IMG/VR virus record: IMGVR_UViG_3300042402_007133
Length of the DNA stretch: 64,000 nt
Origin: an uncultured virus (IMG/VR IMGVR_UViG_3300042402_007133)
Taxonomy: Duplodnaviria > Heunggongvirae > Uroviricota > Caudoviricetes
Strand: one strand, 5' to 3'
The position numbers and the translations under genes are program-made. Of this stretch, positions 1 through 64,000 are shown piece by piece. The notes beneath the pieces were generated by a model that made no database searches, was not told the origin of the DNA, and saw only the letters and a list, made by a program, of their open reading frames with translations. Numbering within the stretch: position 1 is the stretch's first letter; the number at the start of each line of letters is the position of its first letter.

Positions 1-2089
1 AATTGTCTGGTTTGTATCTAAATACGTACCTGTTAAACCTCTTGTTGTCCTCTATCTGAAGTCTAACCGAGAAGACGCAGTTCAGCAGATTGTATTCAAG
101 GATCTCAGACGGATCCAAAAGTGAAAGATAATAGTTTGAAGATATTGGTATATTTATTTGATCAACCTCAGAAATAATGTACCATTTTGATCCAGATGCA
201 GATGCACCGGTTGGCTTAAAAGAAACCATAAGGTCCAGTATTCCATTGTTGAATGCCAAGACAATGGCCTTGATGTATTCAATTCCATAGCTTCCAGACT
301 TCACATCTATCATCTGCTTTGAGACATATACAATGTCTCCCTTTGAATAATTTACCTGGTACGGAAGATTTAGGCTAAGACGTATCTTTTGCCCTGCTTT
401 TACTTTATTAAGATTCAAAGGCGTATTCGGTGGTATGGAAGACGTCCATGAAGATCCACCGTTTGTGGATTTCTTTATGTATGTGTCATCTCCAGATGAC
501 CAAATATTTGTTGTGCTTAGCATTTGAACAGAGTATAAGCTTCCGTATCCACTTATACCGGAGGCATTCCATGTTATACCACCATCTGTTGTTTTTGTTA
601 ACGACCCACCCGAACCTACACATATTCCAGTGTTTCCTATGAAGTAAACAGACCTGAGGTCACTTGTTGTCCCTGATGCCCTTGTCGTCCATGAATCGCC
701 GTCAGTGTTTGTTCTTATTATTGTTCCAGAGCCACCACATGCATATCCTCTTGTTGCGCTCGTAAAGAACACACCATAGAGGTTTTGTGTCGTTCCAGAC
801 ACTGATGTCTTATCGGTCCAAGTTGTGCCGCCGTCCTCGGTTTCAATGACGGTGCCTGAGTTTCCAACTGCCCATCCTGTCAGATCATCAACAAAGAACA
901 CGGAGTTTAGAGAAGCAGATACTCCACTGCTTTGTGCAGTCCATGTATCTCCTTCTGATGTTCCATAAAGGACCTCACCATTTGAACCAACTGCCCAAAT
1001 GTTGTCCTCGTCATGGATTGAAATGCCATACAGATTTTCACTGGAGTTTGATGTCATCTCTTCCCAGGTATCTCCTGTGTCTGTTGTTCTAAATATCGCA
1101 CCCGAATTTCCAACCGTGAATCCTGTGTACATCGATTGGGAGTTTGGTGTTGTTATGAACGCAACTGCCTTTGGTGTGGTCTTCATTTCAGCAGGAGTCA
1201 CTATTTCCCAATTTGCTCCGGCATCTAAAGTTCTTAGTATGACTGGCGACCCCTCATTGTCTGTGCCCACTGTGAATCCAACGGTTGAACTCACAAAGAA
1301 TATCGAGTAGTAAAGATCTCCTGGAGTTACATCATTTATCTGACTTCTATATGTAGGCGTTCCATTTATCACAACTTCAAACCCAGAGTCTCTGTTGTCG
1401 TTCCTCTGCAGCCTAAGGCTATTTCCAGGAGAAAGCTGAGGATATGATAACACGCTTTCTGGTGATTCAATCCAAAGGCTACCATTTGAGCTGTATGAAA
1501 GAAGAGGCTCATTGATTATGAGCGAAAGGTCCTTTGCATTGAAGTTGACCTTTCTGCTTATGTTGTTTTCTAATCTAAAGACGCCTCTGTTTGCATATTC
1601 TGTCAGAGGTGTTGTGGATATGAAATACACTTGAAGGTCTTGTTGTATCAAATCAACGTATGAGGAAAACTCCTCTGAATATGTTGGATCTGCAACAAGA
1701 ACCTTTGTTATGTTTCCATATGTTGGATCATCAACATCCTGTGTGTCAACGACAACGAGATTGTAGCAGTCCAACGTAAGAGCGTTGACAAGGAATATCC
1801 AGTGTCCTCCGTTTATTATGTTTCCATCATCATCGTTGTTAACAAATCCATCAAGCCAGATCTCATAGAGGTATCCGCTCGTTGAGTAGTTTCCACCCTG
1901 TTGGTTCAACGTGAATGACGCAAATACGGAATCAATAGTTATTGTTTTTGATATGCTTTGTATTTCATTCAACGATGATTTCCAAGTCAATGCATTGGAG
2001 TTAGAAACAGGAGAAGGTCCTGAAGCATTTCCATCTTCAAGACCTGGACTGTACCCAAAAGGATCATTGCATGTTAGTTGATTGGACAT
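1..2089 (-). CDS. Large virion-associated protein with Ycf48/BNR (Asp-box) beta-propeller repeats, partial (runs off the window start)
   Basis: Absent from the ORF track because it has no stop in the window. Translated by hand from ATG at 2089 (MSNQLTCNDPFGYSPG...) and open to position 2. Contains repeats such as GFTVG..ILRTLDAGANW, IFRTTDTGDTW, VIETEDGGTTW, LTKTTDGGITW and IKKSTNGGSSW at about 430-1310. Confidence 0.8.
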   Translation of the reverse strand, partial: MSNQLTCNDPFGYSPGLEDGNASGPSPVSNSNALTWKSSLNEIQSISKTITIDSVFASFTLNQQGGNYSTSGYLYEIWLDGFVNNDDDGNIINGGHWIFLVNALTLDCYNLVVVDTQDVDDPTYGNITKVLVADPTYSEEFSSYVDLIQQDLQVYFISTTPLTEYANRGVFRLENNISRKVNFNAKDLSLIINEPLLSYSSNGSLWIESPESVLSYPQLSPGNSLRLQRNDNRDSGFEVVINGTPTYRSQINDVTPGDLYYSIFFVSSTVGFTVGTDNEGSPVILRTLDAGANWEIVTPAEMKTTPKAVAFITTPNSQSMYTGFTVGNSGAIFRTTDTGDTWEEMTSNSSENLYGISIHDEDNIWAVGSNGEVLYGTSEGDTWTAQSSGVSASLNSVFFVDDLTGWAVGNSGTVIETEDGGTTWTDKTSVSGTTQNLYGVFFTSATRGYACGGSGTIIRTNTDGDSWTTRASGTTSDLRSVYFIGNTGICVGSGGSLTKTTDGGITWNASGISGYGSLYSVQMLSTTNIWSSGDDTYIKKSTNGGSSWTSSIPPNTPLNLNKVKAGQKIRLSLNLPYQVNYSKGDIVYVSKQMIDVKSGSYGIEYIKAIVLAFNNGILDLMVSFKPTGASASGSKWYIISEVDQINIPISSNYYLSLLDPSEILEYNLLNCVFSVRLQIEDNKRFNRYVFRYKPDN

Positions 2090-5000
2090 CCGTCAAATTG
2101 TAATGTTTCAAAAGAGTCGAATACTGTCACAAATCCCGTCTTCTTTATCGTCTTTGTGTTTCCATTAAGGTCTATGACCTCTGCTTCAACATCAAAGTTT
2201 CCTGTTGAATTGAACGTCCACACAAAGTACGGATTTCTCGTCTTCAGGAGAAGCACACCAGATTCTGAGTCTGTAAGCTTCCATATGACATCAACAACTC
2301 CCGATATTTGGCAGTTTGCAAGATTAAAGAAAACTGTTGAAAACGTCAATGCATCAACATGGTCGTATCCTATGTATGTTTCGTTCCAGTTGAAGCTTCC
2401 ATTCAGATATGGGCCATACTGTGATCTCATAAGAGCCGGAAGGTTTCCATTGCATGTATCAAAGTACTTCACAGGAGGGAATGTTGATCCGCCTTCTTCC
2501 CATCCACGGTAGTTTGATTCTTCTCTAGGATCGTAGTCGCCTATGTTACTAGTGTCCCTGTACTTTCTAAAGTCATAAACTGGATATGTGTGAGACCTTG
2601 TAGGGAAGTCTCTGTATATTCCAGTGACGCCGCCATCAAACTCTATGAAGCCAAGGGCCGCAACACCAGGAACCTTTGCAGTTGCAAGTATCACATACGT
2701 TGGAGGAACATAAATCTCTCTAGGAGGCGTTGCTGTTGAATCATACACCAGAGTCTCTGGTATCTGACCCCAAGGAGTAAAGAAGACTCTGTAGTCCGTG
2801 AAGTCTGCTATCGCAGCATACTCAACACTATCTTCTATGTTTATTACAATCTCGCCAACCGAATTGAATTCTGCTCCAAGAGAGGATATCACAACGTCTA
2901 TCGTCTCACTGTTGTCCTTCTTCACTATCTTTATTGTGTTTCCTGGAGTGAAGTACGGAAGGCTTGATATGTCTTGATCGAAGTCGAAGTTTACTGTAGG
3001 ACCTGCTGAAGACCCTGTTGAGTCATCATTGAGAAAATAGCCATCGTTTACTTCATAGCTTATTGATGTGTAGTACGGCCAAACGTTTGATGCTGGATCA
3101 GGAAGTACCCTAAGAAGCCCCATCGATTCATTGTATATTGCAATGCTGTAATTGAACGTTGCAATCTCCTCTATCTGTGACTCCTTAAGTGCCTGCAGGG
3201 CGTCTCCCATCGTCATGTAAGAATCGTTTGGAAACTCAAAGAGTTCTCCATCATTTATTCTTATCGATCCGCCAGGAGCAACTGTATTGACTATGAATCC
3301 GCATGTGTAGCTTGGGTGGTAATCAAATGACCCCCATGTTCTTGAGAACACGTCCTTCCACTGTCCTGTGAGAGAAGACCACTTGTTGACAGGAAGTATT
3401 CCTGCCCACTTTGCTGCATAATCAACATCAAAGTCAGAGAAGTCTATTGAGTACGTTGTATCGATCTTTGGAAGAAGCCAGTTTGGATCTTCTAGAACAA
3501 CGTTCGTGTATGAACCATCGAAGTAAACATCAGACACATAGAACGAAACATCAGCAGAGACATTGCCCCAATAGGCAAGAACATCGTTTGTTGATGGATC
3601 AGGAAGATTCAGCAGCGTCTTATCAAGATCATTGAAGAATATAGATGTTCTTCCGTTGTATGCTGTTGTTGATCCAGGCGTCAACCTTGTTGAGAAGTTG
3701 AAGTACCTCAGTGAACAGCCAGTCTCAGTGGATATTACTTCTCCGCCTGTTTGTGTGGCTGCTATGTTGAAGTTTGAATACCTTCTATCGATTGTCTTGA
3801 ATTCAACCGTGGTCTTTCCTGTTGCTATGTCATAGGAACTCTTTGTTACTATTGCATCAGAGAAATCTACATCGCCACTTAACAGGATCTCAACGCTCAG
3901 GCCTGTGCGTATCCATGTTGTCAGATCTCCATCTAGCTCACACCTGTACTTTGGATAGTATCCTGCCTCGCTTATCTCGGGGCTTATTGCATCAAATGTT
4001 AGTGATTCAAGAAGCACCCTTGATATTATTGAGATCAGTTTTCCGTTGATTGCCGATGGTTGGTATTCGCCCTCTATTGTCAGCGTCTTTGTTGTTGAGT
4101 TATACGCCATGACGGATGCCGAAGATCTTGATTCAGGCCCCTTAAAAACAACAAGTTGGCCCTTTGTCAATGCAGGGCGCGCACTTGTGTCAGGCTTGTA
4201 ATAGTTTCCAAAGAGGTAAACTGTTTTTGCATCATAGTCTATGTCTGCTATCTGTGCATTCTCTATCTCATCAAGGAAATCCTGGTCAAAGTACCTTGTT
4301 GAGCTTATGTCTGACCAACGTATGACTGATTGCTGCCATGTTGTGTTCTTAAACCTACGAGGAAATGCCCTTGTTGCAAGCGTTCTCTTTACAGTTGGTC
4401 TTAGAACGCCTTGATTTCTTGTTGCCCATGACCAGTTTCCTTCTTCCCACGTTCCATATATTTGGTTCCATGTATCTACTGTGTTTGATGCTCTGTAGAA
4501 ACCAACGAGGTTTGATGATTTCATGTTTGCAACAAACGCACTTCTAAGTAGCTTTGATTGAATGCCGCTGCTTGTAAGATAGTATGCAAGCTCAACATCA
4601 TACGTTCCTTCATAAGGAACGATGACATCATGCTCTGTCAGGTCATCGACGGTTCCTCTCTTCACATAATTGAAAGGCCTTGCAGCCCCTGTTGAATTAA
4701 CGCGCCATTCCATCTCATAAACATCACCATCCGAAAGACCACCCCATGTGAACTGGCTTCCTGGCATTGAACTCTCTGACTCTTGAAGCTTGTCCCATGA
4801 CATGGTCAGATCTTTCCAGTATATCTTGAATGTCTCTGCTGTGCAGGTGACCTTTGCACCTATCTTTTGAACGCCGCTCTCTAAAAATGTTGATGTGTTC
4901 TTGTTTACATAGAAGCTGGACAGCTCATAGTTTCCAAGATCAGATATGCTGTATGCAGAAAGATCCTGGATAGATAGTCCTTCTCCTATTGGATTGACTT

Positions 5001-7113
5001 TCTTGTATGGCGTGTCTTGATCCTCTATGTAAGCTATCTTTGGTTCAACCTTAAACTTTATGTCTAGGTAATCAGGTGACGATACTATGTAATGGTTCTG
5101 TGTGAGCCATGACTCTGTTGCATAGGTATCAAAGTATACGCCCTCTCCTGTTATGTCAACGATCCTTGCATTAAGTGGAAGGAAGTACTTCTTGAGAGCA
5201 TTCTTCAGAGAAAACAGCTTTATGAGGACTTCCTCGTTTGTGAACTGGAATGAGTCCTGTGTTATCGGCTCTCCATATTCATCATAGGTACCTGTTAGTT
5301 CGTTTATGTCATAGACCAAACTGAACTTGCTTGTCTTTTTCCATACCTGGCTTGGGACAAGTGAATCGCTGTTTATGTCCTTTAGGTTTAGAGGAACCTC
5401 TGTTTGACGGTACTTGCCATACAAAGGAGACGTGATATCTATGTTCTTCCAGTATTCCTTTAGGCGAAGATCACCGTATCCAAAGAACTTTATTGCATTT
5501 ATGAACCCTCTGTATGAACCAGTGTAGGGGAATATCTCCTCACCTGCAGCAAGAAGTTCCTTTCTCTTTTCATTTACTATCTGATAATCAGGGAGTGCTT
5601 CATTGACATCAGAGTTTCTAAATATTGGGCCGACGTCGGGGACTATGTCTCTTCCAAAGTTGTCGAGGACAAGCTTAAATCTTTCATCCTCTCCTTCGAC
5701 TTCACCATAAACTGCTATCTCAGCAACCTTCTGGAGATCTTCTATGAAATTCCATTCAACAACAACACCAGAGGAAGCAGGTGGAACATAACCGTTCTTG
5801 CTGTTTCCAAAAAGAACATTGACCTCTGAAGAAATGGTCTTCTTCAGGTTTACGACCTGTTCGCCTGCATTGTATTCATTTATCGTCTCAACAATCTCCA
5901 TAGGAAGGAGCTGCTGATCGTTCAACAGAACTTTGTATGTTGAAAAATCTGTTATTGACCCAAACAGCGTGTTATCCTCTATGTCTATCGTCATTGTATC
6001 CGTTGTCGGATTGTAATTGCTTGTTACGACGGTGCAGAAGAACGTTGATGTTGGGTTGTTGTTCTTAACTATTGCTATTGTGCCACCTGGCTGCAGCCTC
6101 TTCTCGCTTTCAAAGCTTCTCTTTGAAGAAAAGTCAATAGACATTGAACCAGGAGTAACAACTGATGTTGATTCTATCTGAAATCCTGATTGCGGCTGGG
6201 CAACATAGATGTTAAAGTAGTAGTCATTGATGTTAAATGAATCGTCAACATCAATGATGTAATTTTGGTTGTTTAGTCCTGTTCCAACAAATGTGTCACG
6301 GAATGTATCAGAAACTGCGCTTAGATTTGTGTAGTATACTTCAAGTGTTCTTGCATACCTGGATTCTTCATCCGAGAACAAGGCAAGATTTAGCTGCATG
6401 ACCCTTGAGTCAATCTCAGTTCCATCTTCTATTATCCTGTACATCGTTGCATCAGGATCGACTGCTACAGGTTCTCCTCCAGAAAATGTCACCCCTTCAA
6501 TTTCATCAGAGGATCCATTATCCAACAGTTCTTCTAAGTACTCTAGTCTGTTTATGACTGGGTAGTCACCGGATGTGTCTGAATTGAACAGGAATATGTT
6601 GTCTGACGCAACATCTTCTCTCCACTTAACCGTAAAGTATGAGTTATCTGCTCCTCGAGGAAACGTGTAAACGTATGCTTCTATCTTCCATGAGCTGATG
6701 GTCCCAGTTCCAAACTTTGATGTGACCCGCACATATAAGGACCCATCTGCTGGATTATATCCCTGTACAGAACCTATGAAGTAGTTTGCAGAGTTTGATG
6801 AATCCACAACAGTGATCTGTTGCCCTGGATAGTAGATTCTGTCCAGGAGTTCAACATCACTTGGATCTGCATTAACATCAAGTGTGACGAGGCCGCTCAA
6901 TCCAACAGGAAGAGTGTTGATGTTTATTGATTGAGTAAAGCTGTATTCGTACTTAACCTGCTCGGCAATGAAAATGTGTTGTACTTCATATAATGAAGTG
7001 GAGACTCTAGGGAAGTAGAGCATCCCATACCACACACCGTATGCACGAGTGAGATTGAGTTCGTTACCTTCTTTATCAAAAAACTTAAGGTGGCGACCTA
7101 CCTCTATAAGCAT
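2074..7113 (-). CDS. Very large baseplate wedge-like structural protein (gp7/P2 gpI-like segment, C-terminal PKD-like domain)
   Basis: 1679 aa. GSYRGFINAIKFFGYGDLRLKEYW resembles wedge gp7/gpI-type segments. C-terminal YFVWTFNSTGNFDVEAEVIDLNGN is PKD-like. Lies downstream of the gp6-like gene. Confidence 0.6.
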   Translation of the reverse strand: MLIEVGRHLKFFDKEGNELNLTRAYGVWYGMLYFPRVSTSLYEVQHIFIAEQVKYEYSFTQSININTLPVGLSGLVTLDVNADPSDVELLDRIYYPGQQITVVDSSNSANYFIGSVQGYNPADGSLYVRVTSKFGTGTISSWKIEAYVYTFPRGADNSYFTVKWREDVASDNIFLFNSDTSGDYPVINRLEYLEELLDNGSSDEIEGVTFSGGEPVAVDPDATMYRIIEDGTEIDSRVMQLNLALFSDEESRYARTLEVYYTNLSAVSDTFRDTFVGTGLNNQNYIIDVDDSFNINDYYFNIYVAQPQSGFQIESTSVVTPGSMSIDFSSKRSFESEKRLQPGGTIAIVKNNNPTSTFFCTVVTSNYNPTTDTMTIDIEDNTLFGSITDFSTYKVLLNDQQLLPMEIVETINEYNAGEQVVNLKKTISSEVNVLFGNSKNGYVPPASSGVVVEWNFIEDLQKVAEIAVYGEVEGEDERFKLVLDNFGRDIVPDVGPIFRNSDVNEALPDYQIVNEKRKELLAAGEEIFPYTGSYRGFINAIKFFGYGDLRLKEYWKNIDITSPLYGKYRQTEVPLNLKDINSDSLVPSQVWKKTSKFSLVYDINELTGTYDEYGEPITQDSFQFTNEEVLIKLFSLKNALKKYFLPLNARIVDITGEGVYFDTYATESWLTQNHYIVSSPDYLDIKFKVEPKIAYIEDQDTPYKKVNPIGEGLSIQDLSAYSISDLGNYELSSFYVNKNTSTFLESGVQKIGAKVTCTAETFKIYWKDLTMSWDKLQESESSMPGSQFTWGGLSDGDVYEMEWRVNSTGAARPFNYVKRGTVDDLTEHDVIVPYEGTYDVELAYYLTSSGIQSKLLRSAFVANMKSSNLVGFYRASNTVDTWNQIYGTWEEGNWSWATRNQGVLRPTVKRTLATRAFPRRFKNTTWQQSVIRWSDISSTRYFDQDFLDEIENAQIADIDYDAKTVYLFGNYYKPDTSARPALTKGQLVVFKGPESRSSASVMAYNSTTKTLTIEGEYQPSAINGKLISIISRVLLESLTFDAISPEISEAGYYPKYRCELDGDLTTWIRTGLSVEILLSGDVDFSDAIVTKSSYDIATGKTTVEFKTIDRRYSNFNIAATQTGGEVISTETGCSLRYFNFSTRLTPGSTTAYNGRTSIFFNDLDKTLLNLPDPSTNDVLAYWGNVSADVSFYVSDVYFDGSYTNVVLEDPNWLLPKIDTTYSIDFSDFDVDYAAKWAGILPVNKWSSLTGQWKDVFSRTWGSFDYHPSYTCGFIVNTVAPGGSIRINDGELFEFPNDSYMTMGDALQALKESQIEEIATFNYSIAIYNESMGLLRVLPDPASNVWPYYTSISYEVNDGYFLNDDSTGSSAGPTVNFDFDQDISSLPYFTPGNTIKIVKKDNSETIDVVISSLGAEFNSVGEIVINIEDSVEYAAIADFTDYRVFFTPWGQIPETLVYDSTATPPREIYVPPTYVILATAKVPGVAALGFIEFDGGVTGIYRDFPTRSHTYPVYDFRKYRDTSNIGDYDPREESNYRGWEEGGSTFPPVKYFDTCNGNLPALMRSQYGPYLNGSFNWNETYIGYDHVDALTFSTVFFNLANCQISGVVDVIWKLTDSESGVLLLKTRNPYFVWTFNSTGNFDVEAEVIDLNGNTKTIKKTGFVTVFDSFETLQFDGCPIN

Positions 7114-7124
7114 ATTAGTTTGAT

Positions 7125-7502
7125 TTAACGGTTGTAGTCATTAGGGAATTTTCCTGGAAACTCGTAGATCTTTTTGCTCTGCAGCCCAGTCAGTTCCGCT
7201 TGCTTAACTTCGTTTTGAAACTCAGCAAAATTTGAAAACCTAGATATATCAGGATCCTTTATATCCCCACTCTTTACAAGAAGGTTGAACCTTCTGAAAA
7301 AGTCCTTTAACAATTCTATGTCTGCCTGGTTCTCAATATACCATGTGCACATTGCATGGAGGTATATCTTTTCAACGGTAGGATCGACATATGCAATCGT
7401 ATTAAAAACGTCACCAGGTATCTTTCCTGTATCAACAAAAAAGATCCTGGCGGCATCATAGGATTCATTAAGCATCTCTTTATACCTGAGGAGGTTCTTC
7501 AT
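7125..7502 (-). CDS. Hypothetical protein, possible head-internal protein
   Basis: 125 aa ORF, coupled to the upstream gene by a 1-nt overlap. N-terminus MKNLLRYKEMLNES resembles a capsid-targeting/protease-cleaved leader. Confidence 0.55.
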   Translation of the reverse strand: MKNLLRYKEMLNESYDAARIFFVDTGKIPGDVFNTIAYVDPTVEKIYLHAMCTWYIENQADIELLKDFFRRFNLLVKSGDIKDPDISRFSNFAEFQNEVKQAELTGLQSKKIYEFPGKFPNDYNR

Positions 7503-8323
7503 TACATTGTTTCTATTGTTGCACCATACAAGTTAAGTATGAGCCACTGAGATCCGGTCCATGCAAGCTCAACGCAGCTGTTGAATAGATTACCACCAAC
7601 AGATGAGTCATTGTTACATATAAGAATTCCTTCGTTTCCAACAGTTGAGCTGTCAACACCAAGGATTGTTCCTCCTACCGGTGCCATGAGATAATGAGCA
7701 TCAGTGTTTGTTACATCTGAATCCAGCGTTGTGACTATTGTGATCCTTTGACCTATGTCACCTGTGTTTGGAAGCCTAACGTCTTTTATGATGTAGCCAT
7801 CAGCAGTGTTTGCTGGGTCATACTCACTTGTCCATTGGAGAAGGAAGACGCTTGCATTTGCTGTAACAAGGTTCCCAGTCGTTCCAGAGACTGTTGCATA
7901 AGATGCCTCATCGTATGCAGGAATGAACGCATCTGAGAAACCAGTCTGGACCACAGAACCAGCAACCGATAGGCCGCCGGAGCTAGAGATCTTGTTTGCT
8001 GAGTTTGTCAGGCTTATATTACCGCCCGAGACGGTAATTCCATTTGTGACCACAAGCGCATTTGTTGTAAGCGTTTGGCCCACACCAAGATTTCCTGTGA
8101 TGTCACCAGAGTTCTCAACTGTCAGACCTATTGTAGTAAAAGGATCTGTTGAGAGCTTCTGTATGGTCGCAGAATTGACAGTAAGGTCTCCGGTTGTCGT
8201 GTCCAGGTATTCATCTGTTATTGTATCCACCGCAGATTTAAGCGCGGAGAAGTTGTTATTTAACGTGACTCGGGATGCTGCAATCTCATCTGTTTCGAGT
8301 ATTTCTGTTATGGTTACTGCCAT
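7502..8323 (-). CDS. Putative tail/fibre-associated structural protein
   Basis: 273 aa, Thr/Gly/Ser-rich. N-terminal SRVTLNNNFSAL helix is typical of fibre anchors, and the C-terminus is VELAWTGSQWLIL. Preceded by the ATATATA motif. Confidence 0.55.
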   Translation of the reverse strand: MAVTITEILETDEIAASRVTLNNNFSALKSAVDTITDEYLDTTTGDLTVNSATIQKLSTDPFTTIGLTVENSGDITGNLGVGQTLTTNALVVTNGITVSGGNISLTNSANKISSSGGLSVAGSVVQTGFSDAFIPAYDEASYATVSGTTGNLVTANASVFLLQWTSEYDPANTADGYIIKDVRLPNTGDIGQRITIVTTLDSDVTNTDAHYLMAPVGGTILGVDSSTVGNEGILICNNDSSVGGNLFNSCVELAWTGSQWLILNLYGATIETM

Positions 8324-8339
8324 TTTTACCTCATTTTTT

Positions 8340-8348
8340 GTATATATT
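8340..8348 (-). promoter_or_regulatory. Putative late promoter motif AATATATAC
   Basis: Intergenic, between the gp6-like stop and ATG 8323. Confidence 0.6.
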
Positions 8349-8352
8349 TGTC

Positions 8353-10074
8353 TTAGTTAGATTTTAGTTTCTTTATCTTCTCTATTGCAAGCTTGTTATA
8401 GATTGATTGTGTTAGAACTTCTTTTATCTCTATGTTGACAGAGCAAGGGACCGCAAAATCTACAGTATCGTTAAAGTAGTTTCCGTATCTGTCGTACCAA
8501 CCGCCCCTTACGAGTGGAAGTTCTCCCTTTCCTATTATGATGTCTCCCTGGCTATCCAAACCAATATCTGCCGGTTCCGGAGTATTTGGTGCTGTTGCAA
8601 GCTTTTGGAGCCATTCGCTCTTTATCTTTTCATTCTCCTCACACATGAATTTAACATTGACCGAATCTATTCCATTGATTCCTTCAAGTATTGCAACTAT
8701 ATCACTCTGTGGAATTCTGTCCCTTCTCACAAATGAAAGAAGGTACTCATTTAGCCTTGATACGACGTCAGACTTTAGAAGATCCACAGAAACGTTATCA
8801 AATATTACAAGGCTTATGTTTAGGACGTACCTCTTTATCACTGGCCTGAGGATTCTCATCTCGGATGTTACAAGCATCGATCCTGACTCCTGAACATAAT
8901 CCCTGATCTTCTTCACCTCGTCATCGAATAGAGTGAACTTCTCCACGTTTACGGTGAAATAGTTCTCATTTGTCTTTAGCCTCTTTTGTATCTCTGGAAC
9001 CAGATACACATAGACCACATTGTCATCCTCGAGGTAATCATCACCAAACGTGTCAAACGCGTCAACTATTGAGAAATAGTTCAGCCTCTGAAGAAAGTAC
9101 ACGTAGTTCTCTGGGCGAGCAAGAACGAGAGACCTTGATACCTTTGGTGCTATTATCTTTGTGAGTTCAATTGGCTCAGGAAAGGATCCAAGGACAACCC
9201 TTGATGCAAGGGATATGTTTATCCCGTTGTTTACATCTATGGTGTTTCCAACTGCATCAAAAACCTGATCTATAAACTTAAACTGAGCCTTTTCTGTGAA
9301 GTCTATGATGTTTCCATATGCCCCATCTGTGACAAGATACTGAACAACTATTGTTGCTCCTGCGTCTGGGATCTTTCCATACTGAGTGTTTCCGAATATG
9401 ACATCTATTCCGTTGTTTAGCGATGTTCTAACAAGACACCCAGATGCACCCATAGGCATGTCATAAAAGCTGTCATATATCTTGTACTCTTCTCCATTTA
9501 CATACACATTAACAAAAAAGTTGTCTATGTTATTGTTGTTCTTCACAAATGCATTGTATGTCTGGAGTGACTCAGCAGTGCCGGTGAATGTCTGGGATTC
9601 AATCTTCCCTTGGACCATCTTTACTTTAACAGAATCCCTCTGTCCTATGTTCATCCTTATCTCTTCTCTTGGCGCAAGGATTGTGTAATAGAGTCCGTTG
9701 TTGACGCACTGTATTGTTGTAAAGTTTGGTATTACGACTTGATTGTTTGCTGCCTGTATTGTTTCTCCAGTAAACGTCAGGTTTATGTCACCTGTTGCAC
9801 CCACAGCCCTTGTTGGGTTGTGACCTGCAAGACGGGCAAGCCCGTACACAGAGCTTCTTCTTGTTGCTGTGTATATGTTGAGCTCCGTTATGCTGTCTTC
9901 AATGTAGAAGAAAACCCTTTGGGTGAACGCAGATATGGCAGTAAGGAGCTGGCCATATGCAGACGAAGGTCCAAATACTGCACCTGATTGCGAGTATGCA
10001 TTTGAGAAGTATGTTCGAGCATCGCTGTATATCTGTGAAAACAGCACACTCATCTTTTTTAGGAGTTCGTTCAA
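8353..10074 (-). CDS. gp6: Baseplate wedge subunit (T4 gp6 / baseplate J-like)
   Basis: Motifs ELNIYTATRRSSVYGLARLAGHNP, VIFGNTQYGKIPDAGATIVVQYLVTDGAYGN and LEGINGIDSV are typical of gp6/J-like proteins. The start may be TTG 10074 or ATG 10053. Confidence 0.85.
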   Translation of the reverse strand: MNELLKKMSVLFSQIYSDARTYFSNAYSQSGAVFGPSSAYGQLLTAISAFTQRVFFYIEDSITELNIYTATRRSSVYGLARLAGHNPTRAVGATGDINLTFTGETIQAANNQVVIPNFTTIQCVNNGLYYTILAPREEIRMNIGQRDSVKVKMVQGKIESQTFTGTAESLQTYNAFVKNNNNIDNFFVNVYVNGEEYKIYDSFYDMPMGASGCLVRTSLNNGIDVIFGNTQYGKIPDAGATIVVQYLVTDGAYGNIIDFTEKAQFKFIDQVFDAVGNTIDVNNGINISLASRVVLGSFPEPIELTKIIAPKVSRSLVLARPENYVYFLQRLNYFSIVDAFDTFGDDYLEDDNVVYVYLVPEIQKRLKTNENYFTVNVEKFTLFDDEVKKIRDYVQESGSMLVTSEMRILRPVIKRYVLNISLVIFDNVSVDLLKSDVVSRLNEYLLSFVRRDRIPQSDIVAILEGINGIDSVNVKFMCEENEKIKSEWLQKLATAPNTPEPADIGLDSQGDIIIGKGELPLVRGGWYDRYGNYFNDTVDFAVPCSVNIEIKEVLTQSIYNKLAIEKIKKLKSN

Positions 10075-10087
10075 TCTTCTTTAATTT

Positions 10088-11431
10088 TTACACACCAACA
10101 ACAGTGGTCTTGTCATCAACCAGTGTCAAATCAGATATTCCACCGCTTCTTATTATACAATTTACAATCTCACCTTTAACATTATGTGGCATGTTGTCTA
10201 TGTAGCAGTTAGAGAATCTGTTGTCAAGCGTCTTTATGTAGCAGGATTTTATCTTTGAATCGTCTATTGAATTATCAAGAACAACCTCACAGAACGATAG
10301 CTGAGAAGACGAAATCTTGCATCCAATCAGGATGCATTGATCTATTATTGAATTCTTCAGCTTGCAGTCAACCAGATCGTATGATGTAAGCGCCCATGGC
10401 TTTTTGAATACACCATCCTTTACCTGGTACCTGTGAAGGTCTATATCCAAATTGACGTGTCCGGACTTCAACCCATTCTTATATATCAGATCAAAAAGGA
10501 CGTTTCTGTATTCATCCCAGTATGTTGAGAGCAGTTGGTCTGTATTTTTTAGATCAACATACACCTCAATATCCTTGTAAAAAACAGAGAAAAGCTTGTG
10601 GTTTAGCATCCCATTTATGAACTTCTTGTGCTCCGCAAGCCTTCCTTTTATCCTTGTGAGGTTTTCTTCCGTGTAAGCACCGTTGGCAAGACAGTCATAT
10701 ATCGTTAGAGCTGCATAATCCATGCACTCAAGGATCTCAACAACCTTATCCTCATAATCCTTTCCACCAAGATACCTCATTTCAAGGTATCCGTTTGCTA
10801 GCTTTGAGAAGTTAAAGCCAAAGTACTTCTCATTTGGAACAGTAAAGCTTGATCTGTTTATTGTCTTTATGTTATCATTGAAGCTAAACAGGTTGTTTGG
10901 GAAGACATAATCTATTGATCTTGCAAAAACATTGTTTCTCCTGTTTGGAAACCTCTCAAATATGAAGTCTTCATTGAATGTTAGTATTAGTTTTAGTACA
11001 TCCAATGCAGATATGTCAATGTTATTGTTTGGCGTTGTGAACCTATTGAAGCTAATGTTTATGTGTATTCCGGCCCTATCATTAGTTTTTCCGTTCTGCT
11101 TTATCCAGTTTAGAACCTTTGCTAGGATTATCTTTGCTTCAAAAAATGGAGTAGGGCCAGTGACGAGTTCCATCATGGCCCTTCCTCCAGAAAAATCATG
11201 TTCTAACTTGTAGTTGTTATAATCAACGTTAACATCGGTATGTGCGCCAGGGACCTTTTCACCCTTTGAATTGGTCTTATATGCAGCAGTCACCCTCTTT
11301 CCTAAGAGGGATGACATTTCTGCTGCCACTGTAGGAAACTTCTTGTTAGAAAAGAACTCGAACTCGAACCCTATAAGGGCCGAGTTCAAGATCTCATTCT
11401 TATTCAGAAATTCTTTAGTTCTCTGATTCAT
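10088..11431 (-). CDS. Putative amidoligase (Amidoligase_2-like, COOH-NH2 ligase fold) with C-terminal beta-helix-like repeats
   Basis: Motifs GFEFEF, MELVTGP, TNDRAGIHINISF, KYFGFNF and YLEMRYLGG. The C-terminus has repeated short units (NSIIDQCILIGCKI...). Confidence 0.7.
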   Translation of the reverse strand: MNQRTKEFLNKNEILNSALIGFEFEFFSNKKFPTVAAEMSSLLGKRVTAAYKTNSKGEKVPGAHTDVNVDYNNYKLEHDFSGGRAMMELVTGPTPFFEAKIILAKVLNWIKQNGKTNDRAGIHINISFNRFTTPNNNIDISALDVLKLILTFNEDFIFERFPNRRNNVFARSIDYVFPNNLFSFNDNIKTINRSSFTVPNEKYFGFNFSKLANGYLEMRYLGGKDYEDKVVEILECMDYAALTIYDCLANGAYTEENLTRIKGRLAEHKKFINGMLNHKLFSVFYKDIEVYVDLKNTDQLLSTYWDEYRNVLFDLIYKNGLKSGHVNLDIDLHRYQVKDGVFKKPWALTSYDLVDCKLKNSIIDQCILIGCKISSSQLSFCEVVLDNSIDDSKIKSCYIKTLDNRFSNCYIDNMPHNVKGEIVNCIIRSGGISDLTLVDDKTTVVGV

Positions 11432-12551
11432 TTTCGTTTATTATCGTTGCAAAAACCCTGTTTCTCTTGGGTTCTACCGAACTTATCCTTATCTTTATAA
11501 TTCCACCAATCTTTAGCCTATTGTTCTGACCAAACTGGCCCTTCATTGATATTGTAGTTACAACTCCATTGAAATCTACCGTAACATATGATCCCTTAAC
11601 AGAGAGGACCTTTGCATTCACAGCTACATCGCTGTTTTCTGACTGTATTATGTTTGCTATCTCAGTGAGAATTGCTATCATGTGCTCTGTTGAGTTCTGT
11701 GTAAGTATGAAGTTCTTAGGTGGTATTATGTCTCTTACCCAGATATTGATCTTATCACCTGGACGAACTTGGCCTGTTTTGAACAGGGCCAATGTTGTTT
11801 GATCCATGTCTGTGTGTGAAAGAAGACCCGTCATTATCTCGTTGAATTCAATGAATATTCCAGACTGTATTGTTCCTGTTACAGTTCCTTCATACATCAC
11901 TGACATATCAAACTTTTCAATCAATGTTGGCATGATGTGTTCAATGTATCGCTTGTTTGATACTATGAATGTATCGCTCTCATTGACGTATGAATCCAAC
12001 ATGACCTTTACTGTCTTTCCAAGGAATGCCTCAAAGTTTATGATCTTGTTTGCACTTGCAAGAGATCCAGGAAGAAACGCATCAACGCCATGTATGTTCA
12101 CAAAATAGCCACCGCGATTCTTCTCCATGATCTTTGCTTCATAGACCTTCGATGGAGTCTTAAGCTGTTCAAAAAATTCCTTGCGAAGAACATCTTTCTG
12201 TGCTTCGGAGAAGCTTCCTCTGAGTCCAGACTCTGTTGAAACCACCTTAACATAGTATGGGTTGTTCTGTGATATAGAACCAACCAGTTCTTCTGCAGTC
12301 ATTGAAATGCTCTTTAGAAAATCTTTCTCCTTACTCATCTTGACCATTATAGAAGGAGAGAAAGGTCCAGAAACAACAAGCATGTTATCAGAAAGAAGCG
12401 TTGCAGAATTTATCTGGAACACTTGCCCAGCTGAGACAGTCTTGCTAACCTCTTCGCTTGAATTTTTTGACACCATGTCAAAGTATGTTGCATCATCGAC
12501 AGGATGCTGAAAATTCTCAAAGATTGAGAAGACGTTTGAATTGAAAATCAT
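11415..12551 (-). CDS. rpsA: Ribosomal protein bS1-like protein (tandem S1 OB-fold domains)
   Basis: 378 aa. KIMEKNRGGYFVNIHGVDAFLPGS...IVSNKR and YEGTVTGTIQSGIFIEFNEIMTGLLSHTDM...RPGDKINIWV match successive bS1 domains, with a further OB domain at the C-terminus. Confidence 0.8.
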   Translation of the reverse strand: MIFNSNVFSIFENFQHPVDDATYFDMVSKNSSEEVSKTVSAGQVFQINSATLLSDNMLVVSGPFSPSIMVKMSKEKDFLKSISMTAEELVGSISQNNPYYVKVVSTESGLRGSFSEAQKDVLRKEFFEQLKTPSKVYEAKIMEKNRGGYFVNIHGVDAFLPGSLASANKIINFEAFLGKTVKVMLDSYVNESDTFIVSNKRYIEHIMPTLIEKFDMSVMYEGTVTGTIQSGIFIEFNEIMTGLLSHTDMDQTTLALFKTGQVRPGDKINIWVRDIIPPKNFILTQNSTEHMIAILTEIANIIQSENSDVAVNAKVLSVKGSYVTVDFNGVVTTISMKGQFGQNNRLKIGGIIKIRISSVEPKRNRVFATIINENESEN

Positions 12552-12585
12552 GAAATCCTCATAATTAAAAGTTGATCAAATATTG

Positions 12586-12594
12586 CTATATATC
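12586..12594 (-). promoter_or_regulatory. Putative late promoter motif GATATATAG
   Basis: Intergenic, upstream of the S1-amidoligase-gp6 genes. Confidence 0.65.
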
Positions 12595-12613
12595 GTCATT
12601 TTGTTGTCATAAA

Positions 12614-15316
12614 TTAGATGGGCCCAAATATACTCTCAGGGAGAAATCCACCTACATACTTTCCAGATTTGCACCACTTCCATAAAAAGAAGAGAAGCGG
12701 TATGTTTAGGATGGACAGCCTCTCCCATGGAGGGAGTTCATCATTGAATATTGGTAGAGAGGCGCTGAACTGCGGACTTATCTCTGTGGGAAAACCAAAC
12801 TGGATTGCCCTTGGAGACAGGTCTGCTGCCAGTGCCTTCAATGATCCTAGAGCAAGAGAGTATGAGGAAAGAAGAACAGGCAGATTTATCAATCCAAGGT
12901 CTATTGTAGGAACACTTATTTTATCAATCAAATCTCTAAGGGTTTTTACTGTTTCATTGTATTGATCTTCAAGTTGTTGTATCTCTTGAAGTTTTTGTTC
13001 ATATGCCTGTTTTCCATTTTCTATTATGGCTTTTACTGTCTGTTCGGCGTTTTCTTTCAATGCATTTGCCCGTGCCTCTGCATCAAATGTTATTTCTGAT
13101 GCAAACCTTCTTGCATCTTCTATCATATTCTGTGCATCGTTTACCTTTTGCTGAACTTCTCTTGTTATTGAGAGGGTTACAGCAGAAAGCAGGTTTGCAT
13201 CCTGGTACCTTCTTCTTGCATTATCAATCATCATTTGACCGTTTTCTTGTGCCTGTCTTATTGCAGCCTCAGCGGTCTGTTTGGCAGACTGCACTGTTTG
13301 TGTGGCCTGATTCTTTGCATTTTCTATTATTGAATTGATGTCCCTTTGTGAAAATGCAAGGTATCTTTGGGCAGAGTTTTGGACCTGCTCCAGCTGATTT
13401 TGCACCTCAGTTATAAGTGCATTAACATCGACGCTGATGCCATTCCTGAAGTTTTCAAGTAGCGCACTAAGGATTCCAAAAACAAGATCAAAGCTTGGAA
13501 GAGTTGCAGGAGGAAGAGGCTCGTGGTTGCTTATGTTGACAGGCCCTCCTATTGCAGCAGCAAAATAAGGGTTGTTTGATTGAAACGGCCCTACAGGTAC
13601 AGGAAGAAAGTGTTGTAGAAAAAGATACGGACATGGAAGTATACCGCACTGACCTATGAAAAGCACCGCTATAAGTTTGTCCGTAGGGGCAACAAATATT
13701 GGAAACCATATTATCGGAAACGGAATTCTTATCAACCCGCTTGGTGTTGGTATCAAGAGGCCGATAGGCCAATGAACTGGGACGAGATTTACCAATGTTG
13801 CAAGAGATGAAAACTTCAGCCACCAGGAGTAATCAAATATTGTTGGGTTTTTGCTGACATTCTTGAAGTTGAGATCCTTTCCTGCCTCTACCTTTGCTGG
13901 AACCTCCTTTGACTTGCAATTCATGTTTGCCAGCTCTGACGATATCTCCTTGTTTATGTTATCGATGTCTTCCTGTGCCTTTCTTTCCTTCTCCTTCAGA
14001 TCAAGGTACTTCTTTGATATCTCCTCCTGCTTTGCCTTATTTTCATTTGCAATATCCAAGAAATCAGGCTCTATTGCCTCTTTTTCAAGAAACTGATTGA
14101 GGCCAAATGCAAATGAGTATTTCTCAACAGAAGCAACTGTTGATAGGAAGGCATCGTCTAGATCCTTTTCAGTTTTCTTGGCCTGCTCTGTTATCTTTGC
14201 CGCAGAGTCCGTAGAATCTTTTTGAGCCGTATCAAGATACCTTAGCAATTCATCTGGTATGTCTTTAACTTTGCCAGAGAGTGGTGTTTTTTCCTTGTTT
14301 ATCTTTATCAGAGGTGATGATTGGAAAAGACCAAGAAATCCGCTTTCTATCTCTATATCGAACTGGTTGCTGAATCCAAAGATGATCTCTTCCATCTTTT
14401 CCTGCACATCTGATCTATCCGATGCAAATGCGTAGTCTTTGTTTATTGTTGAAAGAATCTTCTGTATCTCTGCTGCTCTTTCCTTTGACTTCTGATCTGT
14501 CGAAGATGATACATCATTTAGTTCGTCTTTAAGCCTGTTTACTTCTCCGTAACCGTTGAGGAACGCTTGGTAGTATGAATTGACTATTGTCTCATAGTAA
14601 TAGTCCAGCTGTATCTCTTGGATCTTGTTCTTTACGTCCGTGTACGTGTTGACTTTTTCCTGGACCTTCTTCGCAATGTCCTTCATCTTTGCTATGCAGT
14701 CAGGGCCGTTCTTTGGGAATATGTCTGATTCGACAGAATTTTTTGCTTCCTGCAGAAGCTGATTAAATGAATCATCTGATGGTTCAGGAAGAAAAGAATC
14801 ATCTAGTTGAAGGTCCTCTGTTGGAAATGTTGTGGAAACTTCCTGTATTGTTGCCACCTTTTCTGGAACTGGTGGTGTTGGTTCACAAGCAGCATCAATC
14901 AGTTCCTTTTCTGAAAACTCTGGAGTCTCTGTTGTTTGTTGTGGAACGCACACATCTGCAAGATCTATCTCTATCGGCCTAAACTCTTGGCCAGGATCAA
15001 CGATAACAGGTTCTTCTATTGCCTTTGCAAGCTCATCGACAGTAAAATCCTGTTGCATCCTTTGAAGAACCTGTTCTATGTCCAGAAGCGAAGGTTTCAA
15101 GAGCTCTTCATCTATCTCCTCAAGGCCGTTCTCCTTGAGTATAGCATTCAGCTGTTGGATGTTGGAAAGAGACGGCTCTTCAAAATCTATGAACTGTATG
15201 CCATCAAGTGTCTTTGTCTTTGTATTTTTCCTTATCTGTCGTATGACAGGCTGAACATCACTTGATAGCTTGAATATGGAATTGAACCACCCTATTATTT
15301 GTTGAAAGTCTATCAC
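12614..15316 (-). CDS. Hypothetical 900-aa protein: acidic coiled-coil region, Pro-rich hydrophobic segment, Ala/Gln-rich helical region
   Basis: Long ORF directly downstream of the gp5-like gene. No family recognised. Confidence 0.5.
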   Translation of the reverse strand: MIDFQQIIGWFNSIFKLSSDVQPVIRQIRKNTKTKTLDGIQFIDFEEPSLSNIQQLNAILKENGLEEIDEELLKPSLLDIEQVLQRMQQDFTVDELAKAIEEPVIVDPGQEFRPIEIDLADVCVPQQTTETPEFSEKELIDAACEPTPPVPEKVATIQEVSTTFPTEDLQLDDSFLPEPSDDSFNQLLQEAKNSVESDIFPKNGPDCIAKMKDIAKKVQEKVNTYTDVKNKIQEIQLDYYYETIVNSYYQAFLNGYGEVNRLKDELNDVSSSTDQKSKERAAEIQKILSTINKDYAFASDRSDVQEKMEEIIFGFSNQFDIEIESGFLGLFQSSPLIKINKEKTPLSGKVKDIPDELLRYLDTAQKDSTDSAAKITEQAKKTEKDLDDAFLSTVASVEKYSFAFGLNQFLEKEAIEPDFLDIANENKAKQEEISKKYLDLKEKERKAQEDIDNINKEISSELANMNCKSKEVPAKVEAGKDLNFKNVSKNPTIFDYSWWLKFSSLATLVNLVPVHWPIGLLIPTPSGLIRIPFPIIWFPIFVAPTDKLIAVLFIGQCGILPCPYLFLQHFLPVPVGPFQSNNPYFAAAIGGPVNISNHEPLPPATLPSFDLVFGILSALLENFRNGISVDVNALITEVQNQLEQVQNSAQRYLAFSQRDINSIIENAKNQATQTVQSAKQTAEAAIRQAQENGQMMIDNARRRYQDANLLSAVTLSITREVQQKVNDAQNMIEDARRFASEITFDAEARANALKENAEQTVKAIIENGKQAYEQKLQEIQQLEDQYNETVKTLRDLIDKISVPTIDLGLINLPVLLSSYSLALGSLKALAADLSPRAIQFGFPTEISPQFSASLPIFNDELPPWERLSILNIPLLFFLWKWCKSGKYVGGFLPESIFGPI

Positions 15317-15326
15317 TTTTAGGGCC

Positions 15327-16055
15327 TTATGCTGTTGTTTTTACAGTCTTTGATAGTGCAGATCTTGCCTGTTGCATTGTTGCTGTGGCCACGCCAGGAG
15401 ATGGAGGCCATTTCAAATCAACTGTTGCTGCCAATGTATCCAAAGCAGCAAGCAAGACTTCTCCTAAAAGAACAGAAAACTCAGGTGATGTTCCAAGTTC
15501 TGTAAGGCCACCATTTACATGGACATTTGGAGAATTGACTTCAACCTTGCTTCTTGCATTTACAGTTATCTGACCTGCCTTAAGTTCTATGTTTGACTGA
15601 CTTTCCTTGTGGTCTATAAGTATCGATTGATCTGGGTTTATTGATATGCTGCTGTCTTTGTAATAAACCTGCATCCCATTCGAAGGGGTAAACCATATCT
15701 TGAGGTCCTGGTCTTCGTCGTAAACTATTACGTGTGAGTCTTGGTATGTTTCTGATAGCTCCCTTCTGAGTTTATCATTCAGATGTATGACCGAACACCA
15801 AACAGGGTTGTGTATGTCCTCATTCATGAACATAACCTTCACAGCAGTCCCGGGTTTTGGAATTGATATGCTTCCTCCACCTTTGCTTTCACCACCAGCA
15901 AAGACGTTGCTGCCTTGGTAAAAGGACCAGGGAAGGTCTTCATTAGAAACATTATCATACACTCCAAGCACTCGCACTTTGCAACGACCAAGTCTTTCTG
16001 GATCGTTGGAATCTATGACAAATCCAACGTAGTCCTTTTTAAGATCCAAAGTCAT
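15327..16055 (-). CDS. gp5: Baseplate central spike protein (gp5/VgrG-type OB-fold, no lysozyme domain)
   Basis: N-terminal VIDSNDPERLGRCKVRVLGVYD...LPW...SIPKPGTAVKVMFMNEDIHNPV is the gp5/VgrG OB-fold signature, followed by a beta-rich region. Confidence 0.85.
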   Translation of the reverse strand: MTLDLKKDYVGFVIDSNDPERLGRCKVRVLGVYDNVSNEDLPWSFYQGSNVFAGGESKGGGSISIPKPGTAVKVMFMNEDIHNPVWCSVIHLNDKLRRELSETYQDSHVIVYDEDQDLKIWFTPSNGMQVYYKDSSISINPDQSILIDHKESQSNIELKAGQITVNARSKVEVNSPNVHVNGGLTELGTSPEFSVLLGEVLLAALDTLAATVDLKWPPSPGVATATMQQARSALSKTVKTTA

Positions 16056-17703
16056 CTTCTACCTTAGGTTTTTCAAATGCTATGTTGTTTGGAACGTCAT
16101 CTAGCACGGTTGGCTTCACAAATGCTATGTTATTATCCACACCTGTTGCAACCGAAGGCCTTCCAAAGGTAATAGTTTGGTCTATTGTTGTTTCAACAGT
16201 CGGCCTTTCAAACTGAATGTTTTGGTCCAGTGTTGTTGCGACAGTTGGTGCAATGAAACCGACATTGTTATCAAGCCCTGTTTGAACAGTTGGTGCCATG
16301 AGGTCTACACCACTTCCTTGGTCTGTGTTTACTGTTGGAGCAGTAAGGTTAACAGAGTTGGAAAGTTCTGTCTGGACGGTTGGCTTTGTGAGCCCAACAT
16401 TATCATCAATTTCTGTTGCAACCCCTGGCTTTAGCAGGGAAAAGTCAGAGAGCTCAGTCTCGACCTTTGGTTTTCTAAAATCTATTTGGTTTGCCACTTC
16501 ATCTCCTATTGTTGTTCCATCTCCTGCTACATTTGGGGGTTCAAGATTTACTGATTCTGATATGTCTGTGTTAACAGTCGGACGCCCAAAATCTATAAGG
16601 GATGGATTTTCTGTTATGTTTGCTGTCTGTATGGATGTTTGTAAAAGCGATGTTGCCAGCGAAGCAAGTTCTGCTTGTTTTGTGATTCCATCTAGTTGTT
16701 GATTGTTTAATCTATTGCGATCTGGATAAGGAAGAGAAGCTATCCTATCTCCGGTTATAAATGTCAATCTATTGAGAAAATTCTGTGATACATTTCTACT
16801 TAAATCCAGTAGGACCTGGTTGTAGTTTCCTTCATAAGATCTTATGAAAGGTGCAAGGAGAGATCGGTAGTTTGTTATATCAGCACCCTGATTCAGTTCA
16901 GCACCGCTTCCGCCCTGTTTTATGACAAAATCCCTCTTTATCTCACCAAGCATGTAATTCAAAAGAAGGTAAGAATTTGTCTCTTGCACCCTATGGACCT
17001 TTATCCCAAACGACGGTGCCAGCTGCACTGGTGCCTCAGATGCATCCAATGCCGATGGGATTATTCCAGAAAAGTCAAATTCACAGTCAAGGCACCTGAA
17101 TGCAACGGAAGATACATGGTTCAGCCAATCCGTTGTGTTTGATTCTACAAACGTCCTTAGGTTTCTTGCTTCTCCGATGAGAATTGTCATGTTGAACCTC
17201 TTCTTGTCCATCGTCAAGAGGTCTCTAAAGTATCTTCTATCCCTTGTTGCCTTTCTGTAAAGATCTGCAAGGGCTGTTATTCTTAGATCAACCGTTTCAT
17301 AACAGCTTATTGTGAGATCAACTGGAGCGCTTTGTGTTGATGATCCATCTGCGTTTGGATATCCCCATTTCCATAAGTTGTCTATTCCGGTCAAATTCTT
17401 AAAGAACCAAGGGAAGTCGTTTGTTATTCTTCCCAAAAGCCATGTAAACTCCTTTAGTGCCTCTGCTCTTTCTAGCTCTCCCATCCTTCTGAGATAGCTT
17501 ACAGCGCTTTCGTCTCTTGACTCGTTCAGTAGAAGACCTTGCATGACTTCATCGTTTGATACTATTGGCTCGAAATCAAACAGTATCCTAAACGTTACAA
17601 AGGACGGATCATTGTACTTGAGCTTCTGTTCATTGGGATTTCCGGAAGATTCATAAACGAACTTCCGATCCAAACGACCTACACTGAAAAGACTGCTGCT
17701 CAT
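16039..17703 (-). CDS. Putative tail-tube-fold baseplate protein (gp54/gp48-like) with C-terminal 15-aa repeats
   Basis: DLTISCYETVDLRITALADLYRKA...KRFNMTILIGE...FRCLDCEFDF resembles tube-fold proteins. Located in the baseplate cluster. Confidence 0.5.
   Translation of the reverse strand: MSSSLFSVGRLDRKFVYESSGNPNEQKLKYNDPSFVTFRILFDFEPIVSNDEVMQGLLLNESRDESAVSYLRRMGELERAEALKEFTWLLGRITNDFPWFFKNLTGIDNLWKWGYPNADGSSTQSAPVDLTISCYETVDLRITALADLYRKATRDRRYFRDLLTMDKKRFNMTILIGEARNLRTFVESNTTDWLNHVSSVAFRCLDCEFDFSGIIPSALDASEAPVQLAPSFGIKVHRVQETNSYLLLNYMLGEIKRDFVIKQGGSGAELNQGADITNYRSLLAPFIRSYEGNYNQVLLDLSRNVSQNFLNRLTFITGDRIASLPYPDRNRLNNQQLDGITKQAELASLATSLLQTSIQTANITENPSLIDFGRPTVNTDISESVNLEPPNVAGDGTTIGDEVANQIDFRKPKVETELSDFSLLKPGVATEIDDNVGLTKPTVQTELSNSVNLTAPTVNTDQGSGVDLMAPTVQTGLDNNVGFIAPTVATTLDQNIQFERPTVETTIDQTITFGRPSVATGVDNNIAFVKPTVLDDVPNNIAFEKPKVEDDFGS
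16042..16596 (-). repeat. About 12 imperfect 15-aa (45-nt) repeats, consensus (I/V)x(F/L)xxPTVxTx(L/I)Dxx
   Basis: Visible in the translation: VGLTKPTVQTELSNS, VNLTAPTVNTDQGSG, VDLMAPTVQTGLDNN, VGFIAPTVATTLDQN, IQFERPTVETTIDQT, ITFGRPSVATGVDNN. Confidence 0.9.
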
Positions 17704-18935
17704 TGATCCTGAAATTTTGTTATGAGTGCAGCGTCTGGCGTGTGTTCTGGGTTTGGAATTGCCATGTTTGACCTCTGCTGCGCCTCATCCCAGACAAAGT
17801 CGTCAAAGCCTAGCTCAACAAACCTGTCATGTATTGCCTTGTCATAGTATGATGATATGTATCTCACTGCACGCTGTATCTCTGGCCTTCTAGGCTCTTG
17901 TGTGTTGTTTCCTCCACTGTTCATGTACTGAAGGTAGCACAAGCGTGGGACATGTATCATCCTAGTGTTTAAGAAGCTTCTTACAACGAGTTCATAATCA
18001 TCAGCTATGTGGAGCTTTGGGTTGTGTCCTCCTATGCTGAAGTAGAATTCAGACTCCCATGCTCTTATGTGGTTTGGTGCTGCAACAATGTGTCGTATGG
18101 TCTTTGGGTTTATCGGAGCGGTCTCACATGTGTACACTGCACCGTTATAGTGTGCGTCATAGTGTCTTCCGTAGCCAAAGCCCCAGAACGATCCATAGTT
18201 TACACATCCGCCGGTCTCAAACACTTCTGATGCATCCGTGTAAAGAAACTTTCCTTCTGGATATTCATTGAACCCCGAAACAACGTGGTCAAGGGCCCAA
18301 AATGTTAGAACATCATCGTGGTCAAGCTCAACGAGGTACTTCCCTGTGCACAGACCCGCTGCATATCTCTTGACCTCTCCTATCATTCCACTTGGCCTGC
18401 TGCCCTTGAAGACCTTTATCCTATGGTCCTGCTGTGCAAGCTCAAGAAGCATGTCATACGTCTTTCCGCCATCATTAGAGTCATCATAGAGCACCCATTC
18501 CCAGTTCTTGTGCCTCTGTGCCTGAAGGGATGAAAACACCCGATATATCCTGTTTCCTGTTCTATACGTAGGAGTGAAACAGCTGACAAGAGGATCTGCC
18601 ATGTTCTTCTCAACATTCAATGTTGAATCTATGAAACACGTGTATGCATTGTCTCCGATTAACGTATCTTCTGTGTACTCATCGACATGTATCCACTTCC
18701 TTCTTATGCCATATGGCGCATTGAACAGCTGGGCATAATCTGAGCTGTTTCCTGTCGTTATGAAAACCGACGGGTTTATCTTGTTTATTATGCCATTCAG
18801 ATCATCTTTATCAGAAAAGTAGTGGCATTCAAAATCATGGGACTCCCAGTCTATGTAATTACTAGACTTGAGCTTTATGTCCTGGATCTTTGATGGATCC
18901 TTTGAAAATATTGCAACAACTGGTGTTATTGGCAC
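17700..18935 (-). CDS. Glycosyltransferase family 2 (GT-A) with N-terminal extension
   Basis: Motifs PLVSCFTPTYR, WEWVLYDDS, GKYLVELDHDD (DxD) and ADDYELVVR. GTG start. Confidence 0.9.
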   Translation of the reverse strand: MPITPVVAIFSKDPSKIQDIKLKSSNYIDWESHDFECHYFSDKDDLNGIINKINPSVFITTGNSSDYAQLFNAPYGIRRKWIHVDEYTEDTLIGDNAYTCFIDSTLNVEKNMADPLVSCFTPTYRTGNRIYRVFSSLQAQRHKNWEWVLYDDSNDGGKTYDMLLELAQQDHRIKVFKGSRPSGMIGEVKRYAAGLCTGKYLVELDHDDVLTFWALDHVVSGFNEYPEGKFLYTDASEVFETGGCVNYGSFWGFGYGRHYDAHYNGAVYTCETAPINPKTIRHIVAAPNHIRAWESEFYFSIGGHNPKLHIADDYELVVRSFLNTRMIHVPRLCYLQYMNSGGNNTQEPRRPEIQRAVRYISSYYDKAIHDRFVELGFDDFVWDEAQQRSNMAIPNPEHTPDAALITKFQDQ

Positions 18936-18955
18936 GGCTTTATTCCTTTATTAGT

Positions 18956-20371
18956 TTATTGTCTTGCTGATGATGAGACCCACTCTCTCTTTGATAGGTA
19001 TATCACCTGGGAGAAACCTACCTGTTGGCCCGGGTCGTATACTATCTTGTGTCCCTTGACGTAGTAGAAATCACTGAGAAATGAATTCAGAACTGAGTGT
19101 GTCCTGTCTGTCATCATGTACTTTGGATCCGTTGTGGTCAAGGAATCGATGTTATCTCCGTAGTTGAATAATAGTACTGGAACCCTTTGACCCCTGTGTA
19201 TGAACAGATTAGGGTTCATGAGGTTGGCTTCCAGCATGATCTTTTCTATCTCCATTAGATTGAACGTGTTTAACATTTCAGCAAAGTTGTAGTTCTTATG
19301 AACGTTCCCAATTGGAGATGAGTACTGCATACCAAGCCATGTCCTTGAAGGCTGCAATCCTGTGCCAAAATTGAGATACACTGGCGTCACATTCTGTGGA
19401 GCATCCGCAGTAGACAATGGTGTTACTTTATCAAGAACCACAGTCTTTGAAGGAAAATCATACATTGAATAGTCCTTTGCGACGCCTTCTTTGTATGTTA
19501 TCAATGATGCATTATTGATGACATTGAATCGTGATATGTAGTTGTTGAACGACATGGTCCTCAGATCATTTGTCAATGCAAAAACATCGAGCTCCTTTTC
19601 AAACGTTGAATTTTTGCTTGGCACTCGAATGTTTAGATCACTTATAACTCCCGGCTGACCATCTGGCGCATACGTGAACTGTCTGTTGACGTTTACAACG
19701 TTGAGGTTATAGTAGAAGTCTACGAATGTAGTAAAGAAGCTGTTTTCATCCTGCCACATATGCCGCGTGACATTGTTGATGAAATTCTCATAGTTTCCGA
19801 CCGTCATCCACTTCATGCTGTCATCGGTTCCATCAATGTTTGATGCAAAGCCTATCTCAAGCTCCTCACATACCTTCTTCAAAACATCGTAGCTTGTTCC
19901 TGTCAAAGAAAAGGTCTTCTGGGAATAGAAGTTTGGAACATACAGTCTTGCAGTTATCCTTAAAAATGATTCTCCTACATCGCCCTGGTATTGGCTTCCG
20001 ATGTAATCAACTGTGACAACTTGGTAATCATTTCTTATTGGTTTGATGTTATCATTAGGAGACCTCAGGAATATTGATACTATATCACCTGCCCTAGGAA
20101 ATATCCTCTTGAAGAAATCTGCCTTTCCACCCATAAGGCTCATTGTCATGAACAGCTTTGGCATGAATCCCATGCAGTCTATCTCAAGACGGCCTAGCAA
20201 ACTTGCAGGAACTTCCTTTCCATTTATCACGACATACGGATACGCCTGTCCGACAAGAGAAGCTGTGTAACCCTGAGGACCACCAGTTCCTAACTTCTCA
20301 GATGGAGCAGAAAGCGTGACTAGGTTGAGTTTTGCCTTTACCCGTTCTTTTATGTTTACCTGTTCTAACAA
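18956..20371 (-). CDS. Putative baseplate hub protein (gp27/late control D-like)
   Basis: 471 aa, downstream of the gp53-like gene. Contains TSYDVLKKVCEELEIGFASN, FVDFYYNLNVVNVN and LSDFYYVKGHKIVY, which fit a hub architecture. Confidence 0.6.
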   Translation of the reverse strand: MLEQVNIKERVKAKLNLVTLSAPSEKLGTGGPQGYTASLVGQAYPYVVINGKEVPASLLGRLEIDCMGFMPKLFMTMSLMGGKADFFKRIFPRAGDIVSIFLRSPNDNIKPIRNDYQVVTVDYIGSQYQGDVGESFLRITARLYVPNFYSQKTFSLTGTSYDVLKKVCEELEIGFASNIDGTDDSMKWMTVGNYENFINNVTRHMWQDENSFFTTFVDFYYNLNVVNVNRQFTYAPDGQPGVISDLNIRVPSKNSTFEKELDVFALTNDLRTMSFNNYISRFNVINNASLITYKEGVAKDYSMYDFPSKTVVLDKVTPLSTADAPQNVTPVYLNFGTGLQPSRTWLGMQYSSPIGNVHKNYNFAEMLNTFNLMEIEKIMLEANLMNPNLFIHRGQRVPVLLFNYGDNIDSLTTTDPKYMMTDRTHSVLNSFLSDFYYVKGHKIVYDPGQQVGFSQVIYLSKREWVSSSARQ

Positions 20372-20372
20372 A

Positions 20373-20981
20373 TTAAACTATTCGATTTTTGATGAGCCTT
20401 GCAAGAAGCTCGCCCTTGCTTATGGGAGCGCTCTCATTTGTTATGCACTTTCCAATGTTTGGAGCAAATATGACTTCTCCGCCTTTAATCAGAAACTGTT
20501 TATCACCAAAGTCTGCAAGGCTAGGAGGAAGACCGCTGCCATCCTCTTTCAACTGGTCAATCCCCTTTTCAAAGGATTGGTTGAACTTTTGTATCGCTGT
20601 TTCTTGGTTTGGGTTCTTGTTTATGTCCTTGAAGTTCAACCTAAAATCCAACGGAACTTCACTTGGAACCGGTTCTGTTTCGACCTGCACTTCTCTAGAA
20701 AATGAAACTGTGTTTGGTATGACCAGGACATCATCGATGTTTAGAGCATATGGGTTTGATATTCCATTCATCTTACATATCTGATCTTGGTATGTGTCTT
20801 CTCCATATGCACGAACAGAAACAAGATCAGGCCTCGCCTGCTCTCCATCTACAACCTTTGCAATGGTCTGCATCCTTGCATTGACAGATTTAAGGGTCCT
20901 TGCTGCTATATCAACAACCCTTTCCATTGTATCTTCTATGACCTTTTCTGGCTTCCTAGAAAGAATAAATGAATCAAACAT
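20373..20981 (-). CDS. gp53: Baseplate wedge protein gp53-like (LysM-like)
   Basis: RPDLVSVRAYGEDTYQDQICKMNGISNPYALNIDDVLVIP is the gp53/LysM-like signature. Confidence 0.8.
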   Translation of the reverse strand: MFDSFILSRKPEKVIEDTMERVVDIAARTLKSVNARMQTIAKVVDGEQARPDLVSVRAYGEDTYQDQICKMNGISNPYALNIDDVLVIPNTVSFSREVQVETEPVPSEVPLDFRLNFKDINKNPNQETAIQKFNQSFEKGIDQLKEDGSGLPPSLADFGDKQFLIKGGEVIFAPNIGKCITNESAPISKGELLARLIKNRIV

Positions 20982-21588
20982 CTTGCTGTAATTTTTTTAT
21001 TATCCAGTAAGAGTCCACAAGATCGTCTACTGGTTTAACAACTTCTTCTCCCTTTAGAATCAGATCTAAGGAATGCTTTATTTTAAGAAACACCTGGCTG
21101 TTCTGAAGCATTGCATCATCGCTTTCAATAAACTTCTCTAACATATCCTTCTTCTTAAACTTAGCACCTCCAGCAAATGCCTTTACTGTTATTGGAGGAT
21201 AAAAGAATATGTCATTGACAGTCAAGGAAAGGGTGTTTTTTATGAGATTCCTCAAAAGAAACTGATAGGATACCAATTCAAGCAGACTATTTCCTTTGCT
21301 GTTAAATGAATGCCCTTCAAATGCAACAGAAGAAACATCATTCTTCTTTAGAACATCAACAATCGATGAGCATAATGCTTCTGAATCCAGGAGCTTTGAC
21401 CTTTCAGTTGCACAGTAGTCATCTCCTTTTGTTCTCTTTGGAAACATATGGCTGGTAAATCCAGCACCATCAAGATCAAAGTACTTCGTCTTCTCTCTTC
21501 CAAAATGATGCCAGTGATAACCAGCATCCGACAGTACGGTTATACACGTTGAGTTTATGCTGAAATCTATTGATGCTATGTTCTCCAT
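20974..21588 (-). CDS. RuvC-like (RNase H fold) nuclease / Holliday junction resolvase
   Basis: IASIDFSINST, VAFEG, PITVKAFAGG..KKDM and DDLVDSYWI follow the acidic motif order of RuvC-like enzymes. Confidence 0.7.
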   Translation of the reverse strand: MENIASIDFSINSTCITVLSDAGYHWHHFGREKTKYFDLDGAGFTSHMFPKRTKGDDYCATERSKLLDSEALCSSIVDVLKKNDVSSVAFEGHSFNSKGNSLLELVSYQFLLRNLIKNTLSLTVNDIFFYPPITVKAFAGGAKFKKKDMLEKFIESDDAMLQNSQVFLKIKHSLDLILKGEEVVKPVDDLVDSYWIIKKLQQDV

Positions 21589-21590
21589 TT

Positions 21591-24188
21591 TTATAAATCC
21601 CTTGGATTATCAGTTTGTCCATCCCGTGCCCTTGATATGTGAGGAGTAGGAAGTATTGTTTCGCTATTTGATGTTATCTTATGGAAATTTGATAGAGACT
21701 CAACAGTAGATTCTGGTAGGAATCCCATGAAATCAAATATTCCACTTCTTCCAACCTGCTTTGATATTTCCTCTTGGACCTGTTCAAGTTCCTTTCCTTC
21801 AAATAGATCAGGCTTTGGTATGTACAACGGACCAAATCCATCGTTGAACACTGATTCAACATCTTGGTTTGCCCTTGACATTCCTGGCTTGAGCCTAACA
21901 GTTGCTGTCATCTCTGTTGGAAAATCATCAGGCCCAAGCTCATTGTTGAATGATATATCAACTCCTTCACATATGAGGTTTCCTATCACAGCTATTGGTT
22001 TGAATGGGTTTCCGACAGTTAGATGCCATTCGCCAACAGGGGCGCCAGTCCTGAGGGCCTGAAAAGCAGGCATAGATGCGTTTCCGCCGCCCTCAGTTAA
22101 ACCAAACAAGCCTGCAAGAAGGTCTATTGCTGCAAGGTTCTTCAGCTTGTCTGGTATTCCAGCGGATGCTGCATCTGCTGCAGTTGCTGTTGCTCCAGTA
22201 TCTCTTCCACCAACAATTCTATTGTTTTGTGCCTGGCCTGAATTCCTAGGCGTTTGTATGTTTGAGTCTCTAAGGGCAAGAAGGCCCTTTATTGCATCAA
22301 CAGTTGGCAGCTCATTTCCAAATGCTTCTCTTATGATCGTCTCAAACTGTTGTGTTGCACCATCAAAATTTCCTGTCCATATGAGCTTAACAAACTCAAT
22401 TGTTTGTTTCTCATCCAACAGGGGAAATATTCCCTTGTTTAGATAGAACCTCGCCTCGCCGCCCCAGAAGTTTCCTCTGTAGTGGGTTGTAGCAAGAATG
22501 TTTGCCATTATGTCAAGCATTGCAGCCTTTGCATTTATGTGGCCTATTGCCTTTAGTGAGTACTCAAATTTAATGTTAATTGAGCCATCACCCATAATAC
22601 CACCAGAAAGGCCTGATTTTCTTTGTTGTGTGGTTAGTATCCTGTTGTATGGCTCTCTATAAAGGTCTGATAGGTATCCGCCTTGTGCATATGGGTTAAA
22701 CGTATCTAAATAGCTACTTATTCCAGCAAACCTTGCAGGGTCTATAACTCCAGTGTATGCAAGGACTCCGGCTGCTAACTCAGATGCTGTAACTCCAGGA
22801 ATAGACGATGCAGCAGACTGTATCTTATTAAAGAATTGTTTTCCTGTCTCTGCAGTAGAACCACCAATGATGCCTGCAGCAGCCCCTGCACCAAGGTTCA
22901 ATCCAAGATTTGCTATTCCAGCAGTAATCTTTGCAAACCGGCTTGCATCAAACATTGTTGTTACATCCAGTGGCTGTCCATTGTTTAACACTATATCATT
23001 GACCTTGGACCCAGAAGTTTCTTCCCATTTTGATGATACCGATATCTTTATTATTGTGCTTAAATCGTTTCCAGATTCTCCTCCAAAATATGTCACCATC
23101 TGTGATATTGGATTGTTAGACCATCCCTTTATCTTGTAGGCACCTGCCTTGCTTGTTCCTCCACCAAAGTAAGGGCTCCTTGTTAGGTTGTCCTGTATTG
23201 GAAACATGTAGCGTCTTAGCGTTACCAATCTTGTAAGGGGAATACGATTGTAGTACTTTAACCAAAGAAAATCTGCTGCCCTGTATGGTGTCGGGTTTGA
23301 TTGTGAGAATCCGCCAAACTTTGATAATATTGCAGAAAGCGTGACCTCTCTTCTTCCTATCTTTGAAACACCCATCCTGGATTCTTTATCAAGAAGAAGC
23401 CTGGACTGCGCTGCGCCATCATCGCCGGATGACATTCCATTTGCAACCGTGTTAAGCCTAAACACGTAGTGTGGGTTAGTTATAGGTTCAACACCCTGGA
23501 ATCCAACAGGCGGCGGTGGAGGTATAGAAGGCCCCGATGGGCCAACTCCAGAAGCAGGAGGTTTAACATTTGGTGTTTGGGAAGGCGCCCCCTTTGAGTA
23601 CTGCTTGTTTGCATCCAATGGACCATAGAATGCATATGATAGCCTTGAATCAACAACACCAAGGTTTGTGGTCTTTGCTGCTGCTGGATCCAACAATGAA
23701 TTAACAGCACCCCTGAACACATCTTTGATGTCCTGTACGACGCCTCTTGCAATTGAATTTCCTTGCTGTGCTGCCTGATTTACAAGGCCTCGTGAAAGGT
23801 TGTTTGCAAATGTAGAAAGCTCTACTCCGGGGTTTCTAAGGAGATTTTCCACATTTATCTGTGTTAGTTCATCTCCTATGAACGTCCCTCCAAAGTTGGA
23901 AGAGATCCTTGCTATTGGAACAAGGTCTTGGCCGGATTGGAATAAGTTTCCAACAACACCAAATGATTGCGGAAATTCAAGAACCGAAAACCTATCAAAG
24001 TTTGGGCTTAGTGTATTTGCTGTTGCTGGATCAACACCCAATACATTGTTGACAGTTGTCTTTAAGGTCTTTGCAGGATCAGATCCAAACACTATCCCAG
24101 AGGTTATGGTAGAGGTGACTGAGCCCTCTATCATACTTGTTGGATCTGGTGGAAGAGATAATTTTAATGCGTCTGCAAAGATGCTCAT
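21591..24188 (-). CDS. Putative baseplate/tail-tube initiator-like structural protein
   Basis: 865 aa between the gp25- and gp53-like genes. C-terminal GEWHLTVGNPFKPIAVIGNLICEGVDISF...DDFPTEMTATVRL is tube-initiator-like. Confidence 0.5.
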   Translation of the reverse strand: MSIFADALKLSLPPDPTSMIEGSVTSTITSGIVFGSDPAKTLKTTVNNVLGVDPATANTLSPNFDRFSVLEFPQSFGVVGNLFQSGQDLVPIARISSNFGGTFIGDELTQINVENLLRNPGVELSTFANNLSRGLVNQAAQQGNSIARGVVQDIKDVFRGAVNSLLDPAAAKTTNLGVVDSRLSYAFYGPLDANKQYSKGAPSQTPNVKPPASGVGPSGPSIPPPPPVGFQGVEPITNPHYVFRLNTVANGMSSGDDGAAQSRLLLDKESRMGVSKIGRREVTLSAILSKFGGFSQSNPTPYRAADFLWLKYYNRIPLTRLVTLRRYMFPIQDNLTRSPYFGGGTSKAGAYKIKGWSNNPISQMVTYFGGESGNDLSTIIKISVSSKWEETSGSKVNDIVLNNGQPLDVTTMFDASRFAKITAGIANLGLNLGAGAAAGIIGGSTAETGKQFFNKIQSAASSIPGVTASELAAGVLAYTGVIDPARFAGISSYLDTFNPYAQGGYLSDLYREPYNRILTTQQRKSGLSGGIMGDGSINIKFEYSLKAIGHINAKAAMLDIMANILATTHYRGNFWGGEARFYLNKGIFPLLDEKQTIEFVKLIWTGNFDGATQQFETIIREAFGNELPTVDAIKGLLALRDSNIQTPRNSGQAQNNRIVGGRDTGATATAADAASAGIPDKLKNLAAIDLLAGLFGLTEGGGNASMPAFQALRTGAPVGEWHLTVGNPFKPIAVIGNLICEGVDISFNNELGPDDFPTEMTATVRLKPGMSRANQDVESVFNDGFGPLYIPKPDLFEGKELEQVQEEISKQVGRSGIFDFMGFLPESTVESLSNFHKITSNSETILPTPHISRARDGQTDNPRDL

Positions 24189-24547
24189 GTTACTACTTGA
24201 AAGTTTAGGATGTTGTTGATGTAAACATCAATTATCATCGTTCTTGATATTTCACCGTCTGTGACATAAACGTCAATCTCAACATTCACTCCTGTAAAGT
24301 ACGGTTTTATGTACTCAAAATACTGCCTGTCTATCTCTTGACGTATTTGGTCCTGATCAAAATCAAACTCAAACAGCATGTCCTCAAGATTCAAGCCGTA
24401 GTATGGGTAAGCAATGACTTCACCTGGCGAAGTGGCAAAAAGCATCTTTAGCTGCTCAACAAGATCTTGGATGTTATCATTCTCCTCCATCTTGTTTGCC
24501 ACATACTTTGGATCGTCTTCGTTTCTGAGATATATGTCTCTAAGCAT
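24185..24547 (-). CDS. gp25: Baseplate wedge subunit gp25-like (sheath initiator)
   Basis: QLKMLFATSPGEVIAYPYYGLNLEDMLFE matches the gp25/GPW motif (T.pGE....P.fG..L..lLFE). Confidence 0.85.
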   Translation of the reverse strand: MLRDIYLRNEDDPKYVANKMEENDNIQDLVEQLKMLFATSPGEVIAYPYYGLNLEDMLFEFDFDQDQIRQEIDRQYFEYIKPYFTGVNVEIDVYVTDGEISRTMIIDVYINNILNFQVVT

Positions 24548-24553
24548 ATGTTA

Positions 24554-25285
24554 TTAGTGTACCTGCAAGAAGTAGTCTGGAACGTTTTCAGTGTCTATCT
24601 TCTCTAGAACCTTGTCGACCATTGCTTGACCCTGGCTCTCAAATATGGAGGCGTTTATCTGTGCGCCACCAGGAAGATTGAAGCTTATGAACGAATATAC
24701 CCTTGCCATAGAGACCAATGCCTTTCCTTTGACGTAGTCAATGAAGAGTGGGTCATCATACAGACTCTGTTCAGGTATCTTCGTCATAACCCGACATGAA
24801 ACATCGTATTTCGGATTTCTTCCAAGCAGGGTCAAATGGTGCGTGTTCTGGTTGTAGTTGTATTGTATTCTTTCCAAAAAGTATGCACGAGTAAGATCGT
24901 AATATGCATACTGAGCAGTTCTATAGACAAGGTCATCACTTCCGAATGGCGCAAGATATAGCTCGGCTGCTATCAGACGGTTTTCTGTTATATCCTGGTC
25001 AACCATTCCAAAGAAGTTGGCAGACTTCATTTCCTTGACATCAAGAACGCTCACAACACAATCAGGAAGAACTATCTGCCTTCTATTTGATTTCCACACA
25101 GAATCAAAGGTGGACCTTGGAAGTATGTAATAAACAGTCTCAACTGCATATTGATAGTTCTGAAAGAACCATCTGGCAGCATCATTTATTATCCTATCAA
25201 TCTCTTTTATTCCGATTGATGTTGATATTGCACCAGATGCCGTGATTTCGTCTTGGACGAGCTCTATGAGTTGATCTTTTACCAT
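24554..25285 (-). CDS. gp13: Neck protein gp13-like
   Basis: Motifs IDRIINDAARWF, LPDCVVSV and DYVKGKAL...FNLPGGAQINAS. Start moved from 25315 to ATG 25285 because the longer call runs through a terminator hairpin and the ATATATA motif. Confidence 0.8.
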   Translation of the reverse strand: MVKDQLIELVQDEITASGAISTSIGIKEIDRIINDAARWFFQNYQYAVETVYYILPRSTFDSVWKSNRRQIVLPDCVVSVLDVKEMKSANFFGMVDQDITENRLIAAELYLAPFGSDDLVYRTAQYAYYDLTRAYFLERIQYNYNQNTHHLTLLGRNPKYDVSCRVMTKIPEQSLYDDPLFIDYVKGKALVSMARVYSFISFNLPGGAQINASIFESQGQAMVDKVLEKIDTENVPDYFLQVH

Positions 25286-25288
25286 GCC

Positions 25289-25297
25289 GTATATATC
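25289..25297 (-). promoter_or_regulatory. Putative late promoter motif GATATATAC
   Basis: Immediately downstream of a terminator and 3 nt upstream of the gp13 ATG. Confidence 0.6.
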
Positions 25298-25325
25298 AAA
25301 AAAGAAAAGGCGCATATGCGCCTTT
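25298..25325 (-). terminator. Intrinsic terminator
   Basis: Palindrome aaaggcgcat-atgcgccttt followed on the minus strand by a T-rich run, right at the stop of 25324..25683. Confidence 0.75.
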
Positions 25326-25683
25326 ATCTAGGTTTGATCACTTGATCAACGTGTTTATGCAACTTTTTTAGAGAGTCATCATCTACCAAGAAGTACTTCT
25401 TTATCTCTATGTCCATGGAAGGAAGTGCTTTTTTTATGTTTTTGATGGTTTCCAAAGAGATGGACGGGTTTATGTAGTAGATGCAGGTCTTTCTCTTCTT
25501 TATGGCAAACTCAAACTCCTCCTGAAGAACGAGGTTCATCAGATAAACAGACGTGTTTACCAATCCATCTGGGCCTTTGTTCTTTATCTTAAGAAGAAGC
25601 TTGTTTACATCAATGATGTATGGCTTTGATCCAGATGCATACTTTGGAAGGTTGACCTTCTCTTTTGAAAAGACAAAATTCAT
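25324..25683 (-). CDS. Hypothetical protein
   Basis: 119 aa ORF with a 4-nt overlap to the upstream gene. Confidence 0.55.
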   Translation of the reverse strand: MNFVFSKEKVNLPKYASGSKPYIIDVNKLLLKIKNKGPDGLVNTSVYLMNLVLQEEFEFAIKKRKTCIYYINPSISLETIKNIKKALPSMDIEIKKYFLVDDDSLKKLHKHVDQVIKPR

Positions 25684-26090
25684 GACTTTAGCTTTTTCAT
25701 AGAGATCTTATCCTGGATCTCTATGTTCCTTTCAATTATGCTGCTAACACTCTCTTCTGAATATCCTCTTTCAACAAGGAAGGAAGCAGTGGATTCATTT
25801 GACTTATCCAGGAACTCTCTTGAATGACGTATGACATCTTCTGTGTTTGAAGTGTGCAGCTGCTTACCATTTTGGATGTTGTTCCTAACATTTTCAAACC
25901 AGTCCTTGTAACCCAGGCGGTTCTTTAATTTTACATAGCCGCTCTGCTTCAGCATTGCACGCCTGAGCTTCCTGTTAAAGTTGATGTTTGGTATTGGGCC
26001 AAGTCCATCACTAAGATTTACTTCTTGAGCTGACACACCCTGTGTTTGTTCTTCTGATGTCTGTTCTGGCTGTTGATTTTCTTCTATCAC
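25680..26090 (-). CDS. Hypothetical protein
   Basis: 136 aa ORF in a coupled operon, basic NRKLRR patch. Confidence 0.6.
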   Translation of the reverse strand: MIEENQQPEQTSEEQTQGVSAQEVNLSDGLGPIPNINFNRKLRRAMLKQSGYVKLKNRLGYKDWFENVRNNIQNGKQLHTSNTEDVIRHSREFLDKSNESTASFLVERGYSEESVSSIIERNIEIQDKISMKKLKS

Positions 26091-26686
26091 TTCTCTCCTC
26101 CGTAAAATTTTGTTATGCTCTGTTTCATTGAAGTCTTTAGTGTGTCCTGATCAATGGAATCGATTATTATATCTATCACTTCATTGACCGTTGATTCGTC
26201 AAATGTTTCATTTATCATATTAAAGAATGCAGATGTCGGCATCTCAAGCTTTATGTCCAGTGTTATGTTTGTATCATTCTTTTTTGCACGTGTTAAAAGA
26301 TCTGTTGCAAAGCTCGAATGCTTATTCTGCCTCTGCCTCTCTCTTTGAGCGGGTGGATCTGCACCAGCAGAAGAAGGATCAAACCCAAGTATGCTGGCAT
26401 GATCGGCCTGCACAGGAGATTCAGCTGATCGGTTCTGCCTTTGCTCAGCTTTCCTGTTCTGTTTTGCTGCTGGCTTTGGATACATGACATCAAGATCGAG
26501 TTGTTTCAGTGCAGCACCTGCTGATGGAAGTATTATGAAATCCTTTCCGACATTTGCCATTGGCACCTTTCGGCCTCCAGAGAGGATGGCAACGTCCTCA
26601 AACGTCTGTCCATCTTGCATCATCTCTGCAGTTTCAACTTCTCCTCGTTTAGGGCCTGTGATCCATTGAAGGTATTGGTTATTCAT
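26087..26686 (-). CDS. Hypothetical protein
   Basis: 199 aa ORF in a coupled operon. Confidence 0.6.
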   Translation of the reverse strand: MNNQYLQWITGPKRGEVETAEMMQDGQTFEDVAILSGGRKVPMANVGKDFIILPSAGAALKQLDLDVMYPKPAAKQNRKAEQRQNRSAESPVQADHASILGFDPSSAGADPPAQRERQRQNKHSSFATDLLTRAKKNDTNITLDIKLEMPTSAFFNMINETFDESTVNEVIDIIIDSIDQDTLKTSMKQSITKFYGGEK

Positions 26687-26990
26687 CGAATAGCTCCACT
26701 ATATTTTCCTTGTAAAATTTCATTCTGTCCTCTGGCATATCATCCAAGGACTGCGAGACCATAATCTTTAATGATATTAGACTGTCTGAAAAAAAATCAG
26801 CAACACCTCTCCTTGAAACCAGGTCTGAGTTTGATCTGAAGTTTTTTTCAATGCCATTGATTCTCCAGAAGACGAATGGATAAGAATCTATGAAGTGTAT
26901 TCTAAGTTCTTTCCACCCTGCTGGTTTTATGTCAACCTCTTCTGCATTTTTCCAGTCAAGGTCATCTTCCATATTGTAATTTATGGACAT
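26679..26990 (-). CDS. Hypothetical protein
   Basis: 103 aa ORF overlapping both neighbours. Confidence 0.5.
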   Translation of the reverse strand: MSINYNMEDDLDWKNAEEVDIKPAGWKELRIHFIDSYPFVFWRINGIEKNFRSNSDLVSRRGVADFFSDSLISLKIMVSQSLDDMPEDRMKFYKENIVELFDE

Positions 26991-27685
26991 CTGTCGATTC
27001 CTCCTATTGTCTTTGGCCAGAAGACATCCTTCTCAAGCCCCATCAGCTTTATGACGTGATCAAGCTCTTGATCTGCATTCAGGCCATTGGGAAGAACCCA
27101 ATATTGGCTCTCGATCGGCTTTACATGTCTTGCCTGAACATCGTCAATAATTGCAAGCCTTTCATAGTTTAGATCCCTTGCCCAAAGAAAGTCCTGTGCC
27201 CATCCAGAGTATGTTATGGTAAAAGTTCCAAGAACCTTCTTGAGCGCTTCTGTCTTAAACAGAGGGCACATGATCTCAACATAGTTTGTGTACCTCATGA
27301 ACTTCATTGGGTCATTTAGGACCAATGGAAAACTATGATAGCTATCATGCGTAAGAGATGGCTGACATACGTTTAGGTTATAGTCCTGTGCTATCCTAAA
27401 AAGCCTTTCTATATCATCTGCTTCAAGATGAACATCATAGTCTGGCATCCATATCCAATCGTATTGATCAAGTATGTCATACTTCTCGATGAACCTCTTG
27501 TATATGTGATGCTTGAATCCCTTATCATTAACATAATACTTTGCTGATCCATGCACCCAAGGACCGTCATTCCACTCATCAGGTTTGAAATTTATGAGTG
27601 CAAGATCAAAGCCAGAATTTTTTAGGTTCTTACTGTTATAGAACCCATCCTTTGCAGTAGTTGCTATGACAAGGTTTCTGTTCAC
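26981..27685 (-). CDS. DUF707-like glycosyltransferase-fold protein
   Basis: YDWIWMPDYDV (DxD), CQPSLTHDSY, TNYVEIMCPLF, SGWAQDFLW and AIIDDVQARH match DUF707 family motifs. Confidence 0.75.
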   Translation of the reverse strand: MNRNLVIATTAKDGFYNSKNLKNSGFDLALINFKPDEWNDGPWVHGSAKYYVNDKGFKHHIYKRFIEKYDILDQYDWIWMPDYDVHLEADDIERLFRIAQDYNLNVCQPSLTHDSYHSFPLVLNDPMKFMRYTNYVEIMCPLFKTEALKKVLGTFTITYSGWAQDFLWARDLNYERLAIIDDVQARHVKPIESQYWVLPNGLNADQELDHVIKLMGLEKDVFWPKTIGGIDRCP

Positions 27686-27918
27686 TGCTGAGGAGCCTCT
27701 TGTTCTTCTTGGGCTGAAGCATTAACAGCCTCAACAGACCTGTCAGGCCTAAAGAACACTATTGCATCATAGATGATCTTTGCTTCTTGCATTGTGTATG
27801 CACCAAGCCTTTGTGCATGCTCTGCTGCATTGACAAGCACATTGATTGCCTTTGCTGGATCATCAATAACGTAAGCAGGAGTCTGCTGACGCTCTTGTGG
27901 GGTTTCGTTGTTTTCCAT
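27682..27918 (-). CDS. Small hypothetical protein
   Basis: 78 aa, coupled to the hydroxymethylase (1-nt overlap) and the DUF707 gene (4-nt overlap). Confidence 0.6.
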   Translation of the reverse strand: MENNETPQERQQTPAYVIDDPAKAINVLVNAAEHAQRLGAYTMQEAKIIYDAIVFFRPDRSVEAVNASAQEEQEAPQQ

Positions 27919-28778
27919 TATTCCTCTACAAAAAATTTGTGAAATATGTCTATGTAGTCGTATGTGTTGAACACTGAAAAGTCATTTACCTGTTCCATGT
28001 AGTCAACGAATTCAATTGCGCTTTTGCTCATGCCAGATTCTGATGAATCAAATATTGGCCGTGTCATTCTTAGCTCAATTTCATTTTCTGGGTTTACATC
28101 TTCTAGTCTTAGCTTCTCAACAAGAGAGAAGTGCCTCTCGTAGTAGTGTGTGTTGTCTGAGCAGTGGTAGTATGTTCCAATCCCAAGATCTTGGTACTTT
28201 GACTTCAGTTCAAGGTACATTGATTGGTAGACAACAGAGAAGAAAGGTGCATCGTACTGAAGGCCATAGAATATGTCGTTAGATCTCATCTGGACCTTCA
28301 TGTTCAACTTGTTGTCTCTTATCCAAAAATTGACATACATTGTGCAGACAAAGTCCTTGACGCCTTCATTTTGATATGCTGGTGTGTTGAACACCATTAT
28401 TGCCTGTCTTGTTGACTTGTCCTTCAGAAGGGCATTTAACGCCCATTTGAACTGGTTGTGCTGCCTTGAGAGCATGACATAGCCGTAATTGGAATTGACT
28501 CTATCATCAACTGTTAGTGTCTTCCAAAAGCTTGAGAAGTTGTTTATCTTATCAATTGTGGTCTCTTGGGAAAGATACCACCAGAGCTCACCAACAAAGT
28601 ACTTCCAGTTGAATGCTTTGCTGTCAAAGTTCATCATTGGGTACAGGGGATTGAATTCAAGCGTTGTCAGGTAGTCCTCAACAACCTTTAACCCTCTTGG
28701 TGAATCCTCTCTGTCCATTCTTGATAAGAGGTTCAAAACTTCACTGTTTATGGTCTTTGTCATAGGTACTTTATACAC
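27918..28778 (-). CDS. gp42: Thymidylate-synthase-family dCMP hydroxymethylase (T4 gp42-like)
   Basis: VNSNYG, DFVCT (catalytic Cys), MRSNDIFYGLQYD and HYYERHF. Asp replaces the Asn found at this position in dUMP-specific ThyA. Closely parallels T4 gp42 (INSNYG, DFMCT, MRSNDVVFGFRND, HVYSRHF, recalled from memory). Confidence 0.85.
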   Translation of the reverse strand: MYKVPMTKTINSEVLNLLSRMDREDSPRGLKVVEDYLTTLEFNPLYPMMNFDSKAFNWKYFVGELWWYLSQETTIDKINNFSSFWKTLTVDDRVNSNYGYVMLSRQHNQFKWALNALLKDKSTRQAIMVFNTPAYQNEGVKDFVCTMYVNFWIRDNKLNMKVQMRSNDIFYGLQYDAPFFSVVYQSMYLELKSKYQDLGIGTYYHCSDNTHYYERHFSLVEKLRLEDVNPENEIELRMTRPIFDSSESGMSKSAIEFVDYMEQVNDFSVFNTYDYIDIFHKFFVEE

Positions 28779-28780
28779 AA

Positions 28781-29860
28781 TTAAGGGGCATCAGTTACAT
28801 CCAAAAAGAGCACAGTCGTCTTCATCTTCCTCATCTTCTGTCCTGTCTCAAAGTCGTATTGGTATGAAGATCTTGAAAGATGAACGGATCCTGGCTTTTC
28901 CATACACTGATCTGCATACTGCTTAGGATCCATTGAATACCATTCAGAAGGCCATGATATGACATCGTACCCGTACTCTGCTGAAAGATCATCAAGCATC
29001 CTGTTGAACTCTGCAACCGCTTCTGACCTCTGCTGCCTTGTTCCAAAGAAAGGAGATCCCTTGTACCATCCTGTCTTTGGGATCCTTCTCTCTTCGTGTT
29101 CTATTGGAAGAAGGCTCACAAGTCCAACGTAATCCATTCCATGCGCCTCCTTTAGTTCCCTTGCAAACTCAATGTAACGTTTTACAAGGCTTCTTAGAGA
29201 TCCCATGGGGTCTTCCTGCCTGAATATGTGATGTCGTACATCAATGTTTCCCATGTAAAGGATTATCTCCTTTGTTCCTTCTGGGAACACAAATGAATCC
29301 TTCTTTTTGAGAAATCCGTGGAGCGTCTGGCCATCGTTTCTGCTTATGTTTGCGCCAGGAACATACACGGACACAGAATGACTGTCTCCGTATATGAACA
29401 TCTCGTCCCTTAGAACAAGATCTATCCGTTCTATGGATCTTGATATGCTTGTGTATTCTTCTGGGTCAAGAAGCTTCCAGTCATCGCATGCAGCATTCAT
29501 CCTTGACCTTATGAACGCACCAATGTCTGGCATGTCCTGGTTTAGTATGAATATCTCTCCTTGAAAGTCTGCAAGCCTCTTTATCCTTGCCGCTGTCTCT
29601 TCATTTGCGCCCCCAAAAAGATTGAAGGTCCCCTGAAACTCCATCGGAAGGGATATGAACCAGACATCATACTTTGATACGTCACTGTTCTTTGAAAGCA
29701 CATCTGCATGAAGCCCAACATGTCGAAGCTGTGCGCTTAACAGGTAGGGCCATGAAGACTTGTGTGATTCCTTCTTTGCACTATAGGATGTGACTACATC
29801 ATCGATCGCTATTCGCTTTCCATGAAGGCGGTCTGCAACATCATATATCGATAGGGGCAT
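28781..29860 (-). CDS. Two-domain protein with C-terminal SGNH/GDSL hydrolase-acyltransferase fold
   Basis: Block-I-like IYGDSH, block-II-like RNDG, block-III-like LYMGNIDVRHH and C-terminal SVHLS (His). N-terminal domain (SHKSSW, FNLFGG) not recognised. Confidence 0.6.
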   Translation of the reverse strand: MPLSIYDVADRLHGKRIAIDDVVTSYSAKKESHKSSWPYLLSAQLRHVGLHADVLSKNSDVSKYDVWFISLPMEFQGTFNLFGGANEETAARIKRLADFQGEIFILNQDMPDIGAFIRSRMNAACDDWKLLDPEEYTSISRSIERIDLVLRDEMFIYGDSHSVSVYVPGANISRNDGQTLHGFLKKKDSFVFPEGTKEIILYMGNIDVRHHIFRQEDPMGSLRSLVKRYIEFARELKEAHGMDYVGLVSLLPIEHEERRIPKTGWYKGSPFFGTRQQRSEAVAEFNRMLDDLSAEYGYDVISWPSEWYSMDPKQYADQCMEKPGSVHLSRSSYQYDFETGQKMRKMKTTVLFLDVTDAP

Positions 29861-30127
29861 TTATGACCTCTCGTTTATGTAGTTCTCCAATCCCTGTAGG
29901 TATGCAACAGCATCCAAGAGGTTGTCTCTCTTATGTTGGTAGCTCTCACGTGATAGCTTGAGTGCAACAAGAGCCTTAAACATGTGCTCAGCACCCAAAT
30001 TGAGGCCTGTCATTCCATTGAATATCATGGCAGCGCGTTCCATTCCTTCGCTGAACGGGCCATACTGGCGGTCTGATTCTTCTGACCTGTTGTTTACTAT
30101 TTCTTCTGCTTGTGTTAATATGCTCAT
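29861..30127 (-). CDS. DUF6378-like small all-alpha protein (possible nucleotide pyrophosphatase-associated)
   Basis: ILTQAEEIVNNR...RQYGP...LVALKLSRE...KRDNLLDAVAY is the DUF6378 pattern. Confidence 0.75.
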   Translation of the reverse strand: MSILTQAEEIVNNRSEESDRQYGPFSEGMERAAMIFNGMTGLNLGAEHMFKALVALKLSRESYQHKRDNLLDAVAYLQGLENYINERS

Positions 30128-30157
30128 GTCAATTCTATCCTAGTTCTTTTTCTGATG

Positions 30158-30589
30158 TTATCCGTTGTATCCATTTTCGTTTATCCACTGTAGGTATTTC
30201 TTCAATTCCTTGTCCTCTACCGTTATGGAAAATATTCCCTGTTGAAATATCTTCCACGAATCAGATGCATATTTTCCTACGCCCGGAAGTGATTCAACAT
30301 TTGATCCGTCCCAATTCAGCCACTCATGTGAGAACTTCTTCCACATCTTGGCCCTTCTGTTGTAGAACCCAAGAGGGCGTATTATGTCTATTATCTCCTG
30401 GTCTGATGCGCCCAATAGGTCTTCGGGGGTTGGAAACTTCTTAAAAAACTCATCCCTTACCTTATCGACCTGTTTGTAACAGGTCTGATTTAGCATCATG
30501 CATATCATTAGCATCTTCCAAGGATCGTGCTTATAGATCTCTTGGCGATACCTAAATGGACTCATTGGAGGCTGTCTGGTTTTTTTCAT
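30158..30589 (-). CDS. MBD4-like HhH-GPD DNA glycosylase (stand-alone catalytic domain)
   Basis: HDPWKMLMICMMLNQT, RPLGFYNRRAK, LPGVGKYASDSWKIF and EDKELKKYLQW parallel the MBD4 glycosylase domain. No Fe-S cluster cysteines. The start may be the second Met (MSPF). Confidence 0.85.
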   Translation of the reverse strand: MKKTRQPPMSPFRYRQEIYKHDPWKMLMICMMLNQTCYKQVDKVRDEFFKKFPTPEDLLGASDQEIIDIIRPLGFYNRRAKMWKKFSHEWLNWDGSNVESLPGVGKYASDSWKIFQQGIFSITVEDKELKKYLQWINENGYNG

Positions 30590-30595
30590 GAGGCT

Positions 30596-30604
30596 AATAT
30601 ATAG
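30596..30604 (+). promoter_or_regulatory. Putative late promoter motif AATATATAG
   Basis: Oriented on the + strand, 14 nt upstream of the + strand gene pair starting at 30619. Confidence 0.55.
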
Positions 30605-30618
30605 AAAAACTCTATTTC

Positions 30619-30930
30619 GTGAAAACCTTTTTAGAGATCAATGCAATAAATGAATCAAAGGAAGGATACCAGGCTTTGAAGGAGCTGAACAAGGTCCATA
30701 AGCTTGAGTTAGAGCTCCAGGAGATCCAAAGAGAAGTCATTGAGCTCTTTGATAAGGCCGGCAAGTATAAGATCGATAGCAAGGAAAGAAAGCAAGCAGA
30801 AGAAAAGATAGCCAAATTTCTTAAAGAGAGGGACGAGATCATAAAGGAGATGGATTACGAAAAGAGAAACCTCAGAAGGGCTCTTAACTCCATCGACACG
30901 GAAGGCGACCTAGATAGATTTTTTGAATAA
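30619..30930 (+). CDS. Hypothetical charged coiled-coil protein, possible head-internal protein
   Basis: 103 aa, GTG start, N-terminus MKTFLEINAINES. Confidence 0.65.
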   Translation: MKTFLEINAINESKEGYQALKELNKVHKLELELQEIQREVIELFDKAGKYKIDSKERKQAEEKIAKFLKERDEIIKEMDYEKRNLRRALNSIDTEGDLDRFFE

Positions 30931-30943
30931 AAAAACATTTGAT

Positions 30944-31465
30944 ATGCCAGCAAAATCACAGCAACAACAGAAGATAATGGGTCTAGCCCTTTCTTACAAA
31001 AGAGGAGAAGTTCCAGCGTCTGAAGTTAGCGACAAGGTAAAAGAACTTGCAAAGTCCATGACATTGAAAGAGCTTGAAGAGTATGCATCAACAAAGCATA
31101 AGGGGCTTCCAAAGAAGGTAAAGGAATCAAGGCTTGCAACATTTGAGCAATTCATGATGGAAAAGGACGATGAGATGGAAACCGAGATTGAAGATGAAAT
31201 GGAATTTGGCCCAGAAGGCGAAGAGGAGATAGTACATGTCACATCCCATTCGCCAATGAGATCAACAGGATCTGACGCACCAGAGGCACATGAGCCAGAG
31301 TCAAAGATGATACAGTATCAGCTCAAGAACATCATTGAGAATGCAGAAGAGCTCATCCAGATGGTAGAAGGTCATGACAGCATAGAAGATTGGATACAAA
31401 GCAAAGTCACACTTGCAGATGATTACCTTTCAACCCTCAGAGATTACATGAAACATAGGGCATAA
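30944..31465 (+). CDS. DUF3008-domain protein with acidic C-terminal region
   Basis: MPAKSQQQQKIMGLALSYKRGE...AKSMTLKELEEYASTKHKGLP matches DUF3008. ATG 30944 is preferred over TTG 30923. Confidence 0.75.
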   Translation: MPAKSQQQQKIMGLALSYKRGEVPASEVSDKVKELAKSMTLKELEEYASTKHKGLPKKVKESRLATFEQFMMEKDDEMETEIEDEMEFGPEGEEEIVHVTSHSPMRSTGSDAPEAHEPESKMIQYQLKNIIENAEELIQMVEGHDSIEDWIQSKVTLADDYLSTLRDYMKHRA

Positions 31466-31487
31466 AAAGGGACATATCATTAAACTT

Positions 31488-31514
31488 AAAGGGAACCAAA
31501 CGGTTCCCTTTTTT
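31488..31514 (+). terminator. Intrinsic terminator for the + strand gene pair
   Basis: aaagggaacc-aaac-ggttcccttt hairpin followed by a T run. Confidence 0.8.
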
Positions 31515-31545
31515 ATTTGTGCCCCTTCTTCCTCCCATTACAAAT

Positions 31546-31576
31546 AAAAAACCCCCCTGGAGAACCAGAGGGGTTT
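31546..31576 (-). terminator. Intrinsic terminator downstream of the major capsid gene
   Basis: Minus strand reads aaacccctctgg-ttct-ccaggggggttt followed by a T run. Confidence 0.8.
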
Positions 31577-31600
31577 AATTTACATCTAGATTTGTCTAGA

Positions 31601-33421
31601 TTAGACGATGCCTGCTGTTGGTGTTTCAACCCAGAATGCATAGTACTGTGCTTCAGGATAGAAGCCAGCCTCAACAAGAGCGTAACGGCTCTTGACAGCA
31701 ATCTTAGGTGACATTGTGCCTTCAGCGATCGTGCTGATAGATTCAGCCATGAGGTATGGCATGAACTTGATACCTGGCTCGATGTCTGCACCCTTACGGC
31801 CAACGAGAACGCGTGTGTCATTCCATGTCATGTTTGGATCAACATATACTGTCATTCCAAACAGTGTGCCTGCTGGGTACAGCTGACCGCTTGACTGATT
31901 GAGCGTGTTATCGAATGGAGCAAGCGAGAATCCCTTAACGATGTTAAGAGCTGACAGAACTTGTGCGTTCGTTACGATGAAGTTTCCTGGGCCACGACGT
32001 CCACGTGTGTGGATGAGGTTTGATGCCGCATGGATCTTGCTGACGATGCGCTGTTGTGCTGTCGAGAGGTTCTCGAAGTTTCCGTAGTTTGCATACGCTG
32101 GAATGTTGTTTGTCCATGTAAGTGCAGCGTTTGTCTTGCCGATGTATGAAGATGACGTTGCTGATGTCGTTTGAGTTGGGTCAAGCGAGATGTTCAGCGT
32201 GAAGCCTTGTGTCTGATATACATCGTAGTTGTTCTGCCATCCAAGAGCAAATGCGCGTGAAAGGATGTGCTTGTTGATTGACTGAGAAACCTCATTAACA
32301 AGAACACCTTCTGCCATTGCAAGGATGTCAATACCAAACTGGCGGTTCATGTCCTGGATCTGCTCAGTTGTTACGCTGATTGTCACCTGGAATGTTCCAG
32401 CTTGTACGTTCTTTGTGAACGTTTGGATGCCCATTGCGCGTGGGTAGGTTTCTTCACCAGTTCCCCTGCTCATTGGATCGTATGCCTTTGTGCCATCTGT
32501 GAATGGTCCGTTCCAAGTGTTTGTGTCGTTTGCACCTGCACCGGAGAAGCCATAGATGTGGTTCTCAAGAGCTGAAACGTAACCTGGGCGGAATGGGCTA
32601 GCTGTTGTGCCGTTTGCTGAAGCATATGCTTCATCATTTGCTGTATTTGTGCTAGCTTCACCAAGGATAGATGAGAACGTGTTGCCAGAACCAACGTCAA
32701 AAACTTGAGCGATAGTTACTGTGTTTGTGCTTGCGCCTGCTGTGTAAGCACCGCTTGATGCAATGTTACCAGTTGATGTAACGCGGAAGATAAGATCGCC
32801 GGTCACAAATGACTTACCAACATAGATGAGTTTTGCAGCGGATTCAGCAGCAAGAGTTACAGAGTAACCAGTTCCGCTAGCTGTGTCTGCTGCGGCCTGA
32901 AGTGGTGCAGCATAGTATGTTGAACCAACTGTTGGATCTTCGTATACGGATGTAGCAGCAACGCTGATCATCAGCGGCTGTGTTGCGTTTGAGTCAGTTG
33001 TTCCATCAAGATCAACCTTACCGCCTGCATAGATGTAGTCAAGGTAAGGAAGGATGCCTGTTGGACCTGGCATTGGGATAACAGAAACGATGTCGAAACC
33101 AACCGTCTTTGCTGCAACCTGGATTGCAAGCGGAAGAAGCGATGGGAACTTATCACCTGATCCTTGGTACGATGTGTTGTAGAAGTTAGCAGGTGTCGTC
33201 ATTGCTGTACCCATGTTAACTGGTCCTTGACCAGGAACATTGATAAGCTGTGCAAGGCCTGTGCCTTGGAAAGATTCGTTTACGAAGCTTTCGTTCATCT
33301 GATGATAGTGGCAGTACTTTGACATCCAGTTCTTCTTGTAGCCGTCCTTAACGCCTACTGACTCGAGCATTGGTGTCCACTCATTGATGATCTGTGCTTC
33401 ATTCAAAAGCTGTAGATTCAT
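31601..33421 (-). CDS. gp23: Major capsid protein (T4 gp23-like, HK97 fold) with a large insertion
   Basis: DIVSVIPMPGPTG, TTEQIQDM..QFGID, NEVSQSINKHIL, RGRRGPGNFIV, AGTLFGMTVYVDP, FMPY and PKIAVKSRYAL. Codon usage looks like that of a highly expressed gene. Confidence 0.93.
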   Translation of the reverse strand: MNLQLLNEAQIINEWTPMLESVGVKDGYKKNWMSKYCHYHQMNESFVNESFQGTGLAQLINVPGQGPVNMGTAMTTPANFYNTSYQGSGDKFPSLLPLAIQVAAKTVGFDIVSVIPMPGPTGILPYLDYIYAGGKVDLDGTTDSNATQPLMISVAATSVYEDPTVGSTYYAAPLQAAADTASGTGYSVTLAAESAAKLIYVGKSFVTGDLIFRVTSTGNIASSGAYTAGASTNTVTIAQVFDVGSGNTFSSILGEASTNTANDEAYASANGTTASPFRPGYVSALENHIYGFSGAGANDTNTWNGPFTDGTKAYDPMSRGTGEETYPRAMGIQTFTKNVQAGTFQVTISVTTEQIQDMNRQFGIDILAMAEGVLVNEVSQSINKHILSRAFALGWQNNYDVYQTQGFTLNISLDPTQTTSATSSSYIGKTNAALTWTNNIPAYANYGNFENLSTAQQRIVSKIHAASNLIHTRGRRGPGNFIVTNAQVLSALNIVKGFSLAPFDNTLNQSSGQLYPAGTLFGMTVYVDPNMTWNDTRVLVGRKGADIEPGIKFMPYLMAESISTIAEGTMSPKIAVKSRYALVEAGFYPEAQYYAFWVETPTAGIV

Positions 33422-33450
33422 TTTTGTGTTTTTTTTTGAAATTTTTTGTC

Positions 33451-35322
33451 TTACAATTTACCAATCAAGCTCTTCCTTACATTTTCGATGTATGCGGAAT
33501 TGCTGTTATTCACAGTCTCAATCGTTGTGTACGGATTGACCGACTCATTGAGCGATTCTGTGACGTTACCGTTGAAGTTGATGACATCTGGCCTTGTAGC
33601 CCAGAAGTTCCTGATCTGATATGGCGTCTCAAGCTTGATGTATTGGGCTTGTGAAGCAATACGTTGACGGCTCTCCTGTGACAGTGATTCCCAAATAGGA
33701 GCGTACTCCGTTGGCATCCCTGTGATCCACTTTGGCAGATTCTTCCTCTCTTTATCAGCGGCGAGCGATGATTCCCAAATGTTTACAACATCCTTCTCCG
33801 TGAAGAATATCGACTTGCTCATGGCTTCGTTGACTATCTCTTTTTGAGTCACCGGCAAGTTGATAAATTGCTTCCTCTTTTCTGGTGAAAGATGGCGCAG
33901 GAATGGGAACTTTGCAGATTCATTCAATACTTGGACCTTCTCTTTTTTGGCCTCTGTTATGATATGATTTACCTTCTCGGAAAGATTCTCACCAGCAACC
34001 ATGGCTGCCTTCTTTTCTTTCCTCTTCTTCTTCATTACTTTTTCTTTCTCGTTAATTGATTCAACAACATAGTCTGAATACTGTATTGCCTTATCTGTCT
34101 GTTCTGCAACGTACTCTGTGTATCCAATAGACTTGTTGACTGCCTCTGCAAGATAATCGTTGTGCTTGATTGAAAGATCAAGGTTCTCACCCAGATACTC
34201 TGAATATCCAATTGAATCGTTCAGATTCTCTGCAAGATAGTCACCAAATTCAATTGCACGATTGATGTTCTCTGCGAGGTAGTTGCTGTAGTTTATGTTC
34301 TCGTTGAGCTTCTCTGAAATGTAGTTTGAGAACGAAATGTTCTTGTCAAGATTCTCAGCGAGGTAGTTTTGATAGCTGTCAGAAAGATTGAGTCTTTCTG
34401 CAATATAGTTTGAATAGTCGATTGTGTCAGAAACCTTGCTCTTGAGCTTATTGACCGCTGTGATGTTTGTGTCAACATTCTCTGAAAGGTAGTTGCAATA
34501 GTTTATTGTGCCATTGAGCTTTTCAGCCACATAGTTTGTGTACTCAATAACCTTTGCAATGGTGTCATCATTAGAAGAAAGCGTATTGACCTTTTTAATA
34601 AGTCCAGAGAGCTTCCTTTCAAGCAGTTCGATCTCTTTCTTAACAAGCTTTGAGTACTCGTTGAGCTCAGAGACCTTTACTGTTTCATCTTTTGGATGTG
34701 AGCCCATATTCATGTTATTTTTTTGTTCTGTTCTGTTTTCAATATCTTGGAATAGCGATGAAGGATCATACATCTCTGAAACATCATAGATGTGAACGTT
34801 TGACTTTGGTGAGAACCCGAGTGATTCATTCACCAATGAAAGCTGAGCATTTTCAAAGCCAGGATCTGCAACAAGATCATATGTAAATATCTTCTTGAGC
34901 TTTACCTTCTTATCTGGACCAACAACACCAGCGGCCCTAGAAGAAATAGAAAGAGGAACGCCGGCCTCAACAAGTCTTCTTGCTGTTATACCAGCATCTG
35001 TGTTCAGGAGACGAACCTTTCCTTTAAGACATCTTGAAGACTTATCGTACTCAAGATTTTCTATTATGTGAGAAACCTTCTGAAGAGAGACGTCAAATTT
35101 ATCTGGGTGATCTAGTTCTCCCATCAGCCTCTTTGACTTTATCTTATCATTCAAATAATCAAGATGTGGAAGGTATTCATTCTCTTCATAGATCCTATCG
35201 TTGTTGTTAACAACGCCAAACTGTGCAAATATTCCCTCGAGAACAACATCACCGTTGCCTTCACTCTTAGATTCAAGAATTGAAGTGGAATTCTCAAGTA
35301 TTAAAAGAACCTGTTGATCCAT
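33451..35322 (-). CDS. gp21: Prohead core protease (gp21-like) fused to a scaffold-like repeat region
   Basis: LEGIFAQFGVVNNNDRIY, MGELDHP, VSHII, LNTDAG, ISSRAAG and TYDLVADPGF are gp21 protease motifs. A long helical C-terminal extension follows. Confidence 0.9.
   Translation of the reverse strand: MDQQVLLILENSTSILESKSEGNGDVVLEGIFAQFGVVNNNDRIYEENEYLPHLDYLNDKIKSKRLMGELDHPDKFDVSLQKVSHIIENLEYDKSSRCLKGKVRLLNTDAGITARRLVEAGVPLSISSRAAGVVGPDKKVKLKKIFTYDLVADPGFENAQLSLVNESLGFSPKSNVHIYDVSEMYDPSSLFQDIENRTEQKNNMNMGSHPKDETVKVSELNEYSKLVKKEIELLERKLSGLIKKVNTLSSNDDTIAKVIEYTNYVAEKLNGTINYCNYLSENVDTNITAVNKLKSKVSDTIDYSNYIAERLNLSDSYQNYLAENLDKNISFSNYISEKLNENINYSNYLAENINRAIEFGDYLAENLNDSIGYSEYLGENLDLSIKHNDYLAEAVNKSIGYTEYVAEQTDKAIQYSDYVVESINEKEKVMKKKRKEKKAAMVAGENLSEKVNHIITEAKKEKVQVLNESAKFPFLRHLSPEKRKQFINLPVTQKEIVNEAMSKSIFFTEKDVVNIWESSLAADKERKNLPKWITGMPTEYAPIWESLSQESRQRIASQAQYIKLETPYQIRNFWATRPDVINFNGNVTESLNESVNPYTTIETVNNSNSAYIENVRKSLIGKL
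34045..34548 (-). repeat. About 11 tandem 14-aa repeats, consensus IxYSxYLAENLxxx
   Basis: IDYSNYIAERLNLS, ISFSNYISEKLNEN, INYSNYLAENINRA, IGYSEYLGENLDLS, IGYTEYVAEQTDKA and others. Confidence 0.9.
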
Positions 35323-35356
35323 GTTTTTATTTTATGTTAAGGATTCTAACCCTTTG

Positions 35357-35365
35357 CTATATATC
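35357..35365 (-). promoter_or_regulatory. Putative late promoter motif GATATATAG
   Basis: Intergenic, upstream of the protease-capsid operon. Confidence 0.65.
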
Positions 35366-35381
35366 AGTTGTTTTAGAAAAA

Positions 35382-36209
35382 TTATGCCAAGAAAAGATTG
35401 CGCTCTTTTTCTCTTCTTCTGACAAGGCCTTCAAGGACCTTTCCGTTTGCCTTTGTAAATTTTAATAGTTCGTCAGCTGCACCGGAATAATCGCCAGAAT
35501 TTAGCTTCTTAAGGAGTGTGCTTCGTTTAAGTGCGCCGGCCCCAACGTTATATGTAAAGGATACCAAGGCGTCATATTGATTTTGGTTTAGTGGAACCTT
35601 GACCAAATTCTTTACAGACCTTTCAAATCCAGAGATTGACTTTCTCAGGAGTGCCTCTCCCTGTTCCTTCGTTATTGATGTATATTCCCCTGGTTTTATT
35701 GTCGTGCCGTATCCTATTGTTAGGCTCCCACCAGGACAAGTGTATGGGTATGCCCTAAATCCTTCAAACCCTTTTATCATATCAACAAGCCTCTGTGAAA
35801 CCGAGAGCTTTCCTATTTCTGATGGTTCAGAAAGAACAGCATCCTTTTGTTCCTTGTCAGAAGATTCTGCCTTTCTCCTGAGTGATATCTGATTGTTTAT
35901 CTTTGTTGAGATTATCTCTGCAACATCTTCGGTTACTGGATCCGTCTCAATGTTTGTTCGTATTTCTACTGAATCAACGGCAGATCCAAGGTCCTTTTTT
36001 CCGGTGCTAAGAAGGGAAACCAGCTTGTCTCTGTCAAAGGTTATCTCAGTAGAATACAGGTCTGAATTTTTAGGAGAATCACCGGAAAGAAGCCTCTGTA
36101 CATCATCTATTTCCTTTGTAGAAAAGCCATCCATCAACACGTTAAATGAACGTGAAAATGGAACATAGTATGTAATTTCGGTTGCTTTCTCCAGTATCAA
36201 GGTTCTCAT
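35382..36209 (-). CDS. GH24 (phage lysozyme-family) muramidase with an N-terminal domain of unknown function
   Basis: IKGFEG...TIGYG, LNQNQYDALVSFTYNVG, STLLKKLN and GLVRRREKERNLF. ATG 36209 is preferred because the 36224 call overlaps the promoter motif. Confidence 0.9.
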   Translation of the reverse strand: MRTLILEKATEITYYVPFSRSFNVLMDGFSTKEIDDVQRLLSGDSPKNSDLYSTEITFDRDKLVSLLSTGKKDLGSAVDSVEIRTNIETDPVTEDVAEIISTKINNQISLRRKAESSDKEQKDAVLSEPSEIGKLSVSQRLVDMIKGFEGFRAYPYTCPGGSLTIGYGTTIKPGEYTSITKEQGEALLRKSISGFERSVKNLVKVPLNQNQYDALVSFTYNVGAGALKRSTLLKKLNSGDYSGAADELLKFTKANGKVLEGLVRRREKERNLFLA

Positions 36210-36213
36210 GAAC

Positions 36214-36222
36214 CTATATATC
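36214..36222 (-). promoter_or_regulatory. Putative late promoter motif GATATATAG
   Basis: 4 nt upstream of ATG 36209. Confidence 0.55.
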
Positions 36223-36227
36223 ATGTC

Positions 36228-36869
36228 TTATATGTGAACTGCTAAAAGCTCAGGAACCTCAACCCATTCAAACATCTTTCCAAGCCTGTCATAGGTATAT
36301 CCATCGTTGTAGTAACCCTGCTCACCTGAGAATGTGTTCCATCTGCATTGGATCATTGCGTCCCTTCTTACAACAACCTGAAGGGTGTCAATATTTTGAA
36401 AGACCGGAGGTATGCCATTTATGACCTGCGGTGCAGGACCAAGATGCTGAGGAAGAGGCCCAAGATGCAGGATTTTGCATATTGAGAATTCCTTATCAGG
36501 GTTTGCTTCCAACGCCTCAACGTTTCTCTCAATGAAGTGCGGAAAGAGCACATTATCATCATCCAAGTGGACAAGATATCTAAGAGAAGGATCTTGCTCT
36601 ATGAAATTCTTAAGGACATACTCTCTGACCCCTCCTCCGTAGGAATTTGTGTTCTCTCCGGTGCATGTATAAACAACATAGGGATCTTCAAGAGACTCAA
36701 CGTATTTCTTTACGTGTTCTTCCTCCGGGCCGTCAGAGCATATTATGTGTAATATCATTCCATCATAGGATTGTGAACCTACTGACAGAACACAACGATC
36801 TATAACGTTTACATCTCTCTTATATGTTGGGGTTATTATTGCAACCTTTGGTAGCTGTGGGTTTCTCAT
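36228..36869 (-). CDS. Glycosyltransferase family 2 (GT-A)
   Basis: VAIITPTYKR, HIICSDG and YLVHLDDDN. Confidence 0.85.
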   Translation of the reverse strand: MRNPQLPKVAIITPTYKRDVNVIDRCVLSVGSQSYDGMILHIICSDGPEEEHVKKYVESLEDPYVVYTCTGENTNSYGGGVREYVLKNFIEQDPSLRYLVHLDDDNVLFPHFIERNVEALEANPDKEFSICKILHLGPLPQHLGPAPQVINGIPPVFQNIDTLQVVVRRDAMIQCRWNTFSGEQGYYNDGYTYDRLGKMFEWVEVPELLAVHI

Positions 36870-37381
36870 TGCTTCTTTATGATCGTTAATAATTCTTCTA
36901 TGTTTCCATCCCTGTTTTCTAGAACCATGTCATAGTCAGAAAATCCAGAAAATGTCTTATTGTCTGCGGAGATCCTGCTCATTATTTTACCAATGGAGTC
37001 CCCTCTTTCAAATGCCCTTTTTATCCTCTCGTGCAATGGTGCAGTAAGCTGTATCACAACACAGCCTGACAGTAGACCTGAATCTTTCAGCTTTCTTACT
37101 GCCTTTGGCGTCAAAATAAAGACATCGTATCTTTGGAAATCCTCATTTGATGTTCCATAGTAGTCCTCAAATGCATCATCATACTCAAAGAAAAAACCAG
37201 ATTCAATGAGTTCTACAAACCTCTCCTTTGAGATGAATCTATAATCGGTTCCCTCAATTTCACCAGGTCTCATGCTTCTTGTTGTGTACGAAACACCGGG
37301 CAAAAAGCCCTGCTCAACAAGCATCTGTTTTATCGTTGTTTTACCGGAGCATGATGCGCCACATAGAATTACTTTTCTCAT
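36866..37381 (-). CDS. gmk: Guanylate kinase-like nucleoside monophosphate kinase
   Basis: P-loop GASCSGKT, SYTTRSMRPGEIEGTDYRFIS and YYGT are guanylate kinase motifs. Substrate not established. Confidence 0.85.
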   Translation of the reverse strand: MRKVILCGASCSGKTTIKQMLVEQGFLPGVSYTTRSMRPGEIEGTDYRFISKERFVELIESGFFFEYDDAFEDYYGTSNEDFQRYDVFILTPKAVRKLKDSGLLSGCVVIQLTAPLHERIKRAFERGDSIGKIMSRISADNKTFSGFSDYDMVLENRDGNIEELLTIIKKQ

Positions 37382-38613
37382 ATCACGAATCCTACCTTAG
37401 ATTTCTTTTCTTTTATGTTGTGGTAGAGAACAGTTCTGTTGTTCTTCAGAGAATAGATGTCTGCGAGTGACATATCATCTGTAACAGCGTGTGTTATTTC
37501 CAGATGCTCTACTAGTTTTTGTGACTCTTCTCTTGTGAGGTTTGTAAACTCTTTTCGTGCAAGAAGCCTTTCAGGCCTAAGAAGGGCAGAGTCTATGTAA
37601 TCAAGGTTTGTGTTGAATGTTAGTATTATCTGCGTGCCAAGGATGTCATTCAAAATTCCATCTGTTATGTTAAGAAGGTTTGATATTCCAAGGCTCCTGA
37701 CGCCAGAATCTCGGCTCTCAACAAGACACTCTGCATCCTCCAACAGGATTATTGTTGGATTGTTTTGCTCAAGGATCCAGTCAGAAAGGAATGTTATGAA
37801 GCTTGGATCCAAGAATGAATCAATGAAGTTTGAAGGAACATAAAGAACGTTCTTCTTGCTCTTTACAAGATCCTTTAGGAGCATTCTGATGTAATACGTC
37901 TTTCCTGTTCCTGGCTGACCGTGGAATATTATGAGGCCCTTGCTATCAGACTTTAGGAGGCCTGTTAGCTTTGTATGGAATTCTGAAAAGCTTTCACCGT
38001 AATGCAGATCAAGCTCCTCATCTGAAAGATTCTTTGCGCCCTTTCCGAGGTTGTATTCTTTAACATACATCCCTTCTGGAGTAGATCCTATGATTCCTAT
38101 TATAGGAGAATCCTCATCGATGAACTGGCTTGCTCTTTGGTAACAGGACATCATGAGATCCTTTGAAAGCCCCTCGCAGTACGTTCTCTCCGTCTCTAAG
38201 AATGCCATTTCGGTGTTGTCTATATCCACAATCAACCTGTGGCCATCATCAGTCTTAAGAGAATACTCCTTCATTGATATCTGAACAAGGACTGTACAAT
38301 CACTGTTAGAATACGTCTCTACGGTTGAACAATCAACGATGTAGTCCTTTCTTTCATCGTTTGATATGAATGAAACAAAATCCTTTTCATTTGTTGTGTC
38401 ATCCATCATTGAGTACGAGTAGGATGCAATGCAACTGAAGCCATGGGATTTCAAAAATTCTCTTGTCTTTCCTGGATTCAATGTGCACTTCTTCATCATT
38501 GAAGATGTTGGCTTTTCATGCTTGGCAGAAAGATAGCTGCTAGCGTTAAAGTTGTATACGCCGGTTCTATTTCCATGAAGGCCTAAATAAGGAATATCAT
38601 TTAAGTTTAACAT
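37378..38613 (-). CDS. AAA+ ATPase
   Basis: Walker A HGQPGTGKT, Walker B IILLEDAE, LLNITDG and SRH-like DSALLRPERL. Confidence 0.9.
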   Translation of the reverse strand: MLNLNDIPYLGLHGNRTGVYNFNASSYLSAKHEKPTSSMMKKCTLNPGKTREFLKSHGFSCIASYSYSMMDDTTNEKDFVSFISNDERKDYIVDCSTVETYSNSDCTVLVQISMKEYSLKTDDGHRLIVDIDNTEMAFLETERTYCEGLSKDLMMSCYQRASQFIDEDSPIIGIIGSTPEGMYVKEYNLGKGAKNLSDEELDLHYGESFSEFHTKLTGLLKSDSKGLIIFHGQPGTGKTYYIRMLLKDLVKSKKNVLYVPSNFIDSFLDPSFITFLSDWILEQNNPTIILLEDAECLVESRDSGVRSLGISNLLNITDGILNDILGTQIILTFNTNLDYIDSALLRPERLLARKEFTNLTREESQKLVEHLEITHAVTDDMSLADIYSLKNNRTVLYHNIKEKKSKVGFVI

Positions 38614-38863
38614 ACTTTCCTGCCATTCTTAAAAATTTTGTGTTGTCTATCAGATTAAACTTCATGTCGCTGAAAAAAACCAGCGGATATTCCAGCCAGT
38701 TGTTTATGCAATACATTATGATCTTCTTATCACCTATGTTTATGATGGTTTCCCTAGATGATGGGTTTTCTCTGAATGAATCTATTTCTATGAGGTCTGA
38801 CCTTTTTAACAGCTCTCCATATACTATGTGGGCTTTTGTTGGCCTGAATTTATTCATTAACAT
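38597..38863 (-). CDS. Hypothetical protein
   Basis: 88 aa ORF overlapping the ATPase start. Confidence 0.45.
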   Translation of the reverse strand: MLMNKFRPTKAHIVYGELLKRSDLIEIDSFRENPSSRETIINIGDKKIIMYCINNWLEYPLVFFSDMKFNLIDNTKFLRMAGKYVKLK

Positions 38864-38911
38864 TTGCCTTTTTCCGTGCTAAAATGATGATGTGCAAATA
38901 ACAATCTATAT

Positions 38912-40186
38912 ATGTTCTACGAAGCCTACGAACTCTTTGATAAGGGAAGATATCATGAATGTCTTCCGATGTTTAAGGAAATATCTGAAACGAGCAATGA
39001 TGAAAGGTTCATCTACTGGTCCCTGATACTGTTGGGCAGATGCCTAAATTCAACAGGAGGTGATCCACTCGATCATTTTATCAAAGCATATAACATATTC
39101 CCAGAAAGGGCAGAAGCGATCTGTGATATAGGAAACTACTACTTTGTAAGAGGAGATCTTACAAAAGCCGAGGAATTTCTAAAGATGACAATTGTCTGTA
39201 AAAAGCAGCACAGATGCATAAGATATGAATCAGAAAAGTATTTTGAAATGCCGCATGAGATCTTAATTGACATCTTCATGAGACAATCAAGATTTAACGA
39301 CTCTGAAGAGCTTTTAACAAGTCTCATAGGACATGGCAATAGGGCATTCTATGATGTAGCCAAAGCCGAACACAACCATCTGTACTCAAGGTTCTTTAAC
39401 AATGCAGCCATGGAATTTGTAAAGGCAAAGACGATTGAAAAGTCAGATACCCTCATAATACAGCTGCCAAATGGTTACGACGGGCTCGGTGACAATCTTG
39501 TGTTCAGCCACATACCAAGAATAGCAAAGGAGGTAGGAGGATTTAAGCAAGTCCTCGTGTCAAATCAGAACAGGTACAAAGGCCCCGGGTATGCAGAAAT
39601 TGCATGGGAAACAAATCCATATGTTGATGGGTTTACTGATCTTCCAGGAACATATTCATCGATCCAGGTGAATAGGGTCATGGACAAATGGAACAACATT
39701 CAACCGCAACTTAATTTGATGGACAGCATAATGCTGCTACATGATATTGATGATGGAAAAAGAGGACATGTTCCTGAATGTTACTACAAACCAGAGATAA
39801 TTGAAGAGCTGGGAAATTCTGTTGTAATAGATGCAGGATCAAAGACGATAGATCTTTCACTGATTGACCCAAAGAAGTTCATGTCAGTGTTGGAAAATAA
39901 TGAGATCTTTCCTGATTACATAATAACAACCAGCACATCATCAAAATCAATAGATCTTCCAGGCATAAAAGAAATATGCCCATCCTCAATAAAAGAATGG
40001 GCAAACATAATGTGTAGTGCCAAGAAATATGTGTGCTTTAATAGCGGTGGGTATTGGCTCTCATCTGCGTTGGGAGTTAGAGCGTGTCACATATGGATAG
40101 AGAGTAAAAATCTTCCTGCGTGGTCATATCTGGATCACGACAACATAAGAATACCGCTGTCTACCATTTCTCTAGAGGGCATTTAG
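38912..40186 (+). CDS. TPR-repeat protein fused to a GT-B/GT9-like glycosyltransferase domain
   Basis: N-terminal TPR-like helices (FIKAYNIFPERAEAICDIGNYY). C-terminal GLGDNL, WETNPYVD and CFNSGGYWLSSALG resemble GT9 motifs. Confidence 0.65.
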   Translation: MFYEAYELFDKGRYHECLPMFKEISETSNDERFIYWSLILLGRCLNSTGGDPLDHFIKAYNIFPERAEAICDIGNYYFVRGDLTKAEEFLKMTIVCKKQHRCIRYESEKYFEMPHEILIDIFMRQSRFNDSEELLTSLIGHGNRAFYDVAKAEHNHLYSRFFNNAAMEFVKAKTIEKSDTLIIQLPNGYDGLGDNLVFSHIPRIAKEVGGFKQVLVSNQNRYKGPGYAEIAWETNPYVDGFTDLPGTYSSIQVNRVMDKWNNIQPQLNLMDSIMLLHDIDDGKRGHVPECYYKPEIIEELGNSVVIDAGSKTIDLSLIDPKKFMSVLENNEIFPDYIITTSTSSKSIDLPGIKEICPSSIKEWANIMCSAKKYVCFNSGGYWLSSALGVRACHIWIESKNLPAWSYLDHDNIRIPLSTISLEGI

Positions 40187-40394
40187 CATCGCTAAGTCTT
40201 GCCTTAGCATCAAGAAAACACCCACATTGTAGGCATCTTGGTGACATTGATTCTGCGCTATAAAAGGTGCAACGTTGACAAGTATTCAGTCTATCATTGT
40301 AGATCGCATCTGATACTGTTATTGTTGTGAATGTTTCTTGTACCTTTTCAACAACAGTTGAAACAAGGTTCTTCTTTTTACAGTTACAGCCCAT
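40161..40394 (-). CDS. Small Cys-rich protein (DUF6171-like)
   Basis: MGCNC...RLNTCQRC...CLQCGCFLDAKARL..AKCPLEKW. Confidence 0.75.
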   Translation of the reverse strand: MGCNCKKKNLVSTVVEKVQETFTTITVSDAIYNDRLNTCQRCTFYSAESMSPRCLQCGCFLDAKARLSDAKCPLEKW

Positions 40395-40881
40395 TCTTAA
40401 ACTCTGAAAATGTTTTTATTCTTCTTGAAGAATCTAATGACTCCCCTGTTATCTTTTGTGGCTCTGACATGTTCTTTGAAGGACCAGGAACATAAAAGTT
40501 ATCATGGTAGCCAAGAAGCTGTACGTCTGTTATATCCCCGGTGTCTTGCACCTTTACAACAGTATCGGGATTAAGATCTATCTCCTCATTCTTTCCAGAT
40601 CTTATTGTCACTATGGACTGATTTCCCTTTTCATCTGCTGCAATCTTTATTATGACGCCCTTATGTAGTTCTTCTGATTTCCCATCGAATGGTTTTCCAA
40701 TTACAATCTCTCCTACATTTAACTGCTTTGAATAGTCAACGTCATTGAGATTATCTATTGCCTGAACGCCAGTGTCACGAATGTCACGTATCCTGATCCT
40801 AAATGCAGGATTCTCATAGTTTGAGTATGCATCCTGTGAGGACGTTTGAAATGGGAATGTACCCGACGTTAGTGATGACAT
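40384..40881 (-). CDS. Hypothetical protein (possible SH3-like barrel)
   Basis: 165 aa. Contains LNVGEIVIGK...KGVIIKI and a C-terminal RIKTFSEF motif. Confidence 0.55.
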   Translation of the reverse strand: MSSLTSGTFPFQTSSQDAYSNYENPAFRIRIRDIRDTGVQAIDNLNDVDYSKQLNVGEIVIGKPFDGKSEELHKGVIIKIAADEKGNQSIVTIRSGKNEEIDLNPDTVVKVQDTGDITDVQLLGYHDNFYVPGPSKNMSEPQKITGESLDSSRRIKTFSEFKNGL

Positions 40882-40884
40882 CTA

Positions 40885-41088
40885 TTAGTCCTCCTCAGGT
40901 GGATTTGTTCCGAGCTCAAAGAAGTGATGAGAAACATCCTCGAGATCATTATTGATGAGATCATCTGTTATGTCCGTCTGTATGTTGGTTGGCCTCCTCT
41001 TTGAATACTGGTGTATCTTCTTGAAGAAATCCACTGGAACCCCAGAATGAAGGGATTCATTTATCCATTGTTCAAACTTCTTTACCAT
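40885..41088 (-). CDS. Small protein with a T4 capsid-targeting-sequence-like N-terminus
   Basis: Begins MVKKFEQWINES and is preceded by the GATATATAC motif. Confidence 0.6.
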   Translation of the reverse strand: MVKKFEQWINESLHSGVPVDFFKKIHQYSKRRPTNIQTDITDDLINNDLEDVSHHFFELGTNPPEED

Positions 41089-41106
41089 AGCTATTTAATT
41101 TTGCTT

Positions 41107-43821
41107 CTAGTATATATCCCGCCTCAAAAATTCTATCCAGTCGTTTCCATCATACAATAAGAAAATGATGGATTTTACAGAAACTCCATCTCCATCGCCC
41201 CATACATCTGTCGATATGTATGTTCTCTGGGATGATCTATTATTTGCAAGAAGGTCACCATTTATCAACTGAAGACCTTTATACTCAGTTCCAATTGTGT
41301 TTATCTCCAAAATAAGAACCTGCCCTCTCTTTCCAGGAAATAATCTTACTGTGTAGTCAGATGACGCATCTCCTATGTCGTCTGGATCAAACTCTAACTT
41401 GTAATAACAGTCCCCTAAAACAAGCGGTATTGGATATTCAGAAGGCGATAAAACCACAGTGTTGATCTTAAACACTGCAGGATTTATGAAGTCCTCAAGT
41501 GATAGATCAACCTCCCTCTTTTTATTCCCACCAGGGCCTGTTGCTATGACAGGGCCAGTGGGTGAAACAGGATATGGCGTAAATGTATTTGAAAGTTCTC
41601 CACATTCCTTATAGACTATTGTTCTGTCTCCAAGGACCGTTGTTTTGTTTATCACCTGTGATTGGTTCTTCAAAACCACCGTTGTCACTGGATAGTCATA
41701 GGTTGGAATTCCAACATTAGTCTTGACCCCAGCAGCAGAAGTAGATACTCGTTGCTTTACAATCCTCTTTATGACTTGTCTTCCGTCCGGAGAAGGAGAA
41801 GGATCACAATACTCGGTTGTCTCTTCTATGGTCTCAGTAGCAGGAAGGCATTTGTAAAAATCCTTCCATGCAGGATCAGATGGTGAAGGATCTGAGTAGA
41901 TGTAGATCTTTTGAACAACTCTTTTGTATTCTTTGTATGCTATCTCAGGTGTGTCATACATCCCTGAGTTTACTATCGTACACAAATCTTCTCTAATCCA
42001 AGGATTTGCTACATAACCAAGGAAATTACTAGATTCAAGATCCTTTGCATTTGTGTAATACCTACCATTTCTTGTCCATTGTGCAGCGCTTCCAATAAGT
42101 GCAGGAACCATAAATATCCACGTCAAAAAGGAAAATATACTAGTATTTAATGAACCTGCGCTTGAATTTAATTGTATTGCATCAGAACTCCCATCATTGT
42201 ATACATAATCAACATAACCTATCGAGTTTATCCGTTCGGTTGTTGTTGATCCCAATGAGCCTGGAAGTAGATCCGGCTTAGTTATTATTTTTCTTCTGTA
42301 TTGGCTAACAGAGTCAGGAACAACCTTTTTCAGATCCGTTGATGTTTCACATTCTATTATGTTTACTGATGTTTGTGGAGATGAGAATGGAACTGTTATA
42401 AGGTCTAAGATTTCTTTCCCTGTTGTTTCATTCTTATACTGCTTAAATTTATAGAATGGAAAGAATTTTGGACCAAGAAATCTTTCTGGGTTTGCAGTCT
42501 CCAGGTATGGCGAAATATCATTTTTGTCTGCGGAAGATCTCTGAGCAACATACTGTATTAGATTTGACAGAAAGTATTTTCTTCTTGCTTTAATGAATCC
42601 GCCAGAAGTTTCAAAGTTTCCAGGTTCATCAACTGGACTCTGACCAGAGCCTTGATAGTATGTGGTCAACCTTGTCATGAACGTTGATGGACTGTTGGAA
42701 TAGATGTCTCCTGAATAAAGATCAGAAAGAGGCTCCCAATATATGTTGTCGTAGCTCATTAGAAAATTCGCAGACGGGCTTCCTTTTACTGCAGCCTGTG
42801 ATGCAATTCCGACTAACCAATTCTTCAGAACATTCAATTCAGTAAACCCAAATGCAGGTATCGTTGGTTGATTTGGAACAACGGACGATGGCACATAATT
42901 CTCAGATGCATTTCTAAGTGTTATGTCAGTTTTTAGCCATGCAAGAAGATTTGTTGAGTTAACATTCAATGATGCATTGTTTGTTGACTGCGCAAATATC
43001 ATTGCATTGTAGATGGTCTTTAAGACATCACTTAATTGAACATACGTTATTGCAGTTGTGTCATTTGTTGTTGGTGGATATATGAAATGCCCCCAACCAG
43101 TTTTCAATGAATTCTTTGTTGCAAAGTTTGATCTTAGGTAGGTTGGAACTGTCTGCTCATAGTAGAAACTCTTTTGACCAAGAAGGGATGTTGCAGTAAA
43201 GTCCTGATACTGGCCTCCTAGAGATGGATCAATAAGATATGCCTTTAGTGTAAAATGGAACTGCAGATTATTTATCTTTGTCGCACCAACTGTCCTTTCA
43301 ACAAGGTCTAGTTTGTCCACAAACATGACCAGTCTTATTCCAGGATCAGTTGATTCAAAAAGTCCTTGGTCAATTGTTTTTCCTGCCGGTTTTATGGAGT
43401 CCATGGCCAAATATGCAGCATCGACCCCAAGGTTTATGTTTGCAAATGATTGTAAAGATACAGCAGATATGTTCTTGCTTTGCACTGGATTTTTAGATCC
43501 GTTGTATCCTACCAATATGGAATTCATGTACCACAGATCTGAGATATTAGAAAGACATTTAAGGCCATCAAACTTAAAATGATACCTTCCATTGTGGTTT
43601 ATATCATAGATCAGATTGTTATTTAGGACACTCTCATCAAACAGGTACCACCTTCCATAAGCATTAGGTATATTGTTTTCATAAACAGGAGTGTCGCTAT
43701 AAACAAATGCACCTGTCTCATTTAAGGACTGGTTAAAAAGGGTATAGTCGCCGCTGACATCATAGCCAACGAGATAAAAATGTGAACCCGTTATTCTTAA
43801 AGATGGAACCTTTGATATCAT
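41107..43821 (-). CDS. Large putative virion structural protein
   Basis: 904 aa. C-terminal domain (FLLYDGNDWIEFLR) is shared with the adjacent 174-aa protein. Confidence 0.55.
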   Translation of the reverse strand: MISKVPSLRITGSHFYLVGYDVSGDYTLFNQSLNETGAFVYSDTPVYENNIPNAYGRWYLFDESVLNNNLIYDINHNGRYHFKFDGLKCLSNISDLWYMNSILVGYNGSKNPVQSKNISAVSLQSFANINLGVDAAYLAMDSIKPAGKTIDQGLFESTDPGIRLVMFVDKLDLVERTVGATKINNLQFHFTLKAYLIDPSLGGQYQDFTATSLLGQKSFYYEQTVPTYLRSNFATKNSLKTGWGHFIYPPTTNDTTAITYVQLSDVLKTIYNAMIFAQSTNNASLNVNSTNLLAWLKTDITLRNASENYVPSSVVPNQPTIPAFGFTELNVLKNWLVGIASQAAVKGSPSANFLMSYDNIYWEPLSDLYSGDIYSNSPSTFMTRLTTYYQGSGQSPVDEPGNFETSGGFIKARRKYFLSNLIQYVAQRSSADKNDISPYLETANPERFLGPKFFPFYKFKQYKNETTGKEILDLITVPFSSPQTSVNIIECETSTDLKKVVPDSVSQYRRKIITKPDLLPGSLGSTTTERINSIGYVDYVYNDGSSDAIQLNSSAGSLNTSIFSFLTWIFMVPALIGSAAQWTRNGRYYTNAKDLESSNFLGYVANPWIREDLCTIVNSGMYDTPEIAYKEYKRVVQKIYIYSDPSPSDPAWKDFYKCLPATETIEETTEYCDPSPSPDGRQVIKRIVKQRVSTSAAGVKTNVGIPTYDYPVTTVVLKNQSQVINKTTVLGDRTIVYKECGELSNTFTPYPVSPTGPVIATGPGGNKKREVDLSLEDFINPAVFKINTVVLSPSEYPIPLVLGDCYYKLEFDPDDIGDASSDYTVRLFPGKRGQVLILEINTIGTEYKGLQLINGDLLANNRSSQRTYISTDVWGDGDGVSVKSIIFLLYDGNDWIEFLRRDIY
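41110..41118 (-). promoter_or_regulatory. Putative late promoter motif GATATATAC
   Basis: At the end of the upstream gene, 21 nt before ATG 41088. Confidence 0.55.
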
Positions 43822-44342
43822 TGCACAGTGTATAAAAATCTACTTAGCTCTATCCAATTTAGGCCATCTGAAACAAAGAGCAATGATGCTCTGTTATATC
43901 CATTTACATCTGTTGGATCAACTACAATATCCGCATCATCCTTAAGAAGAATACAACCAGTTCCAGTTCCCAGAAGTTGATTTGCAACCATCTTCATTCC
44001 TCCTCCTACTATTCCAGAGGAAAACATTACAAGCATCAGTTTTGCTGGAGGCTGTGCAATATCAAATGTTACTTCAAAGTTATCAATGTTGTATATGACT
44101 GTAACTTCTTGATCCGCAGTTAGTGATATGTAAGAAGTACCCCCAGTAGATAGCTCATAAGGAGGAAGACCACTCTTTATCTCTATATCTAACGCATTGT
44201 CAAATGTCAGAGAGTTTATGAGAAGATCGCCTGTTATGTCAATCGTATCAGGAGTATCATCGACTCTTTGCGTCACATACGATACTTGGTTTGGATACAC
44301 TGGTATTCCATTTACCCAATATAGAGGTTCTTGAACTGGCAT
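43818..44342 (-). CDS. Putative structural protein (fibre C-terminal-like domain)
   Basis: 174 aa ending LLFVSDGLNWIELSR. Confidence 0.55.
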   Translation of the reverse strand: MPVQEPLYWVNGIPVYPNQVSYVTQRVDDTPDTIDITGDLLINSLTFDNALDIEIKSGLPPYELSTGGTSYISLTADQEVTVIYNIDNFEVTFDIAQPPAKLMLVMFSSGIVGGGMKMVANQLLGTGTGCILLKDDADIVVDPTDVNGYNRASLLFVSDGLNWIELSRFLYTVQ

Positions 44343-44344
44343 AA

Positions 44345-45955
44345 TTATGATGTTAGTATAGAGAACATGGATGTTGAGCTTTCGTATATCACCAATGTCC
44401 TATTTGCCGCAAGAGATGTTGATGAACCAGAATTTACTGTTACAGTAAATGAGTTTCCACCCGTGTTTGCTATTGTATACACATAAGCTTCTCCTGAAGG
44501 AGGATTGCTAGAAAGTGTATAGTCAACGGTATAGCCAGAAGAATTTGCCCCATAGAAGAGAACTTCATTTGCATTGTTTGAATCAAGGACATATGTTGTT
44601 GATCCTGATATTGATACTGGACCTACTGCTTGATATACTGGTTTTGTTGGACATGGACATGTTCCGGTTGGACCTTCAGTTCCCTGAGGGCCTTGTGCCC
44701 CTTGTGCCCCTTGGGCACCTTGCGCTCCTTGAGTTCCTTGTGTTCCTTGTGTTCCCTGGGCACCTTGCGCTCCTTGAGTTCCCTGGGCACCTTGCGCTCC
44801 TTGAGTTCCTTGGTTTCCTTGTGTTCCCTGGGCACCTTGCGCTCCTTGAGTTCCCTGGGCACCTTGCGCTCCTTGAGTTCCTTGGTTTCCTTGCACCCCT
44901 TGAACGCCTTGATTTCCCTGGGAACCTTGTGCTCCTTGAGTTCCTTGAACACCTTGATTACCTTGCCTTCCTTGTAAACCTTGAAGACCCTGGGGTCCTG
45001 TAAAACTAGATGCATCTCCAGCCGGGCCAGTTGGTCCAAAATTTCCTTGTGCACCTTGTGCACCCTGATTTCCTTGAAGACCCTGAATACCTTGTAGACC
45101 CTGAAGCCCCTGTAAACCTTGAAGTCCCTGGGCTCCCTGATTTCCTTGAAGGCCTTGATATCCTCTAACTCCTATTGATCCTTGTATTCCTTGAAACCCT
45201 ACATCTCCTTGAAGGCCCTGAAGGCCCTGAAATCCCTGAAGGCCCTGTATTCCCAGTGATCCAGAAGACCCTGGAGGCCCAGCAGGTCCTACACTTCCCT
45301 GTGATCCTTGTGCTCCTGCCTGTCCAGTTGGACCTGTTGGGCCTGTTGGGCCTCCAGCAGGACCAGTAGGACCCTGCGGTCCTGCGCCGCCGCCTGCACC
45401 AAATGGACCTTCATATGTGTATGCTGTTATGTAAAGGTCTCCAAGAGTTCCAGTTACACCAACCCCACTTGGAAGATCGCCATAAAAAGTTACTACGCCA
45501 GAATAATGATTGACCACCCATTCTCCAAGACCAAATGGTATCTCTATGAATGTTGATCCGTCTTTGTAGTAAAGCGATACTTCATACTCAGGACCAAACA
45601 TGTTAAAGTCCATTATGTTAAGGACTGGTTCTGATGTATTTTTGAATGCATAGTTTGATCCCATCTCGTATGCAAGCGGATGGTAGACCCACTTCTTTAT
45701 GGCCCATGGTCCTGTTGCACTTGAGTAAACATAAGAAGTTCCTGTTATGGCACCAGTTCCTGTTGGGTACAATGGATTGTAACCGGTTGGGCCTGATGTA
45801 GGAATCTGTTTTGCATTAGTCCAGATGTTTTCTGGAAAAATTATCAGATCTGATTGGTTTGATTCCTCAAACGGCAAAAGCCTCGTGTTTGTTGAAACCT
45901 TTGAGGCATTAAGCTGTTTGTACGAGAGGTCGCTCTTTTCTTCTGGTGTTAGCAT
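44345..45955 (-). CDS. Collagen-like (Gly-X-Y) fibre protein
   Basis: 536 aa with a roughly 240-residue G-X-Y tract (GPT, GAQ, GLQ, GTQ, GNQ) followed by CPCP and a small C-terminal beta domain. Confidence 0.9.
   Translation of the reverse strand: MLTPEEKSDLSYKQLNASKVSTNTRLLPFEESNQSDLIIFPENIWTNAKQIPTSGPTGYNPLYPTGTGAITGTSYVYSSATGPWAIKKWVYHPLAYEMGSNYAFKNTSEPVLNIMDFNMFGPEYEVSLYYKDGSTFIEIPFGLGEWVVNHYSGVVTFYGDLPSGVGVTGTLGDLYITAYTYEGPFGAGGGAGPQGPTGPAGGPTGPTGPTGQAGAQGSQGSVGPAGPPGSSGSLGIQGLQGFQGLQGLQGDVGFQGIQGSIGVRGYQGLQGNQGAQGLQGLQGLQGLQGIQGLQGNQGAQGAQGNFGPTGPAGDASSFTGPQGLQGLQGRQGNQGVQGTQGAQGSQGNQGVQGVQGNQGTQGAQGAQGTQGAQGAQGTQGNQGTQGAQGAQGTQGAQGAQGTQGTQGTQGAQGAQGAQGAQGPQGTEGPTGTCPCPTKPVYQAVGPVSISGSTTYVLDSNNANEVLFYGANSSGYTVDYTLSSNPPSGEAYVYTIANTGGNSFTVTVNSGSSTSLAANRTLVIYESSTSMFSILTS
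44663..45382 (-). repeat. Collagen-coding 9-nt-period repeat containing an exact 72-nt tandem duplication and five copies of a 25-nt core
   Basis: The 72-nt units start at 44745 and 44817. The core gggcaccttgcgctccttgagttcc occurs at about 44713, 44758, 44785, 44830 and 44857. Confidence 0.9.
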
Positions 45956-45958
45956 GCC

Positions 45959-45967
45959 GTATATATT
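45959..45967 (-). promoter_or_regulatory. Putative late promoter motif AATATATAC
   Basis: Context ATATATACGGCATG is identical to that at the gp13 start. Confidence 0.6.
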
Positions 45968-47583
45968 TAGTCTTCAAAATTAGCATCAATGGTCTGGAAT
46001 TGACCATTAGCATTTAATATCTGTAGCTTTGTATCGTCGTATGTGGTGTTTACGACGGTGTTAAAAACAAATGCATCCATAATATCAGAAAAATCAAGGA
46101 AGCTTGTCAATGAATCCTTTACATACAGAGCGGATGCAATCAATCCTATTTGGATTCCGTATGCAGGTGCAATTGTTGAATACAGGACAGATTCATTTGA
46201 TAGTATCCTGGAATTCTTTATTAACAATGCAGGGTTTTCATAGCCAAATCCAGGAGGTGTACCGCTGGTTATTGTGGAAACTATCTCTATCTTTTCCTGG
46301 CTAGGATCTGTGTCTGGTCTTGCCTGAATCATACAATCTTCGATGTGGACCACAGAAACCTCATCCATGGTTATCTTGTTAATGACATTGGTTCCTCTGA
46401 GTGATGCAAATGATCCATTGATTGTCAGATACTTTAGCTCAGAATTTACTGCCATGAGCCTTGATGTATCTGACATGTTTGTTGTCAAGAGTTGGACATT
46501 GCTAATCTTTCCTCCGACAACAGAAAGGCTTGAACAAACAAGTCTTATGTTTCCATTTGAGATGGTAAAATCGTTGCCCCTAAATTCTACTTTGCTGCCC
46601 TGACTAAAGATCAGTGATTGTGTTTCATCTCTAAATGACACATTCACGCGACCATAAAAGATGATGTTTATGTTAACACCATTTCTCACAATGATGTTAT
46701 CATTTATCTCGTAGTCTCCTGGATAAACTACTATGGTTGTATCAGTAAACGGTTGGGCATTTATGTCATTAAAGACGTTTTGAAGGTTGTTAAACCTTTC
46801 ACCTGCCTGTGTAAAGCTAGGAGATACCCAATACGTTTCGTCCGGATAATTAAATGATGTTGATAGCTGCGGAAGACCGAATGGCTGCCAATATGCTCCG
46901 TTTGTTGGATGGTAGCTGTTTGAGTTTATTGTTGATATGAAGAACTTACCGACATACTTTACAACATTCCACTTTAAGTATTGGGTCGATGACGACCAAG
47001 TCCCCTTATACCTTAAAGATAATGGGTCTGCATCGCCAGTGTTACCAGTTGGGCCGGTTGGACCTGTTGGGCCAACCTGACCAGGCTGAGGCGATCCAGA
47101 AAACTGGGATGATGTGTTTATCCCCTTTCTACCTACATATTTTATGAAGGTGACGTAGAGGCTAGACGGGTTATAGATTTGCGTTCTTCCTTCTGGAAAG
47201 AACAGTATTCCAGTATCATGATCAAAGAAGTAGTTGCCATCACCAAATGGAATTTCAATATAGCTTCCATTTGATGCCTTTATGTAAAACTTGTATTGGT
47301 ATGAACTGTCAAACCCATTTTCATAGCTAACAACATCATACACGGATGAAGAAGAGAATGCATTAGGAAAACCCTGTATCAATGACATTCTAACGTATTC
47401 ATACTTCTTTAGTATGACCTCATTCAATGCATTCTTATATTCTCCATTTGCATCAAACGTTGGAACCGTTGTTGGAATCTCATTTCCCTGTGACCATATC
47501 TGGCTGTTAAATACAGACGTTTGCGCTGGATTTGGGGACACAAATTTTGAGTATAGGAATTCTATTTTCTCTGAGTTTGTCAT
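45967..47583 (-). CDS. Fibre/spike-like paralog (shared N-domain, GPT linker, beta-helix-like C-terminus)
   Basis: MTNSEKIEFLYSK..., YFFDHDTGILFF, GPTGPTGPTG, YKGTWSSSTQY and FNNLQNVFN...VYPGDY. Confidence 0.65.
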   Translation of the reverse strand: MTNSEKIEFLYSKFVSPNPAQTSVFNSQIWSQGNEIPTTVPTFDANGEYKNALNEVILKKYEYVRMSLIQGFPNAFSSSSVYDVVSYENGFDSSYQYKFYIKASNGSYIEIPFGDGNYFFDHDTGILFFPEGRTQIYNPSSLYVTFIKYVGRKGINTSSQFSGSPQPGQVGPTGPTGPTGNTGDADPLSLRYKGTWSSSTQYLKWNVVKYVGKFFISTINSNSYHPTNGAYWQPFGLPQLSTSFNYPDETYWVSPSFTQAGERFNNLQNVFNDINAQPFTDTTIVVYPGDYEINDNIIVRNGVNINIIFYGRVNVSFRDETQSLIFSQGSKVEFRGNDFTISNGNIRLVCSSLSVVGGKISNVQLLTTNMSDTSRLMAVNSELKYLTINGSFASLRGTNVINKITMDEVSVVHIEDCMIQARPDTDPSQEKIEIVSTITSGTPPGFGYENPALLIKNSRILSNESVLYSTIAPAYGIQIGLIASALYVKDSLTSFLDFSDIMDAFVFNTVVNTTYDDTKLQILNANGQFQTIDANFED

Positions 47584-49400
47584 TGGTTAAAGTAAAAGTT
47601 TGTTGTTGCTCTTGGGTTAATCAATGAATATGCATTCTGCCGCTGCAAAAATGCATTTAGTGTCTGATCGGCAGTCACAACACCCGATACAAATCCTATT
47701 GTATTTTGTGGCTGATTTATTCTTGAAGGAACAACATTCGATCCTATCACTGTCATCTTTGAACCGCCGATGTAATTGAAGTTTGAGTTATCGCAAGCTA
47801 TGGCAGTATCAATGAATATGACCTTTATGATTATTGCATTTGGATTGTTCAAAGCAAATGCATTAGGTCTGTTTGGGAATGTGAAACCTGCATCATCTGC
47901 ATCAACCCTAGAATCTACTATTGTGCAACGATCAAAGACTATAACCACATTTGGGTATTCTCCAGTATACACTAGTTCAAATGTGGAATCAATGAATCTT
48001 GTATCCTGAAAGTAGTGTACCACACCGTTGTAGACATCCTTTGCAATAGGACTATTGAACCCAGGATCTCCTATCTGTATGTTGCATCCTTGAAAATCAC
48101 AAGAATTTATTCTAGAGCTTCCATTCAACACGAGTTCATAGTCTTGGAACAGACTGTCTGTTATTGTTGATGATACATCAGATGTCCCAGTTGGAACGAT
48201 TGATGAGTTTGTTAAGAACTGAATAGACCCATTTCCTGTGAGCTTTGATCTGGAAACATCAAGGAACGACTGTGTTGTGATGTTTGCATCTCCTGCCCTA
48301 AGGCCTTCGACTGATAGCATTCTGTATCCAGCACCCTCTAGATACACCTCAACAGCAGATGTAAGCTTTTTAGGTGAAAAGAAGTATAGCCTATTTGAGT
48401 ACGGGACGAACGTCTTTGAATAGAAGTCCTGTGCCCCTGTTACATTAAAGATGTTTATGTTTTGGTCGTTGTTTTTTAGCTCATCTCCTATGCCAGAAAG
48501 ATCACTTGAAAGCAGAGCTGAAAGATCATCCAAACTTTCAAAATATGGTGTCTCATTTACCGTGTATTCAACATCAATGTATTGTTCATTCAATGTATTT
48601 ATGAATCCATCAACGAGCTCATTGTATGTGATTGAATCAAAGTATGCAGACGTAAAATCTGTCGGGCCTGTTGGGCCAGTAGCCTTTACCCATATTATCC
48701 CATCTCTGAAAACAACATCATTCACAGAATAATCCAACAAACCATCATATTGGCCCTTCCAAACCATCTCATCTGTATTCGTTGGTCCTGTTATTCCTGT
48801 TGGGCCAGTTGGGCCAGTTGGGCCTTGGACCAAGCTGGATGATAAACCATCTGCAGTTTTTCTCCCAAGGTAGCGGTAACAGGTTATTGCTGGTGGTTGA
48901 AACTGTGGGCTCTTCATGAAGGAAGGAAGCCCATTGACAAACACGAGGCACCCAGTCTCATAATCAAACACCCAGTTGTATTCACCAGGGCTAATGTGAT
49001 GCAGGTATCTGTTACTTTGTGTATTTAATACGTAAACGTACGGATTGTACGATAGATCAACATCAGGGCTTATTACATCCTTTACTGTTGAAATTTCATC
49101 AGGATCTGAAGGATCATAGAATGCATTTGTTCCTGGTATCCAGGTTAGTTGCTTCTTTATGATCTTAACGATTATTGGACTGTTAGAATCTGATGGCCAC
49201 GTTGACAGATCAACCGGTGAATTAAGAAGGGGGTTTTTTCCATCTGGAACAGACTTAAGATCAACCCATATCTGTTCAGGAAGAACTTTGTTGTTTGAGA
49301 ATGAGTTGGCATCTCCTATGAGAGGCGCACTGTTATCACGTATGACAGACTTTGAGCCATACTTTCGTATCAATATCGATATTTTCTGTTCAGTTGTCAT
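47580..49400 (-). CDS. Fibre/spike-like paralog
   Basis: MTTEQKISILIRK..., WVFDYETGCLVF, GPTGPTGPTG, WKGQYD...YSVNDVVF and a beta-helix-like C-terminus. Confidence 0.65.
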   Translation of the reverse strand: MTTEQKISILIRKYGSKSVIRDNSAPLIGDANSFSNNKVLPEQIWVDLKSVPDGKNPLLNSPVDLSTWPSDSNSPIIVKIIKKQLTWIPGTNAFYDPSDPDEISTVKDVISPDVDLSYNPYVYVLNTQSNRYLHHISPGEYNWVFDYETGCLVFVNGLPSFMKSPQFQPPAITCYRYLGRKTADGLSSSLVQGPTGPTGPTGITGPTNTDEMVWKGQYDGLLDYSVNDVVFRDGIIWVKATGPTGPTDFTSAYFDSITYNELVDGFINTLNEQYIDVEYTVNETPYFESLDDLSALLSSDLSGIGDELKNNDQNINIFNVTGAQDFYSKTFVPYSNRLYFFSPKKLTSAVEVYLEGAGYRMLSVEGLRAGDANITTQSFLDVSRSKLTGNGSIQFLTNSSIVPTGTSDVSSTITDSLFQDYELVLNGSSRINSCDFQGCNIQIGDPGFNSPIAKDVYNGVVHYFQDTRFIDSTFELVYTGEYPNVVIVFDRCTIVDSRVDADDAGFTFPNRPNAFALNNPNAIIIKVIFIDTAIACDNSNFNYIGGSKMTVIGSNVVPSRINQPQNTIGFVSGVVTADQTLNAFLQRQNAYSLINPRATTNFYFNQ

Positions 49401-51232
49401 AGTGATAACATTAGCTTTTCTAATTCATCTATTAAAAGGGACTTATATGCATCGTAACTTATCACCTGTATTGCCCCATCATCCCACGTAACAACAGGAA
49501 TTTGTGCTCCACCTGGGCCATCTATTGAGAAATAGAAGTCTATATTTGATGCATTGTAAGGCTCATCGATTGTAAAGAATTGTGCAGCAAAATTATTGAA
49601 GTTTACGCCATACCCCACGTTTGACCCAACAACATTTATTGTTCCTCCCTGGTTTGCTGACTGCAAATCAAGCCCAAAGTGGTAGAACATGGAACTGTTT
49701 GCATCAACTCTAACCATGTCTGGTGAATATGTGAATGTTTCTGGGTTTAACACTATTCCAACGCCAGGAAGAAGGCTATTCTCAAACTTTACTGAAAGGT
49801 TCTGAACATCATCTCTGTTTGAAAGTAACACAATGTCATATGCTTGTAGGTTTCTGAGGCTTCCTCCTGTTGTTCTTTGAAAGCCAAAGCTGTTTAGAAC
49901 ATGGAAGATGTGTGAAACTCCCTGAACTGCATCCTGTGTGTAATCTCCTGTTACGGATCCAGAGAACGTGCTGTCCTTTATTATTAGGTCGGCATTTGTT
50001 ATGATCTTCTCTGTATTTATCGAGCACCTCTCAAACACAACGGTTGAATTGTTTGCTTGCCCCCTGGTTGTTTTTATGAGCTTTGAGTTTATCTTGCAAT
50101 CTATAAACTTTACCAGCGTCTCAGAGGAGATTGAATCTATGACAACGTCATTTGCGCCATCGTATGATTTGAAAACAAAGTTTCCTCCTATTTGTGCATT
50201 CTGTATTACGACATCAGAATCAGTTATGGACAGTGTGAACCCAGACGAAAGCATTGCATCGGACGAAAGGTTTGCCCACTTTCTAAATACTATGTTTAGT
50301 ACCTTGTTCTGTATGGTCACATCACCAGTCACAATAGGATACTGATTATTCAACTGGTTAACTACTATTGTTGTAGGAACATCTTCCTGTGCATAGTCTA
50401 TTGCATCTTGCAGAGACGTGAAGTAGAACGGTGAACCATTTGAAAGGCTTGATGTTGGTATTGCATTTGGGTGGTTAACATACAACACATTCTCCGGCAT
50501 CTCTGCTGATGTTCCGGATGGTGAGATGTTTTCCCATGAAGCAGGCGATGCTATTGGACTGCTGGTGGTTGCGCTAAGACATATGTAGCTATTTCCATTT
50601 GTTGTAAACGTTATCACATCATTTGGCTTGTACTGAACAGCAGGAGATACGGTAAAGTTTGTCTGGCCTCTGTATACAAGGACAGAATCATCAATTGGCC
50701 CTGTTTCTCCTATAGGTCCTATTTCTCCCCTCTGCCCAGGTTGCGTGAATGTTGTTATGGATTCAAGCGTCTTTCCTGAATAATAATGGTACGTTAAAAG
50801 AGGTGGATTCTTAAAATCAACATCAAACGGTGTGCTGTCAAACGTTATCTGACCAGACTCCCAATCTACAATGTATGGAAAGGACGTAGCATCAATCAGA
50901 GAGCCTGACTGTGTTCTTAGCTCAATGCCGTATCCAGTGCCAAAGCTTGTTGGTATTATCCTCCCGCTTCTTGCATTGAACTTCTTTCCTACTGAATCAA
51001 CAGGAATTGCTCTTTCCTTTTCAACGTATGTTAGTGTTTGAACACCCGCAACTGTCACTGCATTGTTTGGTGCAGTCTGTGGAATGTATCCGCTGTTCAC
51101 ATAGATGTAAGAAAGGGGAACCTGTGAAAATGTAGAAAAAGGTTCCTCAAAAAATTGAGTCCCCTCTTTCGTAAAAGCCTTTTGGTTAAAGAGCTTTTTG
51201 TAGACTATTTCTAGTTTCTGTTCTTGGGTCAT
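49397..51232 (-). CDS. Fibre/spike-like paralog
   Basis: MTQEQKLEIVYKK..., YIVDWESGQITF, GQRGEIGPIGETGP, YKPNDVITF..GNSYIC and FTSLQDAIDYA followed by a beta-helix-like region. Confidence 0.65.
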   Translation of the reverse strand: MTQEQKLEIVYKKLFNQKAFTKEGTQFFEEPFSTFSQVPLSYIYVNSGYIPQTAPNNAVTVAGVQTLTYVEKERAIPVDSVGKKFNARSGRIIPTSFGTGYGIELRTQSGSLIDATSFPYIVDWESGQITFDSTPFDVDFKNPPLLTYHYYSGKTLESITTFTQPGQRGEIGPIGETGPIDDSVLVYRGQTNFTVSPAVQYKPNDVITFTTNGNSYICLSATTSSPIASPASWENISPSGTSAEMPENVLYVNHPNAIPTSSLSNGSPFYFTSLQDAIDYAQEDVPTTIVVNQLNNQYPIVTGDVTIQNKVLNIVFRKWANLSSDAMLSSGFTLSITDSDVVIQNAQIGGNFVFKSYDGANDVVIDSISSETLVKFIDCKINSKLIKTTRGQANNSTVVFERCSINTEKIITNADLIIKDSTFSGSVTGDYTQDAVQGVSHIFHVLNSFGFQRTTGGSLRNLQAYDIVLLSNRDDVQNLSVKFENSLLPGVGIVLNPETFTYSPDMVRVDANSSMFYHFGLDLQSANQGGTINVVGSNVGYGVNFNNFAAQFFTIDEPYNASNIDFYFSIDGPGGAQIPVVTWDDGAIQVISYDAYKSLLIDELEKLMLSL

Positions 51233-54200
51233 GAGTAGTCTTCAAGAATGATTGTGCTTATCGTTATTGGAGAGTTTTCTGCAATACGATATCTTATGTT
51301 TAGCTCGCCTGTTCTTCCACCAATAACAGATCCAAACGTCACCCTTCTTGTGCTCTGGGTGCTTATGGATGCATCAAGGGCAGGATCTCCCAGGTTATAT
51401 GGCTCTGGGACAATTCCTGGGTCGTATGCATCATTTGCACTAATCCAGTCTGTTCCGTTAGGCCCTTCCAGTTTTACTTGTAGTTCCAAACCAGGCGTCA
51501 TTGTATTTGGTGAATCAGGATCAGAGAATTCTATAGGGAAGTTTGAACCATTTACCCCTAGAACAAGGTATTGTATGTGTGAAAGTGTTGGCATAATGCT
51601 TGTGTCTATGTACTCCCATCCATCTCCCTCAACTGCAGATTCACTTGTTATCAGAGAAACCCCTCTAAATCTCATGTTTGTTGGCGTTGATGCATCATCA
51701 TAATACTGCATTCCAACCCTGACCCAAACAGTTCCTTTTCTTGCAGTCTGGCCAAAGGTTATCCTTCTAAAGAGTGCACCCTCTCCAAATGATGCATCAA
51801 GTGCTGCATCACCATTGCTGTAAGGATCCGTTGGAGATGAGGAGTCATACGCAGTGTTTCCATCCAGCCATCCTGTTACTAGTCCAGTATCTGGATCAAA
51901 GATCTTAACTTGGAACTGGAAGTTCGGTGTCATGGTCAAGCCATCCCACGCTTCATTTATGTTTTCACCGCCGACTATCCTAAGCTTCAGATACTTGGTT
52001 GCATTTTCTACATAGCCTACATAGAATGTTGCCCATCTGTAATCATTTACAGAGCTAGGAATTCCAGAATAGTCAGGAGGCAGAGGAGAAACGGGGGTTG
52101 ATGATGTATCCGCATATATGTCCATTGAGCTGTAGTCCTGGCTTGGATAGAAGTAGTATCCGCACAGAACTTGTCCGCTGTTTGTCCCTGTTGATCCCAG
52201 CTGTAGTTCATCATTGCCTGATATGTCAACCTGTGACTGTAATGAATCGTATGCATCGCCCCATGATGAGGATGTGTCATAGATTATTGGTGTATCTCCC
52301 GTTGGATATGTTCCTGTGCCGCTTACATACCTTCCTGAACTTGCTTGGTATCCAAGGTAGTCTAACGGATCAACATTTGGAATCTCCTGCGAGTTTGAGT
52401 CTGCAACAACATTTGTGTTGAGAAGTAGTGCACCAACATCTGTTATCTCCGTTCCTCTTGAATTGTATGCAGCAAGATTAAAACTAAGACCGTCGCTACA
52501 TGCCTCATCAGAAAGAGTCAAAACGTTATTGTTTGTGAAAGTAAGAAGCTTGTTTATAGGCCAAGGAGATCCTGTGCTAGGAGCGCCGCCATCTGCGTCC
52601 TGATCTGTGAGCACATATGAATCAAAATCTGTTGTGTTTAGGCATTCAACTATTCTATCCTTATTGTAGAAGTAATTGACTGCATCCTCAACTTCAAAAC
52701 TCATGAGCATTGTATCTCCAGTAGAAAGAACAGGAACTCCAGAGAGATACTTTTCATTTGTATGGATTCCCTGTGGTCCAGCATTCATGCTTATTATAGG
52801 AGTCAGTGGATTTTCAACATAAAAATCACAGACGCCTTGAACTCCTCTGTAGTTTATTCCAAGCACTTGCATTGTTGTTGTAGCAGCAATTGGATCTGCA
52901 GTCTCTACGCTTGCACTGAATGCAGTGTATATGTCATCCTTTTGATCTATGTTCTCATAAGGATCAACCTTTGCAGCATTGAGCTCAACATCAGGGCTTG
53001 CAACATCTGCAGTTCCGGCGATGTATATTTCCCACGCCTCAAAGTCTGACGCTATTGATGCAAATGATGTGTTGTCATTTATTGAAACAAAAAGAGTTCC
53101 ACCTGACCAAGTTGTTGGTTCCTTTACAACAACATAGAAGTAATTGCTAGGATCATCTATGGACCTTATCAGCAAATTCCTTCCCTGTATCAGCATAGGA
53201 TTTGCCGAAATATCTGTTGCGATTGTAACTTCAACCTGCATTGATCCTGATACTGCGCTAGATGAAGTTGCAACTGTGTAGTATGTTGGATCTTCAGGAA
53301 GATCGAATGACGGATCATCATCGTAGAGATTTCCAGACGATGTTGCTGTAGTTCCAAAGAATCCAAACATCTCACAGTGGCCATTGTAGTCCTTGAACGG
53401 CTCACCATTTGGTGTTATTGCAACAGCAGGCGTAAGGTTTGTGTCTATGACATTTACAACTATGCTATTACCAAGGGTCTTTGCACTAAAGGAGTCCATA
53501 ACTGGGCTCAGTACGAGTGTTATCTGATCTATTGTCTTTGGAGCCGGAGGTGCAAGCTTTCCTATTAAACTGTTTAGGTATGCTATCGAATCTATTATCC
53601 TTGTTGAGCTGTTCCAGTCTGAGAAATATCCTTCAGAAAAAGTTGGAACGCCAGCAGATGGTGGATAGCCTATGTCAGCAAATGTATCGACTGTTGTTGA
53701 GCCGGGCCCAACGCCACAGAACTCAACTAGATAACCAGATGATATGTCTGTTGCAGATGATGAAGAGGACTGGAAGGTCTCCGATACCTCATACAGCGTC
53801 CCGCATCCAGATGATACTATGTAAACTAACTGCTTTTCAAAGTATAACGTGTTTGGCTGCCACTCAAAGTTTGATCTTTGTCTCCTCTTTATGAAATCGT
53901 TTGTCGTCATTATAGGAAACGGGAACGTTGTATAGTACCCCGATCCTATGTTGTATGGATCATAAGGCTGTGCAGTTGCAGAGTTTATTGTTGCATCTAC
54001 AACAGCAAGAGGATAAAGAGGTGTAGTTGCCTGGTTAAGATTTGCAGGAACATAAACAAACCCAAGTAAGACGTAGTCTGATAAACAGTTTACGTTTGGT
54101 GCTGTTACCTGTGGCGGCCAAAGCTTTGTTGCAAGACAACCAGGTGCAAACACATCACCCTTTATGACATCTATCTCTAGCTCATAAAGATCTTCTGCTG

Positions 54201-54627
54201 AATTGTAGTTTGTGCTAGGTGTTGCAATTATCGTGTCGATTCTAGGGCCTGCTGCACCAGAAGAGCTCTCTATTGTTATTGAGCTTGGATTTGAAAGGGA
54301 TGGTGTGCTATAGACATAAGTTCTTCCCTTTAGTCTTGCATAGCCATCTGATACGGCAAGGTATGTGCCGCTGACCCCAACATTTGAAAGCACTAAACCT
54401 TCTAGTATGGCATCCTCAGCATTTGGCTGCATGCCAGTTTCACCATCCTGAGTCCAAAGGGTCCCACAGGTAAAGTTTATGCCAACCTCTCCCTGGTATA
54501 TCATGTTTGACGTCCATGAAGATGCATCATCAACGTGATTTGTTCCAGGTGTTGGAATCTGAGGCCTAGTAGACGTCAGTGTCTTCTCTATCCTTCTGAT
54601 GAAGTTAGACTGAAGCTTTTTTGCCAT
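51229..54627 (-). CDS. Large acidic virion structural protein with a duplicated C-terminal domain
   Basis: 1132 aa. Two copies of TMTP..(F/L)QVK...W(L/I)..N.AYD...PY..GD.ALDAS...RR(I/V)TFG. Confidence 0.6.
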   Translation of the reverse strand: MAKKLQSNFIRRIEKTLTSTRPQIPTPGTNHVDDASSWTSNMIYQGEVGINFTCGTLWTQDGETGMQPNAEDAILEGLVLSNVGVSGTYLAVSDGYARLKGRTYVYSTPSLSNPSSITIESSSGAAGPRIDTIIATPSTNYNSAEDLYELEIDVIKGDVFAPGCLATKLWPPQVTAPNVNCLSDYVLLGFVYVPANLNQATTPLYPLAVVDATINSATAQPYDPYNIGSGYYTTFPFPIMTTNDFIKRRQRSNFEWQPNTLYFEKQLVYIVSSGCGTLYEVSETFQSSSSSATDISSGYLVEFCGVGPGSTTVDTFADIGYPPSAGVPTFSEGYFSDWNSSTRIIDSIAYLNSLIGKLAPPAPKTIDQITLVLSPVMDSFSAKTLGNSIVVNVIDTNLTPAVAITPNGEPFKDYNGHCEMFGFFGTTATSSGNLYDDDPSFDLPEDPTYYTVATSSSAVSGSMQVEVTIATDISANPMLIQGRNLLIRSIDDPSNYFYVVVKEPTTWSGGTLFVSINDNTSFASIASDFEAWEIYIAGTADVASPDVELNAAKVDPYENIDQKDDIYTAFSASVETADPIAATTTMQVLGINYRGVQGVCDFYVENPLTPIISMNAGPQGIHTNEKYLSGVPVLSTGDTMLMSFEVEDAVNYFYNKDRIVECLNTTDFDSYVLTDQDADGGAPSTGSPWPINKLLTFTNNNVLTLSDEACSDGLSFNLAAYNSRGTEITDVGALLLNTNVVADSNSQEIPNVDPLDYLGYQASSGRYVSGTGTYPTGDTPIIYDTSSSWGDAYDSLQSQVDISGNDELQLGSTGTNSGQVLCGYYFYPSQDYSSMDIYADTSSTPVSPLPPDYSGIPSSVNDYRWATFYVGYVENATKYLKLRIVGGENINEAWDGLTMTPNFQFQVKIFDPDTGLVTGWLDGNTAYDSSSPTDPYSNGDAALDASFGEGALFRRITFGQTARKGTVWVRVGMQYYDDASTPTNMRFRGVSLITSESAVEGDGWEYIDTSIMPTLSHIQYLVLGVNGSNFPIEFSDPDSPNTMTPGLELQVKLEGPNGTDWISANDAYDPGIVPEPYNLGDPALDASISTQSTRRVTFGSVIGGRTGELNIRYRIAENSPITISTIILEDYS

Positions 54628-54644
54628 TACGGGATTTATTTTCT

Positions 54645-54653
54645 CTATATATC
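54645..54653 (-). promoter_or_regulatory. Putative late promoter motif GATATATAG
   Basis: Intergenic, upstream of the fibre gene array. Confidence 0.65.
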
Positions 54654-54680
54654 CATGGCCTTAGGGATAGATATTCCCTT

Positions 54681-55118
54681 TTATGTGGCAATCATTGCTG
54701 TAATGGTCACTGGGTATGTGGCCGAAGGATTTCTTAGATATATTTGGTCCAACATGCTGTTGGTTGCGGAACTAAGGGCAAGTATTTTGCCAAGAGGGTA
54801 CCAGTCTGTTTCATCCCATGACCATTCTATGTACTTGTCTGCATCTTCAACATCTGAATCATACTCAACAAACAGGAATATTGCATTTACCTGACCACTT
54901 GCATTTTCTATGTTACAGTAGCCAAGTGTGGTTGATGATGTTCCCTCAAGGGTAAACTGTGTGACCACGCTAGATGTTATTGGAATGAAGAAGCTATCCA
55001 ATGGGATCTGTTGGCTTATCAATTGACCAGATATTGCAGCAAGTTTGTTGTTAACAAACACTATGCGTTTATCTGCAAGTGAATCTAGGCCGGTGTAACA
55101 TGGATCTGTGTAGCTCAT
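54681..55118 (-). CDS. Hypothetical protein, probably structural
   Basis: 145 aa beta-rich ORF adjacent to the fibre array. Confidence 0.5.
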   Translation of the reverse strand: MSYTDPCYTGLDSLADKRIVFVNNKLAAISGQLISQQIPLDSFFIPITSSVVTQFTLEGTSSTTLGYCNIENASGQVNAIFLFVEYDSDVEDADKYIEWSWDETDWYPLGKILALSSATNSMLDQIYLRNPSATYPVTITAMIAT

Positions 55119-55142
55119 GGTTGTTGGTTAATTTATTCTTGA

Positions 55143-55946
55143 TCAGGAATCGTAATGCTTAATCCCGCGTTCATCAAAGATGTATCGTCCCTTCTTACTA
55201 GATTTACCACGCACTATAACGTCTTCTGGTTCATTTGAAGTATCTTGTACATCTTCAACGATTGATTCATCGATCAAGTCAGCCTTTTCCTCTTCATTTT
55301 TGGTACCTTTTTCTGCTTTCACCTTACGTGGCCGTGGATTTATGATAACGTGTTCATCGTGAATTTCTTCATTGGATTCACTATGAGGCTTAATCTCTTC
55401 TAGAGTATTAAGATCAACCTCCATTGATTGATCAGTCTCTTGTGTTAATTCAGATTGCACAGAAACTGGTTGTATCTTTACCTCAGTTGATGGTCTTAGA
55501 TAATCTATGTTTGACTTTAAGAAGAACAATGCAATAAGAGGAATAGGTATTCCTATTATACAGGAAAGGAATATCTTAACGTCCTTCATTTCATCACCTG
55601 TTATGAAAGAAAAGAGATCCATAAAGTTTGTTAGAAACGTTGGATTTGCAAGAATCTGATCGCTCGTAAAGCTATAAGAGTAATAGACGTTTCCTAATAT
55701 CTGCAAGGCAGACAGTATGAAAAAAATGAACCATATTGCACCAGTCTTTATCCTTTCTATAACAGAAATTGCCAGCAAGCTGGCAATAGAACCTAACTCA
55801 AACGTGACTGCCAATAGAATCGACAGCCACGTTGGGTTTCCTAGGTTAAAAAGGTCAATAAGGTGGATAGTCGATATTATTGATGATATCGCAGGAACAG
55901 AAAGAAATGTACCTATTACTACCTTCCTTAGAAGATTACTTTTCAT
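55143..55946 (-). CDS. Multi-pass membrane protein with an acidic C-terminal tail
   Basis: Four hydrophobic segments in the first 145 aa. Confidence 0.7.
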   Translation of the reverse strand: MKSNLLRKVVIGTFLSVPAISSIISTIHLIDLFNLGNPTWLSILLAVTFELGSIASLLAISVIERIKTGAIWFIFFILSALQILGNVYYSYSFTSDQILANPTFLTNFMDLFSFITGDEMKDVKIFLSCIIGIPIPLIALFFLKSNIDYLRPSTEVKIQPVSVQSELTQETDQSMEVDLNTLEEIKPHSESNEEIHDEHVIINPRPRKVKAEKGTKNEEEKADLIDESIVEDVQDTSNEPEDVIVRGKSSKKGRYIFDERGIKHYDS

Positions 55947-56220
55947 TCGATGAAATTTTTATCCTGATGTCAGAAAGGCTGGTCTTTCCTTTATCAAGGT
56001 CGTCCTCAAATATAAGAAAATCGTAGAGCCTGCTCTTTACAATCGAATCTACATCGCCCTTTGACAATGTAGATGTCGTGCTTTCCATTGATTCAATCCT
56101 CTTTTCAATCTTAGTTACTGCCGTACCTGTTGAGCACGACCTAAAAAACATCAAAATGCATAAGACCAATATTATTGGAAGTGCAAATGCATCTGAAAAT
56201 TTCTTTATCTGTTCTAACAT
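55936..56220 (-). CDS. Small membrane-anchored coiled-coil protein
   Basis: Hydrophobic FALPIILVLCILMFF followed by RSC and a coiled coil. Confidence 0.6.
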   Translation of the reverse strand: MLEQIKKFSDAFALPIILVLCILMFFRSCSTGTAVTKIEKRIESMESTTSTLSKGDVDSIVKSRLYDFLIFEDDLDKGKTSLSDIRIKISSNEK

Positions 56221-56531
56221 TAGTTTCTTCTCCTTTCAGCTAAGTTTTCAATTGTTTGATCTTTTACAGTCTTCAAAAGCCTATAGAATTCATCCCTTGA
56301 AAGATTTACTTGTGCCATCCCCGTTGAGTCCGGCACAAGTATTTCCACAGACTTTATTAGATCCTGTATTTCTCTTTCAACATGTTCTTCATCCTTCTTT
56401 CCTTCATTAAGCTCTTTTGTTAAAACCCTTATTTGATTCATCATGAACATATTTGTCAAGTATGAATGAAACACTTGGTCATCACTTAAGAGGTTTAAAA
56501 AATCCCTCAGGTATTTATTCTCCCTGGACAT
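56220..56531 (-). CDS. Hypothetical protein
   Basis: Likely start ATG 56531 (MSRENKY), which shortens the overlap relative to the 56603 call. Confidence 0.55.
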   Translation of the reverse strand: MSRENKYLRDFLNLLSDDQVFHSYLTNMFMMNQIRVLTKELNEGKKDEEHVEREIQDLIKSVEILVPDSTGMAQVNLSRDEFYRLLKTVKDQTIENLAERRRN

Positions 56532-57066
56532 TTTCTTCGTATGTTGGATCGATATTTTCATCAGGATCAATGATTCCATGAAGCTTTGCTTCTGCCTTCT
56601 CAAGGAATGATTGGAGAGTGTTTCTGCGAACTACTGCGCGAGAGAGTGAATCAAGAATAGGATCAAGAAGTTCCTTGAGCCTTGTTGCCTCTTGAAGACC
56701 CGCACCTGTTACCTTTGTGAGATAGTAATAAAGTGCCTCAAGGTGCATGTTGCTGAGTGTGTACTGTGGCCTTCCACCCATAACAACCTTGTTACCTTCC
56801 TTTACACAATCCTCCAATGCCTCATGGACCTTTGGAAGCCCCAAGCAGTCCTTTCCGTCAAACTTCGCTTCATTTTTGATGAAGTCAAAGTACCTATCCA
56901 TCATGTCCTGGTCGATATCAAGCCTGTATCGATATGATTCAAACTCTTTCTTTACGGATTCGACCCGATCTTTCAGTCCTCCAATTTCTTCTGGGGACAT
57001 TGTCCTATACTGAACAGCCTGAAGTTCTTCTTCAGTGTTCTGTTGTTCGTTAATTGCCTCGTTCAT
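56515..57066 (-). CDS. Hypothetical helical protein
   Basis: Likely start ATG 57066 (MNEAINEQ). The ORF track call is 57087. Confidence 0.6.
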   Translation of the reverse strand: MNEAINEQQNTEEELQAVQYRTMSPEEIGGLKDRVESVKKEFESYRYRLDIDQDMMDRYFDFIKNEAKFDGKDCLGLPKVHEALEDCVKEGNKVVMGGRPQYTLSNMHLEALYYYLTKVTGAGLQEATRLKELLDPILDSLSRAVVRRNTLQSFLEKAEAKLHGIIDPDENIDPTYEENVQGE

Positions 57067-57877
57067 TTGAACTTGCTGCAAACTCATAAAGCTCCTCGTA
57101 ATTAAATGATTTGTTAAATTGTTCTAAAAGTTGTAAAAATTTCTCAAGATATATATCCTTTTCATCCCTTGTGATCTCAAAGATGTGAAGCCCAGTCTTT
57201 TCATTGCTTATCATGACCTGGCCTTTTGCCACCTCTAAGTCATACATCTCCTCATACGCATTCATGTATGCAGCAACCTGCATGAAATATGCTTCGATCT
57301 CATCTTTGGTCTTTTCCCTACTAGATGATTTATAGTCTCTTATAACAATACTGTTACCAGTAAAATAGCTGCAGTCACATGTACCAGCATAGCCATTTTT
57401 TAATGAGAACAGTGGCTCTTCAACGCCTGATATGAACTTAAAGTCCTCAAGAAACTGGTTTGATTGGTAGAAGTTATAGAAGAGCTTTCTGCCCTTTGAT
57501 ATGGACTCATGTGAAACTCCCAGCTCCTTAAACTTTATTGGGCTGTAGTCCTGGACCTTTTGAAGAGATGCTGATTTATTGTGGGTCTTATTGTATTCAA
57601 CTATAAAGTCCTCAAGAAGAAGATGCATAACGGTTCCTCTTTCAGCAGCCCTCCTTGCTATCTCTTCACTCTCCTTTAGCCCAACATTCCGCTTAAACTC
57701 TTCCAACTTTGGATTTGGAAGAAGGGATGTTATTGTTGTGACAGAGGGAAAATACAACCAGTTTATTCCGGTTTTTGTGTATTCATTTATTTTATAGAAC
57801 CTGCGATCATCGAACGTAAATTTTCTTTCATATGAATACTTGTTCTGGTACTTTCCTGCTTCATCTTGATAATACAT
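57050..57877 (-). CDS. PD-(D/E)xK exonuclease (RecB/Cas4-like superfamily)
   Basis: PSVTTI, RGTVMHLLLE, EEPLFS..YAGTCD, IRDYKSS and YFMQVAAY. Confidence 0.85.
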   Translation of the reverse strand: MYYQDEAGKYQNKYSYERKFTFDDRRFYKINEYTKTGINWLYFPSVTTITSLLPNPKLEEFKRNVGLKESEEIARRAAERGTVMHLLLEDFIVEYNKTHNKSASLQKVQDYSPIKFKELGVSHESISKGRKLFYNFYQSNQFLEDFKFISGVEEPLFSLKNGYAGTCDCSYFTGNSIVIRDYKSSSREKTKDEIEAYFMQVAAYMNAYEEMYDLEVAKGQVMISNEKTGLHIFEITRDEKDIYLEKFLQLLEQFNKSFNYEELYEFAASSNERGN

Positions 57878-58340
57878 GTTCTATTAGATTTTTTGCGTAT
57901 GGGTAAACTAAATACATTACATATATGATTATTGCCCTAAAAAATAGCCATGATAGGCTTATTTCATAGAATAATGGAGAGAACTTTATCAAATACGAAT
58001 ATGTATCTGGTATCTTCTTCACATCAGGCATGACAATTTCCCCAAGATTGTTTTTCTGAAGCCAATCAATTAAGGGTCTGATCTTATCCATGACTAGTGC
58101 GTATGTGACATCATCTGGAAGGGGTGCATCCTCATAACTATATGATTGAACGGTGTACATTCTTCCTATCCAATCATGTCTTAGTTTGAAGCTTTTCCAT
58201 TGTTCAGAGTCCCGGTTCTTCCTTATGAACTTCCATATGTAGAAGTAAAAGTATAGATCTTTTATTCCTGTTTTTAGGAGGATGTAGTTCAACATCTTTC
58301 GTATCCTTCTTATTTTATCACGAATTCTTCCATTCTTCAT
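57861..58340 (-). CDS. Hypothetical protein with a C-terminal hydrophobic segment
   Basis: 159 aa ORF in a coupled operon. Confidence 0.55.
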   Translation of the reverse strand: MKNGRIRDKIRRIRKMLNYILLKTGIKDLYFYFYIWKFIRKNRDSEQWKSFKLRHDWIGRMYTVQSYSYEDAPLPDDVTYALVMDKIRPLIDWLQKNNLGEIVMPDVKKIPDTYSYLIKFSPLFYEISLSWLFFRAIIIYVMYLVYPYAKNLIEHVLSR

Positions 58341-58983
58341 ATACCTTCTTTAGCCTTTTTTGAAGGATCTTTCTTCCTTTATGGATGTAAACCTTCAATG
58401 TGTTAAGGTTCAAATCATACTTATTTGCAAGATCAATGTATGACATTTCATTGACCTCACGATCCCACAATATCTCCTTATACTTTGGATTTAGGTTTTT
58501 GATCTCCTCGAGTATTACCTTTGTTAGGTTCTCAGAGTGGTCAAAGTCTATATTATCATAGTTTGGATTATGCACATAATCATCAATACATTCCTTTAGT
58601 ATCTTTGATAAGTGAAGGTCTCCAACATAATCTGAGTCAGACTGTGAATTTTTCCATCCATTCATCGTCATCATTGAAGTTTCTTTAAGCTTCTTAGACT
58701 TTGCAATCTTTTTTAACGCCTCATTCTTTGCTATGGTATAAGACCATGTTGAAAAGTTCCAGTAGCTGTTATACTGATGGATGTTCATGTATATCTTTAT
58801 CATGCTGTTTGATACGCAATCATCGATATCATCCTGGCTAAAATTAGGAGCCTTAAGATAGCCAGATACAAACCTCTTCAGTCTAGGAGAAAGAATGTGG
58901 TAAACCTCGGTAAAGCTTTCTTCTGTTTTAAGGTTGAAGAACACCTCTCCAAGCTCTTGCAGATTCTTACTTTTTCTTTTCAC
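58318..58983 (-). CDS. RNA polymerase sigma factor, sigma-70 ECF-like
   Basis: Region 2 DDCVSNSMIKIY...FSTWSYTIAKN and region 4 LNPKYKEIL...MSYIDLA...NTLKVYIHKGRKIL. Confidence 0.88.
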   Translation of the reverse strand: MKRKSKNLQELGEVFFNLKTEESFTEVYHILSPRLKRFVSGYLKAPNFSQDDIDDCVSNSMIKIYMNIHQYNSYWNFSTWSYTIAKNEALKKIAKSKKLKETSMMTMNGWKNSQSDSDYVGDLHLSKILKECIDDYVHNPNYDNIDFDHSENLTKVILEEIKNLNPKYKEILWDREVNEMSYIDLANKYDLNLNTLKVYIHKGRKILQKRLKKVYEEWKNS

Positions 58984-59455
58984 GATAGTCCCTTAGGATT
59001 GTTTCATAATTGTTTTTTAGCACTTCAAAGTCACCGTTGACAATGCCAACCTCATCCAAAATGGATAGGTGATCTGTCATCCTATATTCTTGCTTCCAAA
59101 ATACGTATCTAAAGCCAGAATTGATAATAAGTTTCATACAAATTTCGCATGGCGAATGTGTTAATAAAACCATGTAGTTCTCGGGGTCTGATTCATGAAA
59201 CTTTGCCACAAGGTTCATCTCCGCGTGAACAAAGCCAGAATGCCCAGATGTCAAAGACTCTTCTTCTCCTCCTGTTTCTGGATTTGTGCCGGCTCCTGTA
59301 TAGGATCCGTTGTATCCAAAGCTTCCTATCTTTGAAAAATCTACCTTAACTGCCATTGCCCCAACTTTTAAGGTCTGCGATACCGAAAGCTGGGAAATCT
59401 GCGAGACAAAGTCTGTGAAGACCTCTATCTTTTTTATCTTTCTTTGATTCTGCAT
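58967..59455 (-). CDS. cd: dCMP deaminase (cytidine/deoxycytidylate deaminase family)
   Basis: KVGA, GYNG, HAEMN and THSPCEIC zinc motifs. Confidence 0.88.
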   Translation of the reverse strand: MQNQRKIKKIEVFTDFVSQISQLSVSQTLKVGAMAVKVDFSKIGSFGYNGSYTGAGTNPETGGEEESLTSGHSGFVHAEMNLVAKFHESDPENYMVLLTHSPCEICMKLIINSGFRYVFWKQEYRMTDHLSILDEVGIVNGDFEVLKNNYETILRDYREKKK

Positions 59456-59502
59456 TCTTCAAACATAATAAAAAATGCCAACCATAAAAAACATTTATTA
59501 CA

Positions 59503-61167
59503 CTACCTTCCTGAATTTAGAAAGGGTGTTATTGACATGTTTTTTATGATTGCTGATGCAAGATTATCAATTGTTGATTGTGAAAGGCTGACCACAGAAG
59601 GAAATGGAGATTGCCCTCCCTGGAAACTTTGATTGGTCTGGCTTCCAATGTTTGCTGTGGTTGTTTCCCCTTGGTTGACGGTTGATGTGTTTGTAGAAGC
59701 AGCTGGAGGGGCTGTTGTAGCAACAGACACCTGTGATTTATTTGTTTTATCACCACCAATTATATTGGTTACCATACTTTTTATGGAATCTCCTATGTTT
59801 GTTGCCAAGGAATTCATTTCCATCTTTAGCGGTGCTGCTGTTTCAAGATCCATAACCTTTCTTTGAATGTCTGCAAGCATTGTGTTATCCAAGGAATTCT
59901 TTTCAGACTTTACTGAAACATCACTAAGCTTACTAGAAATGCTGTCTGATACAGTGGATGGAACAAGCCCAAGAAACGATGTTGATTCCTTTACAACATC
60001 ACTTACAGACGATTCAATGTTTACTGCTGCATTCTCAAGATTGGTTGCTGTTGAATTTATTGTACCCTGCAGAAGCTTTATGGCATCAGACATGGATGAT
60101 ATGATCGATCCTGTCTGGTTTACCTTATTGTTTACAATATCGGTTGTATCATTTCCAATCAAAGAGGACGCATAGTCAGAATTCTGAGATGAGAATATGG
60201 TGGAAACCGCATTGGACAGTTCTGTTGGAACTATTGTTTTGAGGGTGGAACCGATAACTCCAGGCACTCTTTCAGTCAAGAGCCGCTCAATTGATTGTGC
60301 ATCCTTCAGAATCTGGCTCTCTGAAAGAATCCCACCGGAAACTGGAGCAATCGAAACCGGAGCAGCCTTTTCTGTTTTTTCTTTTGTTGATGCCAACGAT
60401 CTTTCAGTAGATGATTTCTCGTACTGGAGAATCTTTTTATCAAACACACTGCTTGATATAGATTCAATGATTGATCGCTCATTTGATCTTTCCTTTGAGC
60501 TGGACGTCGTTGTCTTCTCAGATGGCGTTACTATTACAGGTTGAACTGTTGGGGCATTCTGTACAGGAGCTTGTTGCTGTGTAGTAGTCTTTTCTTCTAC
60601 TGGTTGTTCTTCTGATTCTATTGCTTTATTGGCAAGCTCTACTTCAGAAGCAGATGTGATTGGAGTTACTTCAACCTTTTGTGAACGGTCTATCTCGGCC
60701 TTTAGCCTATCGATCTCTTTTTGATCTCCTTTATCAACCGCCCTGTTATATTTGGTTATTAGGTCTTGCTCTTTTGCATATTTGCTCTTTGCCTTCTCAA
60801 GATCCTTTTCAAAATCTCCAAGTTTGTAATTATAGTCTAGTGTGAAGTAGATGACATCACGAACAGGTTCTTTCTTTGTCTTGAAGATCTCATATTTTAT
60901 CGTTCTGTTATCTATGGAATTCTTAAATGCACCATCAATCTTCTTTGCATAGTCTTCCAGCGTTGGGTATTCTAACGTGTCTATTGTTACATCATAGGAA
61001 AGCTCAGCATTTCCAAACGCCCTCTTTTTGAAAGAAGATGCAGGAGCAGGGCCCATTGCAGAAAATAGGCTTTCAACAAACTCATCATAGTTAGGGCCAT
61101 CGGTCCACATTGGACCTATCATGTCCTTACCATCTATGTACAATTGGAATTGTTGTAATGCAGCCAT
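59503..61167 (-). CDS. Putative tape-measure/baseplate-hub-like protein
   Basis: 554 aa, low-complexity Ser/Thr/Ala helical protein. Lies after sheath, tube and chaperone-like genes. The call rests mainly on synteny. Confidence 0.4.
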   Translation of the reverse strand: MAALQQFQLYIDGKDMIGPMWTDGPNYDEFVESLFSAMGPAPASSFKKRAFGNAELSYDVTIDTLEYPTLEDYAKKIDGAFKNSIDNRTIKYEIFKTKKEPVRDVIYFTLDYNYKLGDFEKDLEKAKSKYAKEQDLITKYNRAVDKGDQKEIDRLKAEIDRSQKVEVTPITSASEVELANKAIESEEQPVEEKTTTQQQAPVQNAPTVQPVIVTPSEKTTTSSSKERSNERSIIESISSSVFDKKILQYEKSSTERSLASTKEKTEKAAPVSIAPVSGGILSESQILKDAQSIERLLTERVPGVIGSTLKTIVPTELSNAVSTIFSSQNSDYASSLIGNDTTDIVNNKVNQTGSIISSMSDAIKLLQGTINSTATNLENAAVNIESSVSDVVKESTSFLGLVPSTVSDSISSKLSDVSVKSEKNSLDNTMLADIQRKVMDLETAAPLKMEMNSLATNIGDSIKSMVTNIIGGDKTNKSQVSVATTAPPAASTNTSTVNQGETTTANIGSQTNQSFQGGQSPFPSVVSLSQSTIDNLASAIIKNMSITPFLNSGR

Positions 61168-61170
61168 GTA

Positions 61171-61314
61171 TTATATGAGTTTTTGCTTTCCTTCCTTCAT
61201 TTCTTCTATCTTGTCCAAGAGCTCAACATAGTTATCTATCAACATCTGATATTCATAGTATGGATACGATTCTATCTCTGAATCTGTCCTGTTTAGCTTG
61301 TAGTAGAGTATCAT
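61171..61314 (-). CDS. Small gp51-like baseplate hub assembly / tail chaperone partner; true start uncertain (frame open to 61443)
   Basis: (IDLRDFFKTK)MILYYKLNRTDSEIESYPYYEYQMLID resembles the small ORF that follows gp26 in T4-like phages. Confidence 0.55.
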   Translation of the reverse strand: MILYYKLNRTDSEIESYPYYEYQMLIDNYVELLDKIEEMKEGKQKLI

Positions 61315-61333
61315 CTTTGTCTTGAAAAAGTCT

Positions 61334-62260
61334 CTAAGATCTATTTGAAAACTCTGGAACAAACAGTTCTTTAAGTCCTCCGTGAAATCGAAGTGGCGTA
61401 GCGACCCCGGCGCCACAGTCTGAACACTTGTAGTAAACATCAATTGAGTAAGAAGAGTTAATCTTGTTGATGAATGATTTAACCATGGAGTATTTATCAG
61501 GACTCCAATCTTCTATCTCTTTATCAAATTTATCAAAATCTTTATGTGATAGATTCACACCAGGAGGGGTAAGAAAACACAGCATGAATTTGTCCTGTTG
61601 CTCTATTGAAAGGCCCTTCTCAATGATCTCTCTCCTTGATATTTCAAGATTGTGCATGCTTGGGAGATACATTTTTACTGTCTCATTCTGCATCTTAACC
61701 TCTATTGATCTTGATTCCTCTGAATACATCGAAAGATATTCATCAAGCGCGCCTTCTCTTATTGCACCAAGGCGTTCTGCCTTTACGTCAACCATTTCAA
61801 CATAATTACAATGATTGCATGTTGATTCTAGCTTTATTATCGATGGAAACTCAGTAAATGTTATGTTCCTTACAAGAAACAGTAGATAAAGACGGTCTAT
61901 TTCTAAGAGCGATGATGATGTAAATCCAGGAATGGAGGTCTGAACATCTACTGAAGAATTGATGACAAAGTTAAGTTTTGAACTTATGTCTATCTCATCA
62001 GTCTCATCTATCGTGGAGAAATGCCGTATGTGTTTAACCTTCAAAGGCGATATTGCAATTACTAAGTCCCTTGGATAGAATATGCCCTTTGAAGGCAGGA
62101 TCGCAGGGGAGACTGACTTGTTTCCTGGAACCTCTCTTACGTCTTGTCTTTGTGTTAGGATCTTTTCTAGTGCAGCCTTTGCATTGGTCTCAAGCTCTTC
62201 ATCAGACTCTATGAATTTCTTTAGGTAGTCCTCATTCTCCTGATCAAATATGCTATTCAT
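61334..62260 (-). CDS. gp26: Baseplate hub assembly protein / tail chaperone (T4 gp26-like)
   Basis: ILPSKGIFYP, LLEIDRLYLLFLVRNITF and two CxxC motifs (TCNHC, KCSDC). Confidence 0.75.
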   Translation of the reverse strand: MNSIFDQENEDYLKKFIESDEELETNAKAALEKILTQRQDVREVPGNKSVSPAILPSKGIFYPRDLVIAISPLKVKHIRHFSTIDETDEIDISSKLNFVINSSVDVQTSIPGFTSSSLLEIDRLYLLFLVRNITFTEFPSIIKLESTCNHCNYVEMVDVKAERLGAIREGALDEYLSMYSEESRSIEVKMQNETVKMYLPSMHNLEISRREIIEKGLSIEQQDKFMLCFLTPPGVNLSHKDFDKFDKEIEDWSPDKYSMVKSFINKINSSYSIDVYYKCSDCGAGVATPLRFHGGLKELFVPEFSNRS

Positions 62261-62288
62261 GTCATTTCCTTAATGGTAGTAGGATGTT

Positions 62289-62297
62289 CTATATATC
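62289..62297 (-). promoter_or_regulatory. Putative late promoter motif GATATATAG
   Basis: 10 nt downstream of the tail-tube terminator and upstream of the gp26-like gene. Confidence 0.65.
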
Positions 62298-62306
62298 CAT
62301 TCATAG

Positions 62307-62333
62307 AAAAAGAGGGCCGATAGGCCCTCTTTT
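62307..62333 (-). terminator. Intrinsic terminator after the tail tube gene
   Basis: aaaagagggcc-gata-ggccctctttt inverted repeat with a T run on the minus strand. Confidence 0.85.
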
Positions 62334-62354
62334 GATCGTATTGTGCTTGTTTTC

Positions 62355-62960
62355 TTATCGGGTGATATTGTCCCAGTAGTCTGCCCTAAATGTAAATCCA
62401 GAGATCCTGGAGATCTCAGTTCCCGTATCATAGCTAAGAGCATCGAATGGGGTTGTAAGAGGAGTTGTTGGGAATATCTGCCTGAATGTTATCTGCTTGA
62501 TGATTACACCCTTCTTGTTGTAAACAAGGACTGTCATGAGCGTAGGATCATCAGATGTTCCTGCATACTCAGACTTTAATCCAAGCTCACCAGTAAGAGG
62601 ATTGTAGACCAAATCTGTCCATGCCTTTAGTGCCTTATAGACATAAGCGCTGTTTGCATTGTCCAAGTTCAGTTCAAAATCAATTGTTATATCAGCAAAT
62701 GTTGAATCTGGAAGAGCACCAGCATAAGAACGTGTGACGCCCTTATACTTTTGTGCTACTACTGCTGGTATTTTTTCAATACCACCCAGACCGCCAACGC
62801 TGATTACGTTGTCGAGAATCAGCTGGGAGTTTTCCCAGGGTGTTCCCGTCCTTATTGCCGCAGGAGGAGTGATTCGAACCTCAAACAAATTCTTGTATAC
62901 CGGTTCAAATGACTGCATTGAAGCCTGGGACAATCTAAAATGTGGAAGACCTGATGCCAT
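62355..62960 (-). CDS. gp19: Tail tube protein (gp19-like)
   Basis: FEPVYKNLFEV, YKGVTRSYAG, WTDLVYNPLTG, IFPT and FRADYW. Directly downstream of the sheath gene. Confidence 0.8.
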   Translation of the reverse strand: MASGLPHFRLSQASMQSFEPVYKNLFEVRITPPAAIRTGTPWENSQLILDNVISVGGLGGIEKIPAVVAQKYKGVTRSYAGALPDSTFADITIDFELNLDNANSAYVYKALKAWTDLVYNPLTGELGLKSEYAGTSDDPTLMTVLVYNKKGVIIKQITFRQIFPTTPLTTPFDALSYDTGTEISRISGFTFRADYWDNITR

Positions 62961-62991
62961 ATGTTTATGCTTATTTTTTTATCTTCTTAAA

Positions 62992-64000
62992 TTAGACTAT
63001 TGTGAAACCGCCAGTTGATATTCCACCAGTCTTGAACACTGTGATTCTGTTGATGATCTTCTGAAGGCCTCTTGCTGGCTCTATTTGAACATCTATGATT
63101 CCAATGTTTTGATCGATGATCGCGGCAGTGTTATTTGTTTCATCCATGATTACGCGGTAATCATAAATTCCACCAGCTGTCCTTACTCCTTCGAGGAAGC
63201 TTGATACCTTGTTCTTTATCTCAAGTCTCGTTGCTTCATCATTGAATTCAAAGAGGAAGTTAGTCAGAGTTGCTTCAATGTTCTGCTCAACCGTGATAAG
63301 AAGATCTCTAACATGCAGGTTGTTGAATGCTGATATTGTCTTCTGGAACGTTGTCTGATTTGCAAAGATCATTGTTCCAACGCCTCTCTTTGTTATGATA
63401 GGATTGAAACCAACTGGCTCCAGGTTTTCTCTATCTGACAAGAAGAGATCTGCTTCAACACCAACAAGATTAGGATTGCTTATCACACCACGCCTTGTTC
63501 CTGCAACTATTGCATAAGGATATCCTGAGATAAACTTCTGAATAAAGTTGTTAGAAACATCTGATGCTGGTGGAACAAGTATGTTCTTGTTGTTTTCCCT
63601 GATCACAAGATATGGGAAGAACACTCCACAGTACTTAGCACCATTTCCTTCATTTGGTAGGGAGAATGTGAACGTTGGTCCAAGGGAAAGATTTCCACCC
63701 TGTGCAATGTATGCTGTGTTTAGAACAGGTCTTGGAACTCCAGCTGCAGGATCAGGAACATCCGTGAACCTAGGATCCGTTGATTCGTAGAACTCCTTCA
63801 TTGAAGGTGGATTCAAGAATGCAAGGCACTTTCCTCTTGACATTGCAAGTCTAGAAAGGATGTTCTTTGCACCCATCTGTGGAGCAAGACCACCATCAAA
63901 TGTATCAACTATGTACCTAAAGTCGATTATGTCTGTGTCTGCAAGAGACTCATACAGGTTTGTATCTTCAAGAACTCCAAGGATCTTCTCAAGCTGAGAT
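62992..64000 (-). CDS. gp18: Tail sheath protein (gp18-like), 5'-partial
   Basis: VPPAS, AGTRRG, GFNPII, SAFNNLHVRDLL, FLFEFND and YRVIMDETNNT..IIDQN. The frame is open from 63876 to the window end. Confidence 0.93.
   Translation of the reverse strand, partial: SQLEKILGVLEDTNLYESLADTDIIDFRYIVDTFDGGLAPQMGAKNILSRLAMSRGKCLAFLNPPSMKEFYESTDPRFTDVPDPAAGVPRPVLNTAYIAQGGNLSLGPTFTFSLPNEGNGAKYCGVFFPYLVIRENNKNILVPPASDVSNNFIQKFISGYPYAIVAGTRRGVISNPNLVGVEADLFLSDRENLEPVGFNPIITKRGVGTMIFANQTTFQKTISAFNNLHVRDLLITVEQNIEATLTNFLFEFNDEATRLEIKNKVSSFLEGVRTAGGIYDYRVIMDETNNTAAIIDQNIGIIDVQIEPARGLQKIINRITVFKTGGISTGGFTIV

Follow-up and report, generated by a model that had tools for sequence, protein, structure and literature searches.

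A bS1-like protein gene joined to a ligase-like gene within the baseplate block of an uncultured tailed virus, and its possible part in phage-message translation

The locus described here belongs to a stretch of 64,000 nucleotides, referred to below as the window, from an uncultured member of the Caudoviricetes (IMG/VR record IMGVR_UViG_3300042402_007133), and all the features given lie on its minus strand. An S1-like gene (11415..12551, 378 aa, ATG start) encodes a four-domain bS1-like product, and its stop region runs into the start of a ligase-like gene (10088..11431, 447 aa, ATG start) over 17 nt (11415..11431), which confirms the overlap described in the initial annotation. Translational coupling of both genes through this overlap is likely. 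The 17 nt were kept in the two closest relatives, L001 and L002, and elsewhere the overlap was shorter or gave way to a small gap (median gap 211 nt). A gp6/J-type baseplate wedge gene (8353..10074, 573 aa, TTG start) follows 13 nt after the ligase stop. Its product matched phrog_219 'baseplate wedge subunit' at 4.2e-28 and Pfam Baseplate_J at just 0.067, and its tblastn matches coincided with annotated baseplate wedge features in Tenacibaculum and Flavobacterium jumbo phages; the cultured relatives of this gene mostly infect Flavobacteriia. Upstream of the S1 gene lie the gene of a 900-aa, weakly tape-measure-like protein (12614..15316; phrog_1272, 1.7e-5) and, as a landmark, a gp5/V-type OB spike gene (15327..16055; PF04717, 1.2e-6; phrog_430, 3e-17).

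Pfam reported a single S1 stretch in the 378-aa protein (aa 135-183, 1.2e-8), whereas four OB domains were present in its AF2 model (pLDDT 81.9, with aa 1-40 at a low confidence of 40-53). The multi-domain character claimed initially was thus upheld by the model and the profile matches, and not by Pfam. In the model, D1 (12213..12422, aa 44-113) is a divergent OB1-like domain with a helical insert at aa 76-92, whereas D2 (11958..12143, aa 137-198) carries the bS1 OB2 signature GGY...AFLPGSLA. D3 (11700..11894, aa 220-284) is a canonical RNA-binding-type S1 domain aligning to bS1 OB3 and OB4, and D4 (11439..11627, aa 309-371) aligns to bS1 OB5 and to domain 4 of the M. tuberculosis S1. D2 was aligned to residues 110-177 of E. 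coli bS1, with GGY149 and AF159LPGSLA opposite residues 110-135, and among 28 family members its columns G147, G148, F159, P161, G162, L164 and A165 were invariant. In bS1, F120 and F130 of OB2 touch mRNA near the exit channel (PMC10123108); their equivalents in the phage protein fall within the invariant motifs.

The D1-D2 tandem (model residues 31-204) was superposed by VIA-align on OB1-OB2 of ribosome-bound E. coli bS1 (9guq_B, residues 11-174) with a Z of 12.9 and an rmsd of 3.8 A over 160 residues, and 9gut_B and 9guv_B were matched over model residues 33-376. Both the predicted OB1 fold and its placement relative to OB2 resemble those of bS1, and the best four Foldseek matches were all bS1 chains (top 2.8e-18). 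Anchoring of E. coli bS1 on uS2 involves Phe5 and Phe9 of an N-terminal helix and Lys43 in loop 2 of OB1 (PMC10123108). The N-terminal 138 aa of the phage protein had no match among solved bS1 sequences, the best one being spurious (E 0.2), and neither had the leading 171 aa of a remote member of the family; as this N-terminus lacks a sequence match and is modelled at low confidence, the anchor is not demonstrable.

When the 378-aa protein was compared with NCBIfam, the 12 best matches were all rpsA models, among them TIGR00717 at 1.2e-16 (aa 31-251 on profile positions 13-221), with PNPase (9e-4) and CvfD (0.12) far lower. All 12 stayed far under their cut-offs, TIGR00717 scoring 60.4 bits against an equivalog cut-off of 577. 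S1 proteins accounted for 13 of the 14 PDB sequence matches, the family profile matched E. coli bS1 at 9.6e-40, and hhalign with a 512-aa bS1-like protein gave 99.2% probability, colinear across 327 columns. The protein is of the ribosomal bS1 type and not of the Tex, PNPase or CvfB types that had been named as the pitfall of the original assignment.

Relatives of the S1 protein were encoded on 383 viral contigs, and the nearest record to the window, a 14.6-kb fragment (G001), had no S1 match. A search for S1-ligase fusions found none. The only long match in the representative search, P0333 (904 aa), turned out to be a cytidylate-kinase-S1 fusion of cellular type without similarity to the ligase (hhalign probability 0.2); because it is among the 400 representatives at E <= 1e-30, these are not all to be read as phage-type. 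The dN/dS against L001 was 0.05 for the S1 gene and the ligase gene alike, showing that both are under purifying selection.

The 447-aa product is, according to its model, a virus-specific amidoligase of glutamine-synthetase fold fused to a pentapeptide-repeat-like beta-helix. Its N-terminal part (10472..11431, aa 1-320) has the glutamine-synthetase-like carboxylate-amine ligase fold of Amidoligase_2, and it passed PF12224 marginally (23.3 bits, gathering cut-off 22). PF12224 was also annotated on several homologues and on 14-19% of the members of the three nearest Atlas clusters, and NCBIfam gave no family for the protein. The amidoligase call was confirmed despite the marginal Pfam score because of the fold matches: the AF2 model (pLDDT 91.6) was matched by Foldseek to glutamine synthetase at 1.7e-5, and by VIA-align (residues 8-252) to 4bax_A with a Z of 10.8 and an rmsd of 3.5 A over 186 residues. 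Residues E23, E25, E88, E217 and R219, invariant in ligase set A2, are present in the window ligase; we take the conserved Glu and Arg to be metal- and phosphate-binding, roles known from the glutamine synthetase literature. Among 60 distinct homologues from S1 loci, the conserved site was intact in 31, as it is in the window, and E23, E88 or R219 was lost in the other 29, which retain the length, the beta-helix and the place beside S1.

The C-terminal part (10088..10471, aa 321-447 plus stop), a beta-helix overlooked in the initial annotation, was modelled with a strand ladder at aa 347-432. Its profile matched MfpA in the PDB weakly (1.1e-3), and Foldseek returned AlbG (3.7e-4) and MfpA (1.0e-3). 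PF00805 was not reported on the window ligase at E <= 0.1 and was found in 15% of the members of one Atlas cluster. The domain measures about 125 aa, with about 4 coils and a nearly neutral pI of 6.3.

The conservation of this arrangement was followed in related viral loci. In 73 of 80 loci the ligase gene followed S1 on the same strand, and S1 lay upstream of the ligase in all 66 ligase loci with room for it, so the adjacency, whose conservation had been put forward as a check, holds; S1 occurred without a ligase in 6 of the 80 and in Lak phages. The gp5/V-type spike gene was upstream of S1 in 39/80 loci. A homologue of a 253-aa gene of the window followed the ligase in 64/67 loci, and the usual order in relatives was S1, ligase, a 243-aa protein, gp25 and gp6. 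When the ORFs filling this gap in relatives were compared with the window by blastp, the displaced partners were located at 24185..25315, namely the 253-aa gene (24554-25315) and gp25 (24185-24547; PF04965, 2.9e-5). Hence the direct succession of ligase and gp6 seen initially applies to the window's subclade, in which the 243-aa-type gene and gp25 moved away and the S1-ligase pair stayed together, but not elsewhere, where those two genes intervene. The position of S1 within the baseplate block was held down to about 30% identity. The pair is ancient and widespread, and fixed inside this block.

Both signals that had been ascribed to the S1 start were located: a promoter-like box, GATATATAG (12586..12594), 34 nt upstream of the ATG, and the Shine-Dalgarno (SD)-like pentamer GAGGA (12556..12560), 4 nt before it. 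Exact GATATATAG was present five times in the window, always on the coding (minus) strand and always at a gene start or a short way upstream of one, against a shuffle expectation of 0.37 (five copies were reached in 0/100 shuffles). The same box precedes the prohead protease gene, and late expression of the S1 gene is plausible. An ATATATA was found upstream of S1 in 51 of 54 distinct relatives' regions, compared with 5.4% of random windows. The pentamer was kept only in the two closest relatives (GAGGA in L001, GAGGG in L002), the remoter ones having A-rich leaders. Such leaders also occur in the window, for example at the major capsid gene. An SD core (4-mer, -20 to -4) was detected at only 15 of 51 gene starts in the window, compared with 17.5% of random 17-nt windows, in agreement with the claim that most starts lack one.

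The reading we favour, at roughly even confidence, is that of a bS1 paralogue aiding the translation of phage messages, with the ligase as an S1-associated accessory rather than an obligatory tagging enzyme. The S1 gene would encode a compact virus-lineage paralogue with a divergent OB1, a signature OB2 and two canonical RNA-binding S1 domains, and its transcription would be driven by a phage promoter-like ATATATA box of its own, a type that also precedes the prohead protease gene. Its product would most likely sit on, or work beside, the 30S subunits of a host that is probably a member of the Bacteroidota. Ribosomes of Bacteroidia ignore SD sequences and are thought to rely on bS1 (PMC7797042). 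There, the phage S1 could prefer phage mRNAs and help to recruit these SD-poor, A-rich messages during the mass production of structural proteins, presumably late in infection. The ligase-like protein would probably accompany S1, perhaps by a physical link; a predicted complex of both scored 0.00, without control runs, and counts neither way. Counted against this explanation are the place in the baseplate block, of a kind more usual for proteins of the virion or its assembly than for accessory genes, the missing sequence match of the N-terminus, the rpsA scores far under their cut-offs, the degenerate ligases retained beside S1, the lack of an S1 match in the cultured jumbo-phage relatives of the gp6 gene and the distance of S1 from gp6 in the Lak and LR megaphages.

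An unlikely alternative is that the S1 copy acts off the ribosome, as an mRNA chaperone or protector, as a translational repressor or activator of late messages, or as a cofactor assisting a phage RNA enzyme. Such a role agrees with the canonical RNA-binding type of the S1 domains D3 and D4 and with the lack of a uS2 anchor recognisable by sequence, and phages are known to use host bS1 off the ribosome, as a cofactor of Q-beta replicase and of T4 RegB (PMC13157829, PMC10123108). On the other hand, D1-D2 keep the ribosome-bound OB1-OB2 geometry and D2 keeps the bS1-specific OB2 signature, and in bS1 this pair of domains serves ribosome binding and not RNA binding, though both also bind Q-beta replicase (PMC10123108).

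It is distinctly unlikely that both proteins of the pair are associated with the baseplate or tail, as structural components or ejected cargo recruited from cellular ancestors, their enzymatic and translational origin being secondary. The constant location of the pair, with the gp5 spike on one side and gp25-gp6 on the other, through deep divergence, the survival of the pair through the rearrangement that displaced the 253-aa gene and gp25, and the retention of ligases of which half look catalytically dead would fit this role, for which the beta-helix also counts, since such helices are common in tail proteins. However, neither protein matched a PHROG structural family, and indeed neither had any PHROG family at E <= 0.01. 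The window also mixes structural genes with GT2 transferases, a RuvC-like protein, a thymidylate synthase homologue, a guanylate kinase and a sigma factor, and, as enzymes interleave with structural genes throughout it, position alone is weak evidence for a virion role. Moreover, cultured jumbo-phage relatives with a homologous gp6 gene had no S1 match, the S1 gene of the 540-735 kb Lak and LR megaphages lies far from gp6, and S1 retains RNA-binding-type motifs under strong purifying selection.

Modification of S1 by the amidoligase, proposed initially for peptide-type groups and taken here as covalent addition of an amino acid, a peptide or an amine that by analogy with RimK on bS6 might tune ribosome or mRNA binding, appears improbable after this analysis, although it could hold in the window phage alongside the favoured translation role. 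The gene overlap, the intact site in the window and in 31 homologues, the place of intact-motif ligases always after the S1 gene (66/66) and the acidic tail NENESEN of the window S1 would suit an enzyme and its substrate. Against it, 29 of the 60 homologues are degenerate at the site and still beside S1, and S1 is found ligase-free in 6/80 loci and in Lak phages. The termini of S1 are not conserved, and a search of both for a feature tracking the ligase state (intact, degenerate or absent) revealed none, and no acceptor motif followed that state. Conserved enzymatic tagging of S1 is thus unlikely, since about half of the ligases lost conserved positions and some S1 genes have no ligase, and the degenerate ligases kept in place point to a non-catalytic, possibly structural role for the partner. 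Finally, a generic protein with S1 domains, of the Tex, PNPase or CvfB type, wrongly labelled as ribosomal and placed by chance beside a ligase, a notion favoured by the single Pfam stretch and by the difficulty of confirming a 'true' rpS1 noted by Al-Shayeb et al. (PMC7162821), is extremely improbable, being largely refuted by the rpsA and bS1 matches, the OB2 signature, the OB1-OB2 superposition and the conserved adjacency.

Phage rpS1 genes are known since their publication in 2020, and the fixed S1-ligase pairing is old and widespread. Added here are a compact four-domain S1 family that keeps the bS1 OB2 signature and OB1-OB2 geometry, an S1 gene heading its own predicted transcription unit, with an ATATATA box found across the clade as the mark of this unit, and the lock of S1 to a virus-specific ligase-like gene. 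The catalytic degeneracy of this gene in about half of the lineages argues against simple tagging and defines a concrete pair. A phage-encoded S1 is one of few candidate viral factors re-aiming bacterial translation initiation, and we know of no member of this phage family tested at the bench. If the pair acts together on SD-blind Bacteroidota ribosomes, it would represent a novel kind of module for taking over translation; if it has no joint ribosome role, the locus would be one more instance of a published gene class.

A bolder and rather doubtful proposal is that the ligase-like protein serves the phage S1 specifically and is no free-standing metabolic enzyme; it would covalently modify S1 or a ribosome component where its site is intact, as in the window phage, and serve as a non-catalytic binding subunit where it is degenerate. 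Its pentapeptide-repeat helix might then offer a nucleic-acid-like surface gating the RNA-binding face of S1. In the boldest variant, the pair would be loaded into the tail and baseplate and injected with the DNA, priming translation of SD-less messages from the first minute.

Among known systems, E. coli bS1 has six OB domains in 557 aa. The phage copy is like it in its colinear S1 domains, OB2 signature, OB1-OB2 tandem geometry and canonical RNA-binding downstream domains, and unlike it in having four domains in 378 aa, a family score of 60 bits against the 577-bit equivalog cut-off, and a highly divergent OB1, with no recognisable counterpart of Lys43 or of the helix that anchors on uS2. 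RimK is an ATP-dependent ligase that extends the ribosomal protein bS6, and as a dedicated ligase for a small-subunit ribosomal protein it is the model for a ligase modifying S1; nevertheless, its fold is ATP-grasp and not glutamine-synthetase-like, and a conserved acceptor terminus was not detected among the phage S1 proteins. The pentapeptide-repeat proteins MfpA, AlbG and Qnr are DNA-mimicking beta-helices. The C-terminal ~125 aa of the ligase resemble MfpA and AlbG by weak profile and fold matches, but this helix is short, nearly neutral and fused to an enzyme, with nothing indicating DNA mimicry.

Phage Amidoligase_2 genes were reportedly described by Iyer and co-workers in 2009 as paired with a glutamine amidotransferase. 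This pairing is found in phiEco32, HMO-2011-type and OM43 phages (PMC10580990). The window ligase shares with these genes the PF12224 family and the glutamine-synthetase-like fold, but is fused to a pentapeptide-repeat-like helix and has S1 as its gene partner instead; a Pfam scan of 47 window ORFs yielded no amidotransferase.

The statement that S1 homologues occur in huge phages was borne out, since the published rpS1 genes (Al-Shayeb et al., 2020, PMC7162821) are homologous to the window S1. By tblastn, 23 phage records were matched, all of them huge or uncultured phages, and LR756500-504, LR745206 and 15 Lak records shared 24-37% identity with the protein. The possible rpS1 genes of huge phages correlate with SD absence (PMC7162821); the window genome is likewise SD-poor, and the same role in translation initiation is proposed. 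Unlike at the window locus, S1 in the 540-735 kb genomes adjoins neither gp6 nor a ligase, and LR756500 alone has S1, ligase and gp6 together on one strand, inside 15 kb. The word amidoligase has no occurrence in the main text of that paper, whose rpS1 passages give no baseplate context, and among the papers covered by our literature search none connected a phage-encoded S1 with either an amidoligase or the baseplate block. In phages of Bacteroidetes, a conserved region of structural genes holds a bS21 gene whose expression is late (Chen et al., 2022, PMC9723584). Although bS21 is a different protein, and one with metatranscriptomic support, it and the window S1 are alike as ribosomal proteins of translation initiation whose genes sit amid structural genes in large phages of SD-blind hosts, and for each a bias towards phage messages late in infection has been proposed.

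The S1-like gene (378 aa; 11415-12551) and the ligase-like gene (447 aa; 10088-11431), both on the minus strand of the ORF listing, overlap by 17 nt, and a 573-aa gp6-type ORF on the same strand (8353-10074; phrog_219 'baseplate wedge subunit', 4.2e-28) begins 13 nt past the end of the ligase ORF. This arrangement had been described in the initial annotation, and the two signals that it placed upstream of the S1 ATG were also read directly on the minus strand, the promoter-like GATATATAG box at 12586-12594 and the Shine-Dalgarno (SD)-like pentamer GAGGA at 12556-12560.

Pfam detected a single S1 stretch in the S1-like protein (aa 135-183, 1.2e-8), whereas its AF2 model (pLDDT 81.9) contains four OB domains, D1 to D4, at about aa 44-113, 137-198, 220-284 and 309-371; the multi-S1-domain architecture claimed earlier is borne out by the model and by profile matches, not by Pfam. 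The 12 best NCBIfam matches were all rpsA models, led by TIGR00717 (1.2e-16; aa 31-251 on profile positions 13-221), all of them far under the equivalog cut-offs (60 bits for the best, vs 577). PNPase, one of the non-ribosomal types against which the ribosomal assignment had initially been set, reached 9e-4, and CvfD 0.12. S1 proteins also accounted for 13 of the 14 PDB sequence matches. A profile from 28 members of the S1 family (A1) matched E. coli bS1 at 9.6e-40, aligning D2-D3 with OB2-OB3 and D3-D4 with OB4-OB5 of bS1, and was colinear with a 512-aa bS1-like protein over 327 columns (99.2% probability). The top four Foldseek matches of the model were bS1 chains, and VIA-align fitted its residues 31-204 as one unit to OB1-OB2 of ribosome-bound E. 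coli bS1; the alignment to 9guq_B gave Z 12.9 and an rmsd of 3.8 A over 160 residues. The sequence GGY...AFLPGSLA of D2 stands in invariant columns of A1. Its counterparts in OB2 of bS1 are F120 and F130, two residues in contact with mRNA beside the exit channel (PMC10123108, in part). Beyond Pfam, the evidence is consistent with a protein of the ribosomal bS1 type.

In E. coli, the uS2 anchor of bS1 consists of an N-terminal helix (Phe5, Phe9) and Lys43 (PMC10123108, in part). When this anchor was searched for by sequence, aa 1-138 of the phage S1, whose N-terminus is modelled at low confidence, matched no solved bS1, and a distant family member likewise gave no match over its first 171 aa. 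Many distant members (e.g. the representative protein P0076 and those of the viral loci L004 and L017) carry an N-terminal motif, [DEN]F[DN]W..[YF] ... (F/Y)S.EPYAQ, ahead of OB1; it is absent from the subclade of the window and has no counterpart in solved bS1 structures. Comparison of the S1 gene with that of its relative L001 points to strong purifying selection (dN/dS = 0.05), and 383 IMG/VR contigs encode an S1 relative. An exhaustive search of representative proteins gave 7909, 3396 and 400 matches at E <= 1e-3, 1e-10 and 1e-30, totals that combine phage and cellular forms, because a cellular cytidylate-kinase-S1 fusion sits among the best 150; these 150 are mostly about 330-430 aa long and aligned over nearly their full length.

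The exact 9-mer GATATATAG was found five times in the window, at 12586, 35357, 36214, 54645 and 62289, always on the coding (minus) strand and at or just upstream of a gene start, vs 0.37 copies expected from shuffles, none of 100 of which gave five. It precedes the genes for S1, the prohead protease, a lysozyme, a 1132-aa protein and a 308-aa protein. The copy at 36214-36222 covers the listed ATG of the lysozyme ORF (35382-36224), and as the lysozyme match starts only at aa 95-151, the true start of this ORF is probably further downstream. Among relatives, ATATATA was present in 51 of 54 distinct S1 upstream regions, compared to 5.4% of random windows, and [GA]ATATATA[GA] in 32 of the 54, compared to 2.7%; the S1 gene has retained its own ATATATA box in nearly all of these. 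A sigma-70-family factor encoded by the phage (58318-58983, minus strand; Sigma70_r2 1.1e-8, r4_2 1.2e-5) is a candidate reader of these boxes.

Only 15 of 51 gene starts carry a 4-mer SD core between -20 and -4, compared to 17.5% of random windows, in agreement with the earlier observation that most starts lack an SD-like sequence, and many genes of the window have A-rich leaders. The S1 gene is among the few with a strong SD-like sequence and its leader is the second least A-rich; GAGGA is kept only in the two closest relatives, L001 and L002 (as GAGGG in L002). Cultured relatives of gp6 come from jumbo phages that infect Flavobacterium, Tenacibaculum and Chryseobacterium and from Sphingomonas phage PAU; none of these phages gave a match in the S1 search. 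As most of them infect Flavobacteriia, the host of this phage is likely a member of Bacteroidota, judging from gp6. Ribosomes of Bacteroidia are SD-blind and are believed to rely on contacts between bS1 and mRNA (PMC7797042, in part). The most economical reading is that the phage S1 would serve translation initiation on SD-poor phage messages, as proposed for the rpS1 of huge phages (PMC7162821, in part). We give this reading an even chance, because docking on the ribosome is suggested only by the predicted fold and the OB2 signature, and other roles fit too.

To check the conservation of the arrangement, the 80 best S1 loci were compared. A ligase homologue lies downstream of S1 on the same strand in 73 of them (median gap 211 nt; <=300 nt in 42 loci); one locus has no downstream room, and six have no ligase between S1 and gp6. 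In L008, the only one of these six whose gap was inspected, a gp25 homologue lies in this interval. Downstream gp6 was found in 58 of the 80 loci and upstream gp5 in 39. In the reverse test, made on the best 80 of 558 contigs matching intact catalytic motifs of the ligase, S1 was upstream on the same strand in all 66 loci with >=2.5 kb of room. The S1-ligase adjacency is conserved, but a ligase directly before gp6 is not general, as a homologue of the 253-aa gene of the window follows the ligase in 64 of 67 loci. In the other three the ligase abuts gp6; two (L081, L082) share contigs with the closest relatives of the window, L001 and L003, and the last, L127, is a remoter one with 36% ligase identity. 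As a neighbour of the ligase, S1 is in this sample no less constant than the 253-aa gene (66 of 66 vs 64 of 67). In relatives, the stretch from the ligase to gp6 holds homologues of two window genes, the 253-aa gene (24554-25315) and gp25 (24185-24547). From these identities and the locus counts, the ancestral order is reconstructed as gp5 ... S1, ligase, 243-aa gene (the homologue of the 253-aa gene), gp25, gp6. In the window, a subclade-specific rearrangement has left the 253-aa gene and gp25 12 kb upstream (24185-25315 vs 8353-12551), and the S1-ligase pair came through it intact. In published megaphages the S1-ligase-gp6 synteny is dissolved, LR756500 excepted.

Other enzyme genes are also found among the tail, baseplate and head genes on the minus strand: two family-2 glycosyltransferases (17700-18935, 20974-21588) and a RuvC-like resolvase (36228-36869). 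The first glycosyltransferase lies within the baseplate block; beyond the three closest relatives, a homologue was found only at L073 (29% identity), which makes 4 of the 80 loci. Four tandem paralogous tail-fibre-like genes (536-611 aa; 44345-51232, minus strand) share phrog_5073, with long collagen-like repeats in the first of them. Genes for nucleotide metabolism and repair comprise a thymidylate-synthase homologue (27918-28778), a dCMP deaminase (58967-59455), a guanylate kinase (36866-37381) and an HhH-GPD glycosylase (30158-30589); the thymidylate-synthase homologue could be a pyrimidine hydroxymethylase, a hint of modified DNA.

For the ligase, the PF12224 match was marginal (23.3 bits vs a cut-off of 22), and the AF2 model was confident (pLDDT 91.6). 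Its first ~320 aa adopt the glutamine-synthetase catalytic fold (Foldseek 1.7e-5; 4bax_A, Z 10.8, rmsd 3.5 A, 186 residues), and its C-terminal ~125 aa fold into a beta-helix weakly similar to pentapeptide-repeat proteins (MfpA 1.1e-3, AlbG 3.7e-4). The nearest Atlas clusters contain viruses only. The ligase alignment A2 shows no variation at E23, E25, E88, E217 and R219. In a census of 60 distinct ligases from S1 loci, that of the window included, all five are kept in 31 and the site is lost in 29 (E23 to V, I, T, R or K; R219 to N; others), a pattern that agrees across motifs, although single columns may be misplaced at ~27% identity. The 29 degenerate forms, which include those beside S1 at L011, L017, L029 and L033, are not shortened, still carry the NYIGG-type motif and the C-terminal beta-helix, and look like a pseudo-enzyme lineage. 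Such forms of the partner, together with the deep positional conservation, also fit an off-ribosome role of S1 or a virion-associated role of the S1-ligase pair. The modification of S1 by the amidoligase, proposed initially, is unlikely as a tagging conserved across the family, given the degenerate sites and the absence of any S1 terminal feature that follows ligase state, but is possible in this phage, whose ligase site is intact.

Phage S1 genes are already published; the literature searched, with Al-Shayeb et al. covered by their main text, gave no mention of the S1-ligase linkage, the ligase beta-helix or the division of the ligases into intact and degenerate forms. For a role of S1 in initiation on SD-poor messages, the explanation would be the same as that for huge-phage rpS1 (PMC7162821, in part), to which a late-type promoter box and a fixed partner are added here. 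Phage bS21 offers a precedent: its gene, a ribosomal-protein gene, also lies among structural genes, and bS21 is expressed late (PMC9723584, in part). The SD-like GAGGA of the phage S1 gene recalls the rpsU of Flavobacteriia, which carries an SD and is translated by bS21-less ribosomes (PMC7797042, in part).

Follow-up and report, generated by a model that had tools for sequence, protein, structure and literature searches.

A block of six genes in the 64,000-nt window analysed here (the whole stretch of DNA, from an uncultured freshwater jumbo myovirus, a giant phage) most likely replaces cytosine with hydroxymethylcytosine (hmC) and then decorates the hmC. Judging from sequence and a structural model, its 359-aa protein is an undescribed hybrid enzyme, in which the front half of a T4 DNA glucosyltransferase is joined to an esterase-type half; it probably transfers an acyl group to hmC in DNA. 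We favour the cytosine-replacement-and-decoration cassette, all steps taken together, with modest confidence, and we infer the decoration chemistry. The original prediction, a cytosine hypermodification-and-repair cassette, is partly supported as a reading of the whole block.

The predicted tight packing and common orientation of the six genes are real: in the ORF list, all are on the minus strand at the coordinates first given, with successive intergenic gaps, from upstream to downstream, of 30, 0, 2, −1 and −4 nt (Table 1). Between positions 25500 and 31700, neither promoter-like sites (11, with 13.4 expected) nor terminator-like sites (5, with 4.9 expected) exceeded chance in a promoter/terminator scan. 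The neighbours of the cassette are structural genes, whereas T4 42 and b-gt are early genes, which counts against our preferred explanation. Neither the window nor an 88%-complete relative yielded a dCTPase-type enzyme, so full replacement of cytosine is not assured. Outside the cassette, the guanylate-kinase-like protein and the neighbouring GT2-family protein (36228..37381) are possible accessory genes, for hm-dCMP phosphorylation or DNA glycosylation, and the dCMP deaminase homologue is a possible pool enzyme, by analogy with T4 cd, that may be linked to the cassette.

Table 1. Genes and domains of the cassette, and other genes of the window discussed in the text
Feature	Position	Strand	Basis
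MBD4-like HhH-GPD DNA glycosylase, 143 aa	30158..30589	-	Pfam HhH-GPD E 1.8e-11
DUF6378 four-helix small protein, 88 aa	29861..30127	-	Pfam DUF6378 E 2.4e-9
Hybrid enzyme, 359 aa, whole gene	28781..29860	-	N-terminal BGT-like and C-terminal SGNH-fold domains
Hybrid N-terminal domain, residues 1–150	29411..29860	-	hhalign against T4 beta-glucosyltransferase N-terminal domain
Hybrid C-terminal SGNH-fold domain, residues 151–359	28781..29410	-	Invariants, AF2, Foldseek, VIA-align
T4 gp42-type dCMP hydroxymethylase (predicted; TS homologue), 286 aa	27918..28778	-	Pfam Thymidylat_synt E 1.4e-18; best PDB match
78-aa ORF	27682..27918	-	Start overlaps hydroxymethylase stop
DUF707 protein, 234 aa, putative GT-A-like glycosyltransferase	26981..27685	-	Pfam DUF707 E 9.2e-8
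Guanylate-kinase-like nucleotide kinase, outside cassette	36866-37381	-	Pfam Guanylate_kin E 1.1e-19; NCBIfam
GT2-family glycosyltransferase, outside cassette	36228-36869	-	Pfam Glycos_transf_2 E 3e-7; NCBIfam
Second GT2-family glycosyltransferase, elsewhere in window	17700-18935		Pfam scan of window
dCMP deaminase homologue	58967..59455	-	Pfam dCMP_cyt_deam_1 E 5.8e-11

In a PDB comparison, the best solved relative of the thymidylate synthase (TS) homologue was T4 deoxycytidylate hydroxymethylase (E 6.6e-19), with E. coli TS at only 1e-7. Translation and alignment both confirm the motif MRSNDIFYGLQYD, with the predicted Asp at its last position. The protein has a catalytic Cys145, Asp142 three residues before it, R165-S166-N-D168 and Asp176; Asp176, Asp142 and Asp168 correspond to E. 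coli ThyA positions 177, 143 and 169 and, with the Cys, make up the signature of T4 gp42. Read against the residue rules of the TS family (N177D for dCMP, L143D/E for hydroxymethyl and D169N for 5-hydroxy; PMC13326640, sections 24 and 28), this signature supports the dCMP-specific, hydroxymethyl-type enzyme originally proposed, which should yield hydroxymethyl-dCMP and not methyl- or 5-hydroxy-dCMP. A 5-hydroxy-dCMP product was rejected by the same rules, given Asp168 instead of Asn at ThyA position 169.

The predicted MBD4-like glycosylase was borne out by its Pfam match and by its best solved relatives, MBD4 glycosylase domains (E 1.5e-25 over residues 5–139), and Asp110 aligns to the Asp of MBD4 GNDSY. 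It consists of the glycosylase domain only, without a methyl-CpG-binding domain. Its nearest cultured-phage relatives all occur in Xp12-type (5-methylcytosine) phages, which supports the idea that it accompanies DNA with C5-modified cytosine.

Evidence for the putative DNA-binding half of the hybrid comes from hhalign, in which the full-length family alignment matched a five-member alignment of beta-glucosyltransferases (BGT) at 92.9% (E 3.8e-7) and the N-terminal domain alone at 94.8% (E 5.1e-8), against a maximum of 1.1% for 20 column-shuffled control alignments. Residues 15–108 of the window protein align to BGT 1–99, and on this comparison the N-terminal domain of T4 BGT has its homologue in the first ~100 residues of the hybrid. 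The initial statement that no T4 glucosyltransferase was recognisable holds only in part, since this very protein is BGT-homologous in its N-terminal part. The catalytic Asp100 of BGT lacks a clearly conserved counterpart, lining up with N107 in one alignment and with D109 in another, and BGT was absent from the best 50 structural matches to the hybrid model in PDB or BFVD, a list filled by SGNH proteins.

The SGNH fold predicted for this protein was confirmed on its AlphaFold2 model (pLDDT 91), although the Pfam Lipase_GDSL match of the window protein (E 0.002, 18.8 bits) falls under the 23.6-bit cut-off; this domain was matched in 16 of 39 family members, at best with E 1.3e-4. The fold spans residues 151–352, and the family invariants are G158-D-S160-H161, G204-N205-x-D207 and H327, with Ser160, Asn205 and His327 among them. 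Foldseek against PDB gave an SGNH match at E 2e-5, and VIA-align gave Z 13.8 (rmsd 4.1, 181 aligned) for the model and Z 13.5 (rmsd 3.2, 170 aligned) for residues 151–350. With these tools, the matches include the acyl-CoA thioesterase TesA and the O-acetyltransferases PatB and OatA. SGNH O-acetyltransferases and thioesterases work via an acyl-serine intermediate. Where SGNH enzymes have the block V Asp (DxxH), the hybrid has Gly324. A putative role in decorating DNA cytosine is more strongly supported than was known when it was proposed, because the N-terminal domain is BGT-like and a family member in Aeromonas phage 44RR is fused to an HMUDK_hel domain, a helical domain of the 5-hmdU DNA kinase type.

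Of 80 related loci, 76 have a DUF6378 gene at most 1.3 kb upstream of the hybrid and on its strand. Its AF2 model (pLDDT 81) has four helices and gave no significant structure match, only noise-level ones, and phage NTP pyrophosphohydrolases matched it with a probability of 0.4% in profile comparisons; the suggestion that it is a gp56-like dCTPase is not supported. In other proteins, DUF6378 is fused to dUTPase, TS, PRA-PH/MazG, HAD and UDG domains, the first four in 2, 1, 4 and 1 of the 30 long representatives scanned; therefore, it belongs to nucleotide or DNA-base metabolism. The 78-aa ORF matched nothing in Pfam, PHROG or NCBIfam and is kept at the same place in three related loci (48–94% identity). 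In the DUF707 protein, the Pfam match covers residues 26–115 only (90 residues), and the translation contains the motif D82-Y-D84; by sequence, it is a putative GT-A-like glycosyltransferase. Its relatives are confined to the phage lineage of the window (3 of the 80 loci, 6 loci in a separate survey), and a phage record search found them in one record.

The expected linkage of the SGNH, DUF707 and DUF6378 genes to dCMP-type TS genes gave a mixed picture. The pair of hybrid and DUF6378 adjoins a TS homologue in only 6 of the 80 loci, and DUF707 is lineage-confined; on the other side, three further long records carry an orthologous Asp-type TS elsewhere in the genome, as do all three cultured phage genomes tested, with a weak match in PTm5 (E 8e-5). 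TS orthologues were present in 5 of the 16 long records (24–88% complete) holding the pair and were not found in the other 11, all of which are fragments. The clusters vary in their other members, but the hybrid is constant. Its fused domain in phage 44RR shares 41% identity (E 3e-100) with a Pfam HMUDK_hel protein, which metagenomic phages encode in one cluster with the hybrid. The Aeromonas T4-like phages 44RR, 31 and 25 are described as having gene 42 and no glucosyltransferase (PMC2993671).

In the pathway we propose, the TS homologue would turn dCMP into 5-hydroxymethyl-dCMP, which would be incorporated in phage DNA after phosphorylation; the kinase may be the guanylate-kinase-like protein encoded 7 kb away. 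The domain anatomy of the hybrid suggests that its part inherited from a T4-type BGT binds 5hmC in duplex DNA, with an SGNH-type Ser160/His327 centre and an Asn205 oxyanion hole replacing the UDP-glucose-binding domain. An acyl-enzyme formed from a thioester or ester donor would pass its acyl group to the 5-CH2OH, and the resulting hmC ester could itself be the final modification or serve as a leaving group. The small DUF6378 protein may be a partner subunit of the hybrid, to which it is translationally coupled. The DUF707 protein may attach a sugar to hmC or an hmC derivative, a step for which the GT-A-fold DNA glycosyltransferases known from beside TS homologues (preprint 10.1101/2023.12.21.572611) speak. 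By homology and the parallel with Xp12, the glycosylase would excise 5hmU, T or U opposite G arising from deamination of modified cytosine.

Alternatively, DUF707 could glycosylate hmC and the hybrid act one step later, its BGT-like domain recognising the (glycosyl)hmC site and its SGNH half O-acetylating or de-acetylating the sugar. We consider this unlikely, even though carbohydrate esterases and O-acetyl enzymes of peptidoglycan or sialate predominate among the structural neighbours of the hybrid (Foldseek, VIA-align), most SGNH transferases and esterases have carbohydrate substrates, and GT-A-fold enzymes adjoining TS homologues are reported as DNA glycosyltransferases (preprint 10.1101/2023.12.21.572611). 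The hybrid also comes after a UDP-galactopyranose mutase (GLF E 5e-54) and a 358-aa unknown protein in Aeromonas phage 25, and after a sodium:solute symporter gene in 44RR. However, the BGT-like domain would need to fit a much bulkier flipped base, and the sugar acceptor is not constant, since DUF707 is missing from 47 of the 50 loci with enough downstream sequence and recognisable sugar genes occur in some loci only (epimerase in 6, cytidylyltransferase in 17). Somewhat less likely still, the hybrid merely activates hmC, its ester being the leaving group (the job of 5-hmdU DNA kinase) for another enzyme that substitutes the final group. The constancy of the hybrid within its clusters fits this, as do the HMUDK_hel-domain proteins fused to or clustered with it, which have no Walker A motif, the PLP-enzyme, inositol-phosphate-synthase-like and FkbM genes downstream in other loci, and the leaving group on the 5-methylene that the amino-acid:DNA transferase mechanism requires (PMC8989533). 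Yet no HMUDK_hel protein was found in the window or its 88%-complete relative, so the substituting enzyme would be missing there unless the DUF707, 78-aa or HhH protein takes its role, and hhalign gave no link between HMUDK_hel and the unassigned proteins found in the second type of cluster.

It is improbable that DUF6378 and the hybrid work on the nucleotide pool (for example, in dCTP/dCMP removal or on a nucleotide-linked intermediate) while the DNA carries bare 5hmC. The DUF6378 fusions listed above, the PRA-PH pyrophosphohydrolase standing between glycosylase and TS homologue in Xp12, and the lack of another dCTPase candidate found in the lineage of the window speak for it; against it, the profile comparisons detected no homology to NTP pyrophosphohydrolases, a separate one coexists with DUF6378 in 43 related loci, and the BGT-like domain points to DNA. 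SGNH enzymes are not known to act as phosphohydrolases, which also counts against it. Most improbable is that the TS homologue methylates dCMP like its Xp12 counterpart, with 5-methylcytosine DNA and T:G repair by the glycosylase. The Xp12-type relatives of the glycosylase and the position-177 Asp shared with the Xp12 enzyme would agree with it, but at the L143 position the window has Asp like T4 gp42, where Xp12 has Asn, no solved structure matches better than T4 hydroxymethylase, and a BGT-like acceptor domain would find no hydroxyl.

The preferred reading, hydroxymethylation followed by acyl decoration, resembles the T4 hmC pathway (gp56 dCTPase, gp42 dCMP hydroxymethylase, gp1 kinase and alpha/beta-glucosyltransferases) in its gp42-type signature and in gene order: T4 42 adjoins b-gt, and the gene of the putative, partly BGT-homologous decorating enzyme adjoins the 42 homologue. 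Unlike T4, the window has an SGNH Ser/His domain in place of the UDP-glucose-binding domain, no gp56-like dCTPase found, and extra DUF6378, MBD4-like glycosylase and DUF707 genes. With Xp12, it shares a dCMP deaminase and an MBD4-like glycosylase two genes from a dCMP-specific TS homologue, whereas Xp12 has a PRA-PH pyrophosphohydrolase and DHFR, lacks the hybrid, DUF6378 and DUF707, and has Asn three residues before the catalytic Cys. PatB, the OatA C-domain and E. coli TesA share the fold and the Ser/His/Asn/Gly catalytic set, but they act on peptidoglycan, sugars or acyl-CoA, none has a DNA-glucosyltransferase-type domain, and the hybrid lacks the block V Asp. The putative GT-A-like gene beside a hydroxymethyl-acceptor-making enzyme recalls the phage DNA glycosyltransferases of the preprint cited above, although DUF707, likened to them from sequence, is not named in the available part of 10.1101/2023.12.21.572611. 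5-Carbamoyloxymethylcytosine is a chemical precedent, 5hmC of phage DNA that bears an O-acyl-type (carbamate) group, made by a carbamoyltransferase and not by an SGNH/BGT hybrid (MetaGPA, PMC8670742); the main text of that study does not mention DUF707, DUF6378, GDSL or SGNH. Thymidine hypermodification (dUMP hydroxymethylase, 5-hmdU DNA kinase, aGPT-Pplase/amino-acid:DNA transferase and PLP enzymes; PMC5889632, PMC8989533) likewise starts from a pre-replicative hydroxymethyl-pyrimidine followed by post-replicative 5-CH2OH chemistry, as proposed here, and HMUDK_hel-domain and PLP-type genes occur in relatives of the cassette; in the window, however, the base would be cytosine (Asp-type TS), with no P-loop kinase and no HMUDK_hel/aGPT-type gene. 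The window is a distinct architecture, with a hydroxymethylase and DUF707 where related loci have HMUDK_hel-type or other partner genes.

All six genes of the cassette were found where the original prediction had placed them, and its account of them as tightly packed and co-oriented is borne out: all lie on the minus strand, with successive intergenic gaps of 30, 0, 2, −1 and −4 nt. A short divergent intergenic region precedes the block, which reads on into baseplate genes with no predicted terminator between; a promoter and terminator scan around the cassette gave counts no higher than chance. Pfam confirmed the HhH-GPD, DUF6378, Thymidylat_synt and DUF707 domains, and the GDSL match was sub-threshold. 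The host replicon is a large tailed phage: the window encodes a gp23-type major capsid protein, a prohead protease, a tail sheath and baseplate proteins, and an IMG/VR relative with the same cassette (G002) measures 260 kb at an estimated completeness of 88%. Seventeen studies contributed the 20 lake or freshwater metagenome runs in which the cassette was present; no RNA run is listed among them, and megablast returned no match to it in cultured phages.

Features of the window and of related phage records, with coordinates within each record
Record	Coordinates	Strand	Feature	Length (aa)	Remarks
Window	30590–30618		Divergent intergenic region		Precedes the cassette
Window	30158–30589	−	MBD4-like glycosylase	143	Cassette
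Window	29861–30127	−	DUF6378 protein		Cassette
Window	28781–29860	−	Hybrid protein (BGT-like N-domain, SGNH-fold C-domain)	359	Cassette
Window	27918–28778	−	Thymidylate synthase homologue		Cassette
Window	27682–27918	−	Small ORF	78	Cassette
Window	26981–27685	−	DUF707 protein		Cassette
Window	31488–31576		Two strong convergent terminator-like hairpins		10–12 bp stems followed by T runs; separate a plus-strand DUF3008 gene from the major capsid gene
Window	44345–45955		Collagen-repeat protein	536	Collagen, E 1e-34
Window	2–2089		BNR/YCF48-like repeat protein	696	Runs off the window end
Window	36866–37381		Guanylate-kinase-like nucleotide kinase	171	Overlaps the start of the GT2 gene by 4 nt
Window	36228–36869		GT2 glycosyltransferase	213
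Window	10088–11431		Amidoligase_2-domain protein	447	Amid tail and baseplate genes
Window	17700–18935		Second GT2 glycosyltransferase	411	Amid tail and baseplate genes
Xanthomonas phage Xp12 (L102)	4908–8417		Region of gp60		Between MBD4-like glycosylase and dCMP-methylating TS homologue
Aeromonas phage 44RR2.8t (L001)	4420–8400		Region with a sodium:solute symporter homologue		SSF, E 6e-53; directly upstream of the hybrid-HMUDK_hel fusion
Aeromonas phage 25 (L100)	2764–6035		Region with a UDP-galactopyranose mutase and a protein of no assigned function	358 (second protein)	Precede the free-standing hybrid
Locus record L012	7099–11155		Inositol-1-phosphate-synthase-like gene after DUF6378 and hybrid		Type 1 cluster
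Locus record L075	4415–10798		Inositol-1-phosphate-synthase-like gene after DUF6378 and hybrid		Type 1 cluster

The thymidylate synthase (TS) homologue belongs to its family by Pfam (Thymidylat_synt, E 1.4e-18), and its closest solved structure is the T4 deoxycytidylate hydroxymethylase (E 6.6e-19), ahead of the CMP hydroxymethylase MilA (6e-11) and true thymidylate synthases (1e-9 or weaker). Cys145 is invariant in the alignment and matches the Cys in FMCT of the T4 enzyme. Asp176, in MRSNDIFYGLQYD, aligns with FRND of T4 at the position of Asn177 in Escherichia coli ThyA, so that the dCMP-specific Asp claimed for this protein was confirmed. Asp142 (KDFVC) falls at the ThyA Leu143 position, where T4 and Aeromonas phage 44RR2.8t (44RR) have DFMC, and Asp168 (RSND) at the ThyA Asp169 position, with the Asp kept. 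This three-residue signature is the same as in gp42, the dCMP hydroxymethylase, of T4 and 44RR; the Xp12 dCMP methylase has Asn at the ThyA 143 position. A 2026 paper (PMC13326640) gives rules for three positions, numbered as in E. coli ThyA: with N177D the enzyme selects dCMP, an acidic residue in place of L143 accompanies a hydroxymethyl product, and D169N is the mark of the 5-hydroxy-dCMP synthases recently discovered in RB69 and DLP3. Under these rules, given the T4-like Asp176, Asp142 and Asp168, the TS homologue is best read as a predicted 5-hydroxymethyl-dCMP (hm-dCMP) synthase.

The gene directly upstream encodes a protein, here called the hybrid, for which an SGNH enzyme had been predicted. 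The SGNH fold holds for residues 151–352 but not for the whole protein, the N-terminal domain (residues 1–150) resembling T4 beta-glucosyltransferase (BGT). In the AlphaFold2 model (pLDDT 91, pTM 0.89), the C-terminal part forms the three-layer alpha/beta/alpha SGNH fold; Foldseek gave an SGNH match probability of 1.0 (E 2e-5), VIA-align gave Z 13.8 (rmsd 4.1, 181 aligned) and Z 13.5 (rmsd 3.2, 170 aligned, model 151–350), and TesA, PatB and OatA are among the structural matches. The family comprises 323 protein clusters, every one annotated as hypothetical and none with a precomputed Pfam domain, and was found in at least 569 IMG/VR stretches. Invariant in a 39-sequence alignment are G158-D-S160-H161, G204-N205-x-D207 and H327, and SGNH blocks I (GDS Ser), III (GxND Asn) and V (His) are all present, as assigned by motif and not by superposition. 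The Asp of the block V DxxH motif is absent (P323-G-S325-V-H327, with Gly324 in its place), and Glu321, invariant in the family, could act as a stand-in. Pfam Lipase_GDSL scored 18.8 bits on the hybrid, below the 23.6 cut-off, and gave matches in 16 of the 39 family members at E up to 10 (best 1.3e-4).

The kinship of the N-domain emerged from profile comparisons. With hhalign, the hybrid family scored 34% (E 4e-4) against T4 BGT alone, 72% against a two-type BGT alignment and 92.9% (E 3.8e-7) against five BGTs (identities 41–100%), the last value rising to 94.8% (E 5.1e-8) when the N-domain alone was used; the maximum among 20 column-shuffled control alignments was 1.1%. Residues 15–108 align to BGT 1–99, from the first strand, with NLFGG opposite NFFGG. 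The match stops at BGT 99, and the C-terminal UDP-glucose-binding Rossmann domain of BGT is absent from the hybrid. Given that only one domain is common to the two, the hybrid is not a BGT family member; Pfam PF09198 (BGT) hit 1 of 39 members, at an E of 0.19 that does not count as a match to the model. The BGT catalytic base, Asp100, lies opposite N107 in the global alignment, or opposite D109 if the local alignment is extended without gaps; residue 109 varies among family members, leaving no clearly conserved counterpart. BGT was absent from the top 50 structural matches of the full-length model in PDB and BFVD, where searches are uninformative for residues 1–150 because SGNH proteins fill the match lists. 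For the N-domain, ESM Atlas gave no usable match, and the family HMM returned only chance matches among PDB sequences (uS15, E 0.02). We consider that the profile evidence argues for the BGT link. In GT-B enzymes, the acceptor is handled mainly by the N-domain and the nucleotide-sugar by the C-domain; given these roles, the hybrid appears to retain the DNA/5-hydroxymethylcytosine (hmC)-facing half of BGT, with a Ser/His centre replacing the donor half. In T4, b-gt directly adjoins gene 42, just as the hybrid gene directly adjoins the gene 42 homologue in the window. A search for longer fused forms of the hybrid turned up a single 685-aa protein, in which BLASTP found the additional part not to resemble HMUDK_hel, and the 120 best near-length matches included no DUF6378-hybrid fusion.

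DUF6378 is highly conserved. Among 1299 proteins, the best 120 share at least 75% identity; this 75–100% range compares with 36–77% for the partner hybrid at comparable loci. Distant copies occur in Dhillonvirus coliphages, and 30 longer representatives that were scanned carried fusions to dUTPase (two), a TS homologue (one), PRA-PH/MazG (four), HAD (one), UDG (one) and HTH (two) domains. The proposal that DUF6378 removes dCTP, as an NTP pyrophosphohydrolase, found no profile or significant structural support. The hhalign score was 0.4% against the phage NTP-PPase alignment, against Xp12 gp60 and, with a 136-sequence DUF6378 profile, against PRA-PH domains. The DUF6378 HMM hit nothing in PDB, the four-helix model (pLDDT 81) had no Foldseek match at E 0.001 or better, and ESM Atlas returned only the family itself. 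With VIA-align, the MazG protein 1vmg_A (Z 5.1, rmsd 3.4, 62 aligned) and 2p06_B (Z 5.3, rmsd 3.4, 72 aligned) both fell inside the noise band (best Z 6.7). We read DUF6378 as a domain that probably assists or partners enzymes acting on nucleotides and DNA bases. The search brought up no further dCTPase candidate in the lineage of the window, and neither G002 nor G003, a further relative present as a 24% fragment, yielded one by the phage NTP-PPase profile or Pfam MazG.

The glycosylase consists of the glycosylase domain only, the methyl-CpG-binding domain being absent. It matches mouse MBD4 (1ngn) at E 1.5e-25 over residues 5–139, with Asp110 opposite the Asp of GNDSY, which we take to be the catalytic Asp of MBD4. 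Among cultured phages, its 13 best matches all fall in Xp12-type phages. Xp12, the classic 5-methylcytosine phage, has a gene order (glycosylase, PRA-PH pyrophosphohydrolase, TS homologue, dCMP deaminase and DHFR) that likewise brings the glycosylase close to a TS homologue. This pairing in both phages fits repair of deaminated C5-modified cytosine. The intervening gp60 of Xp12, a HAD hydrolase by annotation, has a PRA-PH (MazG-like) pyrophosphohydrolase domain (E 6.6e-15) and is likely a dCTPase.

The DUF707 protein matches its Pfam model over residues 26–115 only (E 9.2e-8, 32.1 bits against a cut-off of 24.1), and its translation contains a DxD-type motif, D82-Y-D84. DUF707 is presumably a GT-A clan family, which makes the protein a putative GT-A-like glycosyltransferase; its relatives are confined to the lineage of the window, and phmmer against PDB gave nothing meaningful. 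GT-A-fold DNA glycosyltransferases next to TS homologues are documented in the accessible part of a preprint (10.1101/2023.12.21.572611). Elsewhere in the window, the overlapping guanylate-kinase-like and GT2 genes are possible candidates for an hm-dCMP kinase and for a glycosyltransferase acting on DNA or the capsid; in RB69, DLP3 and RL38J1, a nucleotide kinase adjoins DNA glycosyltransferases (PMC13326640, Table 1). Amidoligase genes, one of which lies in the window, are mentioned close to thymidine hypermodification clusters in the part of PMC8989533 consulted. The collagen-repeat and BNR/YCF48-like proteins are probably fibre or receptor-binding proteins.

To place the cassette among its relatives, we surveyed 80 hybrid-bearing loci, many of them truncated. 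The proposed check, conserved linkage of the SGNH, DUF6378 and DUF707 genes to dCMP-type TS genes, gave a mixed picture. DUF6378 lies on the same strand as the hybrid and at most 1.3 kb upstream of it in 76 of the 80 loci; adjacent to this pair were a TS homologue in 6, the glycosylase in 6, DUF707 in 3 and the 78-aa ORF in 3. Of 16 long records that contain the pair, 5 have a TS orthologue (44–75% identity to that of the window), with the same residue signature where checked, and three of these five orthologues lie 11–155 kb from the pair; the 11 records with no TS match are 27–64% complete. Two TS-family genes were seen in the 234-kb record G004 (the record of locus L032; loci L084 and L087): a canonical TS in a 433-aa frame (E 6.6e-86), which may be fused to another domain, and, separate from it, a hydroxymethylase of the gp42 type. 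The hydroxymethylase gene adjoins a 307-aa protein of no assigned function and a ClpP-like protease and lies 155 kb from the cluster of the hybrid.

Clusters were typed in the 50 loci with at least 4.5 kb of downstream sequence. An inositol-1-phosphate-synthase-like gene defines the first type (27 loci, L012 and L075 plus 25 more), which typically adds a small HAD-like gene, an FkbM methyltransferase, an HMUDK_hel-domain protein and an NTP pyrophosphohydrolase, and suggests a cyclitol-type decoration. A cytidylyltransferase lies upstream in 17 loci. The second type (20 loci) has a protein of about 405 aa with no assigned function, mostly together with one of about 368 aa and a PLP-type enzyme; neither protein had a Pfam match or an hhalign link to HMUDK_hel or the Ino1-like family. 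The third type, that of the window, was seen in three loci and is thus a distinct, rarer architecture. The two hallmarks of a thymidine-type hypermodification cluster (5-HMUDK + aGPT-Pplase) are missing: neither a P-loop DNA kinase nor an aGPT-Pplase/HMUDK_hel protein was found in the window or in G002. What the window contributes is this hydroxymethylase-adjacent, HMUDK_hel-free and DUF707-bearing architecture, together with the glycosylase parallel to Xp12.

The hybrid also occurs in cultured phages, where 43 records carry it (38 from Aeromonas phages, 2 from Stenotrophomonas and 3 from Tenacibaculum phages). Of the 19 best, 18 reappear among the 40 best-listed TS-homologue records, annotated as gp42, and all three genomes tested directly had a TS-homologue match, strong in 44RR and phage 25 and weak in PTm5. 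In 44RR, the hybrid forms the N-terminal 335 residues of a 795-aa protein that, over its C-terminal 420 residues, shares 41% identity (E 3e-100) with a free-standing HMUDK_hel protein of the metagenomic clusters. The HMUDK_hel proteins of other hybrid-holding loci, the 44RR fusion domain included, lack a Walker A motif and are therefore not P-loop kinases. As far as the consulted text of Petrov et al. 2010 (PMC2993671) goes, phages 44RR, 31 and 25 have genes 42 and 56 and no glucosyltransferase, and what modifies their hmC was left unsettled. Given that the family is present in cultured Aeromonas phages with gene 42 and without a glucosyltransferase, the prediction is testable with existing isolates.

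The best-supported reading of the cassette, in which we infer all chemistry from the observed sequences and fold assignments, has five steps. The TS homologue would make hm-dCMP before replication; the hybrid would act on hmC in DNA after replication, most simply by acyl transfer via Ser160; DUF6378 would partner the hybrid; DUF707 would provide a sugar step; and the glycosylase would serve as a dedicated mismatch glycosylase. A more specific version, possible but on balance doubtful, holds that the hybrid is a DNA O-acyltransferase esterifying the hydroxymethyl group of hmC in duplex DNA, either as a final anti-restriction mark or as a phosphate-free leaving group in related phages, with DUF6378 as its obligatory small subunit. 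The ester would then be the end mark in the kinase-less, transferase-less cassette of the window. To our knowledge, known hmC decorations are all sugars or a carbamate. Carbamoyloxymethylcytosine was the sole cytosine-related match in a literature search for acyloxymethylcytosine (PMC8670742, consulted in part). Within the portions of the literature that were accessible, with supplements outside the search, we found no paper on the hybrid, on an acyl-hmC base, on the function of DUF6378, on DUF6378 or DUF707 in DNA modification, linking DUF707 to phage DNA or linking SGNH proteins to DNA hypermodification.

The cassette is a variation within known phage hypermodification, with an undescribed enzyme type at its centre. 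Whether a phage evades a given restriction, CRISPR or glycosylase defence depends on its DNA hypermodifications, which are also a source of epigenetic sequencing tools. The recurrence of MBD4-like glycosylases with C5-modifying TS homologues suggests that deamination repair is self-encoded in phages whose cytosine is fully substituted. If the O-acyltransferase proposal were true, an hmC ester would be the first ester-type natural DNA base modification, and the same enzyme would explain the decoration of hmC in Aeromonas phages 44RR, 31 and 25, whose genomes lack glucosyltransferases. The DNA-facing half of BGT joined to a serine esterase/acyltransferase centre, in place of the sugar-donor half, would imply a DNA chemistry that has yet to be described.
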